Source: an uncultured bacterium
GTDB lineage: Bacteria; Verrucomicrobiota; Lentisphaeria; Victivallales; UBA1829
Direction of reading: 5' to 3'
Length of the DNA stretch: 64,000 nt
Assembly (NCBI GenBank): GCA_902778895.1
Contig: CACYZF010000003.1
Coordinates: 3,798 to 67,797, forward strand
This document shows, piece by piece, positions 1-64,000 of this stretch. The translations under genes and the position numbers were made by a program. The notes beneath the pieces were generated by a model. That model searched no databases. It was not told the DNA's origin and worked only from the letters and a program-made list of their open reading frames with translations. The stretch's first letter is position 1. Each line of letters begins with the position of its first letter.

Positions 1-987
1 TTTCTTCGCCTGCTCGTACATTTCCTGTGTGAGGCGGAACACCTTTTCGGCAGCATCGAGAATCTTCTGCGGGTCCTCGGCGGCGCCGTCCCCCTGCGAC
101 AGATCGCGGGAGAAATGCTCCATGGAGGTCTGGTCCATGTTCTTATTGAGCGAGTCCATGGACCGGATGGCGTTCTGATAAGCGTTCAGCTCGGCGTACT
201 TCGTGTCGAGCTGTTCCTCCTTGGCCGCCATGAAATCCTTCAGCTGCTGGAGCGTGGCATCGACGGGCGGCATTTCCGGCGGGGTGTTCATGATGCCGAT
301 GTCGTACACGCCGGACATATCGCCGCTGAGGATGGAGTCGATCATGCGTTCGAGTTCGAGCGACTGCCATTCGGCTGTGGCCGGATCGACGCCGTAATCA
401 AGGAAACTGGACGGATTCGCGCGGAACCGCTCGCTGTTGGCCTTCATGGTCTCCAGCTGGGCGCGGAAGACGGGAACCTGCTCGGACGTCGGGGAATTCT
501 CCAGCTGATGGCGGATGTCTTCGGCGATACGGGCGTTCTCCACGAACGGCATGACGTAATCGAATTCGTTGGACAGGTTTTCGGCGATGTCGAACAGACG
601 TTCGTACGCCTCCTCCACCGGATCGCGCAGTTCGGAGTAGATTTCCTTCAGCTCCTCCTTGCGCTCCTCCATTTTCTCAAGAGTCTCCTCGACCTCCTCC
701 AGCTTTTTGCGGATTTCCTTCTCCTTGCGCTTCTGGACGCGGTCGCGGATCTTCTTGAGCTCGGCGGGCGGGGCTTCCTTCTTGATCTTCTCCGGGTCGT
801 TCTTGTGAGCTTCGCGCTTTGCCTCGTTTTCCTGTTTCTGCTTCAGGGCCTCCTCCAGCGAATACCGGCTGTAGCGGATGAAGTCGAGTTGCCAGGCGGC
901 AACGATCGCACCGAGGTAGACGAGGAGCGTGAGCCCCCAGATGACGGCTGTCGTGCGGCCGGACTGCATTTTCCGTTTGCTGTTCAT
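1..987 (-). CDS. hypothetical membrane-anchored coiled-coil protein (C-terminus runs off window edge)
   Basis: Absent from the ORF track because it is open at nt 1. Reading the minus strand from ATG at 987 (MNSKRKMQSGRTTAVIWGLTLLVYLGAIVAAW...) gives 329 uninterrupted codons to nt 1. One N-terminal TM helix, then a K/E-rich region (KKIRDRVQKRKEKEIRKKLEEVEETLEKMEERKEELKE). Starts 16 nt after the exbD stop. Confidence 0.6.
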   Translation of the reverse strand, partial: MNSKRKMQSGRTTAVIWGLTLLVYLGAIVAAWQLDFIRYSRYSLEEALKQKQENEAKREAHKNDPEKIKKEAPPAELKKIRDRVQKRKEKEIRKKLEEVEETLEKMEERKEELKEIYSELRDPVEEAYERLFDIAENLSNEFDYVMPFVENARIAEDIRHQLENSPTSEQVPVFRAQLETMKANSERFRANPSSFLDYGVDPATAEWQSLELERMIDSILSGDMSGVYDIGIMNTPPEMPPVDATLQQLKDFMAAKEEQLDTKYAELNAYQNAIRSMDSLNKNMDQTSMEHFSRDLSQGDGAAEDPQKILDAAEKVFRLTQEMYEQAKK

Positions 988-1002
988 GTCAGTTCCTCAT
1001 GT

Positions 1003-1482
1003 TCAATTCGAACTGCCGGGGACGTAGAACCGGGATTCGCGGTAGTCGCGCATGCGGACGTCGACCTTGTTCAAATGGTTGATCTGGAGCTTGTCGAGCA
1101 TGTCGATCACGGTCTGGAACTCCACGTCGGGGTCGGCGTACAGGCGCACGTTGATCTCCTCGCCCGCGCTCTGCGTCATGCGCCCCAGGCTCTCGACAAA
1201 CTTGTCCACGTCGCCGACGACCCGGAAATCAGGACGTCCGTCCTGAAGGCGGCGGTCCGCCGAATAGTAGCGGCCGTCCTTGCCAATCGCGAGGATCACG
1301 CGGCGCGCGTCCATGCGTTCGGAGATGGTCACGTCGGGGTCCGGGACCTCGATGGGGATCTGTTTTTCGAGCTTCTTCATCATGGTGGTGATGAGGAAGA
1401 AGATCAGGAGAAGGAAGACGCAGTCGATGAGCGGCGACATTTCAAGCGTGACGTCGTCATCGTCTTTTTTTCGGATTCTCAT
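1003..1482 (-). CDS. exbD: ExbD/TolR-family biopolymer transport protein
   Basis: 159 aa. N-terminal MSPLIDCVFLLLIFFLITT TM helix followed by a periplasmic domain, typical of ExbD/TolR. Confidence 0.9.
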   Translation of the reverse strand: MRIRKKDDDDVTLEMSPLIDCVFLLLIFFLITTMMKKLEKQIPIEVPDPDVTISERMDARRVILAIGKDGRYYSADRRLQDGRPDFRVVGDVDKFVESLGRMTQSAGEEINVRLYADPDVEFQTVIDMLDKLQINHLNKVDVRMRDYRESRFYVPGSSN

Positions 1483-1630
1483 ATACGGTCAAATCTGGAG
1501 TATTTTGGATCGGTTCGGGAAACGGGTCTATAAGAATTAGACGGGCGGAACCCCGGTTTTCTTAGCGCCTTTTCTGTTTTTTTCCGATTTTTTCAACAAA
1601 AAAATCAACATCCGGGCAGGATCGGCACGA

Positions 1631-1673
1631 AAAAGGAACGAAAAGAGCGGGAGCTTGCTGCGGCTTCCGCTCT
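1631..1673 (-). terminator. putative rho-independent terminator after the esterase gene
   Basis: Minus-strand hairpin AGAGCGG-N16-CCGCTCT (1644-1650 / 1667-1673) followed by a U-rich tail UUUCGUUCCUUUUU. Confidence 0.5.
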
Positions 1674-1738
1674 GAAAACAGACTGAAGCGACCGGGGAGT
1701 TTCATGGAATCGGTCTCCCCGGATTGCCGGCCGTCGGA

Positions 1739-2821
1739 TCATTCCCCGGCAGGGGCCTCTTCTTCAACAGGCTCGACGGATTCAAGCGCCTGCCATTCGC
1801 GCTGCTTCGCCTGCGCCTCGGCGTTCGGGAACGGAGAGATCAGGCCGTCGCCGGGCTTGGATCCTTTCGGACGGGGTCCGCCGTTGAAACCGAAGCCCTT
1901 TTCATACTGGCCGGCGGTAACGGGGCCGACGGGCTGGATGCCGGGTCTGATTTCGGACTGATGGCCGCGGCGCTGGGAGAAAAGCCATTCCCACGTCTTC
2001 GGATTGGAATACGCCTTGTCCCAGCAGTTATGGCCGACGCCGAAGAACTCGCGCAGATAGACGTTCGTATTGCCGGCCGCCCTCATGGTGATGAACATCC
2101 AGCGGGCGAGCTGGGGCGGGACGGTCGTATCGTCGCTGCCGTGGAAGATCAGGACGGGAAGGTCTTTCATCTTTTCGGCGCGGTTCGGATCGCTGCCGCC
2201 GCAGCAGGGCATGCCGGCGGCGAAGATGTCGGTGGCGTAGCGGGCCAGGAGATCCCAGCAGCCGTAGCCGCCCATGGAGAGACCGGTCACATAGACGCGG
2301 TCCTTGTCAGCATCGAACTCTTTGATCTTCTTCTCGATCAGCACGGGGACCATGCCGAGCGCCTGATAGGGTTCCTCCATGAGGTCGCCCATGGCGCCGC
2401 CGCGGTGAAGCGGAGCCCAGACCTGGTCGCTCGGGCATTCCGGAGCGAGCACGATGACTTTGCGCTTGCCTTCGCGCATCTGCTTAACGATCTCGGGCAG
2501 GGCGAGACGGAGCTGCGCGAGGTTCTCCTCGCCGCGTTCGCCAAAACCGTGCAGGAAAACCAGGATCGCGAACTTGCCGGGCTCGTCTTCATTGTACACG
2601 CCCTGGCAGTAGCGCAGTTCGCCGTTGCAGTTCGTCAGGACTTCCTGCTTCATTTCCAGCGCGTTCAGCGTACGGATCTCGTTGGCAAAACTCTGCTGGA
2701 TCTGTTCGGAGGGTTCCTCCATCGGGGAGATGACGGCGGTCTTATAAGCCGGATCGGAGGAGCAGGCGGCTCCGATGGCTGCGAGAGCGGCGCATCCGAG
2801 CACGAGCAATTGTTTTTTCAT
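1739..2821 (-). CDS. secreted/lipoprotein alpha/beta-hydrolase (phospholipase/carboxylesterase or feruloyl-esterase-like)
   Basis: 360 aa. Signal peptide with Cys (LGCAALAAIGAAC), nucleophile elbow GLSMGG, and a FLHGFGERGE ... IFHGSDDTTVP pattern typical of esterase/dienelactone-hydrolase-fold enzymes. Confidence 0.85.
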   Translation of the reverse strand: MKKQLLVLGCAALAAIGAACSSDPAYKTAVISPMEEPSEQIQQSFANEIRTLNALEMKQEVLTNCNGELRYCQGVYNEDEPGKFAILVFLHGFGERGEENLAQLRLALPEIVKQMREGKRKVIVLAPECPSDQVWAPLHRGGAMGDLMEEPYQALGMVPVLIEKKIKEFDADKDRVYVTGLSMGGYGCWDLLARYATDIFAAGMPCCGGSDPNRAEKMKDLPVLIFHGSDDTTVPPQLARWMFITMRAAGNTNVYLREFFGVGHNCWDKAYSNPKTWEWLFSQRRGHQSEIRPGIQPVGPVTAGQYEKGFGFNGGPRPKGSKPGDGLISPFPNAEAQAKQREWQALESVEPVEEEAPAGE

Positions 2822-2963
2822 GGCGGCAAGTCCTTTCAGTGTGTTTGGTATACCTTTTCAATAAAATATACAGCGTATTTTGTGAAAATCAATTCTTCAC
2901 CGTCTTTTTTCCAACTTTTTCTCATTTTTCGGCTTTGGCCCGGATTTTCCGTACATCCGGCAT

Positions 2964-2991
2964 TTGAAAAGCCGGTTTTTTATGCTATTGT
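2964..2991 (+). promoter_or_regulatory. putative sigma70-type promoter for the K+ channel gene
   Basis: TTGAAA (2964-2969), 16 nt spacer, TATTGT (2986-2991). Confidence 0.4.
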
Positions 2992-3060
2992 AGCAGTTGA
3001 AAAACTTGTTTCCTTTTGTCCCGTATTCCGTTCATCTCTCCCCGACAGGAGCTTTCCGAA

Positions 3061-3993
3061 ATGAACCTGTATCAGCGCACCAAACAAAGTATTTTCGAAA
3101 TAATCCAGCCGTCGGCCGCCGCATCCGGCAAGGAACGCCTCGCCAGCAGCATCTTCGACGGCGTGATCATGTTCCTGATCGTCCTGAGCGTCGTTTCCGT
3201 CTTCATCTGCACATTCAAAATCCCGGACTGGCTGCTGAACATCCTGTTCCGGATTGAGTTCGTCTCCATCATCATCTTCACCTGCGAATACATCCTCCGC
3301 ATCTGGACGGCGAATCTGCTTTATCCCGAACTCGGCTTCTTCCGCTCCCGCATCCGGTATGTCACTTCGCCCATGGCGATCATCGACCTCATTTCGATCC
3401 TGCCGATCTTCCTGCCGTTCCTTCACCTCTACAACCTCGTCGGAATCCGGGCGCTCCGGCTGGTCCGGCTGCTTCGCATTTTCAAGCTCAACCGCTACTC
3501 CGCCGCCCTCACATCCATCGGCGATGTCTTCCGCAAAAAATCCCAGCAGATCGTCGCCTCCCTGTTCTTCGTCTTCATCATCCTCCTCCTTTCCTCGCTG
3601 TTCATCTATTACGCCGAACACGACGCCCAGCCCGACCAGTTCAAAAACGCGTTCTCCGGGCTCTGGTGGGCCGTCGCCACGCTGACCACGGTCGGATACG
3701 GCGACCTCTACCCCGTCACGCCGCTCGGACGCTTCCTCGGCGCCATCATCGCCATCCTCGGCATCGGCATGGTGGCGGTCCCGACCAGCATCCTCAGCGC
3801 GGGCTTCCTGGAAACGATTGAGAAACAGACCTCCTCCGAACAGGAAAACGGGGAAGGATGCGCCGGAAAGAAGGATGAAACGTCCGCCGGAAATGCGTCC
3901 GTACCGGATCCGCATCCGCACACCGATACAAAGGATGATTCGTTCGAACCGCCGCAATATTGCCCCCACTGCGGCAAAAAGCTGTTCCCGTGA
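3061..3993 (+). CDS. voltage-gated-type potassium channel (6TM, Kv-like)
   Basis: K+ selectivity filter TLTTVGYGD. S4-like segment RALRLVRLLRIFKLNR. ATG at 3061 is preferred over 3016 because AGGAG lies 11 nt upstream. The C-terminus carries a single CPHC motif. Confidence 0.9.
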   Translation: MNLYQRTKQSIFEIIQPSAAASGKERLASSIFDGVIMFLIVLSVVSVFICTFKIPDWLLNILFRIEFVSIIIFTCEYILRIWTANLLYPELGFFRSRIRYVTSPMAIIDLISILPIFLPFLHLYNLVGIRALRLVRLLRIFKLNRYSAALTSIGDVFRKKSQQIVASLFFVFIILLLSSLFIYYAEHDAQPDQFKNAFSGLWWAVATLTTVGYGDLYPVTPLGRFLGAIIAILGIGMVAVPTSILSAGFLETIEKQTSSEQENGEGCAGKKDETSAGNASVPDPHPHTDTKDDSFEPPQYCPHCGKKLFP

Positions 3994-4019
3994 ACACGAA
4001 CCCGTCCCAGCCTCAAATC

Positions 4020-4310
4020 ATGCAGAACGGCGAAACAGATTTCCCGGCACGGAAAAAAGACAACGGAGGTTCCCGTCAGGCGAAAGGCTGTCTTCTTCTG
4101 TTCGCGACCGTGATACTCGTGCTTTTTGCCCTCGTCGCAGCGGCCGCGGTCTGCATCATCGTCGTGGACACCGTCAGCCTCAGAGGCGAGGATTACACCT
4201 TGGAACGGCGCATGGAACGCTACAAGGTGGCGTGCCAGTTCCTCTGGTACGATTTCAAGGACACTTTTTCCAAAAAGCAATCGAATTCGCCTCAGGAGGA
4301 CGAACCGTAA
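4020..4310 (+). CDS. small single-pass membrane protein, hypothetical
   Basis: One strong TM helix (CLLLFATVILVLFALVAAAAVCIIVV). Directly follows the channel gene. Start is ambiguous (3960 or 4020). Confidence 0.45.
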   Translation: MQNGETDFPARKKDNGGSRQAKGCLLLFATVILVLFALVAAAAVCIIVVDTVSLRGEDYTLERRMERYKVACQFLWYDFKDTFSKKQSNSPQEDEP

Positions 4311-4408
4311 ACGTGTTTCCTTCCGCCTCATCCCGCGCCCGGCGCCGATAACGGGCCGGGCGATGCGGATTCCTTTTTTCCGATCCCTTTTTTCTCAGAC
4401 CGGAAGAG

Positions 4409-5017
4409 TTACTTCGCGGAGATGCTTCCAGTCACGGCGGCGAGGAACTCCAGACGGAGCGACTCGCTCTTTTCGAACGCGCCGCGGATGGCGGTGGTCA
4501 CCATGGAGGCGTTCTGCTTGCGGATGCCGCGGCTGGTCATGCAGAAGTGCGTGGCCTCGCACATCACGTACACGCCGCGCGCGTCCAGCACGTCCATGAT
4601 GGCGTCGGCGATCTGCGCAGTCATGCGTTCCTGGATCTGCAGGCGGCGCGCGAAGCAGTCCACGAGGCGGGCGAGCTTCGAGATACCGACGATGCGGCCG
4701 TTCGGCAGATAGCCGATGGAGATGTGCCCGAAGAACGGGAACAGGTGGTGTTCGCACGTGGAGTAGAACTCACAGTTCTTGAGGATGACCATCTCCTTGC
4801 AGACGTCTTTGGTGAAGGTCTTCAGGATCTTTTTCGGGTCCTGGCTGTAGCCGGAGAAGATCTCGTCCGCGGCCTGCCGGACACGGGCGGGCGTTTCGAC
4901 GAGCCCCTCGCGGGAACCGTCCTCGCCGATGAGCTGGAATAAGCTCGACACGAGCTGTTCCATCTTCCGGTCGCGTTCGGACGCCGCCGGACGCGGGGTA
5001 ACTGCCTTTCTGGGCAT
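4409..5017 (-). CDS. folE: GTP cyclohydrolase I
   Basis: STCEHHLFPFFGHISIGYLPNGRIVGISKLARLVDCFARRLQIQERMT matches the FolE active-site region. Confidence 0.95.
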   Translation of the reverse strand: MPRKAVTPRPAASERDRKMEQLVSSLFQLIGEDGSREGLVETPARVRQAADEIFSGYSQDPKKILKTFTKDVCKEMVILKNCEFYSTCEHHLFPFFGHISIGYLPNGRIVGISKLARLVDCFARRLQIQERMTAQIADAIMDVLDARGVYVMCEATHFCMTSRGIRKQNASMVTTAIRGAFEKSESLRLEFLAAVTGSISAK

Positions 5018-5018
5018 A

Positions 5019-5597
5019 TCAACGAACTCCTATCATTTTGTGCAGCTGCACGGATAATTTGAAACGCGGATGGGCGAGCACGAAATCAAGCGTTTCGGGC
5101 AGATTGCTGGTGCCGTCCTTCCGGGCAAGAGGCTGGATGTACTTGACGCATCCGGAGTCCTGCATGGAGAGATAATACGGGATGTGTTCCGGTTCGAACA
5201 CGAATTTCAGTTCATCGGGGCGCGGGACGATCGGATCGAGTTCGTTTTTCGGGGAGACCGTGACCCAGTCGACCCAGCCGGGAACGGGCTGCGTGCCGTT
5301 CGTCTCGATGCAGATACGGTCGGCGAAGCCTTGGAAAAGAGGTTCATCCTCGTGTAGCTGGAGCGCAGGTTCGCCCCCGGTCAGAACGATGATCGCGCCG
5401 TCGCGGTCCGCAAGAAGTTTGCGCACAGCATCTTCCAGTTCGGCGCGCGTCATTTCCTCGCCGTGCGAATGGTCCGTGTCGCACCACGGGCAGCTGAGGT
5501 TGCAGCCGGAGAAGCGCACGAAGACCGCGGGGGTCCCGGCGAATTCGCCTTCGCCCTGAATGGAATAGAATATTTCGTTGACGCGGTAGCTGTACAT
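5019..5597 (-). CDS. queE: 7-carboxy-7-deazaguanine synthase (radical SAM)
   Basis: N-terminus VNEIFYSIQGEGEFAGTPAVFVRFSGCNLSCPWCDT with a Cx3Cx2C cluster motif. Lies between queC and folE. Confidence 0.9.
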   Translation of the reverse strand: MYSYRVNEIFYSIQGEGEFAGTPAVFVRFSGCNLSCPWCDTDHSHGEEMTRAELEDAVRKLLADRDGAIIVLTGGEPALQLHEDEPLFQGFADRICIETNGTQPVPGWVDWVTVSPKNELDPIVPRPDELKFVFEPEHIPYYLSMQDSGCVKYIQPLARKDGTSNLPETLDFVLAHPRFKLSVQLHKMIGVR

Positions 5598-5603
5598 GTC
5601 GCA

Positions 5604-6269
5604 TCAGTCCTCGTACACGGTCGGATCGGGGATGCCAGCCTCGAGGAACGCTTCTCTACGCTCCCGGCAGGTGCCGCATTTGCCGCAATGTTTTTCGCGT
5701 CCGTTGTAGCAGCTCCAGGTGAGGGAGAAATCCGCGCCGAGCTTTGCCCCGAGCACCGCGATCTCCCCCTTCGTCATATTGCAGAACGGCGACAGGAGCT
5801 TCACCCTGCCTTCAGTCCCCGTTTCGATCGCGCGCGCCATGCCGTCGATGAACTCCGGACGGCAGTCGGGATAGATCGCGTGGTCGCCGGTGTGGTTGCC
5901 GAGGATCACGGCGGAATACCCGGAATCCTCCGCGAGTCCGGCCGCGGCGGCCAGCATGATGCCGTTGCGGAACGGCACGACGGTCGACGCCATGTTGGTC
6001 TCGTTGTACGCGCCCTCCGGGATGCTGCCGCCCGTTTTGAGCAGGGACGAATGGAAGTATTTTCCGATGAAATCAAGCGGGATCTCGAGGCGCGGAATAT
6101 TGAGTTTGCGGCAAATGATGTTCGCCGCCGCCAGTTCGCGTGCGTTGTGCTTTGCTCCGTAGGAAAACGACACGGCGGAGACGCCGGAGAATTCGCGGCG
6201 CGCCCACAGCAATGCAGTGGTGCTGTCCATCCCGCCTGAAAAAACGACGAGCGCGTAGTGGCTGTTCAT
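5604..6269 (-). CDS. queC: 7-cyano-7-deazaguanine (preQ0) synthase
   Basis: SGGMDS PP-loop motif and C-terminal zinc cysteines CGKCGTCRERREAF. Confidence 0.95.
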   Translation of the reverse strand: MNSHYALVVFSGGMDSTTALLWARREFSGVSAVSFSYGAKHNARELAAANIICRKLNIPRLEIPLDFIGKYFHSSLLKTGGSIPEGAYNETNMASTVVPFRNGIMLAAAAGLAEDSGYSAVILGNHTGDHAIYPDCRPEFIDGMARAIETGTEGRVKLLSPFCNMTKGEIAVLGAKLGADFSLTWSCYNGREKHCGKCGTCRERREAFLEAGIPDPTVYED

Positions 6270-6284
6270 GCGGTCCGGCCTCCG

Positions 6285-8561
6285 TCAGATCTTGTCGCCG
6301 TGTTCGCGGGCGAGCTTGTTGATGGTCTGAAGGTCGAGCTTGCCGGACCCGAGCAGCGGGATACGTTCGAGCTTGATGAAATCCGGGGCTTTCGGGATCC
6401 AGAGCGGCGGCACGTTCTTCTTCTGAAGCTCTTCGATGACCTTTTCCGGATCCAGATTCGGATTCGAGTAGAACACCACGAGGCGTTCGCCGCGTTTCGC
6501 GTCGGGCGCGCCGGTTACGGCCACGTCGTGCGATTCGCTGCCGATGATCTCGCTCACGGTCATCTCGACGAGCTCGTGCGGGACCATTTCGCCCGCGATC
6601 TTGGAGAAACGCGACAGGCGACCGGTGATCGTGATATAGCCGTCCTCGGCCATGGTGGCGATGTCGCCCGTGTTGTAATATCCGTTTTTGATGACCTTCG
6701 CCGTGAGCTCGGGTTCGTTCAGATAGCCCTTCATCACGAGGCCGCCCTTCACGAGCATCAGGCCGGGCGTGTTCGGAGGCAACTCCTCGAACGTGTCGGG
6801 ATCGACGATCTTCACGTGGATGCCGGGCAGCGGCGCGCCGATGCTTCCGGGCCTGCCGCATTCGCGTCCGAGCGTGAAAATGGACGGCGCGAGGTTGATG
6901 GCCACGATGGGCGAGAGTTCGGTGCAGCCGAACCCCTCGGTCACGGTCAGCCCGGTCATCTCCTTGACCTTCTCGGAAATATCGCTGCGGAGCTTCTCCG
7001 CGCCGGTGATGATGAAACGGAGCGACTTGAACTGGCCCGGCTTCAGCTTGCGCATGTAGGTCTGCAGGAACGTCGGCGTGGCGATCAGGAGCGTGAGCTT
7101 GTCCTTCTCCACCGCGTTGCACACGCCCTGTGCGTCCAGCGGGTTCAGCAGGAACGTCACGCGCGTGCCGCACAGGCTGGGCAGGACGAATCCGATCATG
7201 AATCCGAACGCGTGGAAGAGCGGCAGGTTGCCGACGGTCGTGTCGTGCGGCGTCCAGTTCACGTTGCGCCAGAAATTGAAGAAGTCCGAGTTCAGGTTGT
7301 GGTGGGTCAGCATGATGCCCTTCGGCATGCCAGTCGACCCGCTGGAGAAGAGCAGCACGGCGTCGTTCATGCTGTCGCGCCACGTTTTCGGCGCGTACTG
7401 GCACATCAGCATGCGCGAGGGCAGCAGGATAGCGTCGAGGATCGCCGTATACTTGATGCTCTTCGTGATGTACGGACGGATATCCTCCAGCAGGAACATC
7501 TCCGGCGTCGGCTGGAGGTGCAGCTTGTCGAGGAATTTCCGGCTCGTGAGGATGAGCTTGATGCCGGCCTTCTTGATGGATGCCTGACGCACGGCCTCGC
7601 CCACGGAGTAGTTCAGGATCGCGGGGATGCGATCGGCGAACAGCACGCCGTAGAGCACGATGGCAGCGTTCACGCAGTTCGGCAGGAGCACGCCGATGTA
7701 TTTGCTGTCGTTCTTCTCGTCCAGCTGCCGGATCACGCGCGAGAAGATCAGCGCCTTGATGAGCGTATCCAGGTCCTTCGGCCCCTGTTTATCCGCGTCC
7801 TTGTACATGCAGTGGAACGGATGGCGGCGCACCTGACGTGCGAATGCATAGTGGATGGTGCGTTCGCTCGGGAATCCCTCGCTCTCCACGTCCGCGCCCA
7901 TCTCAGAGATGAGCTGACGGAGCTGGAACGGCGTGATGTCCGGGCTGATGCGTTTGCCGATCGCCACGGCCACCGGGATCGGGAACTGGCGCGGCATGAT
8001 GAAGCGGAAACGGCCCTTGTAATACGAGAACATACTGCCCCAGAGCATGCCGATGCGGACCGGAAGGACCGGCACGTCGCGGTCCGCGGGAAGGATCCGC
8101 GAAAGCCCCTTCTTGAACCGAAGGATCAGGCCGTTGCCGGACACGCCGCCCTCGGGGAACATGCAGATGAGTTCACCGTCCTGAAGCAGCTGTTTGGTCC
8201 TCTGCATGAACTCCTGCATCTTCTTCGGCCCGGGACCCGGCACCTCGATCACGCCCATCCGGCGGAAGAGCGGCCCCCAGAACTTCATACGGTAGAACTC
8301 CGTGTGCATCATGAAGTGGATCTTCCGCTTCGTGGTGGCCATCATGATGAACGAGTCGAAGATCGAAACATGGTTGGCCACGAAGACCGCCGGACCCGTT
8401 TTCGGCACATTTTCCTCACCGTCGAAGCGTTCCACGAAGCATGTATGGCGCAGGATCGTGATGATGAGCTTGAAGATTTCGTACGGGAAACAGGCCAGCA
8501 GGACGGCCCACACAATGAGGACCGCCGCAAGACAGCTCAGGACAATAAACAGAGTATTCAA
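6285..8561 (-). CDS. aas: bifunctional PlsC-type acyltransferase / AMP-dependent acyl-ACP(CoA) synthetase (Aas-like)
   Basis: 758 aa. N-terminal TM helix, then the acyltransferase motif NHVSIFD ... FPEGGVSGNG. AMP-binding motifs follow (LLFSSGSTGMPKGIMLTH, YNTGDIA, GKLD). Domain order matches E. coli Aas. Confidence 0.8.
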   Translation of the reverse strand: MNTLFIVLSCLAAVLIVWAVLLACFPYEIFKLIITILRHTCFVERFDGEENVPKTGPAVFVANHVSIFDSFIMMATTKRKIHFMMHTEFYRMKFWGPLFRRMGVIEVPGPGPKKMQEFMQRTKQLLQDGELICMFPEGGVSGNGLILRFKKGLSRILPADRDVPVLPVRIGMLWGSMFSYYKGRFRFIMPRQFPIPVAVAIGKRISPDITPFQLRQLISEMGADVESEGFPSERTIHYAFARQVRRHPFHCMYKDADKQGPKDLDTLIKALIFSRVIRQLDEKNDSKYIGVLLPNCVNAAIVLYGVLFADRIPAILNYSVGEAVRQASIKKAGIKLILTSRKFLDKLHLQPTPEMFLLEDIRPYITKSIKYTAILDAILLPSRMLMCQYAPKTWRDSMNDAVLLFSSGSTGMPKGIMLTHHNLNSDFFNFWRNVNWTPHDTTVGNLPLFHAFGFMIGFVLPSLCGTRVTFLLNPLDAQGVCNAVEKDKLTLLIATPTFLQTYMRKLKPGQFKSLRFIITGAEKLRSDISEKVKEMTGLTVTEGFGCTELSPIVAINLAPSIFTLGRECGRPGSIGAPLPGIHVKIVDPDTFEELPPNTPGLMLVKGGLVMKGYLNEPELTAKVIKNGYYNTGDIATMAEDGYITITGRLSRFSKIAGEMVPHELVEMTVSEIIGSESHDVAVTGAPDAKRGERLVVFYSNPNLDPEKVIEELQKKNVPPLWIPKAPDFIKLERIPLLGSGKLDLQTINKLAREHGDKI

Positions 8562-8699
8562 AGGAGGGGACTCCTGAAAAACGTTGGCATTGGTTGAAGT
8601 TTCCGAACCCGGGATCCGGCCGCATAAACAGCATGCGCCGGTTTGGTATATCTATATAATATATCACGTTTTCGACGGGGAATCAACCCTGATTCGCAA

Positions 8700-10187
8700 T
8701 TATTTTGCCGCCGAACTGCTTAAAAATGCCAGATTGATCGTTTTCGTGCGTTTTTTTCCGAACAGCGCGCTGTATTCGATTGGAAGCGACATGCGCGGAG
8801 TATCCGGCGTCCCGAAATGTTCCACCGCGAAATCAATGTCGTTCGGATCGTCCGAAACGGCCAGCCCGCCGCACTGCCTCAGCATGGGGCCAAGACGTTC
8901 CAGCTCGCCGCGGTTGTCCCAGATGCATCCCTGCGGATGTCCGGGCGCATAGTGACGCATCAGGCCGGACGCCCACGCGTCGCCGATCATGACCTCCAAC
9001 GGACGTCCCGTCTTCTCCTCGTACAGCCGCACGGCCTCCGCCGCGAACTGTCTCGCGGGGAAGTTCCTGCGGTTCGTGGAATGCACCATTCCGGCAATCG
9101 TGATCCCGATCAGGCACGCGATGAAAAACGCAGCCGTTTCCAGGCGGAACCGTAACGTCTGCCCCGGCGTCCATTCCGCCGGGAACAGCGCCGTCAGCAG
9201 GATGCCGAGCGGGAAGAACAGCGGGACCAGCCACATCGCGCGGATGGCGTTGCCGGAAAGACCGATCACGATCAGAACGAACAGCGGAACTCCCATCATC
9301 ACGGCGGCGAAAACCAGCGCCTCGCGCCGCCCGGATTCGGCGGGTTTGTGCGGGAACTGCAGCCGCGCCAGCAGAAACGCCGCAAGAGGGACTGCGCCGA
9401 CCCCGGCCGCGGTGCCGAGGATGACCAGCACTCCGGCGATATGCCGGTGAAACCAGGTGTCATCCGGCGAGAACGCCATGCGGCCCTCCACGTATTCCTC
9501 CATCATCGCCAGGCCGCCCGTGAACGCCCACATCAGGTGCGGCAGAATCACGAGAAACGCGCTTGCGGCGGCAATCCACGGTCCGGCGCTCAGGATGAGG
9601 CGGCGGCGTTCCTTCGTGAGCAGCAGAAACACCGCGAACGCCAGGAAAAGCAGCATGGAATAGTATTTGCAGAGGAAACACAGGCCGGAACAGACGCCCA
9701 GCAGGATCCAGTCGCGGATCAGATCGTGTCTGTACGCCCGGACGAAACACAGCGCCGCCGCGGGCCAGAGCAGCAGCATCGGCAGGTTCACGTTGAACTC
9801 CGGCGTCGTGATGCTGTAGTAGTAAATGAAGACCGGCGTCAGGGCCGCCGCCGCGGATTCTTCCCGCCCGAAATACTCGCGCGCCATGAAGTAGATGCAG
9901 ACCATCCCGCCCGTCACGCACAGCTGGCTCAGCAGATAGACCGGCCAGTCGGCGTGCCCGGTGGCGGACGCCGTCAGCCCGGCGATCCAGCCCGTGAGCG
10001 GCGGATGCTTCGCGTTGCCGAGCGAAAACCCGCTGCCCCACGCGACCGCCTCGAGCGAGTCCAGCGGCAAGATGGTGTACAGCAGGCTCGGCACGAGCGT
10101 CCACAGCACAAGCTGAAGCAGTACGACGACACCCAGGAAATGCACCATGGGCGGCATCTCGCGGACTGTCTGCAGGATCGTTTTCAT
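8700..10187 (-). CDS. GT-C fold glycosyltransferase (family 39 / ArnT-PMT_2-like)
   Basis: 495 aa polytopic membrane protein. First-loop motif LDSLEAVAWG...NAKHPPLTGWI resembles ArnT/PMT_2 family proteins. Confidence 0.75.
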   Translation of the reverse strand: MKTILQTVREMPPMVHFLGVVVLLQLVLWTLVPSLLYTILPLDSLEAVAWGSGFSLGNAKHPPLTGWIAGLTASATGHADWPVYLLSQLCVTGGMVCIYFMAREYFGREESAAAALTPVFIYYYSITTPEFNVNLPMLLLWPAAALCFVRAYRHDLIRDWILLGVCSGLCFLCKYYSMLLFLAFAVFLLLTKERRRLILSAGPWIAAASAFLVILPHLMWAFTGGLAMMEEYVEGRMAFSPDDTWFHRHIAGVLVILGTAAGVGAVPLAAFLLARLQFPHKPAESGRREALVFAAVMMGVPLFVLIVIGLSGNAIRAMWLVPLFFPLGILLTALFPAEWTPGQTLRFRLETAAFFIACLIGITIAGMVHSTNRRNFPARQFAAEAVRLYEEKTGRPLEVMIGDAWASGLMRHYAPGHPQGCIWDNRGELERLGPMLRQCGGLAVSDDPNDIDFAVEHFGTPDTPRMSLPIEYSALFGKKRTKTINLAFLSSSAAK

Positions 10188-10215
10188 GTCTGGTGAAATG
10201 GGGTTGCGGGCTTAC

Positions 10216-10247
10216 ACAAAAAGAGCAGGCCGTTTTTGACCTGCTCT
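10216..10247 (-). terminator. rho-independent terminator after hisG
   Basis: Minus-strand hairpin AGAGCAGG-N10-CCTGCTCT followed by UUUUU. Confidence 0.65.
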
Positions 10248-10264
10248 AAATTGAAGTTCGACGC

Positions 10265-11155
10265 TCAGTCGACCAGCTTGTTCAGCGGGAACTCCACGAT
10301 GCCCGTGGCGTTCAGTTCCTTCAGCTGCGGGATCAGGTCGCGCACCACCGTTTCGTCCACGATGGTGTTCAGCGCGAACCATCCCTTTTCGGAGAGCGGG
10401 GACACGGTCGGACGCTGGAGCGCGGGGAGCTTCTTCAGGATGTTGTCCAGGTCTTTTTCCTGCACGTTCAGCATGAGGCCGACCTTGCCCTCGGCGTTGA
10501 GCACGGCCTTCAGCAGCATGGCGATGCGGCGGATCTTCGCGGCCTTGAAGGGGTTGCTCATGGCCTTCTCGTTCGCGATGAAGCGCGTGGTCGTGGTGCA
10601 GAGCGTGTCGATGATCTTCAGGTGGTTCGCGCGCAGGCTGCTGCCGGTCTCCGTGATCTCCACGATGGCGTCGGCGAAATGAGGCGGCTTGACCTCGGTC
10701 GCGCCCCAGGAGAAGTCCACGCGGACGTTCTTCACGTTGTTCGCCGCCAGATAGCGCTTCGTCATGCCGACGGCCTCCGTCGCGATGCGTTTACCTTCCA
10801 GGTCGGCGGCGCACTTGATGTCCGAATTCTCCGGCACGGCCAGCACCCAGCGCAGCGGATTGCGTCCGACTTTGCCGTAGACCAGCTCGCACACCTCAAC
10901 GACGTGCGCACCCGTCTCCTGGATCCAGTCGAATCCGGTCAGACCGCAGTCGAGCATGCCTTCCTCCACGAACATCGCCATTTCCTGCGCACGCAGCAGC
11001 ATGCACTCGATCTCCGGGTCGTTGATCGTCGGGTACAGCGAACGCGAATCGATCTTGATATTGTAGCCCGCCTTCGCGAAAAGGGCGGTCGTGGCGGCTT
11101 CGAGGCTTCCTTTCGGGAGGCCGAGGATCAGTTTGTTCTCGTCGGTATTCAGCAT
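10265..11155 (-). CDS. hisG: ATP phosphoribosyltransferase, long form
   Basis: 296 aa. [23 protein letters not shown] ... [25 protein letters not shown] is typical HisG. Its length implies the C-terminal regulatory domain is present. Confidence 0.95.
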
Positions 11156-11178
11156 AGCAGGGACTCCTCTATGGTTTG

Positions 11179-11226
11179 TTTCCTGAATGATAACTGAGTA
11201 TATAATATACTACTTTTTTCAGGAAA
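11179..11226. promoter_or_regulatory. nested inverted repeat in the hisG / acyltransferase divergent intergenic region
   Basis: Perfect palindrome AGTATAT-A-ATATACT (11197-11211). It is nested inside the 9-bp inverted repeat TTTCCTGAA (11179-11187) / TTCAGGAAA (11218-11226). Confidence 0.4.
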
Positions 11227-11391
11227 TGAAAGCCGGAAACGGAAAAAACCGCCGATGCCCCCACGATGATGCGGCAAAGATTTGTTTCCATACGTCTTTC
11301 CCAAAAACTCAAAAAAGACGGAAAATGGCTTGAATATTATAGGGTTGAGGATATATTTACAAGGAAATCGGCATATCAGGAAAGGCTTTCT

Positions 11392-12504
11392 ATGACGGGC
11401 AGCACACAGATTACAAAGACCGATGGGACCAGGATCGCGGAACAGCGGGATATCTGGCCGGACATCCTCCGCATCGTCGCCGTGTTCGCCGTCGTCGTCC
11501 TGCACACGGGAGTGGAGCATTTTTACCGGATCGACACCCGGACAGCCACCTGGCAGATATGCAATCTCTGCGAATCGCTGGACCGGTTCTGCGTGCCGGT
11601 CTTCATCATGGTCTCCGGGCATTTCCTGCTGGATCCGGACAGGGAATACACGCTGAAAAAACTGTACGGCGTCAAGATACTGAGGCTGGCGACGGCATAT
11701 CTCTTCTGGTCCGTTTTCTATGTGCTGACCGATTACTGGTTCGCCTTGAAATACGGCCACGACGTCAAACTGACCTGTTCCGTTTTTTTCCGGGAGGCCG
11801 TCGCGGGGAAATATCATCTGTGGTTTCTGCCCATGATGGCCGGACTGTACATGGTCACGCCGGTCCTGCGGCACATCGTCAGGAGCGAAACCGTCACCGT
11901 TTATTTCCTCGCTCTTTCCCTCGTGTTCGTTTTTGCCGTCAATACGCTCGACCTCATCCCGGTCTTTCATGACACGGTCACGCCCGATATCAACCGTCTG
12001 GAGATCAAACTCGCGGTCGGCTTTTCCGGATATTACGTCCTCGGCTTCTGGCTGGCCCGGCACGAGCTCAAACCCGCCGCAAGAAAAGGCGTATATCTCG
12101 CGGGGATCCTCGCTGTCCTCGCGACCGCCGCCATCAACGGCGCGATCGGGTACCAGCTTCATCGCCCCGGGGAATGGATGTTCGGCACACTCATCCTGAA
12201 CACGCTTCTTGCCTCGGCCGCCGTGTTCGTCTTCTGCCGGTATCAGTTTCGGGACTGGCGGCCCGGTCCCGGCGTGCGAAAGCTGACCGGACTGCTCGGA
12301 AAATGGAGTTTCGGCATCTATCTCGTTCACCTCTTTGTTCTTGCGTACTTCAATTACATCCTGATTCGGCTCGACGTCTTTTCGTTCGTCTGTGCGCATC
12401 CCCTCGTTTCGATCCCGGTCGCGTCCGCCGCGGTCTTTTCCGTCAGCGCCCTGTTCGTTTCCGTGTTAAGCAGGATCCCCATCCTGAACAAATACATCGT
12501 CTGA
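11392..12504 (+). CDS. acyltransferase family 3 (O-acyl/acetyltransferase) membrane protein
   Basis: WPDILRIVAVFAVVVLHT N-terminal motif and about 10 TM helices typical of Acyl_transf_3. ATG at 11392 is preceded by CAGGAAAGG. Confidence 0.8.
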   Translation: MTGSTQITKTDGTRIAEQRDIWPDILRIVAVFAVVVLHTGVEHFYRIDTRTATWQICNLCESLDRFCVPVFIMVSGHFLLDPDREYTLKKLYGVKILRLATAYLFWSVFYVLTDYWFALKYGHDVKLTCSVFFREAVAGKYHLWFLPMMAGLYMVTPVLRHIVRSETVTVYFLALSLVFVFAVNTLDLIPVFHDTVTPDINRLEIKLAVGFSGYYVLGFWLARHELKPAARKGVYLAGILAVLATAAINGAIGYQLHRPGEWMFGTLILNTLLASAAVFVFCRYQFRDWRPGPGVRKLTGLLGKWSFGIYLVHLFVLAYFNYILIRLDVFSFVCAHPLVSIPVASAAVFSVSALFVSVLSRIPILNKYIV

Positions 12505-12533
12505 CGCGGAACGACACGATCAGAGGAGCAAAA

Positions 12534-13493
12534 ATGATTTGGAAACAGAAGCTCGTCCGAAACACTCTCTTCGCCGTGCTCGCCGCGACGCTCAGCGTCC
12601 TTTGCACCGGATGCACGGCGATCGTGCTGAAAGGCCAGTTCGGAGCGAAGGAGTCCCGGTTCGATCTGCCGAAATACGCCATGTCGCCCGACCGCCGCGA
12701 GATCACCGTGACGAGCGCGTGGGAAACCCGCCGTTTCCTCCAGCCGCCCTCGATTTGGAACTCGACCTGGAAAGAACGCATTCCGGTGGAGCCCGTGCCG
12801 GACTGCCTGATACGGTGCTTCCTCTTCGTGGAGCCGGATCCCGACGCGCCGCGATACTGGCACGACGCCCCCTTCGTGATAAACACGGACGTGCTCCCGC
12901 TCAACGAGGACAGAACGCTTTATCTCCGGGTCCACCCCGATGAACTGGACGACCTCTCCCAGCCGTTCAAGGTCAAACTGATCCCGCGGGGAGAAGAAGC
13001 CGGTCCTCCGGAAAAACAACCGGAAGGCGAGCTCCGCATGATGTTCCCCGTCGCCGTGAACGGAAACATGTATGTGCTCCTGACCGCCGCACCCGGGGAA
13101 CCGCGGACGAATCCCTTCCGGCAAAAGGCGAAAGAGGTATCCCTGAAGGAGACAGAAGGACGGGGCGAATTTTCTTATTTTACTATGGTTAAAATATTTC
13201 CGTCCTTAATCGGCAGTCAGCAATCCCGCGCATCGCTGACCCGGGCGGCGTACGAATGGGACGAACGCGAGGCGGACCGGTATCTTTATCCTTTCTGCGA
13301 GGGGATGGATGAAGTGCGCATGATCGAATACGAACGCAGGTTCGGGGAACGGTTCCCCACCTGGGACGCGGTCCTCTGGAAATCGCTCTGTCTGCCCCCG
13401 GCGGTCGTCGTGGATACGGTGCTCATGCCTGCCTATTTCGTGGGGAGCGTGGGATTGTACGCGATTCTTCTTCCGTTGAGCGGGATCCAATAG
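12534..13493 (+). CDS. lipoprotein, tandem paralog family member 1 (YceK/YidQ-like C-terminal motif)
   Basis: True start is ATG 12534 (RBS GAGGAG); the 12174 extension overlaps the upstream gene. Signal peptide plus xTGC lipobox. Shared family motifs: YAMSPDRREI, ERIPVEPVPDCLIRC, LRVHPDELDDLSQPF, MFPVAVNG. C-terminal LPPAVVVDTVLMPAY. Confidence 0.8.
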   Translation: MIWKQKLVRNTLFAVLAATLSVLCTGCTAIVLKGQFGAKESRFDLPKYAMSPDRREITVTSAWETRRFLQPPSIWNSTWKERIPVEPVPDCLIRCFLFVEPDPDAPRYWHDAPFVINTDVLPLNEDRTLYLRVHPDELDDLSQPFKVKLIPRGEEAGPPEKQPEGELRMMFPVAVNGNMYVLLTAAPGEPRTNPFRQKAKEVSLKETEGRGEFSYFTMVKIFPSLIGSQQSRASLTRAAYEWDEREADRYLYPFCEGMDEVRMIEYERRFGERFPTWDAVLWKSLCLPPAVVVDTVLMPAYFVGSVGLYAILLPLSGIQ

Positions 13494-13512
13494 CGCCGCC
13501 GTTTTGTGTCCT
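13494..13512. repeat. left copy of the 19-bp direct repeat flanking the TA cassette
   Basis: CGCCGCCGTTTTGTGTCCT, compared with CGCCGCCGTTTTTTGTCCT at 14609-14627 (18/19 identical). Confidence 0.8.
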
Positions 13513-13561
13513 CGAGCTATCGCTTTCAGAAAAGAAAACTCTCTTGATTTTCGAATCGGAT

Positions 13562-13590
13562 TTGACTTTTTCCTGTTTCGGACGTAAATT
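13562..13590 (+). promoter_or_regulatory. putative promoter of the MNT/HEPN cassette
   Basis: TTGACT (13562-13567), 17 nt spacer, TAAATT (13585-13590). RBS AGGAGA precedes ATG 13639. Confidence 0.45.
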
Positions 13591-13638
13591 AAAGATATTG
13601 AACCGGAAACGAGTCGTTTTTTAAGCAGGAGACAAACC

Positions 13639-13929
13639 ATGTGCCAGCTCGACAGACTGCGCAGTTTGAGAAGCGAGATCTACGAGATCGCCAGGAAGCA
13701 CAAAGCCGACAAGGTTTATGTGTTCGGTTCCTGCGCCCGCAAGGAGGAAACGCCCGACAGCGACGTCGATCTTCTGGTCGAACTGCAAAAAGGCGTTTCG
13801 TTCCGCGATTTGCTCGGACTTCAGGACGGCTTCGAAAAGCTTCTTGGATGCAGCGTCGACGTCGTTTCCAAAAACGGACTCAGTCCGTTCATCAGAAACA
13901 CCGTTCTGTCCGAGGCCGTCCTGTTATGA
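13639..13929 (+). CDS. minimal nucleotidyltransferase (MNT/MntA-type antitoxin)
   Basis: 96 aa. Pol-beta NTase motif VYVFGSCARKEETPDSDVDLLV (GS-x10-DxD). The stop overlaps the next start (ATGA at 13926-13929). Confidence 0.85.
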   Translation: MCQLDRLRSLRSEIYEIARKHKADKVYVFGSCARKEETPDSDVDLLVELQKGVSFRDLLGLQDGFEKLLGCSVDVVSKNGLSPFIRNTVLSEAVLL

Positions 13930-14589
13930 AAAAACGCTCGGACGATACGTTCCTTCTGCACATTCATGAAGCATTGAACGATATCGTTTCGTACACGGCG
14001 AACGGTCAGGCCGAGTTCTTCGCAGAGAAAGAAAATGCAGCAGGACGCCGTTGAACGAAAGTTTGAGATCATCGGCGAGGCCGTCAAAAACTTATCCCAG
14101 GGCTTTCGGGAAAAGTATCCGAACGTTGACTGGTCCTACATGGCGAAGTTCCGCGATTTGCTCTCGCATCATTATTTCGGGATCGATCTGGATGTCGTCT
14201 GGTCGATCGCGCAGGAGGATGTGCCTCAAGCACTGAAACAGATCGAAGAAATTCCTGAATTCCGGAGCGCGAAACAGCAATTCGACCAATCACAGGAACA
14301 TGCTCTTGATTTTCTGCTTCGCAATCAAGCTGAAATCCGGGAAATCGCCGGACGGTTCAATATAAAATCACTCAGGGTTTTTGGTGAAATCGCCGGTCGT
14401 TCAGAGAAATATGATTCGGACTTGGAGTTTCTTTTCGAACCGCCCCGGCCTTTTTCTCTTTTTGATCAAGCCGCATTTCTGAATGAGCTTACCGTTCTGC
14501 TCAGGCGCAGGGTTTCTCTTGTTTCCCCTGACTGCCAATTGTATCAGGAGCATCCTGAGCTGTTTGGGAATTCCGTCGAAATCCTGTAG
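13926..14589 (+). pseudogene. HEPN (DUF86/HepT-like) toxin gene interrupted by a frameshift and fused to a degenerate second MNT domain
   Basis: Frame 1 (13926-14054) encodes MKKRSDDTFLLHIHEALNDIVSYTANGQAEFFAEKE and then stops. The +1 frame (ATG 14035 to 14589) continues MQQDAVERKFEIIGEAVKNL...RDLLSHHYF (Rx4H). The shift lies in the A-run GAGAAAGAAAATG. The C-terminal ~100 aa (LRVFGEIAGRSEKYDSDLEFLFE) resemble an NTase with GS->GE and DxD->DxE. It could alternatively be expressed from 14035 as an N-truncated HEPN-MNT fusion. Confidence 0.55.
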
Positions 14590-14608
14590 GCGTGCCATAG
14601 AACTTTTA

Positions 14609-14712
14609 CGCCGCCGTTTTTTGTCCTAATCCGCTGATTTTTTTTTATTTAGGTTGTTTTTTCGGATAGTTGTGATATAGTATGACAGAAACTCGTCATA
14701 CGGAGCGATCAC
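14609..14712 (+). repeat. intergenic promoter module, copy A (also the right 19-bp direct repeat of the TA cassette)
   Basis: CGCCGCCGTTTTTTGTCCTAATCCGCTGA-T9-ATTTAGGTTGTTTTTTCGGATAGTTGTGATATAGTATGACAGAAAC...CATACGGAGCGATCAC is near-identical to 16241-16344. Contains -35 TTGTTT (14654-14659) and an extended -10 TGATATAGT (14673-14681). Confidence 0.75.
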
Positions 14713-15930
14713 ATGAACTCGAAACAGACACTGATCCGCCATCTCCTGTTCGCCGTGGTCGCCGCGGCGCTTTGCGTCTGCGGCACGGGATGCCTCTCCG
14801 CGAGTATCCTGAACAGCGAATTCGCCTCGAAGCGCTCCACGTTCACCGATTACCGGTACGACATGTCGCCCGACCGTGACGAGATCATCCTCACGTGCAA
14901 ACGGAACCGGGCATACAATTTCCTGCCGCTGTACGGGTCCATCCACAGGAACGCCGCGTGGACCTGGAGTTCGACCTGGGAGGAGCGCATCCCGCTGGAC
15001 CCCATGCCGGAGTGCCTGATACGGTGTAGCCTGATCGTGGAGACCGATCCCGAAGCAGGGCGTCTCCTGTGGGCGGACCATCTCCCGACGGCCGTGATGG
15101 AGGTCGAATCGCTCCCGATCCGGGAGGGCGAAACGTTTTATCTGAAAATCCATCCCCACGACCGGGAAAGACTGTCGAAACCGTTCCAGCTCCGCCTGGT
15201 CCCAAAGAAAGCCGATCCCGAAGAAGCCCCGACGGACGCGGACGAAAACGTTTCCGCGCCGGAAAACGCTTCAGGGGCCGCGCCGGAAAACGCGCCGGAA
15301 ACAAAGACCGCCGCGCCTTCTCCGCCGGAATACGAAAAGCGTCTCATGTTTCCGGTCTCCGTCACGCTGGACGGCAGCCGCTATGAACTCCTGACCCTCG
15401 CGCCGGAAAAGATGACGCCCGTCAATCCTTTCCGGAAGATCCGGGAAGATCGGATCAAGGCCCTGGGGGAAAAACGGAAAGAAGCCGAACAGAAGAGAGC
15501 GCAGGAGCAGGACGGAGAACAGGACGGCGCGCAGAAACAAAAGAGCGGTGGGTCACAAAGCATGCTCATGTTGCCTAAGTCGGGGGTTCTTGCGGCAGCG
15601 CTGCTGCTCAGTCGTACAGGGAAATCCGAACGGGGAAATCTTCTGGAGATCGAGGAGAAAAACTGGGACTTTCAGGAGGCAAACCGGTTTCCCGGCCTTT
15701 ATCCGTTCCGCGAAAGCCAGGAAGAGGTCTGCATGATCGAGTACGAACGCGCGGCAGGGGAACGGTTCCCCACCGTGGATGCGGTCCTCTGGGAAACGCT
15801 CTGTCTGCCGTCCGCGATCGTCGGGGACGTGATCCTTTTGCCCGGCGAAATCGTCATTTTCGGTGGAACCACCTTTCTCATTTACGCGATAGTCAAGGGG
15901 ATTCAAGAAGAGGGCAGCCCGATCCAATAG
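14713..15930 (+). CDS. lipoprotein, tandem paralog family member 2 (longest; low-complexity inserts)
   Basis: 405 aa. Lipobox CGTGC. Family motifs YDMSPDRDEI, ERIPLDPMPECLIRC, MFPVSVTLDGSRYELL. C-terminal LPSAIVGDVILLPGE. Extra APENA and E/K/Q-rich segments. Confidence 0.8.
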   Translation: MNSKQTLIRHLLFAVVAAALCVCGTGCLSASILNSEFASKRSTFTDYRYDMSPDRDEIILTCKRNRAYNFLPLYGSIHRNAAWTWSSTWEERIPLDPMPECLIRCSLIVETDPEAGRLLWADHLPTAVMEVESLPIREGETFYLKIHPHDRERLSKPFQLRLVPKKADPEEAPTDADENVSAPENASGAAPENAPETKTAAPSPPEYEKRLMFPVSVTLDGSRYELLTLAPEKMTPVNPFRKIREDRIKALGEKRKEAEQKRAQEQDGEQDGAQKQKSGGSQSMLMLPKSGVLAAALLLSRTGKSERGNLLEIEEKNWDFQEANRFPGLYPFRESQEEVCMIEYERAAGERFPTVDAVLWETLCLPSAIVGDVILLPGEIVIFGGTTFLIYAIVKGIQEEGSPIQ

Positions 15931-15965
15931 CGCCGCCCTTATTACACGTCATACGGAGCAATCAC

Positions 15966-16240
15966 ATGACCGGGAAAAAGACACTGATCCTCCGTCTCCT
16001 GTTTGCCGCGGCATGCAATCCCAGTTTTGAGCTTGCAACCGCAAAAGTCACTGGAGATTTGCGGTAAACAGTTGCAAAAGTCGCAGGAGAATCTTTGTAA
16101 ATCCAACATCCAATATCGGATTTGCAAAGATTTTACGCATGGGATACCGTATGATCCTGTCGCGCGGCTTCTGCCCGAATATGCCGTGGCGGGCGCGGAC
16201 ACTCCCATGGTCCTTATTTTGGGGGAAACGCGATCCAATC
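15966..16240 (+). pseudogene. decayed sixth copy of the lipoprotein family
   Basis: Starts with the family leader and N-terminus (CATACGGAGCAATCACATGACCGGGAAAAAGACACTGATCCTCCGTCTCCTGTTTGCC = MTGKKTLILRLLFAA), then diverges and stops at 16067. The far end keeps a mutated family 3' junction (GATCCAATCGCGCCGAC versus GATCCAATAGCGCCGCC). Confidence 0.6.
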
Positions 16241-16344
16241 GCGCCGACTTTTTTGTCCTAATCCGCTGATTTTTTTTATTTAGGTTGTTTTTTCGGATAG
16301 TTGTGATATAGTATGACAGAAACACAGTCATACGGAGCAATCAC
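16241..16344 (+). repeat. intergenic promoter module, copy B
   Basis: Near-identical to 14609-14712. T-tract is 8 rather than 9, with a few substitutions. -10 TATAGT at 16307-16312. Confidence 0.75.
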
Positions 16345-17274
16345 ATGACCTGGAAAAAGACAGTCGTCCGCAATGTTCTCTTCGCCGCGCTCGCCGCGGC
16401 GCTCGGGCTCTTCTGCACCGGGTGCTTCACCGCCATGACCCTGGACGAACTCGGCTCGACAAAGTCGTACATCGCCGGAGAGCGTTACGGGTTCTCCCCA
16501 AGCCGCGACGAGATCGTTTTTTTCTGCCGGAAGGAAAAAGAGTATTATTACATCCCGTTTCTTCATCCGTTCGGCGTGGCGCCGAAAAAGACGATCCAGT
16601 CTTATGAGAAGCAGATTCCGCTGAATCCCGTCCCGGACAACCTGATGCGCATTGAGTTGGAAGTGACCCCCGACGCATCCGCCGCGCGGGCGGATAAGTC
16701 GCCGTTCACCGGTGCGAGAGGCGGTTTCCGTGCATTGGACGGGATCATGACGTTTTCGATGCCGGCGGAACGCCTTCGCGGGGATGCCGGTTCTTCTCCC
16801 GCTCCGCCGCCGATCCTTGCCGCCGGGGACACGCTTCGCCTGCGGGTGCATCCCGATGATCTGCCTCTCCTGTCCGAGCCGTTCGTGATTTGTCTGCCCG
16901 TGCCGTTCGACCGGCTCATGAACGAGTTTTATCCCGAATACCGAACCGTTTCCGGTGAATCGGCGCAGCCGGAGCACGCTCATGACGCCCATGAACGAAA
17001 TGCCACGGTTCATCTCCTCATTTTCCCGTACGCACAGGACGGCGGCCATTATCAGGCGCTGATGGATGCGGATTTGGGGTTCCGCAATCTCCATCCGTTC
17101 TCACGCGAACTCGAAGCCGAGGTGAAACAGGATAACGAACATTCGATCGGCTTTTTCGGCTGGTGCTGGAAGATCTTCTGGGTCCCAACGGCGCTCGTCG
17201 TGGATGTCGCATTGATCCCCGTTTATCCGTTTTACCTGCTTTACCGGGTCTGTTCCGGCGAATCCGTCCTGTAG
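16345..17274 (+). CDS. lipoprotein, tandem paralog family member 3
   Basis: 309 aa. Lipobox FCTGC. Motifs YGFSPSRDEI, KQIPLNPVPDNLMRI, LRLRVHPDDLPLLSEPF. C-terminal VPTALVVDVALIPVYPF. Confidence 0.8.
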   Translation: MTWKKTVVRNVLFAALAAALGLFCTGCFTAMTLDELGSTKSYIAGERYGFSPSRDEIVFFCRKEKEYYYIPFLHPFGVAPKKTIQSYEKQIPLNPVPDNLMRIELEVTPDASAARADKSPFTGARGGFRALDGIMTFSMPAERLRGDAGSSPAPPPILAAGDTLRLRVHPDDLPLLSEPFVICLPVPFDRLMNEFYPEYRTVSGESAQPEHAHDAHERNATVHLLIFPYAQDGGHYQALMDADLGFRNLHPFSRELEAEVKQDNEHSIGFFGWCWKIFWVPTALVVDVALIPVYPFYLLYRVCSGESVL

Positions 17275-17292
17275 ATTATCCGAGGTGAACCT

Positions 17293-18249
17293 ATGCAGGA
17301 TAAGACGCTCATCCGCAATCTCCTCTTTGCCGTGCTGTGCATGGCGGTCGGTCTGTCCGCCACGGGGTGCATTTTTACGGACATCGAGAACGTCGGGACG
17401 ACCAACACGGAATTCAGCGAATACCGCTACGAAATGTCTCCCGACCGCGACGAAATCGTCCTCACGGCCACAAGGACGAAACAGTTCTTTTATCTGCCGC
17501 TTTACGATTTTCCGGCGTGGACATCCGTCAGGACCGTGGAGGAACGGATCCCGCTGGACCCCCTGCCGGAAAATCTTTCGCGATGCGGCATGATCGTGGA
17601 GGTCGACCCGGACGCGCCGCCCGCGAAGGCGGGGGAGCTCCGCCCTCTGCCGCCCGGATACTGGGATATGGACGAAGACGAGAGGAACGACCCGTCCAAG
17701 GTTCAATATGAATTCAAGGCATACGTCGACGAGCTCCCTTTGCAGGCCGGCGAAACATTCCGTCTCCGGGTCCGGCCCGATGATCTGAAACACTTGGACC
17801 AGCCGTTCCGCGTCAGCATCATTCGCAAAGGAGGGAGGCCGGATGTCCTTCCCCCGGACCTTGAGGCTTATCTCAAAAAGCGCCATCTTTCCGAAGACAA
17901 AGAATACATCGACTATCTGTATACCCGAGGGGAAGAGTACCTGATGTTTCCCTATGCCGTGAACGGCAGCCGCTACGAGCTCCTGAGCGACCTGAGGACG
18001 TTTTACGGGTGGGGGGAGCATGACACCCTGCCCTTCGGCAGGGAGTGGGACGAGGAGAGAGAAAACGAGTATTACCGTCCCCCGTGGATGGGATTCGGCG
18101 GCGGCGAACCGCGCGGGAAGCCTACAGCAGGCGCCATCTGTCTGAAAGTCGTTTGTTTTCCGCTGGCGCTTGTCGAGGACACGCTGCTTCTGCCGGTCTA
18201 TATCCCGCTCGGAGCCGTCATGCTGTTCAACTATGCTTTCGGCAACTGA
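17293..18249 (+). CDS. lipoprotein, tandem paralog family member 4
   Basis: 318 aa. RBS GAGGTG. Lipobox SATGC. Motifs YEMSPDRDEI, ERIPLDPLPENLSRC, FRLRVRPDDLKHLDQPF, MFPYAVNGSRYELL. C-terminal FPLALVEDTLLLPVYIP. Confidence 0.8.
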   Translation: MQDKTLIRNLLFAVLCMAVGLSATGCIFTDIENVGTTNTEFSEYRYEMSPDRDEIVLTATRTKQFFYLPLYDFPAWTSVRTVEERIPLDPLPENLSRCGMIVEVDPDAPPAKAGELRPLPPGYWDMDEDERNDPSKVQYEFKAYVDELPLQAGETFRLRVRPDDLKHLDQPFRVSIIRKGGRPDVLPPDLEAYLKKRHLSEDKEYIDYLYTRGEEYLMFPYAVNGSRYELLSDLRTFYGWGEHDTLPFGREWDEERENEYYRPPWMGFGGGEPRGKPTAGAICLKVVCFPLALVEDTLLLPVYIPLGAVMLFNYAFGN

Positions 18250-18276
18250 TCTATAAGCGGAAAGGGGCGAGCAGGC

Positions 18277-19242
18277 ATGTTTCCGATGATGCACAATATG
18301 CTTTTCAGGCGGTTCCTCCTGCCGTTCGCGTCCGTCTGCGTCCTGATGCTGTCTTGCACCGGGTGCGTGACCCGTTCGGTCATTGACGACCTCGGCACGA
18401 CCAATACGGAATTCACCGATTACATCTACATGATGTCCCCCGGCCGCGACGGGATCATCGTCCGGAGCAAGCGGACGATCAAGTACAACTGGCTGCCGTT
18501 CTACGGATCGTTTCATCGCACGCCCGCCTGGACTTCGGTTTCGAACTGGGAAGAGTTCATTCCGCTTTCCCCTCCGCCGGAAAACCTCTCGCGATGCAGT
18601 CTGATCGTGGAAACTGCGCCGGACGCGCCGGAGCCCGATTATCTGGCGCCCGTCTCCCGGTCGGAATTCGCCTACGCGATCCGGAAAGATTGCGAGTCCC
18701 TCTGCGCCGGCGGTCAGTACGAATTCGAGATCCAGACCGATGAACTCCCCCTTCGCGAAGGCGACACGCTCCGGCTCCGGGTGCAGCCCCGGCATCTGCC
18801 TTACCTGTCCCAGCCGTTCCGCATCCGGCTGGTCCGCCCGTTCGAGAAAGAGGACTGGTTCCCGCGGCACGCCCGGCGGGAGGTTGCGAACAACAGCGAA
18901 CAGTATTTCATGTTTCCGGTCGCCGCGGACGGCAGCCGCTACGAGCTCCTGACCGTGCTCCGGCCGTGGGACGAATGCCACAGCAGCGCCGGGTCTCGGG
19001 AGTGGATCGACAGCATTTACCCGTTCCGGGAAAGCCAGCGGGAGGAGATCATGCGGGAATACGGCGACAGACGTGACGCTTACGATGAACGTCCGCATAC
19101 CGACGGGAAACCATCTTTCGGGGCCATCTGCTGGAAAGCCCTGTGGTTCCCCTCGGCGCTCGTTGCGGATGTGGTATGTCTTCCGGTCTACGCGGGCGCA
19201 ATAGGTATGCTGGAATTAGTCCGCCTCCAACGAGGGTATTAG
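18277..19242 (+). CDS. lipoprotein, tandem paralog family member 5
   Basis: 321 aa. Lipobox SCTGC. Motifs YMMSPGRDGI, EFIPLSPPPENLSRC, LRLRVQPRHLPYLSQPF, MFPVAADGSRYELL. C-terminal FPSALVADVVCLPVYAG. Confidence 0.8.
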   Translation: MFPMMHNMLFRRFLLPFASVCVLMLSCTGCVTRSVIDDLGTTNTEFTDYIYMMSPGRDGIIVRSKRTIKYNWLPFYGSFHRTPAWTSVSNWEEFIPLSPPPENLSRCSLIVETAPDAPEPDYLAPVSRSEFAYAIRKDCESLCAGGQYEFEIQTDELPLREGDTLRLRVQPRHLPYLSQPFRIRLVRPFEKEDWFPRHARREVANNSEQYFMFPVAADGSRYELLTVLRPWDECHSSAGSREWIDSIYPFRESQREEIMREYGDRRDAYDERPHTDGKPSFGAICWKALWFPSALVADVVCLPVYAGAIGMLELVRLQRGY

Positions 19243-19263
19243 TTTAAGTAGGAGACAAATATC

Positions 19264-19677
19264 ATGAACATCCTGAACCGAATTAAGAGTTTTCATCCCG
19301 ACCCCGTCTGCAAAGCGGTGGTCCTCTTTGTCGTTCTGTTCGGCCTTGCGCTTGTGTTCGGCATTCTCCCGATCGAATACAACAGAAAAGAAGACGCCTC
19401 CATGTTCTGGGTAAACGTCTTCGACATCGCCTGGCTTTTGCTGTATCTTGCTTCCTGGATCCAGCTGATACGGGTTGAAAAAATCTTCAATCGGAACTAC
19501 CCGCACAAACCAGGGGGCCTCGGGGTGTCTTTCAGGTCGCAGCCGAAACCGGCGCATCCGGTCCGCGCGGTCCTCTCCGACATCACGCGGAGAACCCTGA
19601 TGGTGATTTTCACGACACTGGCGGTGATCCTTCTGTTTTCTTCCTGTGTCCTCTGGTGCGCCTCTGCTGTCGACTGA
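19264..19677 (+). CDS. small 3-TM membrane protein, hypothetical (last gene of the lipoprotein array transcription unit)
   Basis: 137 aa. RBS AGGAGA. Three hydrophobic helices. Visibly lower GC than flanking genes. Starts 21 nt after paralog 5. Confidence 0.55.
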   Translation: MNILNRIKSFHPDPVCKAVVLFVVLFGLALVFGILPIEYNRKEDASMFWVNVFDIAWLLLYLASWIQLIRVEKIFNRNYPHKPGGLGVSFRSQPKPAHPVRAVLSDITRRTLMVIFTTLAVILLFSSCVLWCASAVD

Positions 19678-19819
19678 GAACGAAAAGATGGGTGCTTTGC
19701 GTCAAAAACTCGGGAACCGATTTCTCCTCGGGAACACGGCGAAACAATATGATATTTCCGAATTATTTCGGTTTTAAGCAAAATTTTCTAAAAAAAAAGC
19801 GAAAAAAGAGGGAGGGGGG

Positions 19820-19848
19820 TTGACAAAAGGGAGAAAGGGCTGTATAGT
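19820..19848 (+). promoter_or_regulatory. sigma70-type promoter of the rpmJ-rpsM-rpsK-rpoA-rplQ operon
   Basis: TTGACA (19820-19825), 17 nt spacer, TATAGT (19843-19848). A ~140 nt structured leader follows, up to rpmJ. Confidence 0.6.
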
Positions 19849-19995
19849 ATTAGCTCTTGTGTGTTTCGCGGCAAATTGTGGTGATTGCCGTGCATTCCAA
19901 AAGCACAACCGCACGTATGACAGGCGAACCGGAGCATGATCCCCGGGGCGCACTGTCATGGAATCGAACGCTATACAAACTATCGGAGTACGAAA

Positions 19996-20112
19996 ATGAA
20001 AGTCACTTCGTCCATCAAGCGCAGATGTGAAAACTGCCAGATCATCAAGCGCAAAGGCGTGGTCCGCGTGGTCTGCTCCCGCAACCCCCGCCACAAACAG
20101 AAACAAGGTTAA
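19996..20112 (+). CDS. rpmJ: 50S ribosomal protein L36
   Basis: Not in the ORF track because it is short. Translates to [38 protein letters not shown] (38 aa), the canonical L36 zinc ribbon. Confidence 0.95.
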
Positions 20113-20130
20113 GCACGGAGACAACCCACC

Positions 20131-20574
20131 ATGCCCAGAATTTTAGGTGTAGACATCCCGATGAACAAGCGCGTGAAGTACGCGCTCCAGGCCATTTACG
20201 GCATCGGCCCCGCGATCGCGGAAGAGATCATCGTCAAGGCGAACATCGACCCGAACCTGAAGGCGAGCCAGCTTTCCGACGAAAACATCTCGGCCATTAC
20301 CACTCTGCTTCAGAACGACTACACGGTGGAAGGCGACCTCCGCCGTGAGATCATGATCAACGTCCGCCGCCTCCAGGCGATCGGATGCTATCGCGGCCTC
20401 CGCCACAAGAAAGGCCTGCCGACCCGCGGCCAGCGTACGCGCACCAACGCCCGTACCCGCAAAGGCAAACGCGTTACCGTCGGCGCCATCCGCGACAAAA
20501 CGCAGCGCCGCACCGCCGCCTCCGATAAGGCCGCGGCCGCCGAAGCCGCCGCAGGCAAAGCCGCCAAGAAGTGA
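20131..20574 (+). CDS. rpsM: 30S ribosomal protein S13
   Basis: MPRILGVDIPMNKRVKYALQAIYGIGP ... GLRHKKGLPTRGQRTRTNARTRKG, with an Ala/Lys-rich C-terminal extension. Confidence 0.95.
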   Translation: MPRILGVDIPMNKRVKYALQAIYGIGPAIAEEIIVKANIDPNLKASQLSDENISAITTLLQNDYTVEGDLRREIMINVRRLQAIGCYRGLRHKKGLPTRGQRTRTNARTRKGKRVTVGAIRDKTQRRTAASDKAAAAEAAAGKAAKK

Positions 20575-20622
20575 TCCGCGTGAGATCAGTAAACGAATCA
20601 ACGAAAAGGTCATCGATCTACT

Positions 20623-21081
20623 ATGTCTGACGAAATCAAAGAAACCGCAGCTGCGACTCAGGCTGCTGCCGAAGCCGAAGCTCCGGCCGCCGAGGCCGCC
20701 GCGGTCGACAACAAGCGCAAGAAAACCGGCCGTTACATCCCCAACGGCATCGCTTTCATCCATGCCACGTTCAACAACACGAAAGTGGCGTTCACGGACC
20801 TTCACGGCAACGTGATCGCGTGGTCCTCCTCCGGCAAGAACGGCTTCAAGGGCTCCCGCAAGAGTACCGCGTACGCCGCCCAGGTCGTCGCCGCCGACGC
20901 CGCCAAGAAGGCGCAGGCCTTCGGCATGAAGGACGTCGAAGTCCGCATCAAAGGACCGGGCGCCGGCCGTGAATCCGCCGTTCGAGGCATCGCCTCCACC
21001 GGTATGGAAGTCAGCTGCATCAAGGACATCACCCCGGTCCCGCACAACGGCTGCCGTCCCCCGAAGCGCCGCCGCAACTGA
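20623..21081 (+). CDS. rpsK: 30S ribosomal protein S11
   Basis: [42 protein letters not shown] ... [15 protein letters not shown], with an Ala/Glu-rich N-terminal extension. Confidence 0.95.
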
Positions 21082-21179
21082 CGGTTATTCCGTTATTCTG
21101 TCCGGGCCGGAATTCCGGCCGCCCAGTTTAACCCCGAACCGATAACCCAGTCAACATTACATACCGGAGGTACTTCAAT

Positions 21180-22208
21180 ATGGCTTCTGTACTCACATTC
21201 CCGATGCCGCATGGAATCGTCGTGGACGAAGAAACCGCTTCGAACACCTATGCCAAGTTCACCGCCGCTCCGTTCCAGAGCGGATTCGGTCACACCATCG
21301 GCAACGCCCTCCGCCGGGTGCTTCTCTCCTCCCTCGAGGGCGCGGCGATCTCCGCGGTCCGCTTCGACGGTACCACGCACGAGTTCTCCACGCTTCCGCA
21401 CGTGATCGAGGACGTCACCGAGATCATCCTCAACCTGAAGAAGGTCAAACTCAATCTGAACTCCGATCAGGTCAAGGTCCTCGAAATCCGCAAGAAGAAA
21501 GCCGGCCCGGTCACCGCCGCCGACATCATCACGGAAGGCACCGTCGAGGTCCTCAACCCCGACCAGCTCATCTGCACGCTTGACAAGGATTTCCCGTTCC
21601 ACTGCGAACTCGAGGTCTCCAAAGGCCGCGGCTGGCAGCCCGCCGAACGCAACAAACGCCCCGATCATCCGCTCGGGACCATCGCGATCGACTGCCTCTT
21701 CAGCCCGATCACCTATGTCCGTTACCAGGTCAGCGCCACGCGCGTCGGCGAAGAGACCGAAATGGACAGCCTCACCATCGAGATTCACACGGACGGCCGC
21801 GTGACCCCGAACGACGCCCTGGAAAAGGCCGCGAGGATCCTCAAGGACCATCTCCGCCCGTTCCTCGGCAGCCACGCCGCCGACTCCGACATCTACAACC
21901 CGATCTCCGAAGAGGATATGAAGCGCTTCAAGCTGCTCACCCAGGACGTCGACGTCCTCGAGCTCAGCGTCCGCGCCCAGAACTGCCTCAACAATGCGGA
22001 CATCAAGCTCCTCGGCGAACTCTGCCTCAAGACGGAATCCAAGATGCTCAAGTACCGCAACTTCGGCAAGAAATCCCTCGACGAGATCAAGGAAAAGCTT
22101 GCCACGTTGAACCTCTCCCTCGGAATGACTCTCTCCGAAGAACTCGAAACCGCCATTCTCGCCGAGGCCGAACGCGCCAAGGCCGTGAAGAACAAAGCGG
22201 GAGACTAA
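21180..22208 (+). CDS. rpoA: DNA-directed RNA polymerase alpha subunit
   Basis: 342 aa. GHTIGNALRRVLLSSLEGAAI N-terminal domain motif and a C-terminal domain with LELSVRAQNCLNNADIKLLGEL. Confidence 0.95.
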   Translation: MASVLTFPMPHGIVVDEETASNTYAKFTAAPFQSGFGHTIGNALRRVLLSSLEGAAISAVRFDGTTHEFSTLPHVIEDVTEIILNLKKVKLNLNSDQVKVLEIRKKKAGPVTAADIITEGTVEVLNPDQLICTLDKDFPFHCELEVSKGRGWQPAERNKRPDHPLGTIAIDCLFSPITYVRYQVSATRVGEETEMDSLTIEIHTDGRVTPNDALEKAARILKDHLRPFLGSHAADSDIYNPISEEDMKRFKLLTQDVDVLELSVRAQNCLNNADIKLLGELCLKTESKMLKYRNFGKKSLDEIKEKLATLNLSLGMTLSEELETAILAEAERAKAVKNKAGD

Positions 22209-22212
22209 TATC

Positions 22213-22674
22213 ATGCGTCACCTCGTACATACTGCCAAACTCAACCGCAACTGCGGCCACCGCAAGGCCATGCTTGTCAACCTCGCATGCAGCCTGATCG
22301 AACACGAATCCATCCAGACCACCACGATCCGCGCCAAGGAACTCCGCCGCTTCGTGGAACGTCTCATCACCTTGGCCAAGGCTGGCGGCGACCACAAGCG
22401 CCGTCTCGCTTACGCCAAGCTGAAAATCAACACCCCGTCCGAATTCGCCCAGACCAAGAAGCTCGTCCTCGCGAAGCTCTTCAACGAACTCGGACCGCGC
22501 TTCGCCGACCGTCAGGGCGGATACACCCGTATCATCCACATGCCGGCTCGCAGAGGCGACTCCGCTCCCATGTGCCTGATCCAGCTCCTCAACGAGCCCG
22601 TCAAGGCCAAAGCGAAGAAGGAAGAAGCCAAAGCCGAAGAGGCCCCCAAGGCCGAAGAAGCCAAGGCCGAGTGA
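22213..22674 (+). CDS. rplQ: 50S ribosomal protein L17
   Basis: MRHLVHTAKLNRNCGHRKAMLVNLACSLIEHESIQTT ... GGYTRI, with a K/A/E-rich tail. Confidence 0.95.
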   Translation: MRHLVHTAKLNRNCGHRKAMLVNLACSLIEHESIQTTTIRAKELRRFVERLITLAKAGGDHKRRLAYAKLKINTPSEFAQTKKLVLAKLFNELGPRFADRQGGYTRIIHMPARRGDSAPMCLIQLLNEPVKAKAKKEEAKAEEAPKAEEAKAE

Positions 22675-22750
22675 GTTTTCACTTGATCTGACCGGATGGG
22701 CGGTTCGCCGCCCGTCCAAATAAAGCCCTTCCTTTTAGGATTCGCACTCA

Positions 22751-22781
22751 AGCTCTCCCATTGTCGGGAGGGCTTTTTTTG
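22751..22781 (+). terminator. rho-independent terminator after rplQ
   Basis: Hairpin CTCCC-ATTGTC-GGGAG within AGCTCTCCCATTGTCGGGAGGGC, followed by TTTTTTT. Confidence 0.7.
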
Positions 22782-22815
22782 TGCCTTTACTGGAAGGGAA
22801 AATGAGAAATGAAGT

Positions 22816-23331
22816 TCAGCGGGGGGCGCGGCCGTCGAAGAGGATGATGAAGATCATCATAAGTCCCCAGGTGCCGAGGACGAGGATGTTCATGACCTTA
22901 AGCCAGATTTGTTTCTCGCTGCGGAGAAACAGGATCAGGGACACGAACGTCAGAAACATGAAGAGGGGCAGGTTCAGAAAGCCCGCCATGAGGAGGCCGA
23001 AACAGACCAGCATCCCGAACGACAAGCCGAGGACAATCCAGTTTTCGGCGAAGACGGCCTCGAAAAGGAAGTAAAGGAAGATATACTGCACCACGACGGG
23101 CATTTCCGCATGCATATCCACCACGGCGGACAGGATGAGAATCGCGAGGATGACCGCCGGGATCACGCGAAGCAGTTTCTTTCGGAGAGCGGCGCGGCGG
23201 CGCAATTCCTTCCGCTGCACCTCGTTCATGCCAGGCTCGAGTTCGCGGTCTTCCGTCAGGTCGTGCCCCGGGATGTACTCGGAAATATCCAGCTGGGACT
23301 CCGGCAGATTCTTCTCATCGCGTTCTGACAT
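22816..23331 (-). CDS. polytopic membrane protein, hypothetical (last gene of the TPP-riboswitch thi operon)
   Basis: 171 aa. Charged ~60 aa N-terminus, then about 4 TM helices. Starts 36 nt after the thiD stop on the same strand. Confidence 0.6.
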   Translation of the reverse strand: MSERDEKNLPESQLDISEYIPGHDLTEDRELEPGMNEVQRKELRRRAALRKKLLRVIPAVILAILILSAVVDMHAEMPVVVQYIFLYFLFEAVFAENWIVLGLSFGMLVCFGLLMAGFLNLPLFMFLTFVSLILFLRSEKQIWLKVMNILVLGTWGLMMIFIILFDGRAPR

Positions 23332-23367
23332 GGGCCTTTCCTTTCATTGCGGGGCGATTTCAGGGGG

Positions 23368-24141
23368 TCAACGGAAATCGACGGGGCTGTTGCCGTGTCC
23401 GAGCGAAAGCCCGCGTGCAAGCGCGTCGGAGAGGCGTTCCTTCGCGCGCCGGATGCTTTCGGGCATAGGCAGACCGGATGCCAGGCCGCACGCGATGGAA
23501 CTGGACAGCAGGCAGCCCGTGCCGTGGTTGCCGCACGGCGGCGCGATCCGCGTCGGAAGCCATACGCCCGGACCGTCCGCAGAGCGGAAGAAATCGTCGA
23601 ACGAACCGTCGGTACGGTGTCCGCCCTTCAGCAGGATCGCCGTACGGAAGCGCGCCGCAAGCTCGTCCGCGGCTGATTCGATGCCATCCCGCGTGGCGAG
23701 TTCCGCCGAGGCGCGCCCGAGGAGCTTCGCGGCTTCCGGCAGATTCGGCGTGAGGAGCGACACGCACGGTGCGAGGAGTTCGACGGCCTCGACAGTGCCG
23801 AGCGCGGCGCCGCTGGTGGACGCCAGTACGGGATCGAACACGACGTTCGTGATCTCGAACTCGCGCAGAAGTTCAGCCGTGACGCGGGCGTGGTCCGCGC
23901 CGGGCATCGCGCCGATCTTCACGGCGTCGGGGCGAATGTCCGACAGCACGGTGCGGAGCTGTTGCGCCAGAAACTCCGGTTCGAGCACAAGCACGCCGGT
24001 TACGCCCAGCGTATTCTGCACGGTGAGCGCGGTCGGCACGGCCATCCCGTAGAGACCGTGTGCAGAGATGGCGCGCAGGTCGGCCTGAATTCCGGCGCCG
24101 CCGCTCGGATCGGACGCCGCTATGGACAGCACGGTCTTCAT
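23368..24141 (-). CDS. thiD: hydroxymethylpyrimidine / phosphomethylpyrimidine kinase
   Basis: True start is MKTVLSIAASDPSGGAGIQADLRA at 24141 (ATGA overlap with the thiE stop). C-terminal GTGCLLSSSIACGLA motif. Confidence 0.9.
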   Translation of the reverse strand: MKTVLSIAASDPSGGAGIQADLRAISAHGLYGMAVPTALTVQNTLGVTGVLVLEPEFLAQQLRTVLSDIRPDAVKIGAMPGADHARVTAELLREFEITNVVFDPVLASTSGAALGTVEAVELLAPCVSLLTPNLPEAAKLLGRASAELATRDGIESAADELAARFRTAILLKGGHRTDGSFDDFFRSADGPGVWLPTRIAPPCGNHGTGCLLSSSIACGLASGLPMPESIRRAKERLSDALARGLSLGHGNSPVDFR

Positions 24142-25406
24142 GCTTTGAACCAGTCGTCGAGGCGGTTCAGCACGCGGTCGGCGCTTGTGAACTCCGCCCC
24201 GGAGAAGAACATGTCGGGCACGCCTGCCGTGTGGAGTCCGCACGCATGCGCAGTCTCAATGCAGAACGGCGCATCGTCGAAGAGCCAGGTGTCGCGCCTG
24301 CGTGTGCCGAGGCGTTCGAGCGCGATCCAGTAGAACGCCGGATCCTTCTTGTCGAGCCCGGTCTCACCGGTGGTAATGATGTCAAGGAAGAGGTCGAGCA
24401 GGCCGTGTTTTGCAAGAATGGCTTCGACGGCCTTGCGGTCGCTGGCGGTGCCGATCACGAGGCGGAAACCGCGCCGTCCGGCCTCGCGCAGGAACTGCTC
24501 CGCGCCGGGTTTGAGCTGACACGCCATGTAACGCGCGTTCAACAGGTCGAGCAGCCCCTGCAAGGTTTCCTCAGGCGTGAGCTTCAGACCGTATTCCACC
24601 TGAAGATACGCCGCGCCGGTGACCAGGTCGGCGCAGTTCGCGAGCTTGTCGTCCAGATCGGGACGCGGTTCGGCTCCGTTCGCGCGGAGGAAATCCTGCG
24701 CGAGGCCGAGCCAGACCTGCATGGAGTCGAGCACGGTCCCGTCGAAATCCAGGATCATACCGGTTTCGTCGGGGGGCGTAAAATCCGCGCGGTTCACGAG
24801 CGATATGAGCTCACGCGTGGCCGCCTTCACGTCCGGCGCGCCGAACACGGCGGACACGACCGAGATGCCCGCGACGCCGCTGTGTTCGAGCTGGAGCAGA
24901 TTGCCCGCATGGATGCCGCCGATGGCGACCACCGGGATGTCCACCGCGCCGCAGATCGCCCGGAGCGCAGTATGCGTCACGCAGGTCGCGTCGAGCTTGG
25001 TCGAGGTCGGGAAGACAGCGCCGACGCCAAGGTAGTCCGCGCCGTCCTGCTCCGCTTTGACCGCCTCCGCCACGGTGGCCGCGGAAACGCCCAGAATCGC
25101 ATCGGGACCGAGCGCGCGCCGCGCCTCGCGGGCGGCGGTGTCGCTCTGGCCCACGTGCAGGCCGTCCGCGCCGATCGCCAGCGCAAGTTCGAGCGAATCG
25201 TTCACGATGAACGGCACATTGAATTCACGGCAGAGCGACTGGATCGCGAGCGCGTCGGCTTTGGCGGCCTCGAAGGAAGCGCCTTTCGCGCGGTGCTGGA
25301 TGCAGGTCGCGCCGCCTTCGAGCGCGAGGCGGACACGTTCGAGCAGGTTCGGGCCGTCGTCGGTGATGGCGTAGAGTTTGAGATAATCAGGCCTGACGGA
25401 CTTCAT
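24138..25406 (-). CDS. thiE: thiamine-phosphate synthase fused to a HAD-IA phosphatase domain
   Basis: N-terminal ~205 aa are ThiE (LYAITDD ... GADGLHVGQSD ... GADYLGVGAVFPTSTK ... VVAIGGI). C-terminal ~210 aa carry the HAD motifs DFDGT, IGTASDR and FDDAPFCIETAHACG. Confidence 0.85.
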   Translation of the reverse strand: MKSVRPDYLKLYAITDDGPNLLERVRLALEGGATCIQHRAKGASFEAAKADALAIQSLCREFNVPFIVNDSLELALAIGADGLHVGQSDTAAREARRALGPDAILGVSAATVAEAVKAEQDGADYLGVGAVFPTSTKLDATCVTHTALRAICGAVDIPVVAIGGIHAGNLLQLEHSGVAGISVVSAVFGAPDVKAATRELISLVNRADFTPPDETGMILDFDGTVLDSMQVWLGLAQDFLRANGAEPRPDLDDKLANCADLVTGAAYLQVEYGLKLTPEETLQGLLDLLNARYMACQLKPGAEQFLREAGRRGFRLVIGTASDRKAVEAILAKHGLLDLFLDIITTGETGLDKKDPAFYWIALERLGTRRRDTWLFDDAPFCIETAHACGLHTAGVPDMFFSGAEFTSADRVLNRLDDWFKA

Positions 25407-26223
25407 AATCGAGCCTTTCGTGGAGCGCGGTCACATCCAGGTTGCCGACGGCGTCGAAGAGCCGCACCGCGAACGTGCCGCATCCTTCGCCCGGCTTCAG
25501 GGATTCGTAGGCGATCTCGCCGCAGACGCCGTAGGCCGCGAGCGCGGCGGCGGTCGCCTCGAACAGGAATTTCGGTTCGGCCCCGGCATAGGCCGCGGTC
25601 AGGGCGGACAGCATGCAGCCGGACCCGGTGACCTTCGTCATGATCTCGTGGCCGCCCCGGATGACCGCGACGCGTCCGTCCATGCCGCCAACGAGGTCGA
25701 TCGCGCCCGTCACGGCAAACACGCAGTTGTACTTGGCGGCGAGCGCACGGACGTCCGCCACGGCGCGGTCGAGCGTTTCCTCCGTGATCGCATCGTCCGC
25801 CGAGGCGTCGACGCCGCGCGTGGCACTTTTCAGGCCGAGCAGAGCATTCGCCTCGGAACGGTTGCAGCGCACGATTGAAACGCCGCGTTTCAGGATTTCG
25901 AGAGAGAGTTCCGTACGGGACGGCGCACAACCGGTGCCGACCGGGTCGAGCAGGACCGGAATGCCGCGCCGGAGCGCAACTTCCTGCGCACCGCGGATGG
26001 CGTCACGGAAGGTCGGCGTGAACGTGCCGATATTGATGGAAAGCGCATCGGCCTTTTCCGTGAACTCAACCGCACCGACCGGATCGTCGGCCATGACGGG
26101 CGAGGCACCGGCCGCGAGCAGCATATTGGCGCAGCCGTTGGTGGTGACGACGTTCGCGAAACATTCGACGAGCGGGTGTTTTTCGCGCACCCGGGAAAAA
26201 CAGCGGATCAGCATAGTCTTCAC
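25387..26223 (-). CDS. thiM: hydroxyethylthiazole kinase
   Basis: 278 aa. CFANVVTTNGCANMLLAAGASPVMADDP and GSGCMLSALTAAY are typical ThiM motifs. Confidence 0.9.
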   Translation of the reverse strand: MKTMLIRCFSRVREKHPLVECFANVVTTNGCANMLLAAGASPVMADDPVGAVEFTEKADALSINIGTFTPTFRDAIRGAQEVALRRGIPVLLDPVGTGCAPSRTELSLEILKRGVSIVRCNRSEANALLGLKSATRGVDASADDAITEETLDRAVADVRALAAKYNCVFAVTGAIDLVGGMDGRVAVIRGGHEIMTKVTGSGCMLSALTAAYAGAEPKFLFEATAAALAAYGVCGEIAYESLKPGEGCGTFAVRLFDAVGNLDVTALHERLDYEVRQA

Positions 26224-26224
26224 C

Positions 26225-27532
26225 TCATTCCTTCATACCTTTGAGCTTGTTCGAAAGGCGGACGGAGCAGAAGTCCGGGCCGCACATCGTGCAGTATTTG
26301 CCGGACGCAGCATCCTCGGCGCAGTGGCTCTCCTGAAGCGCGGCGCGGCGGTATTCGCGGGCACGGTCCGGGTCGAGCGCGAAACTGAATTGGCGTTCCC
26401 AGTCGAAGTCCGCACGGGCGTCGGAAATGGCATCGTCGCGTTCCTGCGCATGCGGCCTGCCGAGCGCGACGTCGGCGGCATGGGCGGCAATCTTGAACGC
26501 CACGACGCCGCGGCGTACATCCTCGGTATCGGGGAGCCCGAGGTGTTCCTTCGGGGTTACATAGCACAGCATGGCCGCGCCCCAGTACGCGCCGGCGAGA
26601 CCGCCCATCGCGGCGACCATGTGGTCGTAGCCGGGAGCGCAGTCTGTGACGATCGGGCCGAGGATGTAGAACGGCGCGTCGCCGCAGACCTTCTGCTCGC
26701 GCTTCATGTTCATCTCGATCTGGTTGAACGGCACGTGGCCGGGGCCTTCGACCATCGCCTGGACATTCGCCGCTCGGCAGCGCTGCACCAGCTCGCCGAT
26801 CACGTCGAGTTCGCCGAACTGCGCTTCGTCGGAAGCGTCGGCGATGCAGCCGGGCCGGAGTCCGTCGCCGAGGGAGAGCGTCACCTCGTAGTCGCGGCAG
26901 ATCTTCAGGATGTCGTCGAACGCCTCGTAGAACGGATTCTCCATCTTGTGGTCGCCGATCCAGGCGGCAATGAGCGCGCCGCCGCGGCTGACGATGCCGA
27001 GCTTGCGTTTCAGCGCCGCCGGGATATGCTTCGCGAGAAGTCCGGCGTGGATGGTCATGTAGTCGACACCCTGTTTCGCCTGGTCCTCGACAACCTGCAG
27101 GATCGTGTCGCGGTCGAACTTGCCCGCGCCCGCCCGGGCGGCGATCTCGTAAACCGGCACGGTGCCGACCGGGATCGGGGACAGTCTGATGAGCTCCTTG
27201 CGGAAGAGCGCCAGGTCGCCGCGCGTGCTGAGGTCCATGATGGTGTCCGCGCCGTATTTGAGGGAGACTTCAAGCTTCTCGAACTCGTTTTTCGGGCAGC
27301 TGGACGTCTGGGAATTACCGATATTGGAATTGATCTTGGTGCGCAGGGCGCGGCCGATGCCCATCGGCTTCAGGCTGGTGTGGTTCACGTTCGCCGGGAT
27401 CACGATCGTACCGGCCGCGACGCCGTCGCGGATGAACTCCGGCGAGAGGTATTCCGAGGCGGCCACCGCCGCCATTTCGGGTGTTACGACGCCATGTTTC
27501 GCGGCGTCCATCTGGGTCTTGTCTGCTTTCAT
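26225..27532 (-). CDS. thiC: phosphomethylpyrimidine synthase
   Basis: VNHTSLKPMGIGRALRTKINSNIGNS ... MVEGPGHVPFNQIEMNM ... C-terminal CTMCGPDFCS cluster motif. ATG 27532 is preferred (AAGGAG lies 7 nt upstream); the alternative is 27571. Confidence 0.9.
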   Translation of the reverse strand: MKADKTQMDAAKHGVVTPEMAAVAASEYLSPEFIRDGVAAGTIVIPANVNHTSLKPMGIGRALRTKINSNIGNSQTSSCPKNEFEKLEVSLKYGADTIMDLSTRGDLALFRKELIRLSPIPVGTVPVYEIAARAGAGKFDRDTILQVVEDQAKQGVDYMTIHAGLLAKHIPAALKRKLGIVSRGGALIAAWIGDHKMENPFYEAFDDILKICRDYEVTLSLGDGLRPGCIADASDEAQFGELDVIGELVQRCRAANVQAMVEGPGHVPFNQIEMNMKREQKVCGDAPFYILGPIVTDCAPGYDHMVAAMGGLAGAYWGAAMLCYVTPKEHLGLPDTEDVRRGVVAFKIAAHAADVALGRPHAQERDDAISDARADFDWERQFSFALDPDRAREYRRAALQESHCAEDAASGKYCTMCGPDFCSVRLSNKLKGMKE

Positions 27533-27574
27533 GCCTGACTCCTTGTCGTTATTGAGCAGGAAAGCATCCATAGG

Positions 27575-27685
27575 CCAATCCCTTCGCCGGCATGATCCGG
27601 ATCAGGTCTCATGCGCCGTGCACGGCGCATACGGGTCGAAGCCCTCCGGCTTCCTCTCAGCCCGCCTCGGCGGACTCCCCTGCTC
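27575..27685 (-). promoter_or_regulatory. TPP (THI-box) riboswitch
   Basis: Minus-strand RNA reads GGGGAGUCCGCCGAGGCGGGCUGAGAGGAAGCC...GACCCGU...GAGACCUGAUCCGGAUCAUGCCGGCGAAGGGAUUGG. It contains the conserved CUGAGA and ACCUGAUCNGGAUNAUGCCNGCGNAGGGA elements, immediately upstream of thiC. Confidence 0.9.
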
Positions 27686-27712
27686 AGTTATATGTTTATT
27701 GTCTGGTTAAGT

Positions 27713-29428
27713 TCAGTTCACGATCGAGTCGGTCGACTCCTTCTGACGTTTCTGGAAACCGCCCGGCTGCGGATAGAGAAGGCGTTCGTCGAGCGCAAAG
27801 ATCCAGCCTTCCTCCTCGCCCGGTTCCAGGTATGATTCGACGATCTTCCAGCCGTGGTCGTAAAGGTAGGACGCCTGGGAAATGCGCGGCCAGAGCAGCA
27901 CGCCGTATTTCGAGCCGAACGCCTTGTAGACGTCCTCCGGGTACGGGTCGCCGCCGAGTCCGGGCGTGGTCGAGGTCAGCAGCAGCGTGCGACGCGGGTC
28001 CTTCGAATATGAGAACATCGGGTCCATGCCCCACTGCCACAGGTGGTCCGTATCGTTGTAGAACAGCGCCGGGAAATCGCTCCAGTCCAGATTGACGACC
28101 GGACGTCCCGCGGGCACGTGCTCCTTCAGGAATGCGGTCATCTTCGGCAGAGGCTGGACCAGCACCTGCGGACACTCCTTGGCGAAGTAATACGAGGAAT
28201 AGATGCCAAGCGCGACCGAAAGAACGGCCAGCAGGACCGGGGTTCCCCATTTGAACTTGCACAGCGGCAGATGGAATCCTTCGCGCGTCATATGCTCCAA
28301 GAGGAGCAGAAAAGCGATCGCGACGAACGGACTGGCGTATTCCACAGTACGCACCGCCACAAAGATGCCGGCGGAAAACCCGCCCGCCAGAACCGTGACC
28401 GCGATAATGTTCGGGTCGGTCTTCCTAAGACCTTTGCGTTCGACCAGACGGACGAACATCATCAGGATGCACCAGGCCATAAGATAGAGCGGAGCGGCGG
28501 TCCTGTTGAATCCGAAGCGCGGCGCCAGCATTTCGCTGGGCTTCGACAGACGGACACCCGCCATCATCGGTGCGATCAGGGCGTCCCACGACTGGACTTT
28601 CCAGATGACGAACGAATTCGGGAACTGCGGATGGAGTGTGAGGCCGAGCAGGACGCCGCCCAGAGACAGCACCGGAAGCCAGAGCTCGCGCCAGCCGCCG
28701 CTTTTCAGCCGCGACAGAGCGAATATCAGGGGGATGATCACGATGAAGTGCGGGTTCGAATAGCTCCATGCGAAGCAGAACGAAAGCACACCGACCACCG
28801 CCAGACGGAACCGGAACGGCCCCTTCGCCAGCAGTCCGGTCGTAAACGTCAGAAACGCGATGGACAGAATATGCGGACGCAGTACGGAAAGACGGAACGT
28901 GTAGTTCGGCACGATGACGGAAAAGAGCGGCGCGCCGAGCAGCAGATAAAGCGGACGCACCCCAAGCCGCCCCGCCGCGAAAACACAGCCCAGGATCGCG
29001 AGGGCGGAATAAAACAGCGCGGCGACGTGGAACGGCGGATTCAATGCCGCGCCGAAGGCTTTTTCGACCGCAAAAATGACATTGATCCCGGCATGGTACA
29101 GCAGCTCCTTGTCGGCGAAATGGTCCTTCCATACGGACATCTGCGTCCAGGGAAACTCTTTCGCAGCATACACCTCCGGGCCGAGCTTCGCCATCATCGC
29201 GTGGTACAGCGCATCCTGCGAGTTCTCGCCGGTCTTCATCACGCAGACACGGAGCGCGCCGAGCCATACGAACGGGATCAGGAACGCGAACACGAGCATG
29301 ATCCATCCGGCACGGCCGAGTCCGGAGCGCGGACACGCGGATACTTCCGGAGTCTGAACTCCGGTCTGTGGCATCTCCGCCGTCTGTGTCTGAAGCATGT
29401 CCTGCTGCTGTTCCATGGAAAACCCCAA
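27713..29428 (-). CDS. large polytopic membrane protein with C-terminal soluble domain (GT-C-like glycosyltransferase suspected)
   Basis: 571 aa, at least 10 TM helices. First-loop QDALYHAMMAKLG resembles the GT-C (D/E)xxY loop. ~150 aa hydrophilic C-terminus. No confident family assignment from sequence alone. Confidence 0.6.
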   Translation of the reverse strand: MGFSMEQQQDMLQTQTAEMPQTGVQTPEVSACPRSGLGRAGWIMLVFAFLIPFVWLGALRVCVMKTGENSQDALYHAMMAKLGPEVYAAKEFPWTQMSVWKDHFADKELLYHAGINVIFAVEKAFGAALNPPFHVAALFYSALAILGCVFAAGRLGVRPLYLLLGAPLFSVIVPNYTFRLSVLRPHILSIAFLTFTTGLLAKGPFRFRLAVVGVLSFCFAWSYSNPHFIVIIPLIFALSRLKSGGWRELWLPVLSLGGVLLGLTLHPQFPNSFVIWKVQSWDALIAPMMAGVRLSKPSEMLAPRFGFNRTAAPLYLMAWCILMMFVRLVERKGLRKTDPNIIAVTVLAGGFSAGIFVAVRTVEYASPFVAIAFLLLLEHMTREGFHLPLCKFKWGTPVLLAVLSVALGIYSSYYFAKECPQVLVQPLPKMTAFLKEHVPAGRPVVNLDWSDFPALFYNDTDHLWQWGMDPMFSYSKDPRRTLLLTSTTPGLGGDPYPEDVYKAFGSKYGVLLWPRISQASYLYDHGWKIVESYLEPGEEEGWIFALDERLLYPQPGGFQKRQKESTDSIVN

Positions 29429-29644
29429 AGCGAATCATAATCCCGGCGTACGGGCGCGAAAACATCAAACCTAATAAGATACAGCCGGAATGCCGGAACT
29501 TCAACCGGAAAGCGGAAGATAATCGTTCTTTTTTTCGGGAAAAAGGTTGCCGCGGCCTGATGCAAAATGCACCCGGCAATGGCATTTCAAACGTACCCTG
29601 ACAGAGCATCCTCAAAAAAACAGAAAAAAACAGATAAAATCCTG

Positions 29645-29673
29645 TTGAAAAAACGGAGACAAAGATGTATATT
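29645..29673 (+). promoter_or_regulatory. putative promoter of the hybrid sensor kinase gene
   Basis: TTGAAA (29645-29650), 17 nt spacer, TATATT (29668-29673). This argues against the 29567 ORF start. Confidence 0.45.
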
Positions 29674-29719
29674 GCTTTCTGAGCAAGATAATAGGACAAC
29701 TAATTCATGTTCACCAGCC

Positions 29720-32700
29720 ATGCAAACACGTTTTCCGCATATCACAAAGTCCGTTCTCTTTGAGATACTTCCCATGTTTCGCCGGGGGTTGACTCTGTTC
29801 CTTTTCCTTGCTCTGATTCTGTCTGCGGTCCCGATGTACGCACAGGAAGAGGATGAAGAAATCGAAGAGGAAACGGAAGAGGTCGAAGAGGAAGAGGAAC
29901 TCGTAGAGGAATTCATAGAAGAAGATTCTGTTAAAGAGATATCGGACGTGCAATCCGGGGAAAAGCCGGAAGAATCCGAACCGGCAGAGGAAGAACATTC
30001 CCGCTGCGTCCTGATGCTTTTCCCGTTCACATCCTCCTACGCGGAGCATGTGTATGTCTCAAACGCAGTCTCGAAGCACGTAGCGGAGCTGGATGGTTCC
30101 TACATCGTAATGCAGAAGGAATTCGATATACTGAATGACTCACGGGAGGAAGTCCAACGCCGGTTTGAAAGCCTGAAGCCGCTGTTCGACAGCGGCGACG
30201 TGGCGGCCGTGATCGGCATCGGACAGGAACTTCTGCCTCTGCTGAACAAAAATATCGGCCTGATCCCGGAAAAAACGGCCCTGCTGCTTTTCACTGAACG
30301 GATGCCGATGGAAACCGAATTCGCGAAACGCGAGAATATCGGCGGCGTATTCCTGGACAATCCCGTGGAAAAATCGATTGACCTGATCTTCCAGGTCTTC
30401 CCCAAAACAAAACGTATCATTCCGCTCGCCGGACACACGGAAACAGGGGAACGTTTTATCGCCGGCGTCAAAGAGGCTCTGAGCGAATCGCATCCTGAAA
30501 CGGACTGCATGATCATCGACAACAGCAAAGTGGATACGCCCGAAATGATCCGGCGCGTCACCCAAAGCGGCAAGGATTCCGTGGTCCTGTTCCACTCGTG
30601 GTACGGGCTTAACGCCGTGAACCTGGCATCCCTGTCGTTCTTCCTGCAGCGTCTTTGCCTCAATCCGGACGTTCCGGTTTTCACCGTCCATGATTCGATG
30701 TTCGCATTTCACGTCGCCGGCGGTACCGTATGCCAGTCCGCGACGGCAATCGGCAAGTTGATAAATCTGCTTGACCGCTGCGTGGTGGACGATGAATCCG
30801 TGGGAGGCCAGTGGGAAACGGTCGAAGCAAAGCAGATCATCACAGCAAGCAGTTTCCAGCGGTTCGGCATCAGCCGGCACACCAATGCGGAAAACCTGAT
30901 GATCAGCATGGACAGCCAGTCCATGTTCCGCCGGGAAAACGCCCGCGCGCTGGTCGCCGTGACATTCTCGCTTGTACTGGTCATAGCGCTCCTCTGCTAC
31001 ATTGCCATATGGGATCATTACCGGCGGCGTCTGCTGAAACTCCTCCGCGCCGTGTTCAAACAGATCCCGAGCCGCATCGTCATCGGCAGCCGGAATGGCA
31101 TCGCGCATTTCATCCACGTGGGCAAGTTCGGCGAGGACAGCGGCCTCGTGCGTTTTCCCGTGAACGAGCTCCCGGAATACGCGGATGAGACATTCCGCAA
31201 TGCATGGGAAGAGGTCTTTGCCACCGGCGAAACACAGAAATTCCAAATGGCCACAGGCAGCCGGCACCGTTCTGTGGAAATGGCGCTGTTCGAGAACAAG
31301 GAGATCTTCGGGCGGGACACGGCGTTCTGGATTTCGCACGACATCGAAGACCTGCTTCAGGCACAGAATGAACTGAAGGCCGGCCTCGCCAGTCAGGAAA
31401 GACTGAATGACCTCTTCGCCGCCTCCCTGAAAAAACTCTCCGCCGACGGCACCGCCGTCGATATGACCAACGAAGTCCTGTCCTTCATCGTCCGCAGCGT
31501 GAAGGAACACATGAACGCGGATTTCTGCTGCATCATGCGGTACAACTATGAAGAAAAGGGTATGGAGCTTTTCGTCAGCGAGGCATCCGACAGCATAACG
31601 ATCGACAACGACAAGAAATTCATCCCGTTCCCGGCTCAGAAAGACGACAAGCTGATGTCCAGGCTGGAAAACCACATGCCGGTGGTAATAAACGACTTCT
31701 CCGCCTCGCTCTTCATGAAGCCGGATTCCGCCGCGCAGACAGCAGGCAAACGCCCGAAAAAAGTCAGCATGTGCTTCTCGCCGCTCTTCATCGACGGCAA
31801 ACTCTGGGGTCACATCGCATCCATTCACCAGAAGGCGAAATACGAATTCTCCGACCTGTATCTGCAATTCCTCCAAGGCACGGCCCACATCGTGGAGGCC
31901 ATGCTGGAATACCGTTTCATCCACTCCAGACTCGAACGCGGCGAGTACGAGAAGCAGCTCATCATGGAAAACCTCCCGCTGCCGCTCATCCTGCTGGACC
32001 GCAACCTGAACCTGATCCAGCGCAATTCCGCGGCGCAGAAGGATCTGCTCGGATTCCCGGACGCCCTCCGGGACAACCTCTGCCACACCGTCTTCTGCAA
32101 GGCGAAAGTCCCACCGGAAGACTGCCCGGTCCGCGGCGTCCTGAACGACTTCAAACCGCACGTGAAGGCTCTGACGTTCAACGGCAGGGACTACATGGTC
32201 AACGCCTACCCGATCATGATCGGCAACGAACTTACGAACATTCTGCTGGCATGGTTCGACGTGACCGCGGAAAACGAAAACCAGCGCAAACTGGAAGCCG
32301 CGCTCCGCGAGGCGAAGGACGCCAGCAAGGCCAAGAGCCTCTTCCTCGCGTCCATGAGCCACGAGCTCCGCACGCCGCTGAACGCCGTGATCGGGTTCTG
32401 CGAGCTTCTGCAGAACAGCGCTCTGCCGCGCGAAAGCCAGCTCGAGTACCTCAAGTCCATCTCCGTGGCCGGTCATACCCTGCTCGACCTCATCAGCAAC
32501 ATCCTCGACACCTGCAAGCTCGAAACCGAGCAGGTTGAGCTCCAGAACGAAAAGACCGATGTCCGCAGGATCGTCACCGACATGGTCGCCATGTTCAAAT
32601 CGCTCGCCGAGAAGAAACAGCTTGCGCAGCCGCTGGTGGTCCCGGACGATCTCCCGTACGTGGTGCTCGACCGCATGCGCCTGCGCCAGGTGCTGGTGAA

Positions 32701-33535
32701 CCTCCTCGGAAACGCGTTCAAGTTCACCGACCGCGGCTACGTCGGCATCAAAGTCTCCTGCACGATACTGGAACAGGGCAAGTGCCGCCTCGCCATCGCC
32801 ATCCGCGACTCCGGCATCGGCATTGATCCCGACAAGAAAGACAAGATCTTCGAACCGTTCGTCCAGCAGGACGCCGTCCGCGACACGCACGTCTACAAGG
32901 GGTCCGGACTCGGCCTTGCCATCTGCGACCGCTACATCAAGGCCATGGGCGGCCGGATCGACCTGGACAGCGACGTCGGGAAAGGCAGCGTCTTCACCAT
33001 CGTCTTCGAGAGCATCCCGTACATCACGCCGACCGAAGAGGATCGCGCCGCCGAAAAGAATGGCGACGCCTCCGCCCCGGAACAGCAGATCCCGGCGAAT
33101 GCGTTCAGCGGGTCGGCGACGCCGCAGAAACCCACTCCGAAAGTCGACCTGAACGGTTATAACGCGCTCATCGTCGACGACGTGCCGATCAACCTGAAGG
33201 TCCTCGGCGCCATGCTGAAGGGATTCCACCTCAACATCGTTCAGGCGAACTCCGGCGCCGACGCGCTGTCGAAACTGCAGGACGCCAAGCCCGACCTGGT
33301 ATTGTCCGACATGTGGATGCCCGGCATGTCCGGCGAAGAACTCGCGCGGAATATCCGAAATGCGCCGAACGGCGACAAGATCGTCATCATGGCTGTGACC
33401 GCGGACGTCGAAAACCAGAACAACTTCGACATGTCCGTATTCGACGGCATCCTCCTGAAGCCCGTCACGAAGACCTCCCTCGCGTTCGCGTTCCAGGAAA
33501 TGATCGACAAGGGCCGCATCACGCCGAAGAGCTGA
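29720..33535 (+). CDS. hybrid sensor histidine kinase / response regulator with periplasmic solute-binding-like domain, PAS/GAF region and C-terminal receiver
   Basis: Signal/TM helix, then a ~50 aa poly-acidic stretch and a ~330 aa periplasmic domain. A second TM helix (ALVAVTFSLVLVIALLCYIAIW) and sensory repeats follow. HisKA FLASMSHELRTPLNAVIGF; HATPase (GSGLGLAICDRYIKAMGG); REC (LIVDDVPINL...DLVLSDMWMPGMSG). Start is 29720 or 29774. Confidence 0.9.
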   Translation: MQTRFPHITKSVLFEILPMFRRGLTLFLFLALILSAVPMYAQEEDEEIEEETEEVEEEEELVEEFIEEDSVKEISDVQSGEKPEESEPAEEEHSRCVLMLFPFTSSYAEHVYVSNAVSKHVAELDGSYIVMQKEFDILNDSREEVQRRFESLKPLFDSGDVAAVIGIGQELLPLLNKNIGLIPEKTALLLFTERMPMETEFAKRENIGGVFLDNPVEKSIDLIFQVFPKTKRIIPLAGHTETGERFIAGVKEALSESHPETDCMIIDNSKVDTPEMIRRVTQSGKDSVVLFHSWYGLNAVNLASLSFFLQRLCLNPDVPVFTVHDSMFAFHVAGGTVCQSATAIGKLINLLDRCVVDDESVGGQWETVEAKQIITASSFQRFGISRHTNAENLMISMDSQSMFRRENARALVAVTFSLVLVIALLCYIAIWDHYRRRLLKLLRAVFKQIPSRIVIGSRNGIAHFIHVGKFGEDSGLVRFPVNELPEYADETFRNAWEEVFATGETQKFQMATGSRHRSVEMALFENKEIFGRDTAFWISHDIEDLLQAQNELKAGLASQERLNDLFAASLKKLSADGTAVDMTNEVLSFIVRSVKEHMNADFCCIMRYNYEEKGMELFVSEASDSITIDNDKKFIPFPAQKDDKLMSRLENHMPVVINDFSASLFMKPDSAAQTAGKRPKKVSMCFSPLFIDGKLWGHIASIHQKAKYEFSDLYLQFLQGTAHIVEAMLEYRFIHSRLERGEYEKQLIMENLPLPLILLDRNLNLIQRNSAAQKDLLGFPDALRDNLCHTVFCKAKVPPEDCPVRGVLNDFKPHVKALTFNGRDYMVNAYPIMIGNELTNILLAWFDVTAENENQRKLEAALREAKDASKAKSLFLASMSHELRTPLNAVIGFCELLQNSALPRESQLEYLKSISVAGHTLLDLISNILDTCKLETEQVELQNEKTDVRRIVTDMVAMFKSLAEKKQLAQPLVVPDDLPYVVLDRMRLRQVLVNLLGNAFKFTDRGYVGIKVSCTILEQGKCRLAIAIRDSGIGIDPDKKDKIFEPFVQQDAVRDTHVYKGSGLGLAICDRYIKAMGGRIDLDSDVGKGSVFTIVFESIPYITPTEEDRAAEKNGDASAPEQQIPANAFSGSATPQKPTPKVDLNGYNALIVDDVPINLKVLGAMLKGFHLNIVQANSGADALSKLQDAKPDLVLSDMWMPGMSGEELARNIRNAPNGDKIVIMAVTADVENQNNFDMSVFDGILLKPVTKTSLAFAFQEMIDKGRITPKS

Positions 33536-33680
33536 CGGGGGGGGCAGCCCTGCCCCTGTTCTGTTCCATCGGATTCAGCACCGTTTGAGCGGATCGGAGC
33601 ATTCTCTGTTTGCATTTCCTTCCGTGCGTGCTATATTATTGTTTGCTTGTTTTTCAGAACCAGAAAGGACTCCGTACGCC

Positions 33681-34922
33681 ATGTCTCAGGAAAACTTCCT
33701 CCAGCAGAATTTCGCCGCCAGGATCGGCGGTTCCAACTTCGGCAAAGACACCAAGATCTACAAATTCGAGAAGATCAAACGAGCCAAACGCGCCGCCGCC
33801 GCGGAAAACCCCGGCGTCGAGCTGATCGACATGGGCGTGGGCGAACCCGACGACATGGCGTTCCCGTCCGTAGTCGCCCGCCTCGCGGAAGAAGCCGCGA
33901 AATGGGAAAACCGCACCTACGCCGACAACGGCTGCGCCGACTTCAAGGCCGCCGCCGCCCGCTACATGAAGGCTCTGTACGGCGTCGAGCTCGATCCCGA
34001 CACGCAGATCGTCCACGCCATCGGCAGCAAGTCCGCCCTCACGCTCCTCCCGTCCTGCTTCATCAATCCCGGCGACATCGCCGTCCTGACCGTCCCCGGC
34101 TACGGCGTGCTCGGCACCTGGACGGAATACCTCGGCGGCGAGGTTGTCAAGCTCCCGCTCCTCGAGGGAAACGGGTTCCTGCCCGACCTGGAATCCCTCA
34201 CGGAAGACCAGCGCAAGCGCGCCAAATTGCTCTATCTGAACTACCCGAACAACCCGACCGGCGCGTCCGCCACCGTCGAATTCTTCACGAAGGCGGTCGA
34301 ATTCGCCCGCAAAAACCATATCCTCATCGTGAGCGACGCCGCCTATGCGCCGCTGAACTTCTCCGGCAAGCCGCTGAGCATCCTCTCCATCCCCGGCGCA
34401 TTCGAGTGCTGCGTGGAACTCCACAGCATGTCCAAGGGCTTCAACATGACCGGCTGGCGTCTCAGCTGGGTCTGCGGCAATCCGCTCGCCGTGAAGGCGT
34501 TCGCGACCGTGAAGGACAATGCCGACAGCGGCCAGTTCCTCGCGATCCAGAAGGCCGCCATCGCCGCGCTCGACGACCAGGCCGCCATCACGCCCGCGAT
34601 CTGCGAGAAATACCATCGCCGCCTCGCCAGCATGGTCGAGACGCTGAAGAAGCTCGGATTCAACGCCAAGGTCCCCGCCGGCAGCTTCTACCTCTACGTA
34701 AAGGCTCCGAAGGCCACCGCCGACGGCACGCAGTTCGAGAACGGCGAGGCGTTCAGCCAGTGGCTCATCCGCAACAAGCTCATCAGCTCCGTGCCGTGGG
34801 ACGACGCCGGACACTTTGTCCGTTTCAGCGCCACGTTCGTCGCGCGCGGCGGCATCGAGGATGAAAAACGCGTCCTCGACGAGTTTGCGCGCCGTCTGGG
34901 CGACTGCAAGTTCGTCTTCTGA
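33681..34922 (+). CDS. class I/II PLP-dependent aminotransferase (LL-diaminopimelate-aminotransferase-like / AspC family)
   Basis: 413 aa from ATG 33681. LIDMGVGEPD, NYPNNPTG and the SMSKGFNMTGWRLSW PLP-lysine region. Confidence 0.8.
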   Translation: MSQENFLQQNFAARIGGSNFGKDTKIYKFEKIKRAKRAAAAENPGVELIDMGVGEPDDMAFPSVVARLAEEAAKWENRTYADNGCADFKAAAARYMKALYGVELDPDTQIVHAIGSKSALTLLPSCFINPGDIAVLTVPGYGVLGTWTEYLGGEVVKLPLLEGNGFLPDLESLTEDQRKRAKLLYLNYPNNPTGASATVEFFTKAVEFARKNHILIVSDAAYAPLNFSGKPLSILSIPGAFECCVELHSMSKGFNMTGWRLSWVCGNPLAVKAFATVKDNADSGQFLAIQKAAIAALDDQAAITPAICEKYHRRLASMVETLKKLGFNAKVPAGSFYLYVKAPKATADGTQFENGEAFSQWLIRNKLISSVPWDDAGHFVRFSATFVARGGIEDEKRVLDEFARRLGDCKFVF

Positions 34923-34964
34923 TTCCGTATTTCCAGCTTTCACGCACAAGGAGCCGGTTTCCCG

Positions 34965-35669
34965 ATGCATGCGTTCCGTTTCGACGACCTCGCCTCGACA
35001 GAATCCGGCTTTTTTTTCCGCCTCGATTCGAGGGAGGAAGCCCACCTGTTCCGCATTCTCCGGGCGCGTCCCGGCGAAACGGTCGCGGTCCTGGACGGAC
35101 ACGGCACGCTCGGAACAGCCGTTGTCGAGGCGGACCGTCAGTTGCGCCTGGAATCGAAGCGCACCATGCCGCCGCCCGGGCGGCGTCTGCACCTCTACTT
35201 CGCCCCGCCGAAAAAACAGAAGCTCGACGCTTTGCTGAAACAGGCGGTCGAGCTGGGCGTGTATGCGCTTGTGCCAGTTCTCTGCGAACGCTCCGTCGTC
35301 CAGCCCGGCGAAAACTCCGTCTCCGGGCGCTGGATGGACCTTTTATTCGAAGCCTGCAAGCAGTCGGGCAACCCGTTCCTTCCCGAAGTCGCAAATCCCA
35401 TGCCGTTCGCGGCGGCACTCGCTCATGCCCGCGAGACCTGCGGCGTATTGATTACGGGATCCAATCGGACGGGCGTCTTCCCCGAACTCGGCGCAGCTTC
35501 CGACGTCGCGTTTTTCGTCGGGCCGGAAGGCGGTTTCACGGACGCCGAAACGGACGCGATGTTCGCCGCCGGAGCCGTTCCGCTCAGGATCGGCGGCTGG
35601 ACGCTCCGCGTGGAGACAGCCGCGATCGCCGGTTTGGGCGTGCTGAACGTCCTCATGAATCGAAGATAA
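34965..35669 (+). CDS. rsmE: 16S rRNA (uracil1498-N3)-methyltransferase
   Basis: 234 aa. HLFRILRARPGETVAVLDGHG N-terminal PUA-like region and a C-terminal FFVGPEGGFTDAE ... LRVETAAIAG SPOUT knot motif. Confidence 0.85.
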   Translation: MHAFRFDDLASTESGFFFRLDSREEAHLFRILRARPGETVAVLDGHGTLGTAVVEADRQLRLESKRTMPPPGRRLHLYFAPPKKQKLDALLKQAVELGVYALVPVLCERSVVQPGENSVSGRWMDLLFEACKQSGNPFLPEVANPMPFAAALAHARETCGVLITGSNRTGVFPELGAASDVAFFVGPEGGFTDAETDAMFAAGAVPLRIGGWTLRVETAAIAGLGVLNVLMNRR

Positions 35670-35709
35670 CAGCCGTCATGCCTCGTCCGTGTCCGAGCGA
35701 AGCCGGACA

Positions 35710-36843
35710 CTACCGCAGTGGAGGCTCAGCCTCCTCAGGCTTCCGCAGAATGATTTCCGTGATCTCGGGGGGGACGTCAAGCCGGAACATGAATCCGTTC
35801 CAGAGGCCCGCGCCGTTGCTCACGTACAGCGTCATATCGTCCACCTGATATTTGCCGGAGACGAACCCCTTGTTGGCAATTTTTACCAATAAGGCGGGCA
35901 GTCCGGCGATCATGCCGCCGTGCGTATGCCCGGAAAGCTGAAGGGAAACCGGATATTTCGCGTAGTCATGCGCGAATCGCGGCTGATGTGACAGCAGAAT
36001 GACCGGAGCGCCCTCGGGAGCCCCGGCAAGCGTCTTGTCCAGATCCGGTTCCTCGCGTCCGGCATACCATTTATTGCCGCGCATTTTATCCGGCAGTCCG
36101 GCGATCACGAGCTGCGCGCCGTCCTTTTCGATCACGATGTGCTGATTGAACAGCGTTTCGATGCCGACCGAGTCGAGGAACGCGATCCACTCGTCGAGCC
36201 CGCGGTAATACTCATGATTGCCGGGGGACGAGTAGACGCCGTATTTCGCGTGCAGATCGCCGAGCTGGTGCATGTTCGGCCTGATCTCGTCCGGCTTCAG
36301 GTCGCCCAGGTCGCCGCCCAGCAGGATCAGGTCGGGATGCACGGCGTTGGCGCGGCAGACGACGGTCCAGAGGTAATTCGGCAGGCTGGCCTTGCTGATA
36401 TGGGTGTCGGTGATGTATACGATGCGGAACCCGTCGAACGCGTCCGGCAAGCCGGGGATCGTAATCGCAACGGGCTTGACCTTCGGCGGCGTAACGGCGC
36501 TGTATTCGCCCCACGCCGCCAGGAAACCGGAGAGGATCAGAATGAACGAAACGCTGTATTTCTGGTTCGGGATACGTCGTTTTTTGAGGTGCATGACGAA
36601 CAGGATCATATCCCGCAGGAAGAAGAACGGCGTGGAAAAAACAAGTGTGCCGGAACACCATGCGACGATCAGAAGCGCAATGCGCGGCAGGATCCCCGTA
36701 AAAATCACGAACTGGACCGCAATTGCGAAAAAGAACAGCCCCAGCGCGATGAGCGGACGGTACTTTTTGTTGACGGGCAGCGACAATCCGATGCTGCACG
36801 GGGCGTATGCGATTGCAAGAAGTAGGAGAGTGACCCAGAACAT
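35710..36843 (-). CDS. membrane-anchored metallophosphoesterase (YaeI-like)
   Basis: Four N-terminal TM helices, then the calcineurin-like motifs YITDTHIS, LGGDLGD, GNHEYY and GHTHGG. Confidence 0.85.
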   Translation of the reverse strand: MFWVTLLLLAIAYAPCSIGLSLPVNKKYRPLIALGLFFFAIAVQFVIFTGILPRIALLIVAWCSGTLVFSTPFFFLRDMILFVMHLKKRRIPNQKYSVSFILILSGFLAAWGEYSAVTPPKVKPVAITIPGLPDAFDGFRIVYITDTHISKASLPNYLWTVVCRANAVHPDLILLGGDLGDLKPDEIRPNMHQLGDLHAKYGVYSSPGNHEYYRGLDEWIAFLDSVGIETLFNQHIVIEKDGAQLVIAGLPDKMRGNKWYAGREEPDLDKTLAGAPEGAPVILLSHQPRFAHDYAKYPVSLQLSGHTHGGMIAGLPALLVKIANKGFVSGKYQVDDMTLYVSNGAGLWNGFMFRLDVPPEITEIILRKPEEAEPPLR

Positions 36844-37026
36844 GAAAAGGCTCCGAAAACTTGAAAACGGGAAAAACGGTTCGAAAATGAACCGGAAAAC
36901 GGAAATTTCTTTAATTTAGATGTGTTTTCTTTTTTTTCAAGGTTTGATTTTTCGATTTTTTATAGTATATTGTTGGAAAAAATGTTTTTCCGATTCTTAC
37001 GCATGACAGGAACCACGAGGTGCGAT

Positions 37027-37887
37027 ATGAAATTGTTTACCGCAGTCGCCGCCATATTTTTCGCCGGAGCCGCGGCATTCGCGGCAGACTCCGCCGACGT
37101 GAAGGAGTTCACATTCGCCAACGACGTGAAGGTGTACGCCATCCGCGACAAGGCCACGACGATGAAGGGCACGCTCTTCAGCGACTATACCAAGACGTCC
37201 TCCCTCAAGAAGGACAAACTGGAAAAGGAGTACCCTGCATCCGTCAACTGCTTCGTGATGCGCTACAACTTCAAGACCTACCTCATCGACGCGGGCAATT
37301 TCGACCCGAATGGCTCGCTCGTCAAAAAGCTCGCAAGCATCAACATCCGTCCGACCGGGGTCGACTACATCCTGCTCACCCATCTGCATCCGGACCACGT
37401 CGGCGGCCTCGTTGACAAGGACGGCAAGGCGGTCTTCCCGAATGCGAAGGTCTACATGTCCTACGAGGAATGGAAACACTGGAGCCCAATCATCGCAAAG
37501 CAGAAACCGACCGAACTCCTGCATCAGTTCCGCGACGCCTACAACGGACGAATCCAGACACTGAACTTCGGCGAACCCATCGTGCCCGGACTGTACGCGG
37601 TGAAGGCCGTCGGACACACCCCCGGCCACTGCTACTACCGCCAGGGCAAGCTCCGCTTCGTCGGTGACGTGATGCACGCGGTCGACCTGCAAGTCGCCCA
37701 TCCCGAATACTGCGCTTCGTTCGACGCCGACCAGAAGCAGGCCTACCAGACCCGCGTGGCCTTTCTGGAGACCATGAGCAAGGAAGGCAACATCGTGCTG
37801 GGCGCTCATATCCCGTTCCCCGGCATCGGCTACATCATGAAGGAGGAGAAAGGTTACAAGTTCGATCCGTATACGGCGAAAAAATAA
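37027..37887 (+). CDS. secreted MBL-fold metallo-hydrolase
   Basis: Signal peptide MKLFTAVAAIFFAGAAAFAADS. HxHxDH motif LLTHLHPDHVGG. Later GHTPGH. Confidence 0.85.
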   Translation: MKLFTAVAAIFFAGAAAFAADSADVKEFTFANDVKVYAIRDKATTMKGTLFSDYTKTSSLKKDKLEKEYPASVNCFVMRYNFKTYLIDAGNFDPNGSLVKKLASINIRPTGVDYILLTHLHPDHVGGLVDKDGKAVFPNAKVYMSYEEWKHWSPIIAKQKPTELLHQFRDAYNGRIQTLNFGEPIVPGLYAVKAVGHTPGHCYYRQGKLRFVGDVMHAVDLQVAHPEYCASFDADQKQAYQTRVAFLETMSKEGNIVLGAHIPFPGIGYIMKEEKGYKFDPYTAKK

Positions 37888-37982
37888 TGTCCGGCCATCG
37901 GATTTTTTCTTTAAAACCTATTGCAACCGCGTTTTTTTCCGAAAAACCACGAATTTTTTCCGCTTTTTTGACGATTTGCTAT

Positions 37983-38010
37983 TTGCATTTCTCAGGAAAT
38001 CCGGTATAAT
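37983..38010 (+). promoter_or_regulatory. putative promoter of the prepilin-like gene
   Basis: TTGCAT (37983-37988), 16 nt spacer, TATAAT (38005-38010). A 5' hairpin and a CA-rich leader follow. Confidence 0.5.
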
Positions 38011-38110
38011 ATATAATGCGCGTTGTTTCCCGGCGGGGAAACACGCCTGAATCCCGAAACATACAAACATAACATACACAAAACAAAACCAATTGAAAGG
38101 TAAGCTCAAA

Positions 38111-38965
38111 ATGAAACATTGCAAACAGGCGTTTACCCTCATTGAGCTGCTGGTCGTCATCTGCATCATCGCGATCCTGGCGTCCATGCTGCTGCCCGCT
38201 CTGCAGAGTGCGCGTGAAAGTGCAAGTACCGCGACCTGCATCAGCAACCTCGGCCAGTTCTCCAAGGCGTACCAGATGTATGCAACCAGTTACAACGACT
38301 ACATGCCCGCCCTCACCGACGGACAGACCGGCTCCAGTTGCAGCTGGGAAAGAGCTCTGATCTCGGCCCTCGGACAGGATCCGGACAAGAATTCCCCGTT
38401 CAAGAACTCCTTCTTCTGCGATGCCGACGCCTCCAGCGAAAGCGCGGCGGCCGGCGGAAACAAGAAGTCCTACAGCCTCAACAACCTGCAGGATGCCGTT
38501 CATCCGCGTATCCCCAACATGCTCGGCCCCAACGGCAAACTCGCCACGAAAGACGGCAGCAAAGGCTACATCAGCGGCAACAAGACCACGTCCGTCTTCA
38601 CCGCTTCCGACCTGATCATCATCGGCGAAAACGCCTCCTCGAGCAATAACATCGGTACCGCGAAGTTCTCCAAGACCGACGTCAACAGCCCCGGCTCCGC
38701 CAGCCCCATCCAGCAGTACATCGCCATCCTCAAGCGTCTCTCCTCCCACACCACCGCCGGCGAGCTCTATCTGGACGGCCATGCCAGACACATCAAGCCG
38801 CAGCAGACTCTCCCGGGCACCAGCACGTTCAACCTCGTCACCAAGACGACCTACAGCGACTCCCCGAAAACCGCGGCTTCCACCGGCTGGGGCAGCTGGA
38901 CGGACTGCAACTACCGCAAGGCCGGCAACGATTGCCCGGACGACACTTCCTGCCGCAAGAAATAA
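38111..38965 (+). CDS. prepilin-type N-terminal cleavage/methylation domain protein (DUF1559-like pseudopilin)
   Basis: [36 protein letters not shown] is a class III signal. C-terminal [12 protein letters not shown] resembles the H-X9-DG motif but has 8 intervening residues. Confidence 0.9.
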
Positions 38966-39036
38966 TCAGGGAGAATGGACCTGACGCGGTTCCGCCGATC
39001 GCGGCATCGCCAGTGTTCTCCTGACACAGTTCATGC

Positions 39037-39070
39037 AGACGGCTTCGATTCCCCATCGAAGCCGTCTTTT
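39037..39070 (+). terminator. rho-independent terminator after the prepilin-like gene
   Basis: Perfect 12-bp stem GACGGCTTCGAT-TCCCC-ATCGAAGCCGTC followed by TTTTT. Confidence 0.85.
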
Positions 39071-39165
39071 TATGTGTCCGGAGCAAGGCTTTATCGGCCT
39101 CATGTCACTCACGCCGTGCTGTTTTCTTTCCCCTAAGATAATAAAGAAAAAGTGAAAACAGCGGC

Positions 39166-39193
39166 TTGATTTTTATATTACGCGTGATATAGT
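39166..39193 (+). promoter_or_regulatory. putative extended -10 promoter upstream of the 39.3 kb membrane protein / AKR genes
   Basis: TTGATT (39166-39171), 16 nt spacer, TG-A-TATAGT (39185-39193). Confidence 0.5.
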
Positions 39194-39312
39194 ATAGCAA
39201 ATAAGAGAACCCGCGGCCGCACGAAGCAACTGCAGGGGATGCAGAAGCATCCTGTCACGGATTCTACACACAATATCTGAACTAAGTTGCCTTATGATGA
39301 GGCAGCGTTTCC

Positions 39313-39684
39313 ATGAAAGGAACAGAAAATGGCTTGTTTCACCGCTCCCCTCGCCGCCGCAGTCGCCGCCGGACTCGTGTCCGCCGCACCGTGAAAGACA
39401 CCGGCAACACCGACACCATCAGCTGGGCCACGAAACTCGGCTGGCTCGAAAAGCTCTCCTTCGGCGGATGCGCCCTGCTCGCGTTCGAGCACATCTGGCA
39501 CGGCGAGATCATCTTCCAGTTCCCGTTCCTGACCGGAGTCCGCGACGGCAACGCGGCTGAAGTCATGCGCGAGATCGCGACCGTCGGCGGCGCCATGACC
39601 GCGCTCATCCTCGCCGTGTGGATCGGCATGCTGATCGTGAGTTCGGCCATCGTGAAGCACAAACCCGCTGCGATCCAGGGATAA
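39313..39684 (+). CDS. small membrane protein, hypothetical; N-terminus probably affected by a frameshift
   Basis: The C-terminal two-thirds has two TM helices (FGGCALLAFEHIWHGEIIF, VGGAMTALILAVWIGMLIVSSAIV). The annotated N-terminus (SPRRRSRRRTRVRR) is the off-frame reading of a hydrophobic ORF in the +1 frame (39329-39394, MACFTAPLAAAVAAGLVSAAP). Confidence 0.5.
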   Translation: MKGTENGLFHRSPRRRSRRRTRVRRTVKDTGNTDTISWATKLGWLEKLSFGGCALLAFEHIWHGEIIFQFPFLTGVRDGNAAEVMREIATVGGAMTALILAVWIGMLIVSSAIVKHKPAAIQG

Positions 39685-39737
39685 CGCGTCATTCGTCGAG
39701 CCACGATTATCAACCGAACACCAGTTGAGGTTTTTAT

Positions 39738-41258
39738 ATGAATCGAAGAGAGTTTATCAAAGAGACCGCCACGCTCACTGCGCTCGCCGCGATGTCCCGC
39801 CTCGCCGCGCAGACCGGCGTCGCTCCGGCCGACGCGAAATCGTCAGAGCCCTCGAAAGACGCTTCGAAGAAAGTTTCGCGCCGCAAGTATAAGAAGACCG
39901 ACCTCACAGTCCCGCTCCTCGGATACGGCATGATGCGCCTTCCGCAGAAGAACGGCAAGATCGACCGCGAAGAAGCGCAGAAGCTCGTCGACACGGCCAT
40001 GGCCGCCGGTCTGAACTACTTCGACACCGCCCAGCCGTACCACAACGGCGAAAGCCAGCAGTTCCTCGGCGAGGCGATGAAGAAGTACGACCGCAAATCC
40101 TACATGATCGCGACCAAGCTCCCGCTCTGGTCGCTCCGCTCCGCCGCCGAGGCGGAAACCACGTTCAAAGGCCAGCTCGAAGCCTGCAAGACGGATTACT
40201 TCGACTTCTACCTGATGCACGCGTTCAACGCGAACAGCTTCCGCACCTTCGAGAATCTCAAGCTCTACGATTATTTCAAGAAGCAGAAAGAAGCCGGAAA
40301 GATCAAACTCCTCGGCTTCTCCTTCCACGATTCCCCGGAAGCGCTTGAGACCATCGTGAACGCGCACGAATGGGATTTCTGCCAGATCCAGCTCAATTTC
40401 GTCGACTGGGACGCGCAGAACGCCAAGCGCATGTACGAGTTCCTGACCTCGAAGGACATCCCCGTCATCATCATGGAACCGCTTCAGGGCGGCCGTCTCG
40501 CCAACCTCACTCCGGCAGCCGTCGAGGTTCTCAAGAAGGCCAATCCGAAGGCTTCCGCGGCGTCCTGGGCGTTCCGCTATGCGGCTTCGCTCCCGAACGT
40601 GCTCACGGTCCTCAGCGGCATGACCACGATGGAAGTGCTGAAGGAAAACATCGAGACCTTCACCGACTTCAAGCCGCTGACCGACGCCGAACGCAAAGTC
40701 CTGGACGAGGCCCGCGACGTGTATCTGGGCGTCTCCAAGAGCCGCGTCCCCTGCACGACCTGCAGATACTGTGTCAATGAATGCCCGGTCAAGATCGAGA
40801 TTCCCGCGGTATTCACCGCATGGAACGACTTCTGTGAAAAGAAGGACGAGGCCGCCTTCAAGGAAGCCTACAACAAGCTTGCAGTGAAGGCCAGCGCCTG
40901 CATCGGCTGCCGCCGTTGCGTCAGAAGATGCCCGCAGCAGATCGATATCCCGACCGAACTTGGCAAGATCGCGCAGGCCGCGGGCGACAGTGCCGGCGGC
41001 GGTCGCGGCGGCCGTGGCGGCCGTGGCGGCGGCATGGGTGGCGGCTTTGGCGGAGGCCAGGGTGGCTTCGGCGGCGGCCAGGGTGGCTTCGGCGGCGGCC
41101 AGGGTGGCTTCGGCGGCGGCCAGCGTCCCGGAGGCGGCTTTGGCGGAGGCCAGGGCGGCTTCGGCGGCGGCTTTGGCGGAGGCCAGGGCGGCTTCGGCGG
41201 CGGCTTTGGCGGAGGCCAGGGTGGCTTCGGTGGAGGCCAGCGCCCCGGCGGTCGCTGA
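39738..41258 (+). CDS. Tat-signal aldo/keto reductase with C-terminal 2x[4Fe-4S] ferredoxin domain and glycine-rich tail
   Basis: Twin-arginine motif MNRREFIKETATLTALAAMSRLAAQ. AKR core (LLGYGMMRLP..., FDTAQPYHNGESQQFLGEAM). Cys clusters CTTCRYCVNECP and CIGCRRCVRRCP. Final ~87 aa are GGGRGGRGGRGGG(M)GGGFGGGQGGFGGGQ... repeats. Confidence 0.85.
   Translation: MNRREFIKETATLTALAAMSRLAAQTGVAPADAKSSEPSKDASKKVSRRKYKKTDLTVPLLGYGMMRLPQKNGKIDREEAQKLVDTAMAAGLNYFDTAQPYHNGESQQFLGEAMKKYDRKSYMIATKLPLWSLRSAAEAETTFKGQLEACKTDYFDFYLMHAFNANSFRTFENLKLYDYFKKQKEAGKIKLLGFSFHDSPEALETIVNAHEWDFCQIQLNFVDWDAQNAKRMYEFLTSKDIPVIIMEPLQGGRLANLTPAAVEVLKKANPKASAASWAFRYAASLPNVLTVLSGMTTMEVLKENIETFTDFKPLTDAERKVLDEARDVYLGVSKSRVPCTTCRYCVNECPVKIEIPAVFTAWNDFCEKKDEAAFKEAYNKLAVKASACIGCRRCVRRCPQQIDIPTELGKIAQAAGDSAGGGRGGRGGRGGGMGGGFGGGQGGFGGGQGGFGGGQGGFGGGQRPGGGFGGGQGGFGGGFGGGQGGFGGGFGGGQGGFGGGQRPGGR
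40995..41255 (+). repeat. in-frame tandem glycine-rich coding repeat (unit about 21-24 nt, GGFGGGQ)
   Basis: Repeated GGCGGAGGCCAGGGTGGCTTCGGCGGC units visible in the DNA. Encodes (GGFGGGQ)n punctuated by QRPGG. Confidence 0.85.
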
Positions 41259-41321
41259 ACACAAACCGCGTTCAGTGTGCTTTGAGCTTTCCAGGCAGAC
41301 TGAACTGCATCAAGACAATCG

Positions 41322-41358
41322 AACGGGCTCGGGCTTTTCAACCCGGGCCCGTTTTTTT
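41322..41358 (+). terminator. rho-independent terminator after the AKR gene
   Basis: AACGGGCTCGGG-CTTTTCAA-CCCGGGCCCGTT stem (one mismatch) followed by TTTTTTT. Confidence 0.75.
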
Positions 41359-41475
41359 GGAGGCAGCGCCTCCACTGCGGCAGTGCACGGCTTGCGCTCG
41401 CGCACGAAAACGGGCTGACCTCGCACCAGAAAAGAACTTTTCCGATTTTTCGATGAAAGAAAGCCGGAAAACGGC

Positions 41476-41504
41476 TTGATTTTGTGCCGGACCGACTGTA
41501 TATT
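41476..41504 (+). promoter_or_regulatory. putative thyX promoter
   Basis: TTGATT (41476-41481), 17 nt spacer, TATATT (41499-41504). Confidence 0.5.
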
Positions 41505-41555
41505 GATGCGAACACTATTTAATCAAAACATATCTCAAGCGGAAGGAAGACTGAA

Positions 41556-42257
41556 ATGGCTCTGACACACGTGAACGTGCCACCGGAAAATCATGTGAAA
41601 GTACTCGACGGACAAGGCTGGGTCGGCCTCATCGACACGCTCGGAACCGAGACCACGATCGTGAATGCCGCACGCGTTTCGTTCGGCAAGATCCGGCAGG
41701 AAATGGACGAGCGCGACGTGGCGCTGCTGCACTACCTGATCGAAAACCGTCACACGAGCCCGCTGGAGCACATCGTCTTCACGTTCAGCGTGCATTGTCC
41801 GCTCTTCGTGCGCGGCCAGTGGCACCGTCACCGTACCTGGTCGTACAACGAGATCTCGCGCCGCTACACCGAGATCGACATGGAATTCTACGTGCCGCCG
41901 AAACTCCGCAAGCAGGCCGAGAACAACCGTCAGGCGTCCGTCGCCTGCGAAGACTTCGACGACGCCGCGCTCCGCGAGGTCATCCGCGCCCAGAACGAGC
42001 AGTCGCTGAAGACATACGAATCCCTGCTCGCCGCGGGCGTCTGCCGCGAACAGGCCCGCGGAGTGCTCTCCCAGAACATGATGGTCACCTTCTGGGGCAC
42101 GGTCGACCTGAGCAACCTGATCCATTTCCTGGAACTGCGCGACAGCGAACACGCCCAGTGGGAAATCCGCGAATACGCGAAGGCGATCAAGAAGCTCATC
42201 AAGCCCGTGGTCCCGCACGTGGCCGAATACTACGAATCCAAGGGTGAAGTCTGGTGA
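41556..42257 (+). CDS. thyX: flavin-dependent thymidylate synthase
   Basis: ThyX signature RHTSPLEH ... GQWHRHRTWSYNEISRRYT (RHRxxSxxxxSxR). Confidence 0.95.
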   Translation: MALTHVNVPPENHVKVLDGQGWVGLIDTLGTETTIVNAARVSFGKIRQEMDERDVALLHYLIENRHTSPLEHIVFTFSVHCPLFVRGQWHRHRTWSYNEISRRYTEIDMEFYVPPKLRKQAENNRQASVACEDFDDAALREVIRAQNEQSLKTYESLLAAGVCREQARGVLSQNMMVTFWGTVDLSNLIHFLELRDSEHAQWEIREYAKAIKKLIKPVVPHVAEYYESKGEVW

Positions 42258-42282
42258 CGCCCGTGATCCGCGGGGCGGCTGA

Positions 42283-44169
42283 ATGACCGAATACCTGGCG
42301 CATCTGTGCGGCGGGATCCTTCCCGCCGTCCTCGTGGCGCTCGTCTTCGCGGCGGGATTCGCGGGCACCGGATACGGATTCCTGCGCGTCTGCGGCCTCG
42401 GACGCGGCCTGATGCGCGGCCTGACGCTCTGGATGGTCTCCCTCGCCGCCGGATTCGCCGTCTGCGCGTTTTTCTGCGCGGCCGTCCTGATGAGCCTCGG
42501 TACGGGCAGGCTCCCGTGCGCGATCTGCCCCTTTCCGGTCCTCGCCGGGATCGGATGCCTGATCCGATTCAGAAAAGAAGTCTTCCCCTCGTTTTCAGTT
42601 CGGGACCGGATGCCGTTCGCAGTCCTGATCGTCCTCATTCCCCTGCTCTTCCTCTCGATCGGCGCATTCCAGTATCCCGCGAGCTGGGACGAATGCGTGT
42701 ACCAGCTCGCCGTGCCGCAGCGCTGGCTCGCGGACGGACGCGTCCTGCTGTACCGCGATCTGCCGTACTCCGGATTCCCGATGCTCCCCCAGTTCCTGTA
42801 CGTGCCGATGATGAAGTTCGGCGGGCTGGCGGCGGTCAAATTCCTACTGTACGGCGGAGCGGCGTGTTTCTTCGCCTCGCTGACGCTTCTGGCATACGGC
42901 GGCGTCCAGCGCAACCTGATCGGCGCGTGCGTCTTCGCCGGTTCGTTCCTGATCGCGCCGCTGACGGTGCATGTCCTGATCTCCGGCTATGCCGAACCGC
43001 TGATGGGGTCGCTCCTCGCCGCGGGGCTCCTGCTCGCAGACGCCGCGCTGAAAGCGCCCGGAAAACGCTCCGATTCGCCCGGATTCGCGGCCGCATGCGG
43101 CATTCTGGCCGGAGCGATGGCCGCGGTCAAGCTGACCGGAGGATTCGCCGGAGCCGCGCTCCTGCTGTATGTCCTGCTTCGGAAACGTTCCGGACATGTC
43201 CGGTTCACCCTGTTCTTCGCGCTTGCGGGCGCTCTTTTTGCCCTGCTTTTCTATCAGCGCCCATGGATCGCGACGGGAAATCCATGCTATCCGTACCTCG
43301 CCGGTATCTTCGGTGCGCCGGAGGCGATGACGTCGGAATACCATCATCTGCTCGGAACGGAGAAGTTTGCCGGTCGTTCCGTCGTGACGCTGATCCTGCT
43401 TCTGCCGGGGCTGACCTTTCCCGCGCTTTCCAGGATGTTTGACGGGGTGTACGGCCTCCAGACGCTCCTCTGGGCGTTCCTGGTCCTGATCGCGCTCTGG
43501 CGCCGCCCGAAACGCATTTATCCGGCACTCCTGCCGCTGGCGTTCCTCTTCGTGACATGGATGCTGTCTTCGCCGCAGGCGCGGTTCCTGATCCCCGCGC
43601 TGGCATTCCTCGCCCTCATCATGCGTAACACCTTCCCGATCTTCCGCGGACGCGCCGGACGTGTCGTCCTGTGGACCGCCGTCGCGTTCTCCGTGTTCTC
43701 CTTCCCGCCGCCCGTGATCTCCAGCTATGGCGCGAATCTTCGCGCGACGGCCTCGGGCGGGGATGGACGGCGCGACGTCCTGTACGGACGCACCGGGGAC
43801 AGCATGCTTCCCGCCGTGGATATCCTGCGCAACCGCCTCGCAAAAGGAGAAAAGTGCCTGCTGATCCTTGAGGAACGCACGCTGTACTTCCCGCGCGGAT
43901 GCGAGATCGGCACGCCGTTCTTCCAGGACAAGTATTTCCCCGGCGGCAGGATCCCGGACGCGGACGGCCTGCTGAAGCTGCTGGACGACGGCGGATTCAC
44001 CTGTCTGTACGCGCGGCCGCCGGAGCGAAACCCCGATTATCTGCCGCAGGCCGTGTCTCTTTGGGGGAACAGTCTGCAGGCATCTCTGGATGCTCTGGTA
44101 AAACGCGGCTCGCTCGGGCGCGAACCGATGCCCGGCGGCGCGGAATTATATACCCGGATCCGCCGCTGA
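42283..44169 (+). CDS. large polytopic membrane protein with C-terminal soluble domain (GT-C/ArnT-like glycosyltransferase suspected)
   Basis: 628 aa, at least 12 TM helices. First periplasmic loop PASWDECVYQLAVPQRW has a DExxY-like motif as in GT-C enzymes. ~170 aa hydrophilic C-terminus. Confidence 0.6.
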   Translation: MTEYLAHLCGGILPAVLVALVFAAGFAGTGYGFLRVCGLGRGLMRGLTLWMVSLAAGFAVCAFFCAAVLMSLGTGRLPCAICPFPVLAGIGCLIRFRKEVFPSFSVRDRMPFAVLIVLIPLLFLSIGAFQYPASWDECVYQLAVPQRWLADGRVLLYRDLPYSGFPMLPQFLYVPMMKFGGLAAVKFLLYGGAACFFASLTLLAYGGVQRNLIGACVFAGSFLIAPLTVHVLISGYAEPLMGSLLAAGLLLADAALKAPGKRSDSPGFAAACGILAGAMAAVKLTGGFAGAALLLYVLLRKRSGHVRFTLFFALAGALFALLFYQRPWIATGNPCYPYLAGIFGAPEAMTSEYHHLLGTEKFAGRSVVTLILLLPGLTFPALSRMFDGVYGLQTLLWAFLVLIALWRRPKRIYPALLPLAFLFVTWMLSSPQARFLIPALAFLALIMRNTFPIFRGRAGRVVLWTAVAFSVFSFPPPVISSYGANLRATASGGDGRRDVLYGRTGDSMLPAVDILRNRLAKGEKCLLILEERTLYFPRGCEIGTPFFQDKYFPGGRIPDADGLLKLLDDGGFTCLYARPPERNPDYLPQAVSLWGNSLQASLDALVKRGSLGREPMPGGAELYTRIRR

Positions 44170-44200
44170 CCCTCTCGTTTTTTCCTTGATTCGCCGTTCG

Positions 44201-45616
44201 TTACGTCGGACGAGAGCTCTTCGCGCACTTGCAGGAACGCCCCAGTCCGACGGGATGCTTCGCGCCGACATCGGTGCGCTTGCCCTTCAGACGGGCGCGG
44301 ATTTCGTACACGTAGTAGACCAGCAGCATCACGCCGGTGATCGTCCAGGTGATGCCGGATGCGAAACACGCGCCGGTGTAGCCGAACCATTTTGCAAGGA
44401 AAAGCGCAGTAAAAATACGGCTGACCGTCTCCATGGCGCCGCCGAGCAGCGGCACCAGCGAACACCCCATGCCCTGAAGCGTGTTGCGGAAGATCAGGAT
44501 CATGCCGAGCGAGATGTACGCGGGCGCGACCGTGAAGATGTACTGGCGGCCCGCCTTCAGGATTTCCGGCGACGCCTCGATGTCCAGGAACATCTGGAGC
44601 AGCTGCGCGCTGAACACCATCATCAGGATCGCTCCGACCACGGAAATGACCGCAGTGATCAGCCAGCCGCTGCGCACGCCGACCAGGATGCGCCGGTAGT
44701 TGTTCGCGCCGCTGTTCTGCGCCGTATACGCCGCCAGCGTCGTGCCGATCGCGAAGAACGGGATGCAGATCAGGCCCTCGAGGCGTCCCGCGGCGGTCGT
44801 CGCCGCCACCGTGCCCGATCCGAACTGGTTGAACGCGCTTTGAAGGATCACGCAGCCGAGCCCGGTCACGGAGAACTGGAGCGCCATCGGAACCGCAACG
44901 CGAAGATGTTCCCAGTAGAACCGCCAGTCGATGCGCCAGTCGGAACGGCCCGCGGGCAGGAGCTCCGGGAATCTCTTCAGGATGATCCCGAGGCATATCA
45001 CGCCGGAGATGAACTGTGAGAAGACGGTTGCGTACGCCGCGCCCGCCACGTCCAGGTTGAACTTGCAGACCAGCAGCAGGTCCAGGGCGGCATTCAGGAA
45101 CGACGAGAACACGATCACGTACAGCGGGCGCTTGCTGTCGCCCAGCGAGCGCATCAGGAACGACATCAGCAGATAGAACGTCATGGACGGCGTGCCCGCC
45201 ACGATGATCCGCAGGTACTTCAACGAATCCTCCAGAATATTGTCCGGCGTCTTCATCGCGACCAGGATCGGCCGCAGGAACGCCAGAAACACCAGCGTGA
45301 CCGCCGCCACCAGCGCGGAACACAGCACGATCGACGCGCAGAACGAACGCCGCACGCCGGGCGCGTCCTTCGCGCCGAACCTCTGTCCCGTGATGATCGT
45401 GAACCCGGCGGGAAGTCCCCAGAAGAACCCGAGCAGCATGAAGATGACCGATCCGGCATTGCCGACCGCGGCGAGCTTGTCCGGTCCGCACCAGCGCCCC
45501 ACGATCATCAGGTCGACCATGGTGTACAGCTGGTTGCAGGCGTTTCCGATCGCCAGCGGGATCGAAAAGAGCAGAATGATTTTCAGGGGATTTCCCCTCG
45601 TCAGATCTTTGGCCAC
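44201..45616 (-). CDS. MATE family efflux transporter
   Basis: 471 aa. MAKDLTRGNPLKIILLFSIPLAIGNACNQLYTMVDLMIVGR is a typical MATE N-terminus. 12 TM helices. The overlapping 44037-45734 ORF is in another frame and is Arg-rich junk. Confidence 0.9.
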   Translation of the reverse strand: MAKDLTRGNPLKIILLFSIPLAIGNACNQLYTMVDLMIVGRWCGPDKLAAVGNAGSVIFMLLGFFWGLPAGFTIITGQRFGAKDAPGVRRSFCASIVLCSALVAAVTLVFLAFLRPILVAMKTPDNILEDSLKYLRIIVAGTPSMTFYLLMSFLMRSLGDSKRPLYVIVFSSFLNAALDLLLVCKFNLDVAGAAYATVFSQFISGVICLGIILKRFPELLPAGRSDWRIDWRFYWEHLRVAVPMALQFSVTGLGCVILQSAFNQFGSGTVAATTAAGRLEGLICIPFFAIGTTLAAYTAQNSGANNYRRILVGVRSGWLITAVISVVGAILMMVFSAQLLQMFLDIEASPEILKAGRQYIFTVAPAYISLGMILIFRNTLQGMGCSLVPLLGGAMETVSRIFTALFLAKWFGYTGACFASGITWTITGVMLLVYYVYEIRARLKGKRTDVGAKHPVGLGRSCKCAKSSRPT

Positions 45617-45790
45617 AAAAAAGCCCCCTCGTCTTGCTTTTATAAAGGGTAAATATTAATATACAGGCGGTTTCAACGTTTTTCAACTGCAAAATGCAAA
45701 CAAGTCCGCAAAAGTCCCGGCCCCGGGCCGACATCCCGCCGCCCCATGATTTTTGCTATTATCCTTTCGCACTCAAAAAGTTTCGCATAT

Positions 45791-45818
45791 TTGAAAATGC
45801 CGGAATCCGCGGTATATT
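45791..45818 (+). promoter_or_regulatory. putative promoter of the secretin pair
   Basis: TTGAAA (45791-45796), 16 nt spacer, TATATT (45813-45818). The inverted repeat CTCTAT-TGCATTG-ATAGAG and RBS AAGGAGG lie downstream. Confidence 0.45.
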
Positions 45819-45925
45819 ATCGGCATGCGGTTTTTCATCAAAATCCATCCGCACAACCATCAAAAAAGCAAAAAGGGACTTCTCTATTGCATTGATAGAG
45901 TTGACCGAACCAAAAGGAGGGTACT

Positions 45926-47404
45926 ATGCTCAAACTCGCCCGGTGCATCCCGCTGTTCGCGTTCGCCGTTCTGCCTCCGGCTCTGTCCGGACAGACCGCG
46001 TCCGGCGGCGCGGACGACGCCTCGACCCAGACTCTGCGTTTCGTGCAGGACGACGCCCAGGACTACATGGTGTCGAAGATCTACCGCCTGAAATACATCC
46101 AGGCTAACGACATCACGCCGTTCGTGATGGGGATCGTGATGCGCTACAACATGAACTCCACCGTGAACTGCGTGGAGTACGGCGCGGACAACGCCCAGAT
46201 GCTCACCGTGACGTGTCCCGTCGAAATGATGCCGTACGTGGACGACTTCATCGCGAAAGCCGACCGGAACGTCCTCATCGACGGCAAGGTCCCCGGCGAC
46301 ATCGTGAAGGGGACGGGCATCACGCGTGCCGTCTACCGTCCGAAATACCGGTCCGGGCAGGCGCTGCTGAACGTGCTGGTCGATTCGCAGATCGGCGAAG
46401 GCGTGTACAGCAGCGTGTACGCCTGGGACCGCAACTCCAACCAGATCTACTGGAAGGACAACAGTTCGAACACGCAGTACGTATACCAGTTCCTCGGCTA
46501 CCTGGACCGTCCTGCGCCGCAGATCACGCTCACGTTCCAGCTCTACGAGGTCCGCGAAAGTACGTTCCGCGACCTCGGGATCGAGTATCTGGCGTGGAAA
46601 AACGGCCCCGGCATGAACATCTTTCAGGTCGGATTCGACGTCATCAACGTGACGTCCGCCGGAACCGCCGCGCTCAACACCATCACCGGACCGGTCGGCG
46701 GATTCCTCGCCGCGCCGCAGTTCGACGCGAGCTTCATCCGTCTCCTCGCCCAGCGCGGCGACGCGAAGGTCACGGACACCGCCTCGCTGACCGTGGCGAA
46801 CTCCGACACGGAGAGCTATTCGCTCCAGTTCAATCCGCAACTCCAGAACATCGTGAAAAGCGACAACGACGCCATGAGCGTGGTCGGCGACCAGCTTAAT
46901 CTGCCGCCCGGATTCTCGCAGGTCTTCCTGCAGGTGAACAGCCCCCTCGTCAACCTCCATTACGGCGAATCCCAGGCGGGATACCCGGCGAGCGAGGCGT
47001 TCTCCGTGAACAACTATGAACCGGGGACGTATACGGACATGAACGGTACGCTGTTCTTCGGCTACACCGTGCAGGCCGCGAACACGGTCGAACGCGCGGG
47101 CGACGGCACGGAACTGATCGAAACGAGCGAGGTCTCCAGCGACGCCCTGATCCCGCTCAACGAGGAGGTCGTGCTCGGCCAGTGGGACAAGGAGCAGGAC
47201 GTGGAGCAGACGATCGGCATCCCGTGGCTGTGCCGCATCCCGTACCTCAAATACATCTTCAGCACCGTCACGACCAACCGCGAGACGACCCGCGTGTACC
47301 TCACCGTGACCGCGCGGATGCTGGACAGCGCGAGCCCGCAGACGCTCGATTTCGAAACCGGCGAACTGAAGAAAGTCGAAAAAGCGGAAGGAACCGTACA
47401 ATGA
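45926..47404 (+). CDS. secretin-family outer-membrane channel protein, paralog A
   Basis: 492 aa. Signal peptide. N-domain-like KIYRLKYIQANDITPFV. Secretin core begins at QITLTFQLYEVRESTFRDLGIEY. C-terminal signature GIPWLCRIPYLKYIFSTVTTNRETTRVYLTVTARM. Confidence 0.8.
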   Translation: MLKLARCIPLFAFAVLPPALSGQTASGGADDASTQTLRFVQDDAQDYMVSKIYRLKYIQANDITPFVMGIVMRYNMNSTVNCVEYGADNAQMLTVTCPVEMMPYVDDFIAKADRNVLIDGKVPGDIVKGTGITRAVYRPKYRSGQALLNVLVDSQIGEGVYSSVYAWDRNSNQIYWKDNSSNTQYVYQFLGYLDRPAPQITLTFQLYEVRESTFRDLGIEYLAWKNGPGMNIFQVGFDVINVTSAGTAALNTITGPVGGFLAAPQFDASFIRLLAQRGDAKVTDTASLTVANSDTESYSLQFNPQLQNIVKSDNDAMSVVGDQLNLPPGFSQVFLQVNSPLVNLHYGESQAGYPASEAFSVNNYEPGTYTDMNGTLFFGYTVQAANTVERAGDGTELIETSEVSSDALIPLNEEVVLGQWDKEQDVEQTIGIPWLCRIPYLKYIFSTVTTNRETTRVYLTVTARMLDSASPQTLDFETGELKKVEKAEGTVQ

Positions 47405-49179
47405 AGCAAATCAACCTCATTTCCATCGTTGCGGCGGGTATTGTGAGCCTGCTGAATCCGAACATGCGCGCCGCCGACCTGCCCGGCGTCCCGCGCGACT
47501 CCAATTTCAACAACACCGGCGGCTACGACGCCACGCGGATCGTCGCCCGCCTGAACGTGAACGTGGACCCGGGGACGAAGGTCGTGCATTTCATCCGGGA
47601 CAACAACGACCCGCGCGTGGTCACGAAGACCTATCTGCTCCGGCACGTCGACCCGTACGAGTTCCGCGACTATCTGCGCCAGATGGTCCAGACGAAGCGC
47701 GTCGGCAACACCATGCTCCAGCAGCAGTACCCGTCGAACACCGCCGCGCCGCCGTTCCTCGCCACGGAAAGCTCCGTCGAGCTCGGCTCCGCCAACGCCC
47801 AGCCCGGCTACACGCCGCCCGTCCAGCTCGGCAGCAACACCGCCGTCGAGTGCCTGAAGTATGCCGACGGAACCGGGCTGCTCATCGTCAGCGCCGAAGA
47901 GTACCGGTTCAGCGACAACGAGAACGGCATCGGCATCGACACGCTGGTTGCCACGCTCGACGACCCGGCACTCGGCGCGCTGAACTACGGCTATCAGATG
48001 TACATCTACATGCCGAAATTCGTGCCCGCGCGCAACCTGATGCCGCTCATCGAAAACGTCGGCATGAACATCAACGACGCGTCGGAGGTGTGGCAGGGCA
48101 TGGACCTGGTCGCGTACGACCCGGATCTGAACTGGCTCATCTTCGACGTCTGCAACTACTCCTGCGACAACATCGCGCACATGCTCGCCAAGTTCGACGT
48201 CCCGGTCCCGCAGGTCCGCCTGAAGATCAAGGTCTACGAGCTCGACACCGAGAACGACGACCGCATCGGCATCGACTTCCAGGGCTGGAAGAACAACGAG
48301 GGCGCGGACTTCTTCTCCGTCGGCGGACGCTACCGCAACAACTGGTCGTCCGTGTACAGCGGCGGCGTCGGCCCGGTCTCCGCCTACGGCTCCGAGCGCA
48401 CCAGCTACTTCAACTTCAACCCGAAGTGGAACACACGCTACATCGACTTCCTGGAATCGCGCGGCAAGGCGAAGGTCCTGCACACCGGCGAACTCTGCAT
48501 CCGCAACGCCGCCGAGGGTGCCACGTTCGCGCGTACCACGCAGCTGCTCTACTCCGACGACTCCGCGGCCGTCTCGAAGGCGCAGGCCACGCCCGACATG
48601 GGCGTCGGCCCGTATCAGCTGCTTTCGCAGATCATCAACAAGGTATTCGACAAGGGCGATCCGCTCCCCGTCGGCAAGGGCGAGGCGCAGGAGATCAAGG
48701 CGTTCACGGGATTCGGGTTCACCATGACCGTGAACAACGTCTCCGTCAACCTCGAGGAAACGCGTTTCGACGTCACGCTCTCCAACACCAGCCTGCTTGG
48801 GTTCCAGTCCAACGGCGCGCCGCGCGTTTCGAACGGCGGCGTGGTGAAGCAGGTCGTCAGCCTGCCGCACGGCAAGGACACGTTCGTGATCGGCGGCCTC
48901 ACGAAACAGGAAGAGGTCGAATCGCGCACGGGCGTGCCGTGGCTTATGGACATCCCCGTGCTCGGCTATCTCTTCAGCTCGGTCTCGAATTCGGTCAAGC
49001 ACACCGAGCTGGTCGTGATGGCGCAGTGCGAATGGGATTCGCCTGCCGACAAGCCCGACCTCAAGAACACCTCGAAGGCGGAGACGCGCGGCGCGCCCGT
49101 CGCGGCGAAGAAAACCGCCTCGGGGCCCGTCATGCCCGCGCAGAACATCCCGGCGGACGTCCCGCAGCCTCAGATTTGA
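47401..49179 (+). CDS. secretin-family outer-membrane channel protein, paralog B
   Basis: 592 aa from ATG 47401, which overlaps the paralog A stop (ATGA). Signal peptide. KTYLLRHVDPYEFRDYL N-domain. Core VPQVRLKIKVYELDTENDDRIGIDF. C-terminal FVIGGLTKQEEVESRTGVPWLMDIPVLGYLFSSVSNSVKHTELVVM. Confidence 0.85.
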   Translation: MKQINLISIVAAGIVSLLNPNMRAADLPGVPRDSNFNNTGGYDATRIVARLNVNVDPGTKVVHFIRDNNDPRVVTKTYLLRHVDPYEFRDYLRQMVQTKRVGNTMLQQQYPSNTAAPPFLATESSVELGSANAQPGYTPPVQLGSNTAVECLKYADGTGLLIVSAEEYRFSDNENGIGIDTLVATLDDPALGALNYGYQMYIYMPKFVPARNLMPLIENVGMNINDASEVWQGMDLVAYDPDLNWLIFDVCNYSCDNIAHMLAKFDVPVPQVRLKIKVYELDTENDDRIGIDFQGWKNNEGADFFSVGGRYRNNWSSVYSGGVGPVSAYGSERTSYFNFNPKWNTRYIDFLESRGKAKVLHTGELCIRNAAEGATFARTTQLLYSDDSAAVSKAQATPDMGVGPYQLLSQIINKVFDKGDPLPVGKGEAQEIKAFTGFGFTMTVNNVSVNLEETRFDVTLSNTSLLGFQSNGAPRVSNGGVVKQVVSLPHGKDTFVIGGLTKQEEVESRTGVPWLMDIPVLGYLFSSVSNSVKHTELVVMAQCEWDSPADKPDLKNTSKAETRGAPVAAKKTASGPVMPAQNIPADVPQPQI

Positions 49180-49199
49180 ACTCGGAAAGGAGTTGAACG

Positions 49200-49649
49200 A
49201 TGAAACAGCTCATCTATGCAATCCTCTGTTTTCTCTGCCTGTTTTCCCTCGCCGCGTGCGTAGTGGTCGAGAAGGACGATTTCGAGGACGTCGACGCGGA
49301 CGACGCGATGCTTGTGGAGTCCGTGAACCTCGGAAACAACATCCTGGCGTCGTTCCGCGACGAGGATTTTGCAAAGTTGAGGAAGAACATCCCCGGTCCG
49401 CTTCAGACGAAGATGACCGAAAAGGACTTCAAGACCTCGTGCACGAACTGGCGCGACACGCTCGGCAGGATCAAGGATTACGATTATGTCCTTGAGCTGG
49501 ACACGCCCGCGGTGCGGAACCTGATCTGGCGCGTGGAGTTCGAACGTGACACAACCGACGGGGACAAGGTCGAACAGGACATGCTGTTCCGCCTCGTGAC
49601 CGGGAACGTCGACGATGAAACGTGCGTGCTGTCCTGCGGATTTTTGTAA
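49200..49649 (+). CDS. small lipoprotein, hypothetical (candidate secretin accessory/pilotin)
   Basis: 149 aa. Lipobox LFSLAAC. Acidic N-terminal linker, then a compact ~120 aa domain. Starts 20 nt after secretin B with RBS AAGGAG. Confidence 0.7.
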   Translation: MKQLIYAILCFLCLFSLAACVVVEKDDFEDVDADDAMLVESVNLGNNILASFRDEDFAKLRKNIPGPLQTKMTEKDFKTSCTNWRDTLGRIKDYDYVLELDTPAVRNLIWRVEFERDTTDGDKVEQDMLFRLVTGNVDDETCVLSCGFL

Positions 49650-49710
49650 GCTCAAAACGAACAGAAAGGGCGCGTCGCCCGTGAAAAGGAGACGCGCCCG
49701 GATTTGAGCT
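49649..49710. terminator. nested hairpin between convergent genes (possible bidirectional terminator)
   Basis: Outer stem AGCTCAAA / TTTGAGCT and inner 9-bp stem GGGCGCGTC / GACGCGCCC. The U-tracts are weak. Confidence 0.45.
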
Positions 49711-49725
49711 TGATTTGAATTTGGA

Positions 49726-52700
49726 TCAATTCACCGATGTCAGGTTGATGCGGCTCACGTTGAGACCGTCGGATTTCCAGCGGAGTTCGAGCGTGTGGAA
49801 GCCCTGCTTGAACTCGACCGGATAGGACTTCGTGTCGATCCAGTTCTGATCGCCGCCGGTGGAAGTCGCGTTGAACGTCGCCGCGATCTCGCCGTCGAGG
49901 TACAGCTCGATTGCGAGCTGCGCCAGCGTGTTCGCCTGGCCGCTCGCCACGCGCAGGGAAACCGCGTACTTGCCGTCCTTAGTGCAATGAACCGCATAAC
50001 GCGCCACACTGCCGACCGTGGCATTGAAAATGGCATGGTCCGAGTCCTTTATCGGCACACCGTTTTGACTGCCGCTAAGATCTTTTTGCGAGTCTTTCGT
50101 GCGGAGTCCCTGCGAGAGGAATATTGTGCTTTCGGCCGCCATGATCGACATGAACCCCATAGTCGGGATCTCGATCTTGTCGAGTTCGATGACGCCGACG
50201 GGGCGTCCGTTGCTGACAGCATTGAAGTCGATCGTGTATTCGCGGGCATCCGCGCCGGAGCCGGTGCGGATCATCACGGTCTTAGCGGCGTCGTTCCGCG
50301 TGATCTTCTTTTCGACTCCGGCGGGCGTCGCGACCTCGATCTTCGCGGCTACGAAATCGATGCCGGGGAGATAGTAGTTCGTCACGGCGGGATTGAACCC
50401 GATCTTCTCGCCGTTGACCGTGATGTCGGTCGGGGCGTTCTTGATTTCAACGCCGGACTTGCCTGCGGTCGCGGAAGCGCTTGCGGCGCTCGGAACGTCG
50501 GATTTGGCGTCCGAGCTCACTGCAAACCAGTCTTCGCCGGGCTGGTAGGTGTTTGGGAGATTGTGCGCCTTGCGGAACGTGCGGGAGTTCATCACGTAGT
50601 TCAGCACGTTCTTCGCGCCGCGCTGCATTTCGCCGAGCGTGATGCCCGCCTCGATGCCGTCCGGACGGCCCGCCGCCACCCACTGGTTGTAGGATTCGAG
50701 CAGGGAGTTGTCTTTGCCGCGGGCGGGGCCGTCGCCGGGCATGAGCACGTCCATCTGGGAGCGGACGCGCCACGCGTTGTTTTTGACGTGGAGCGCGTCG
50801 GACGCGCCTTCACGCGCCCACCAGTCGGTCATGAGGGAGCCGGTCCAGCCCCACTGGCCGCGCAGGATGGTGGTGTCGAGGTCGTAGTTGTAGTAGTTCC
50901 AGAAGCTGTTGATCTTGTTGTAGCTGCCCATGATGTTGTAGGGCTTGCCGGCCTTCACGCAGATTTCGAACGCCCGCAGGTAGATTTCGCGGAGGGCGCG
51001 TTCGGAGCAGCGCGAATCGTTGGCGTTGCGGTTGGTCTCCTGGTTGTTCAGCGCGAAGTGCTTCGGCACGGTGGACGCGCCCGCTTTCTGGATGCCGCGT
51101 GTCATGGACGCCGCCATGAGCCCGGTGAGGAGCGGGTCTTCGGAGTAGTACTCGAAGTTGCGTCCGCAGAGCGGGTTGCGGTGGATGTTCATGCCGGGGC
51201 CGAGGATGCAGTCGACGCCATTCATTTCCATCTCCAGGCCGACCTGGTAGTACATCGCCTCGATCAGGTCATTGTTCCAGGTGCAGGCGAGCAGGGAGCC
51301 GATGGGCAGGAGCGAGGCGTTCGCGGAGAGGCGCAGGCCGGAGGGGCCGTCGCAGGTCGCGATGGGCGGGACGCCCTTGTCGCGGACGCTCTGGAGCGTG
51401 CCGCCGAAGACGGAGGCGTTGCCGGCGGGTCCGAGCGGGCTGCCCATGCCGCCGTCGCCGCGGAGGAGCGTTTCGATCTCGGCGGGCGTGAGCTGTGCCA
51501 CGAATTCGTCAAGCGTGTTCTTGCCGTTCTTCACATCGATGAGCTTGATGCCCTTGTCGCCGGTCTCCGGCACGGCCTTCGGGAGGCGTTCCTTCACGCG
51601 GGCGGGGAGGTCGACGTTCGAAACCGGGACGCGTTCCGTGCCGGCGACGAGCTTGCCGCCCTGTTCGACGGCCTTCATGCGGTCGAACGCAACGCTTTCC
51701 GAGGCGATCGCGAGGGCGGGCTCGAGCTGTTCGATCACGGCGAGTTCGCCGAGCTCAACACTGCCGGAATCTTTTGCCGCGCGGCTGCTGTTCCCGACGT
51801 AGAACATGTACTTGCCGGGTTCGAGGACCCATGCGGCCTGATGTCCGGTCGCGCCGCTGTCGTCGAACGAGGCGAAATCTTTCGTCGGGATCGTGAAGGT
51901 GAAACTCTGGGCTTCACCGGGGGCGAGCGCTTTCGTCTTCGCGTATGCCACCAGGACTTTCGCGGGCTTGCCGAGCTTGCCCTGCGGCGCGCCACAGTAA
52001 ACCTGCACGACTTCACGGCCGGAGAACTTCGGGCCCGTGTTCTTCACGGTGGCCTTGACGGTCACTTCTCTCTTCGCGAGGTCGGGGCAGTTCACGGTCA
52101 CGCCGAAGATGTCGAACGTGGTGTAGCTGAGGCCGAATCCGAAGGGATACAGGACCTTTTCCGGGGCGAACGTCTCGAAGTAGCGGTAGCCGACGTAGAT
52201 GTCCTCAGTATAGTTGTTGAAATCGCGGTTGCCGAAGCTCGAGGATGACGGATAGTCCTGATAGGTGTTCGCAATGGCGGACGCGAGCTTGCCGGACGGC
52301 GTTTCCTTTCCGGTCAGCACGTCCACGATCGCGTTGCCGGTCTCCATGCCGCCCTGCCAGACGTACATCAGGGCGTCGATCTTGTAGTCCTTCACCCACG
52401 CCATGTCGATCACGTTGCCGACGTTCAGCAGGACGACGGTCTTCTTGAACGAGCCGGTGATCTCCTTGAGGAGGAACTTTTCCGCGTCGGTGAGGTAGTA
52501 GCTGCCGGGTTCGAGCCTGCATTCGCGGTCTTCGCCCGCGGCGCGCCCGATCACGAGCACGGCGGTGTCGGCGCGCTTGGACGCGGCCTGGATCTGCTCG
52601 GCGGTGATGGGCATTTCGGGGGCGTAGAACGGCCAGTTGCCCCAGCCGCCCGCGCGGAGCGGATTCGCCTGCGCCCACTTCGTGTAGGTGTCGAGGAGTT

Positions 52701-53037
52701 CTTTGTCCGGCACGATCTTGTCGGTTTTGGCGAGGGCGTCGTTGAGCGTGACGCGGTACGGCGGCTTCACGTCGCCGCCGGAGCCGTAGCCGACCAGGAA
52801 GGTCTGGATCTGCGTGATACCGAAGAACGCGACGGGCTGCGCGCCATCCTGTCCGAGCGGGAGCGCATTGTTGTCGTTCTTGAGCAGCACGATGCCTTCG
52901 GCGGCGGCGCGGCGGGCGTACTCCTGCACGGCCGGGTTCACGGCGGCGAACGCCTGGACGGAGAGCAGGGCGGCCGCGGCGGCGCACGAGGCTCCGGCGG
53001 CTGCCTTGAAATTGAGGAACGGGATGTGGAATTTCAT
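49726..53037 (-). CDS. secreted GH3 beta-glycosidase with permuted domain order, cadherin-like and CBM6/35-like C-terminal modules
   Basis: Signal peptide from MKFHIPFLNF... (start 53037). The GH3 C-terminal-type alpha/beta sandwich and FnIII-like region come first. The GH3 catalytic barrel follows (GPSGLRL, NIHRNPLCGRNFEYYSEDP, SYNKIN, LMTDWWA). The tail ends in a CBM-like beta-sandwich (...LELRWKSDGLNVSRINLTSVN). Confidence 0.85.
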   Translation of the reverse strand: MKFHIPFLNFKAAAGASCAAAAALLSVQAFAAVNPAVQEYARRAAAEGIVLLKNDNNALPLGQDGAQPVAFFGITQIQTFLVGYGSGGDVKPPYRVTLNDALAKTDKIVPDKELLDTYTKWAQANPLRAGGWGNWPFYAPEMPITAEQIQAASKRADTAVLVIGRAAGEDRECRLEPGSYYLTDAEKFLLKEITGSFKKTVVLLNVGNVIDMAWVKDYKIDALMYVWQGGMETGNAIVDVLTGKETPSGKLASAIANTYQDYPSSSSFGNRDFNNYTEDIYVGYRYFETFAPEKVLYPFGFGLSYTTFDIFGVTVNCPDLAKREVTVKATVKNTGPKFSGREVVQVYCGAPQGKLGKPAKVLVAYAKTKALAPGEAQSFTFTIPTKDFASFDDSGATGHQAAWVLEPGKYMFYVGNSSRAAKDSGSVELGELAVIEQLEPALAIASESVAFDRMKAVEQGGKLVAGTERVPVSNVDLPARVKERLPKAVPETGDKGIKLIDVKNGKNTLDEFVAQLTPAEIETLLRGDGGMGSPLGPAGNASVFGGTLQSVRDKGVPPIATCDGPSGLRLSANASLLPIGSLLACTWNNDLIEAMYYQVGLEMEMNGVDCILGPGMNIHRNPLCGRNFEYYSEDPLLTGLMAASMTRGIQKAGASTVPKHFALNNQETNRNANDSRCSERALREIYLRAFEICVKAGKPYNIMGSYNKINSFWNYYNYDLDTTILRGQWGWTGSLMTDWWAREGASDALHVKNNAWRVRSQMDVLMPGDGPARGKDNSLLESYNQWVAAGRPDGIEAGITLGEMQRGAKNVLNYVMNSRTFRKAHNLPNTYQPGEDWFAVSSDAKSDVPSAASASATAGKSGVEIKNAPTDITVNGEKIGFNPAVTNYYLPGIDFVAAKIEVATPAGVEKKITRNDAAKTVMIRTGSGADAREYTIDFNAVSNGRPVGVIELDKIEIPTMGFMSIMAAESTIFLSQGLRTKDSQKDLSGSQNGVPIKDSDHAIFNATVGSVARYAVHCTKDGKYAVSLRVASGQANTLAQLAIELYLDGEIAATFNATSTGGDQNWIDTKSYPVEFKQGFHTLELRWKSDGLNVSRINLTSVN

Positions 53038-53134
53038 ATTGGTTCCTTCCATTGAGAATGGGGGTTGATCATGGAGGAGCAAGGATGGATGAAAAACGGC
53101 TGCCTCTTTGCGGGAGACAGCCGTAACGCCGTGC

Positions 53135-56100
53135 TTATTTGAAGTCGGCGGCGGTCAATTCGACCGAGCCCTTCTTTCCGGTGAGGTCGACGGTCTTGCC
53201 GTTGTAGCGGGCGACGATCGGGATGCCGGTGAGGTCGGAGATCACGGCCTTGCCGAGGGTGCCGTTGTCCCACTGGATGGCGACCGTGGCGTTGCCGCGC
53301 GCCTTCAGTCCGGAGACGTTGCCTTTCGGGAGCGCCTTCGGGAGGCAGGGCAGAACGTCGATGATGGTCTTGCCGTCGGCGGTCGTCTCCTGCGACTGGA
53401 GCAGGATCTCGATCATGCCGGCCGCGCCGCCGAAGTTGCCGTCGATCTGGAACGGCGGATGCGCGTCGAAGAGGTTGTTGTAGGTCTTGTTCGGGTGGAT
53501 GAGATTGCTGACGAGCCGCCATGCGCGGTCGCCGTCGAGGAGGCGTGCCCACAGGTTGATCTTCCAGCCCATGCTCCAGCCGGTGGCGTCGTCGCCGCGG
53601 GCGTTCAGGGAGACCTTCGCGGCGTTGAAGAGGGCGGTGTCACTGGCGCGGATCACGTTGCCGGGGAACACGGTAAAGAGGTGGGAGACATGGCGGTGCT
53701 TGTTGTTCGGGTTGTCGTCCGGATGGTCGTCCATCCACTCGCGGAGCTGTCCCCAGGTGCCGATGGTGAACGGCGGGAACTTCTTCATCGCGGCTTCCAT
53801 CTTCGCGCGGAATTCGGGGTCGTCGTTGAGGAGCTTGGAGCTCTCGATGGTGGCCTTGAAGAGCGCGGTCAGGATGCCGGTGTCCATGGTCGGGGAGGCG
53901 CAGAGGCCGCCCTGTTCGGGCGAGTAGGACGGGATGGTGACGAGGACGCCGCCGTGCTTGGGATCGGGCTGGAGGAAGTCGAGGTAGAACGCCACGGATT
54001 CCTTCATGACCGGGTAGTGCTTGCGGAGGTCGTCGAGGTTGCGCGTGAACTGGTAGTGATCCCAGAAATGGAGGCACAGCCAGGCGCCGCCCATGGGCCA
54101 CATGCCGGTGGGCGAGAAGTCGATCGGGCCGCACTGGCGCCAGAGGTCGGTGTTGTGGTGCGCCACCCAGCCGTTGTCGACATTGTAGAGCTTCTTCGCG
54201 GCCTTCTTGCCGTTCGGGACCATCTCGTGGATCATGTCGAAGAGCGGCTCATGGCACTCGGAGAGGTTCGCGGTCTCGGCGGGCCAATAGTTCATTTCCG
54301 CGTTGATGTTGATCGTGTACTTGCTCTGCCACGGCACGTTCACCTCTTCGCTCCAGATGCCCTGAAGGTTGGCGGGCTGGCTGCCGGGACGGGAGCTGGC
54401 GATCAGGAGGTAGCGGCCGAACTGGAAGTAGAGGGACGCCAGGTCGGGGTCGAGCTGGTTGCCGGGCTGGCGGCGGGCGTTGAGGCGCTCGTCGGTCGGA
54501 AGTTTGGACGGGGTGCCGCCGAGGTCGAAGGTCACGCGGTCGAAGAGCTTGCGGTAGTCTGCGATGTGCGCCTTCTTCAGGGCGTCGTAATCAACGGAGC
54601 TGAACTTCTTGAAGACGTCGGCGATGCGCTTCGCGGGATCGCCGGAGACGTCGTTGTACGCCTTGAACGAGGATTCGGCGTCGAGCAGGATGACAACGGA
54701 GTCGGCCTTTTCCACGCTGATGCCGCGTTCGCCGGAGACGAGCTTGCCGCCCTTGTTGAACACGCGGCCAGTGATCTGGATGTTCGTCGCGCCCTTGATG
54801 CCGTTGTAGTCGATGGTGCGGCCGGTGAGGGTCATGGTGTTGCCTTCGACCTTGACGGCCTGGAGGTCCTGCGCGGTGCCGATGAAGGCTCCGACGGTGA
54901 TGCTGGCGGGCTTGTCGGCGGTCAGGCGCATGGCGACCACGCGGTCCGGATAGCTGGCGAAGTATTCGCGGGTGTAGGTCACGCCGTTGCGCGTGAATTT
55001 GGTCTGCGCGACGGCTTCGCGGATATTCAGGCTGTGGATGTAGCCGGAGATGTCGCCGTCGCCGGTGTCCTGTTCAAGCCCGAGCGCGCCCGCCACGGAG
55101 AACGCCATTTCGGCGCTCGGACGGGAAATGAAGCTGCTGTTCGCGATGTTTCCGGCCTGGTCCGCTCTGCCGTCGAAGATGAGCTGGCGCATCTGCGCGA
55201 GCTTCTCAGGGGTGGCGTCCGGATTCAGGTGGTCGTACGGACCGCCCGCCCAGATCGTGTCCTCGTTGAGGATGAGGTATTCACGCTCGGGACGGCCGGC
55301 GATCATCGCGCCCATGTGGCCGTTGCCGATGGGAATCATGTCAGTCCAGGTGCCGGGCATGCGGCGGAACCAGACCGTGAGCGGATCTTCGGGAGCCGGG
55401 GCGGGATTGGGATCGGCGTCGCCGCGGAGGATGTTCACGTTGCGGACGGGGAACAGGGGCACGCCTCCGGTGATGGGCTTCGCGGCCTTGATGTCCCAGG
55501 AGTAATTCGCCTTGGCATCGGCGAATCCCGCGGCCTCATCGGAACTGGAGTAGAGCTTGTTGATCTCGTCGGCGGAGAGGGCGCGGTCCCACAGCGCCAC
55601 ATAGTCGATCCGACCGTTGAACCGGCTGTTGCCGTTGGCGTCCGAACCGATGGTCATGGCGCGCCAGGTGGGCTCGCCGATCACATTGTTCGCGCGGCCC
55701 TGGGCGAGGCGTTCACCGTTCGCGTACACCTCGAAACGGTGTTCCTTCTGGCTCGCCACGATGACGAGTTTCACGGGTTTGCCTTTCGGGAAGCTGTCCG
55801 AGCTGACCTGCGCAGCTCCCTGGACGCCGTTCACACGGAGACCGGTCTGAGCCGCGGGCTGCTGTCCCCAGCCGCCGCCGGGGCCGCCGGGACCGCCGCC
55901 GAAGCCGCCGCCTCCGAATCCTCCGCCGGGGCCGCCGCCTCTGCCGCCACGGCCGCCGCCACCGCCGCCGGTGAAGCTGACGGAGAAGCCGCAGTTTCCG
56001 CCCTGCTGGTTCAGAAGAGTTCCGTTCCAGTTGTCGCTTTCAGCGGTGATGGCGATGGTCATTTCGTGCGGAGTCGAGAGCAGACGTCCGACGGGCGTGG

Positions 56101-56182
56101 AAAGAGGCTGCGAGGGTTCCGCCGCAACGGACGAGAGCGCGGCGAGGGCCATCAGAGCCGAACAGAGCAGGAAGCGTTTCAT
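53135..56182 (-). CDS. secreted GH95 alpha-L-fucosidase-family enzyme with N-terminal LamG-like domain
   Basis: 1015 aa. Signal peptide. LamG-like module (RFNGRIDYVALWDRALSADEINKLY). GH95 hallmarks IPIGNGHMGAMIAG...LILNEDTIWAGGP and YTININAEMNYWPAE. Confidence 0.85.
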   Translation of the reverse strand: MKRFLLCSALMALAALSSVAAEPSQPLSTPVGRLLSTPHEMTIAITAESDNWNGTLLNQQGGNCGFSVSFTGGGGGGRGGRGGGPGGGFGGGGFGGGPGGPGGGWGQQPAAQTGLRVNGVQGAAQVSSDSFPKGKPVKLVIVASQKEHRFEVYANGERLAQGRANNVIGEPTWRAMTIGSDANGNSRFNGRIDYVALWDRALSADEINKLYSSSDEAAGFADAKANYSWDIKAAKPITGGVPLFPVRNVNILRGDADPNPAPAPEDPLTVWFRRMPGTWTDMIPIGNGHMGAMIAGRPEREYLILNEDTIWAGGPYDHLNPDATPEKLAQMRQLIFDGRADQAGNIANSSFISRPSAEMAFSVAGALGLEQDTGDGDISGYIHSLNIREAVAQTKFTRNGVTYTREYFASYPDRVVAMRLTADKPASITVGAFIGTAQDLQAVKVEGNTMTLTGRTIDYNGIKGATNIQITGRVFNKGGKLVSGERGISVEKADSVVILLDAESSFKAYNDVSGDPAKRIADVFKKFSSVDYDALKKAHIADYRKLFDRVTFDLGGTPSKLPTDERLNARRQPGNQLDPDLASLYFQFGRYLLIASSRPGSQPANLQGIWSEEVNVPWQSKYTININAEMNYWPAETANLSECHEPLFDMIHEMVPNGKKAAKKLYNVDNGWVAHHNTDLWRQCGPIDFSPTGMWPMGGAWLCLHFWDHYQFTRNLDDLRKHYPVMKESVAFYLDFLQPDPKHGGVLVTIPSYSPEQGGLCASPTMDTGILTALFKATIESSKLLNDDPEFRAKMEAAMKKFPPFTIGTWGQLREWMDDHPDDNPNNKHRHVSHLFTVFPGNVIRASDTALFNAAKVSLNARGDDATGWSMGWKINLWARLLDGDRAWRLVSNLIHPNKTYNNLFDAHPPFQIDGNFGGAAGMIEILLQSQETTADGKTIIDVLPCLPKALPKGNVSGLKARGNATVAIQWDNGTLGKAVISDLTGIPIVARYNGKTVDLTGKKGSVELTAADFK
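55868..55969 (-). repeat. glycine-rich RGG/FGG low-complexity insertion inside the GH95 N-terminal domain
   Basis: Encodes GGGGGGRGGRGGGPGGGFGGGGFGGGPGGPGGGW (aa 72-105). The first 39 nt differ at only 3 positions from the start of the AKR tail repeat (40995-41033). Confidence 0.8.
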
Positions 56183-56358
56183 GATGATTCTCCTTGAAGC
56201 TTGAGGTTAGATTTGGGTTTCAAGGGGAATATAGCATGGAATCAAGCCGTTTTCAAGATGCTTTCCGCCCTTTTAAATAAAAATGAAGTTTTTTTTCGGA
56301 AAAGAAACGTTAGTAACGTTCCTTTTTCGCATATTGGCCTGAACGGAAAAGCGCGACG

Positions 56359-57027
56359 TCACTGCATCATTTCCTCGCCGGTTTCCTTCGTCAAAGCGTT
56401 AATGCGTTTCGCAAACTCGGGCGTAGTTGCGAAACACGGGAAGTAATTCCCCTTCCACCAGATGGTCCGGATCGTGGGATAGACGTTCCCGAACCAGGTC
56501 GTCCCCTGGAGCAGCATCACGCCGTAAACGTAAATGCGGCCGAACCGCTGCGGCTGCGCCACGACACCCCCGTCCCACGAGGCCGCCCATCCAAGCGTAC
56601 CATTGGTCAGCTCCGTGATGGACGTAAGGGAGATCCGTCCGGGAGAGCCGGGCAGCACGATCGGGGAATCAGGCGGGACCAGGATGCCGCCGCCGGAACT
56701 GCTTGCGGGCGGGAGGTGGTCTCCTGCGACCGCAGGCCCTGAAAAGAACCAGCCGGGTTTCGCGTCGAGCATCAGACGGTCGCGCATCTGCCACATCAGG
56801 GCGTCGCGCGATTCCGGCGTGAGGTCGGCGAAGCTGACGGTCTTCGTGGTGGTGCTGCCGTCCGGCAGGCGTCCGGTCACGATGAATCGGGACCCGGACA
56901 TGCTGTCGACGGTAGCGTTTTCGAGCGTAACGCCGTTAAGCAGCCGGACCACGAAGTCGGACGGCGGCGCGGCGGTCAGGACGGTGCAGACGAGCGTCAG
57001 CACGACGGACAAAAAGACGTGTTTCAT
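56359..57027 (-). CDS. secreted hypothetical protein (last gene of the Bat-like unit)
   Basis: True start is MKHVFLSVVLTLVCTVLTAAPP at 57027 with RBS AAGGAGGG. 222 aa. Central P/G/S-rich linker. Trp/Tyr/Gly-rich C-terminal domain. Confidence 0.65.
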   Translation of the reverse strand: MKHVFLSVVLTLVCTVLTAAPPSDFVVRLLNGVTLENATVDSMSGSRFIVTGRLPDGSTTTKTVSFADLTPESRDALMWQMRDRLMLDAKPGWFFSGPAVAGDHLPPASSSGGGILVPPDSPIVLPGSPGRISLTSITELTNGTLGWAASWDGGVVAQPQRFGRIYVYGVMLLQGTTWFGNVYPTIRTIWWKGNYFPCFATTPEFAKRINALTKETGEEMMQ

Positions 57028-57061
57028 GTTATCCCTCCTTTTTTTTGATGTCCGGGCGGTC

Positions 57062-59659
57062 TTACTGCGCGGCGTCGGTGTGCGCCGCCAGGTCGCCGGG
57101 CGAATTGCTCCAGAGAAGCGCCAGGTTCGCGCCGCGCACCCAGCCCTCGTCGTTGTTTTCCAGCCGCACGCGCACCCAATCCATGCGGTTCTCCTCGATG
57201 GAGACCTCCGCACCGGGTTTCAGGTATTGTTCCACACGCCCGGATTCGGCGGACGGCAGACTGTACAGCGGCGTATTGCGGACGATCACGACGGCTTCGC
57301 GCGCCGGATCGTCGGCGGACGCCTTCGCGATGAGCGCGGCAGCGCAGATCACGACGACCACGATCCCGGCATAGAACGGCCATTGCCACAGATTCGAATG
57401 GCGCTGGAAGAACATCCCGAGCGCGATCAGCACGAGCGCGAGGCCGCACGCGCAGGATACGAGCCATTCATCCACGCGAAGGAAATCGCGGGCCGCAAGC
57501 ATGAAGTCCGCGGGCGACTCCACACGGTATTTCGGCGGCAGAAGCAGTTTGCGGCGCGTCAACTCCAGGTTGCCGGAGATGTCCGAATCGCGCGGCTGAA
57601 GATAGCGGGCGCGTTCATAGCAGACCAGGGCACGCGGATAGTCGCCAAGCTGGTAGAAGCAGTTGCCCATGTTGTAGAGCAGAGCAGGCGAGACGTTGCG
57701 CGGGTCGATCTTCGAAGCGTAGTAATCCAGCGCCTGCCGGAACTGCCCGGCGTCGTAAGCGGTTTTCGCCTCGTCCGAGTTCTTCGGGAGCACGGTTTCT
57801 GCGGAAACGGACTTGTCCGCCGGTGCGGATTCCTCTTCCGCGGCGTCCGCAGGCAATGCGAAACAGAGCGCGCCGAGGAGGAACGCGATCGCGCCGAACT
57901 TGCGGACAGCGGACGCGAGCTGTTTGCGGAATTTTACGTTGAGCTGACCGCGGAGCGACGGCATCCACGCGGTGTTCGCGAGGTCTTCGAGCTGGCGGCC
58001 GAGCTCCGGTTCGGAATCCTTCACACGGGACGCCGTTTCGCTCAGGGAGGTCCCCGGCGGTAGGTCGAGCATGTCGTTGAAGAACGCGGCCAGGTCCGCG
58101 CCGACTTTGTCCGGCAGGTCCTGAGGCGGCGTCTTTTCGATGGCGGAGGCGAGTCTGCCTCTGCGGGCGCGGGCGCCGATGCGCCTGCGTGCGGAAGGAT
58201 CGGATTCGAGGGAACGTTTCCGGGCGGCGGCCAATGCGCTTCCGCCCGCGAAGACGGAACCGGCGAGAATCAATCCAAGCGATATCCACAGGGCATTCAT
58301 CGCCAGCGGCATCGCCACGCGTCCGCCGTCGTCCTCGTCGTGCAGATACAGGATGCTTTCCGGCGCGGGCGCCGAGGCGGCGCCCGAGGTCAGGTCGGGA
58401 TCGGCGTTCACGACCGCCGCGCCAGCGGGGATCGCGGCCATGCCGCCGGACACGGCCTTGTCCACCTTGACCGTCTCACTGAACTTGAACGGGACATACT
58501 GGCCGGTCGACGGATCGAACGTGGAACAGTTGAAGGAAACGGTCTGTTCGCCCCCCGCAAGCGGAATGAGGATGCAGCTCACGGAGACGCCGGACGCCGT
58601 TTCCTTGGTCTCGGGCGGATACGCGCGGAAATGCTCCGGTTCGATCTTCGGCATGTTCAGCATCTCGGTCTGGTCCTCGCCCGTGAAGTTGATCTTGAGG
58701 CTAAGAGGTTCCCCGATGCGGTACGGACCGGGTGAAAGCGAGGCTTCCGGCGCCCATTTTCCGATGAGTCCGACGAACGGCGCGTCCGCGGGCGCGGCGG
58801 GCAACGGCTTGATCGTAATCTCCGGAGAAGCACCGCGGATGGTCTGCCGGGTCGTGGTGAACGCTGAGAAAAAGTCGCGTTCATCGAGCAGGATGGCGGC
58901 GGTATCGGCGACGAGCTGAAGCTGACCGGGCGCGAGCGCGCGGAATTTCGTGTCGAAATCGTACACGGTATACGGGATGTTTCCGAGGCGCTGGTTATGG
59001 CTGGTAATGGACTCGAAGTTCGGCGCTTCCGGATTGACCTTGCGGAAATCGTGGAACCGGATCGACATCTTTCCGTCGGCCGACTTGATCTCCGGGTAGT
59101 TCGCGAGGCGGAGTTCATACGGCGTGCGCACGAAAATCGAGAGCTGGAGCGGAATCTCCTCGCCGACCCAGAACACCGGCGTCTTGTCCTCCGCGACACC
59201 GGGGAACGTCATACGGGAGTAGACCGGCTCGTTGGAGTTCACCTGCGACGGGTCGAGCTTCGGCATGGCGGAGATCCGGATCCGGACTGGACCGGCCGAT
59301 TCCGGCTGGCGCGTGTTGCCGTTCACGATGACCTCGAATGACGGAATTGTGAAGTCGCCTTCCTCGCGGGCAGTGAACGGGATGCGGAGCGTGTATTTCG
59401 AGGAGGTCACGCCGTTGATGACGGACATGCTGGAGCCGCTGGAGATGCCGCTGTTCCACTCGATCCCGGAGACGCGTCCCGGCATCCGGTTGACCTGGAG
59501 ACGGCTCACGTTTTCGGCGGAGATCTCGATGTATCCGCGCATGCCCACGGTAAGGTTGCGCGGCTGGACGGAAACGTTCAGGTCGACGGCCGAGGCGGCA
59601 AACGCGAAAAGAAAGAGCAGGAAAGCAATGAGTCGGGGAAGAATCGTTCTGTTCGGCAT
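57062..59659 (-). CDS. BatD-like protein fused to BatE-like TPR + SH3 modules
   Basis: Signal peptide. BatD-type repeated beta domains (LNVSVQPRNLTVGMRGYIEISAENVS ... GDFTIPSFEVIVNG). TM helices. TPR (YNMGNCFYQLGDYPRALVCYERARYLQP). More TM helices. C-terminal SH3-like REAVVIVRNTPLYSLPSAESGRVEQYLKPGAEVSIEENRMDWVRV. The start may be 59683. Confidence 0.8.
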   Translation of the reverse strand: MPNRTILPRLIAFLLFLFAFAASAVDLNVSVQPRNLTVGMRGYIEISAENVSRLQVNRMPGRVSGIEWNSGISSGSSMSVINGVTSSKYTLRIPFTAREEGDFTIPSFEVIVNGNTRQPESAGPVRIRISAMPKLDPSQVNSNEPVYSRMTFPGVAEDKTPVFWVGEEIPLQLSIFVRTPYELRLANYPEIKSADGKMSIRFHDFRKVNPEAPNFESITSHNQRLGNIPYTVYDFDTKFRALAPGQLQLVADTAAILLDERDFFSAFTTTRQTIRGASPEITIKPLPAAPADAPFVGLIGKWAPEASLSPGPYRIGEPLSLKINFTGEDQTEMLNMPKIEPEHFRAYPPETKETASGVSVSCILIPLAGGEQTVSFNCSTFDPSTGQYVPFKFSETVKVDKAVSGGMAAIPAGAAVVNADPDLTSGAASAPAPESILYLHDEDDGGRVAMPLAMNALWISLGLILAGSVFAGGSALAAARKRSLESDPSARRRIGARARRGRLASAIEKTPPQDLPDKVGADLAAFFNDMLDLPPGTSLSETASRVKDSEPELGRQLEDLANTAWMPSLRGQLNVKFRKQLASAVRKFGAIAFLLGALCFALPADAAEEESAPADKSVSAETVLPKNSDEAKTAYDAGQFRQALDYYASKIDPRNVSPALLYNMGNCFYQLGDYPRALVCYERARYLQPRDSDISGNLELTRRKLLLPPKYRVESPADFMLAARDFLRVDEWLVSCACGLALVLIALGMFFQRHSNLWQWPFYAGIVVVVICAAALIAKASADDPAREAVVIVRNTPLYSLPSAESGRVEQYLKPGAEVSIEENRMDWVRVRLENNDEGWVRGANLALLWSNSPGDLAAHTDAAQ

Positions 59660-59663
59660 GATG

Positions 59664-61946
59664 TTACCAGTCCTTTTCCACACGGTTGTTCAGGCGGGCC
59701 GGACGCTGCAGGCGGTTGGCGTCCTTGTAGTCAAGTTCGTCTTTCGACATCATATCGAGAATGGCTTCCGCCTGCTGTTTTTCCATGTCGCCCATGTCCT
59801 GCGGCGCGTTCTGCATGTCGGACTGGTTCGGCTTTGCGTCGGGATGTTCCTGCTGGTCCTGTTCGCCCTGCGGCTGGTCCTGCTGGTTTTGTTCGCCCTG
59901 ATCGCCGCTTTTCTCGTCCTGTTCCTCCTGTTCGCCCTGTTGGTCCTGCTGACTCTGATTCAGCGTATCGAGCGCGTTTTTCAGGTGTTCCTCAGCCTTT
60001 TCGCCGTTGCCCTGTTCCTGTTCCTCGCGGGCCTTCTGAAGCTCTTCGCGCGCTTCCTGAGCGGCCTGTTTCTGGCGTTCCTGATTCATCTCGGACGCTT
60101 TCTGTTCCAGCTCGGAAACGGTATCTTCCGCCTGTTTCGTCTTGTCCTGCGCGGACTGCTGGTCCTGCTGTTGGTTCTGATCGCCGGATTGCTGCTGATC
60201 CTGAGAAGACTGCTGGTCCTGCTGTTGGTTCTGATCGTCGGACTGCTGCTGATCCTGAGAAGACTGCTGGTCCTGCTGTTGGTTCTGATCGTCGGACTGC
60301 TGCTGATCCTGTTGCTGATCCTGCTGATTCTCCTGCTGTTGCTGATCGTGCGCGTCCTGCGTCTGCTGACGCGCCTGTTCCATAAGCTTCTTCAGGTCTT
60401 CGATCTGCTTCTTCAACTCCTCGGCCTGTTTGCGGTCGGCGAGAAGGATCTGCTGATTGCGGATGACGGACGCGTCGCCGGCGGCGGAACGCATGCTTTC
60501 GCGATAAAGCTCCTCTGTCTGATTCAGCTTGGTCAACGCCTCTCCGACGGCTTTTTCGGCGGAGTTGAGGTCCTGCGCGTGAAGCTTTTCCACAGCGCCC
60601 TGCATGCTGGAACGCGCATCGAGGTGGGAGATCACGCCGATGTTCTGGTACGAGGAGGCGCGCACAAGCGGTTCCTTTTCGGAGGCGGCGATGGCGCGTT
60701 CATAGAACGAACGGGCCTTCTCGTTGTCCTGTTCGACCTGCTGCTGTTCCAGCCCGCTGTTGTAAAGCTCTGACGCCGATTTGACGGGTTCCGGCGCAGT
60801 TTGTTCCTCCCCGGGTTCCTCCGTCGCGGGCGCGGCGGCCTGTGACTGCTGAATTTGAACCGGAGCGGCGGCCTGCGCCCGGGATTCGTCCGGCACGGCA
60901 AAAAGCAGAAGTGCGGCAAGTGCGAGCACGGTCTGAACGGAACGCGGGCGCGTTTCGGAGACGCAGAAGAACAGCGCGAACAGAATGATCGCGGCTGTGA
61001 GCGGATAGGCGGGACGTTCGATGGGCCGAAACGAGGAAACAGCGTTTTCGCTCTCCTTACGGTCGAGCTGACGGATGCGGTTTTCGAGTTCGTCGATTCC
61101 GCTGTACGCGGCGGTGGAACGGATATAGATGCCGCCCGTACGGCGGGCAAGTTCGGTCAGCTGAGGTTCGTTCAGCGGGCTTTTGACCGGATTTCCCTCG
61201 CGGTCCGTGAGAATGCGGAGCGTGCCGTCCTCGTCCGGGACGCGGATGACCGCCGGATTCGACGGATCGCCGACGCCGACCGCGAAGATCGGGATCTGCG
61301 CTTTGGAAAGGTCATTGACAACCGATGCGCCGCGTCCGGTCAGTTCATCGCCGTCCGTCACGAGGACGACGGCCTTGTGCATGCCCTGCGCCCCCTGGAA
61401 CGCCCTGACGGCCTCTTCCAGTGCGAGCTGGACGTTCGTGCCGCCGACCGGGATCGTGTCGACGTCGAGATCGTCGACGAGCTGGATGAAGCTCGCCCGG
61501 TCCACGGTCAGCGGACAGACCAGGAAAGATTCGCCCGCGAACGCGATGAGGCCGAACCGGTCGCCCGGATTCTTCTTCACGATTTCGCGCACGAGCCACT
61601 TCGCATGGTCCATGCGGCTCGGCTTCACGTCGTCGGAGAGCATGCTTTTCGAAACGTCGAACACTACGAGCAGATCGCGTCCGGTGGAAGTATTGTGCAT
61701 GACCTGTTTGCCCCAGGACGGACGGGCGGCGGCAACGGCCAGGAGCAGCACGACGAGCATGAGCAGGATGATGCGGAAGACGCGTTTGCCGGGCGAAGCG
61801 TTGGAGAACCGGGCGGCGCGTTCGTCCGTACCGAACATTTTGAGCAGAAGTTTATTCCGGCGGACGGCGCCCGCGATGGCCAGAACGAGGATCAACGGGA
61901 TGATCCACAGTAAATTCCATAATATGCTGCCGTTGAGAAATGACAT
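59664..61946 (-). CDS. BatB-like VWA protein fused to BatC-like TPR and a Q/D-rich coiled/low-complexity C-terminus
   Basis: N-terminal TM pair plus VWA domain (LLVVFDVSKSMLSDD ... GGTNVQLALEEA ... VVLVTDGDE). TM helix. TPR-like (ARSFYERAIAASEKEPLVRASSYQNIG). Long QQ(D/S)Q repeats. Confidence 0.8.
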   Translation of the reverse strand: MSFLNGSILWNLLWIIPLILVLAIAGAVRRNKLLLKMFGTDERAARFSNASPGKRVFRIILLMLVVLLLAVAAARPSWGKQVMHNTSTGRDLLVVFDVSKSMLSDDVKPSRMDHAKWLVREIVKKNPGDRFGLIAFAGESFLVCPLTVDRASFIQLVDDLDVDTIPVGGTNVQLALEEAVRAFQGAQGMHKAVVLVTDGDELTGRGASVVNDLSKAQIPIFAVGVGDPSNPAVIRVPDEDGTLRILTDREGNPVKSPLNEPQLTELARRTGGIYIRSTAAYSGIDELENRIRQLDRKESENAVSSFRPIERPAYPLTAAIILFALFFCVSETRPRSVQTVLALAALLLFAVPDESRAQAAAPVQIQQSQAAAPATEEPGEEQTAPEPVKSASELYNSGLEQQQVEQDNEKARSFYERAIAASEKEPLVRASSYQNIGVISHLDARSSMQGAVEKLHAQDLNSAEKAVGEALTKLNQTEELYRESMRSAAGDASVIRNQQILLADRKQAEELKKQIEDLKKLMEQARQQTQDAHDQQQQENQQDQQQDQQQSDDQNQQQDQQSSQDQQQSDDQNQQQDQQSSQDQQQSGDQNQQQDQQSAQDKTKQAEDTVSELEQKASEMNQERQKQAAQEAREELQKAREEQEQGNGEKAEEHLKNALDTLNQSQQDQQGEQEEQDEKSGDQGEQNQQDQPQGEQDQQEHPDAKPNQSDMQNAPQDMGDMEKQQAEAILDMMSKDELDYKDANRLQRPARLNNRVEKDW
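60154..60311 (-). repeat. 54-nt in-frame tandem repeat (about 2.9 copies) encoding the QDQQQSDDQNQQQDQQSS unit
   Basis: Units 60154-60207, 60208-60261 and 60262-~60311 are nearly identical on the plus strand (GACTGCTGGTCCTGCTGTTGGTTCTGATCGTCGGACTGCTGCTGATCCTGAGAA). Confidence 0.85.
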
Positions 61947-62070
61947 GATGCAGTGCTTCCTTCGGGCGGTCGTTTCCGCCGTTGCATTGATGTTTCAGAT
62001 GTTTGGCGCCCGGCGTCCCATCGATATCTCCGAATCAAAGCGGTCGGGAATGCCCGCGGCGTCAAAACCT

Positions 62071-63465
62071 TTAGACACGCGGTTTCGCGGTTTGTTCCAT
62101 GCGGATCATCTTCTGGTCTGTAAATTTCCGGCACAATGCCTTGAACTGGTCGCCGCGGTCCTTATAATCGCGGAACATGTCCATGCTGGCTGTGGCGGGC
62201 GAGAGCAGCACGACGTCGCCGGACGACGCGGCGGCAGCGGCCTTTTCGACGGCCTCCGGGAACGTTCCGCACATGCAGAACGGGATGGCGTTCTTTTCGA
62301 GGTATGCGGCGATCTTCTGTCCGCAGGAACCGAAGACGACGGCGTGTTTGAGATATTTCATGCTCGGCGCAAGCTCCTCGAAATCCATCGCCTTGTCCAG
62401 TCCTCCGAGCAGGATGACCACGTTGTGATCTCCTCCGACCACGGCGAGCGCGGCATTCACAGCGTGCGGATTGGTTGCTTTGGAATCGTTGATGTACTGT
62501 ACGCCGTCCGCGGTCAGGAAACGCTCCAGCCTGTGCGGACCGGACTCGAATTGCTCAAGAGCGCCGATCACGGCCGGATCGAACACCGCGTCCTCACCCT
62601 GAACCGACGCGAGAAGCGCAAGCGCGGCAAGCGCGTTCTCCAGATTGTGGATGCCTTTCAGTCCGAGTTTTTCAATAGGAATAATGGAGCGTCCGCGAAA
62701 ACTCAGAAAACCATTCTGCACCGTGAAATCGGCAGGCAGATTCGCTGAGAAAGAGTAGAATTTTTGTTCAGAAGCGGCGGGCCGGAAACGGTCGAGGATA
62801 AGCGAATTCACCACGCAGACGGCGGCGGGATCGCCGAGCAGTTTGAATTTCGCGGCGGTGTACGCCTCCATGCTGCCGTGACGGTCGATGTGATCGGACG
62901 CGAGGTTCAGGACGGCAGCGGCCGCCGGATGCGGCACGGGCATGATCTCGAGCTGGAACGAGCTGATCTCGACGACCGGGAGGTCGAGCTTGCCGTCGAG
63001 ACAGTCGATCGCCGCGTCGCTCATTGCGTAGCCGTTGTTGCCGCAGGCGCACGCCCGGACTCCGGCGGCGCGGAAAAGCCCGGCGGTCAGCTCAGTCGTA
63101 GTCGTCTTGCCGTTGGTCCCCGTGATGCCGACGAAGGGTTTTCCACAGGCTCCGAGCGCAAATTCGAGCTCGCCGACAAGACGGCCGGAGACCTCGGCGA
63201 GTTTCGCCCGGACGGGGTTTCCGGCACGGAATCCGGGGCTTAATACAGTACATTCAAAATGGGGGAGTTCGTCTTGCGCGCGGAATCCGAAATAAACGGC
63301 TTCGGGTTGTTTCGGGAGGGATGCGGCAAACGCCCGCAGGGAATCGTTGTCCTGTTCGTCAAGCAAAGCGAACGGAATACCGAGGCAGGCGGCGAGGCGG
63401 GCGGCGGCGCGTCCGCTGACCCCGCATCCGGCAATGAGCGTCATGCCGCTGAATTCACTTGTCAT
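62071..63465 (-). CDS. murD: UDP-N-acetylmuramoylalanine--D-glutamate ligase
   Basis: 464 aa. GCGVSGRAAARL N-terminal Rossmann motif and GITGTNGKTTTTEL P-loop. C-terminal domain typical of Mur ligases. Confidence 0.9.
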   Translation of the reverse strand: MTSEFSGMTLIAGCGVSGRAAARLAACLGIPFALLDEQDNDSLRAFAASLPKQPEAVYFGFRAQDELPHFECTVLSPGFRAGNPVRAKLAEVSGRLVGELEFALGACGKPFVGITGTNGKTTTTELTAGLFRAAGVRACACGNNGYAMSDAAIDCLDGKLDLPVVEISSFQLEIMPVPHPAAAAVLNLASDHIDRHGSMEAYTAAKFKLLGDPAAVCVVNSLILDRFRPAASEQKFYSFSANLPADFTVQNGFLSFRGRSIIPIEKLGLKGIHNLENALAALALLASVQGEDAVFDPAVIGALEQFESGPHRLERFLTADGVQYINDSKATNPHAVNAALAVVGGDHNVVILLGGLDKAMDFEELAPSMKYLKHAVVFGSCGQKIAAYLEKNAIPFCMCGTFPEAVEKAAAAASSGDVVLLSPATASMDMFRDYKDRGDQFKALCRKFTDQKMIRMEQTAKPRV

Positions 63466-64000
63466 AAGTCATTTTCCTTCATGAGGACCGGATCACGCCT
63501 GAACCAAGTATGCAGATCGAGGTCCTGATTCTTGTAGATGGTTTCGAGGTCTTCCGGCCCGAGATGCCGGTACTCCATAAGCTGGTCAAGACGTTCCCGC
63601 ACGGCGTCGGCCGCACCGCGGCTGCCGAGACGTTCGTAGACGTCCGCGAGCATGAGAAGCGGCAGTACGGACCGCGGACGCAGATTCATGACGCGTTTGA
63701 GAAACGGCACGGCGTCCGCGGGGTGTCCGCCGATCACGCAGGCCCTGGCGAAATAGTCGTTGACGTAACCGAAGTCGGGCGTGCTGCTCGCGGCGAACAT
63801 GACGTAATAGCGCGAGGCATGCGCCGTGTCGTAAAGCGAAGCATGGTTGAGCGCGCGGGATTTGAGCGGCAGGCCGGAGCCGGGCATGGACGCCGCCATG
63901 AGGTAAAGCCGGGCCGCTTCGTCATGCCTGCCCTCCAGCGCGACGTTGTCCGCATGCCAGGCGATGGATTCCGCCGCAAGATTGCTGAATGCGGAAACGA
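63462..64000 (-). CDS. helical-repeat (TPR-like) hypothetical protein, N-terminus beyond window edge
   Basis: The frame stays open upstream of the listed Met to nt 64000 (...SAFSNLAAESIAWHADNVALEGRHDEAARLYLMAASMPG...). The stop overlaps the murD start (ATGA). Confidence 0.55.
   Translation of the reverse strand, partial: VSAFSNLAAESIAWHADNVALEGRHDEAARLYLMAASMPGSGLPLKSRALNHASLYDTAHASRYYVMFAASSTPDFGYVNDYFARACVIGGHPADAVPFLKRVMNLRPRSVLPLLMLADVYERLGSRGAADAVRERLDQLMEYRHLGPEDLETIYKNQDLDLHTWFRRDPVLMKENDL

Follow-up and report, generated by a model that had tools for sequence, protein, structure and literature searches.

The 64-kb stretch of DNA analysed here (the window), which belongs to a bacterium of the Lentisphaeria/Victivallales, carries on its plus strand two adjacent genes, A (45,926 to 47,404; 492 aa) and B (47,401 to 49,179; 592 aa), which their open reading frames and matches to the Pfam family PF00263 identify as secretin paralogues. 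The sequence bears out the start-stop overlap described in the initial annotation: in gtacaATGAagc (47,396-47,407) the B start codon (47,401-47,403) and the A stop codon (47,402-47,404) share an ATGA on the plus strand at 47,401-47,404. A start of B at 47,401, and not at the in-frame GTG at 47,182, is supported by the B homologues, which share the Met of the window B (consensus MKK..L). Gene A is preceded by an AGGAGG Shine-Dalgarno sequence 7 nt 5' of its ATG, and the 309-bp gap separating it from a divergent MatE gene holds a candidate sigma-70-like promoter on the plus strand (45,791-45,820; TTGAAA, a 16-18 nt spacer and TATATT/TATTAT), a pattern match from a consensus scan that agrees with 10 of 12 consensus positions. 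A third gene, C (49,200 to 49,649, plus strand), starts 20 bp past B and encodes a 149-aa lipoprotein with the lipobox FSLAAC. A plus-strand terminator scan found none between A, B and C, and an Rfam scan of the whole window gave no match.

Both genes had been proposed to be secretins, and profile searches place both in the family: PF00263 scores 39.5 bits for A and 63.2 bits for B (cut-off 27.5), in matches confined to the C-terminal half of the profile (positions 84-168 for A and 73-163 for B, out of 169). Secretin_N (PF03958) reaches 13.7 bits in A, below its cut-off of 28.2, and is precomputed for many A orthologues; Pfam gives no match to the STN/N0 domain or to AMIN in either protein. 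The predicted domain order of A is a signal peptide, two Secretin_N-type beta-alpha-beta-beta-alpha domains (residues about 48-112 and 135-193) and a secretin core (about 199-465), with neither an N0 nor an S domain. B has the same architecture plus an insertion of about 45 aa within its first N domain, and is further distinguished from A by a conserved N-terminal peptide, GVPRDSNFNNTGGYD. The two proteins align colinearly over their full length at 23% identity (E=3e-23), in keeping with their earlier description as divergent paralogues, and all of the N-domain, core and signature motifs quoted at that time recur in this alignment: KIYRLKY in A with KTYLLRH in B, QITLTFQLYEV with VRLKIKVYEL, and the C-terminal secretin signature GIPWLCRIPYLKYIFS with GVPWLMDIPVLGYLFSS. 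The N-termini, MLKLARCIPLFAFAVLPPALSG/Q in A and MKQINLISIVAAGIVSLLNPNMRA/A in B, read by eye as cleavable signal peptides, as had been claimed for both ORFs. Many columns of the N domains are invariant (among them QDDAQD.MVS in A and HF.RD..DPRV in B), as would fit a periplasmic partner that is itself conserved. A and B are ancient paralogues with a common architecture, neither of which has an N0 domain.

Structural comparison agrees with the profiles. The AlphaFold2 monomer model of A (pLDDT 65.7) places two beta-alpha-beta-beta-alpha units ahead of the core, and a Foldseek search with it against the PDB matched GspD, InvG, PilQ, pIV and RcpA at E=1e-21 to 1e-12; 40 solved secretin chains match with E below 1e-11 and probability 1.00, the TM-scores being low (0.25-0.35) because the model is a monomer. 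The model of B (pLDDT 50) was used for secondary structure only, and since it is too poor for fold comparison we assign B the secretin fold through its colinearity with A. PDB profile searches with either protein retrieve known secretins, weakly (about 1e-8) and across type II secretion (T2SS), phage, Tad and type IV pilus (T4P) members. Assignment to a secretin subclass failed, in that the NCBIfam models for GspD, PilQ, SctC and MshL all score alike and far below their cut-offs (for A and B, respectively, 35.9 and 71 bits to TIGR02517, GspD, cut-off 351; 42.8 and 63.4 bits to TIGR02515, PilQ, cut-off 284; 46.5 and 56.9 bits to TIGR02516, SctC, cut-off 238).

The nearest characterised relatives each share some features with the pair. 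GspD of the T2SS (V. cholerae EpsD, K. pneumoniae PulD) has the secretin core, Secretin_N-type domains and the VP.L.DIP.LG.LF motif, and gives the best fold matches to the model of A (E=1e-21 to 1e-18) as well as the top PDB profile match of B (6i1y, E=2.6e-8). However, GspD is the product of a single gene in a gspC-M operon and forms a homo-15-mer with domains N0-N1-N2-N3, often with an S domain and a pilotin, whereas A and B are two paralogues with two N domains each, no N0 and no gsp operon. The phage f1 protein pIV (7ofh), the top PDB profile match of A (E=5.3e-9), is likewise a short secretin that lacks a pilotin and has just two N domains in the periplasm, but it is phage-encoded, includes an N0 domain and assembles as a homo-15-mer, while A and B are chromosomal, found throughout their phylum and not surrounded by phage genes. 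We rejected a prophage or pIV origin for the pair, as no phage genes occur in the window or in the flanks of related loci and the pair is conserved at sites on the chromosome. Akkermansia Amuc_1098 (NF042912) is, like A and B, a secretin of the PVC superphylum; unlike them it consists of one protein, some 800 aa long, and B, with 22.7 bits against a cut-off of 750, is not a member of its family.

Homologues are plentiful, 732 for A (the top ones 92% identical) and 1287 for B (the top one 97% identical). A genome scan seeded on A only gave at least 385 A-type matches from species-representative genomes, and the best 80 loci all come from Lentisphaerota. Of 86 loci with a secretin, 76 have the arrangement AB, one has ABAB and nine have a complete A only, these last mostly on short contigs or on contigs ending at or inside B; the reverse order, BA, occurs in none of the 86. 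The A-then-B order is kept down to about 30-34% identity to the window A (loci L005-7), and the genes are -4 to 46 bp apart in 75 of 78 pairs, 10 of which have a spacing of -4 (approximate values, taken from longest-ORF starts). We discarded the possibility that the pair is one gene split by a frameshift: neither ORF is truncated, and wherever a related locus reaches far enough it has two separately called genes, each with the complete architecture. In one MAG (L017) B is in two pieces, probably through an assembly error or as a pseudogene.

The two genes have also diverged together. Identity matrices for A-A and B-B comparisons correlate with r=0.95, and the clade partitions agree with an adjusted Rand index (ARI) of 0.96. 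More than one A-B pair is present in at least 10 genomes, strain zth2 having two in tandem, and duplication of the module always took both A and B, with congruent trees. Tandem pairs with position-specific orthology are found in MAGs labelled Sumerlaeota and Planctomycetota as well; for the distant representatives P0346 and P0308 the contigs are too short to display the context. In Lentisphaerota, then, A-then-B is an obligate unit, fixed in order, co-diverged and duplicated jointly. A hetero-oligomeric secretin of the kind proposed calls for paralogues that are always co-encoded and co-evolving, and 77 of the 86 loci (AB or ABAB) have this form; the earlier suggestion that A and B act together is strengthened accordingly by the invariant order, the co-divergence and the duplication as a unit.

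The same observations weigh on a simpler reading, in which A and B would be independent homo-oligomeric secretins that share an operon, do different jobs (e.g. secretion versus pilus function or DNA uptake) and form no A-B complex. Such independence would agree with the solved secretins matched here, which are annotated as single-protein rings, with the complete secretin architecture and separate signal peptide of each protein, and with the two tandem GspE-type ATPases described below, which could mean two sub-machines. It would also lead one to expect that one gene is at times lost, separated or reordered, and this was seen in none of the 77 loci of our A-seeded scan, although their A genes range down to about 30-40% identity with that of the window; joint duplication with congruent trees, and an overlapping or close spacing that implies matched expression, likewise speak against it. 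We consider independent rings unlikely.

Gene C, which does not appear in the initial annotation, is the only recurrent partner of the pair in the window's clade. Its family is present at 26 related loci, always on the strand of the pair and directly upstream or downstream of it in all but one, and all 26 members have a cysteine-containing lipoprotein-type signal end. The window C gave no match in Pfam or NCBIfam; DUF3887 (NTF2-like) matches weakly in 9 of 20 members of the family (best E=6.8e-5), and a PDB profile search with C returned nothing but de novo NTF2 designs (E at best 0.14). C shows no detectable homology to any of the PulS, AspS, PilW, MxiM, InvH or TadD types, and we therefore do not regard it as a known pilotin. 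It is nevertheless a small lipoprotein co-encoded with its secretins, as expected of an outer-membrane pilotin, and may assist the A-B pair in assembly or as an accessory factor. Complexes of a secretin with a second co-encoded protein, and often with a lipoprotein as well, have precedents in PilQ-TsaP, BfpB-BfpG, TcpC-TcpQ and RcpA-RcpB-TadD, of which RcpA-TadD (8odn), PilQ-TsaP (6ve2) and BfpBG (9u5s) were among our structure and profile matches. The partners in those systems are non-secretins, whereas A and B both have a full secretin core, and no pilMNOP, bfp, tcp or tad genes lie near the A-B pair.

The lack of cognate machinery in the window, noted at the outset, was confirmed with Pfam, applied to all called genes other than four for ribosomal proteins/rpoA and a handful of short ORFs of doubtful status, and with an added six-frame motif scan. 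Together these found no GspE/PilB ATPase, GspF/PilC, PilMNOP, prepilin peptidase or Tad gene in the 64 kb; gspC, gspE-M and T3SS genes were likewise not found in the window. As had been reported, there is a single pseudopilin-like gene (38,093-38,965), whose product is the only N_methyl (prepilin-like) protein that Pfam detects in the window. The lack of machinery does not, however, set this locus apart. A GspE-GspE-GspF core exists in the lineage and itself stands alone: in L090 and L091 it is an isolated three-gene module amid housekeeping genes. Since the ATPase and platform genes are isolated in the lineage, scattered machinery is normal in Lentisphaeria and the locus is not peculiar in this respect. 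In one locus (L010) GspE-GspE-GspF directly adjoins C-A-B, with divergent transcription; this makes one of 87 related loci with GspE/F within 10 kb of the pair.

The neighbourhood also bears on the cargo that had been suggested for the pore. Directly downstream of the pair in the window, on the opposite strand and convergently transcribed, lie a GH3 gene (49,726-53,082) and a GH95 gene (53,135-56,182), both identified with Pfam. The pair might be a dedicated export pore for these two glycoside hydrolases, a proposal founded on their position and on the signal peptides that the initial annotation ascribed to them. Homologues of GH3 occur near the pair in only one of the 87 related loci and of GH95 in none, and apart from these the pair is surrounded by housekeeping or transporter genes. 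Unconserved adjacency and opposite orientation led us to abandon the glycoside hydrolases as cargo; the module is not dedicated to these enzymes, and a dedicated export role is highly improbable.

Recurrent neighbours are instead found among genes for solute transport. PstS comes next after B, on its strand and usually 25-93 bp away, in at least 12 loci belonging to three A/B clades; it is an equivalog match (372 bits against a cut-off of 205) and is itself followed by PstC/A, PstB, PhoU and PhoB/R-type genes. Upstream of A or of pstS there is a candidate Pho box with the pattern [CT]TAAC-N6-[CT]TAAC. Exact matches to it number 16 in 1.35 Mb, 11 of them within 1.2% of the search space, and of the 33 pairs in clades 3-5, 18 have a match of 9/10 or better upstream of A, pairs that do not adjoin pst among them, as against 1 of the 38 pairs in clade 2 (background 1.2%), the motif having been derived partly from regions that were later scored. 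On this motif and gene order, pairs of clades 3-5 appear to be Pho-regulated and are often joined to the pst operon. In the window's clade the pair is repeatedly flanked, in varied arrangements, by a GadC-like antiporter and glutamate decarboxylase, or alternatively by a basic amino-acid/polyamine antiporter and an Arg/Lys/Orn decarboxylase. In the window itself the divergent MatE is the only transporter adjoining the pair, and the best Pho-box score, 6/10, is not a match.

These neighbours raise the possibility that A and B form a secretin-derived conduit through which small hydrophilic solutes or nutrients, namely phosphate, amino acids or amines, would pass independently of any type-IV-filament machine. 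It would be a functional analogue, specific to the lineage, of OprP/PhoE-like porins, with the various pairs adapted to, or regulated together with, particular inner-membrane transporters. The pst linkage, the candidate Pho box upstream of A in clades 3-5, the antiporter and decarboxylase flanks in the window's clade, the presence of several pairs per genome and the lack of an N0 docking domain would all be accommodated. Secretins, on the other hand, form very large pores whose gate is normally shut, and we know of none that serves as a solute porin; two highly conserved periplasmic N domains per protein would be superfluous in a simple porin; and the window pair has neither a Pho-box match nor an adjoining transporter other than the divergent MatE, quite apart from the partial scoring of the Pho-box motif on its own source regions. 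The paralogous pairs that lie directly upstream of pstSCAB-phoU, with a Pho-box-like repeat, resemble OprP and PhoE, and also the Hxc system (HxcQ) of Pseudomonas, in occupying an outer-membrane place in the Pho regulon, a likeness of context and not of homology. OprP and PhoE are 16-strand trimeric porins of unrelated fold, and the Hxc operon encodes a complete T2SS whose one secretin is lipidated, unlike A and B in both cases. Because Hxc too is under Pho regulation, Pho control cannot separate a solute role from a secretion role and is not diagnostic here. On balance we regard a solute conduit as less likely, though the most serious of the alternatives, and its more specific form, a two-subunit nutrient channel wired to Pho/pst and antiporter-decarboxylase modules and no gate for a pilus or secretion system, as a shade less likely still. 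If this is true, bacteria of the PVC group would provide the first case of the secretin fold turned into a hetero-oligomeric pore for uptake or exchange.

The reading we prefer, to which we give a probability of roughly one half, is that of an obligate two-subunit secretin module serving a dispersed filament machine. A, B and C would form one transcription unit; A and B, made in equimolar amounts, would co-assemble into a single gated outer-membrane channel, either as a mixed, probably alternating, ring or as two coaxial rings, and the lipoprotein C would help to assemble or anchor it. This channel would be the outer-membrane gate of a type-IV-filament machine made up of the stand-alone GspE-GspE-GspF and scattered pseudopilin-like genes, and paralogous pairs would provide alternative, condition-specific gates. 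Family membership, architecture, gene order, co-divergence, copy number and genomic context are observed; we infer that A and B physically associate, that C assists them, and that the resulting pore probably gates the GspE/F machine. Several points count against this. The monomer models are mediocre (pLDDT 65.7 and 50), and GspE/F adjoins the pair in just 1 of 87 loci. The N0 domain, which docks GspC or PilP in known systems, is not detectable in A or B. The characterised secretins (T2SS, T3SS, T4P, Tad and phage) are, to our knowledge, each built from one protein and homo-oligomeric. Finally, the recurrent neighbours (pstSCAB-phoU, GadC and glutamate decarboxylase, and the basic amino-acid antiporter with its decarboxylase) concern solute transport, which a small-solute conduit would fit better than a protein or pilus gate.

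An ordered, co-evolving pair found across a phylum suggests that the pore is made of two proteins, in contrast to the secretin rings known to date, which consist of one, and would point to a different construction principle for large outer-membrane pores. Our literature searches found no tandem or heteromeric secretins, and searches on Lentisphaerae or Victivallis secretins, secretin paralogs and a Planctomycetes crateriform secretin returned nothing relevant. Lentisphaerota are polysaccharide degraders of gut, rumen and sea whose envelope is poorly known, and the A-B pair may offer a handle on it; the association of pairs with pst, a Pho box and antiporter/decarboxylase genes suggests that secretin pairs have a part in nutrient acquisition, which can be tested. 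Victivallis vadensis is in culture, and since cultured strains are available these predictions are directly testable. Two deep-sea strains, WC36 and zth2, the latter carrying two pairs in tandem, are also in culture, and the study that describes them mentions, on this subject, only up-regulated 'secretion system' genes (PMC11361711).

The two secretin genes of the window lie in tandem on the plus strand, with A at 45926-47404 (492 aa) and B at 47401-49179 (592 aa, counted from the ATG at 47401) in our ORF call. Their junction reads ...gtacaATGAagc..., with the ATG of B overlapping the TGA of A, and since B homologues start at the equivalent methionine, the in-frame GTG at 47182, which would lengthen B, is apparently not its start. 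Both proteins match Pfam Secretin (PF00263) above its gathering score of 27.5 (A, 39.5 bits; B, 63.2 bits), in each case through the C-terminal half of the model only. The NCBIfam GspD, PilQ, SctC, MshL, HofQ and Amuc_1098 models all matched far under their cut-offs and with mutually similar scores, so that no secretin subclass can be assigned to either protein. Profile searches against PDB sequences gave weak matches (~1e-8), limited to the C-terminal part and spread across T2SS, phage, Tad and T4P secretins. In the AF2 model of A (pLDDT 65.7), long beta-hairpins come after two beta-alpha-beta-beta-alpha units, and the model matches the structures of GspD, InvG, PilQ, pIV, BfpB and RcpA (Foldseek E=1e-21 to 1e-12); the model of B was poor (pLDDT 50). 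Domain and profile searches detected no N0/STN, AMIN or S domain in A or B, and homologue alignments revealed strong conservation of the periplasmic N domains of both. A and B can be aligned over their whole lengths, with 23% identity (E=3e-23), so they are old paralogues sharing one architecture. They belong to the secretin superfamily and, in the tests applied here, fall outside the GspD, PilQ, SctC, pIV and Amuc_1098 families.

Pfam and motif scans found a single item related to type IV filaments in the window, an N_methyl protein at 38093-38965; the Pfam scan took in nearly all called genes, skipping four ribosomal-protein/rpoA genes. The initial annotation had described a coupled secretin pair without nearby machinery, and the ORFs, the ATGA junction, the PF00263 scores and the window-wide Pfam scan bear this out in every particular. 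It had missed a third gene, C (49200-49649, plus strand, 149 aa), which begins 20 bp 3' of B and encodes a small protein with the lipoprotein signal FSLAAC. A consensus scan placed a sigma-70-like promoter candidate at 45791-45820 on the plus strand, and a scan for plus-strand terminators between A, B and C found none. C homologues accompany the pair in 26 related loci, downstream or upstream but always on the same strand, and a lipoprotein-type signal end is present in every one. Domain searches of the family yielded no more than a weak DUF3887/NTF2-like signal, and neither family nor PDB profile searches matched C to a known pilotin family.

Homologues of A and of B each number in the hundreds. 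The closest proteins carry source names that assign the window to Lentisphaeria/Victivallales, and sample names suggest that the related MAGs come mostly from gut and rumen sources. When one genome from each GTDB species was scanned with an A-type query, 385 matches were returned, the best 80 loci being all from Lentisphaerota. Among these best 80 of 385 loci, together with seven from metagenome assemblies, A is followed by B in 76 and the reverse order never occurs; in nine loci only A is complete, in most of them owing to a short contig or one that stops at or within B. In 75 of 78 pairs A and B are spaced by -4 to 46 bp. Their order is kept even in loci L005-7, where A is ~30-34% identical to that of the window, and in the short contig L089, where a truncated upstream gene scores as A-like and the downstream gene as B-like. 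In one further locus, from the cultured deep-sea strain zth2 (CP071032; L078 6744-14258), one A-B pair directly follows another (ABAB), and next comes a 375-aa ORF that matches no family. In one MAG (L017, 11398-13190) B is in two adjacent pieces, 11398-12021 and 12024-13190; B is frameshifted or a pseudogene here, unless the assembly is at fault.

The pairwise identity matrices of the A and B sets are strongly correlated (r=0.95), and independent clustering of the two sets recovers the same five clades (ARI 0.96). At least 10 genomes carry two loci, typically one from clade 2, to which the window's pair belongs, and one from clade 3, so the two genes were duplicated together and have stayed together since. 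This strict co-inheritance of A and B argues against their forming two independent homo-oligomeric rings expressed from one operon, a reading that we regard as quite improbable. We instead favor, with a probability of roughly 0.5, co-assembly of A and B into a single gated outer-membrane channel that would serve a dispersed type-IV-filament machine, with C as an assembly or anchoring lipoprotein. A and B could form a mixed ring, which would imply an even number of subunits, or two coaxial rings, and paralogous pairs could act as condition-specific gates, for example in phosphate starvation.

The prior for secretins belonging to type-IV-filament machines is high, and a gate for such a machine agrees with the strongly conserved periplasmic N domains and with a single instance of adjacency. 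Only in locus L010 does a type-IV-filament ATPase lie less than 10 kb from the pair: two PilB/GspE-type ATPases and a PilC/GspF protein (4533-9251) are found directly upstream of C-A-B, divergently transcribed. A second Walker-A motif match, in L070, sits in an unrelated membrane protein. Using the L010 GspF as a probe, we found the GspE-GspE-GspF trio isolated among housekeeping genes in two more Lentisphaeria contigs (L090, 6580-11248; L091, 6466-11260), and in neither is a secretin, pseudopilin or GspC/L/M next to the trio. Scattered machinery is therefore the rule in this lineage rather than a peculiarity of the secretin locus. Each trio comprises two tandem MshEN-domain ATPase paralogues, an arrangement that parallels the paired secretin genes, and one platform protein.

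The neighborhoods of the pair vary between genomes and consist mostly of housekeeping genes. When all neighboring ORFs of 87 loci were clustered, few families recurred: lipoprotein C (26 loci), APC-type amino-acid permeases (17), glutamate decarboxylase (11), Orn/Lys/Arg decarboxylases (5) and a Pst/Pho set comprising PstS, PstC/A, PstB, PhoU and PhoB/R-type regulators. In Pfam/NCBIfam searches PstS scored 372 against an equivalog cut-off of 205, glutamate decarboxylase 620 against 380, and a basic amino-acid/polyamine antiporter 515 against 409; the permease adjoining glutamate decarboxylase is GadC-like, with a score under the curated threshold. A same-strand pstS lies 3' of B, usually 25-93 bp away, in clades 3 and 5 and in a single clade-2 locus. 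The large GH3 and GH95 enzymes, earlier proposed as plausible cargo, lie on the opposite strand in the window and have homologues near the pair in 1/87 and 0/87 loci, respectively, which leaves that idea unsupported.

These pst and antiporter/decarboxylase contexts, like the presence of several pairs per genome and the missing N0 domain, would be better accounted for if the pairs were secretin-derived solute or nutrient conduits acting with Pst and the antiporters. However, known secretin pores are very large and normally sealed, and such a role conflicts with the retained N domains; we consider this main rival to the filament gate rather unlikely.

In the pst-linked loci, the regions upstream of A or pstS share direct repeats, CCTAACA-N4-CCTAACA, with 11-bp periodicity and sometimes three units. 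We counted 16 occurrences of the pattern [CT]TAAC-N6-[CT]TAAC on the two strands of 1.35 Mb, against 7.8 expected from shuffles, and 11 of the 16 fall no more than 350 bp upstream of A or pstS, a zone that makes up 1.2% of the search space. Scored by clade as a match of at least 9/10 within 250 bp upstream of A, the motif, which was derived partly from regions later scored, was present in 1/38 clade-2 loci (the one that is pst-linked), 8/16 in clade 3, 2/3 in clade 4 and 8/14 in clade 5, compared with 1.2% of random windows. Some of the loci are close relatives of one another. The window's own upstream region has no match (best 6/10). Candidate sites are at L051 9696-9711, L058 2793-2808, L061 1460-1475, L053 3466-3481, L056 9702-9717, L066 8828-8843, L077 12927-12942 and L086 3481-3496, and, with no pst genes nearby, at L062 9816-9831 and L076 9784-9799. 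This candidate Lentisphaerota Pho box is strongly enriched upstream of pstS and of the clade 3-5 paralogues of the pair, and to our knowledge none of this form has been described before. Most paralogous pairs thus appear to belong to the Pho regulon, and the window's pair to a clade outside it.

Literature searches found no description of paired secretin paralogues. In PilQ-TsaP, BfpB-BfpG, TcpC-TcpQ and RcpA-RcpB-TadD, a secretin works with a non-secretin partner, whereas here complete secretin paralogues and a lipoprotein are joined in one unit, with invariant order and several pairs per genome. Of interest are the hetero-oligomeric architecture that the pair may form and an unexpected connection with phosphate and amine transport, and both lend themselves to tests in cultured Lentisphaerota.

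Stand-alone tandem pairs flanked by housekeeping genes were also found outside the Lentisphaerota-labelled set, in a Candidatus Sumerlaeota-labelled MAG, a Planctomycetota-labelled MAG and an unlabelled 398-kb contig (L094 2180-5336; L095 2758-6112; L092 10001-13717). Identities are 33-40% between first genes and 32-38% between second genes, against 25-31% between first and second, and orthology is position-specific. The arrangement of two secretins may thus predate Lentisphaerota or extend beyond it. Locus L093 (10001-11644) carries a single secretin-like gene (547 aa) without a partner, whose N-terminal region is matched twice by the A profile (residues 12-165 and 174-429); this gene may represent a single-gene relative or a form with a duplicated domain.

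Elsewhere in the window, four tandem paralogous genes (14713-19677; 405, 309, 318 and 321 aa) have a lipoprotein-like leader in common (…LLFAV.AAAL…C.GC) and are followed by a 137-aa ORF; none of the five has a Pfam match. Two large ORFs, at 42283-44169 and 27713-29428, also lack Pfam matches; one encodes 628 aa with long hydrophobic stretches and is probably a membrane protein, and the other encodes 571 aa. A thiC/thiM/thiE-HAD operon occupies 24138-27713 on the minus strand; Rfam searches of the whole window at gathering thresholds gave no match, and no TPP riboswitch was detected 5' of thiC. Finally, a BatD-like/TPR/SH3 protein (873 aa) overlapping a VWA-domain protein (760 aa) at 57062-61946 looks like a Bat (aerotolerance-type) cluster.
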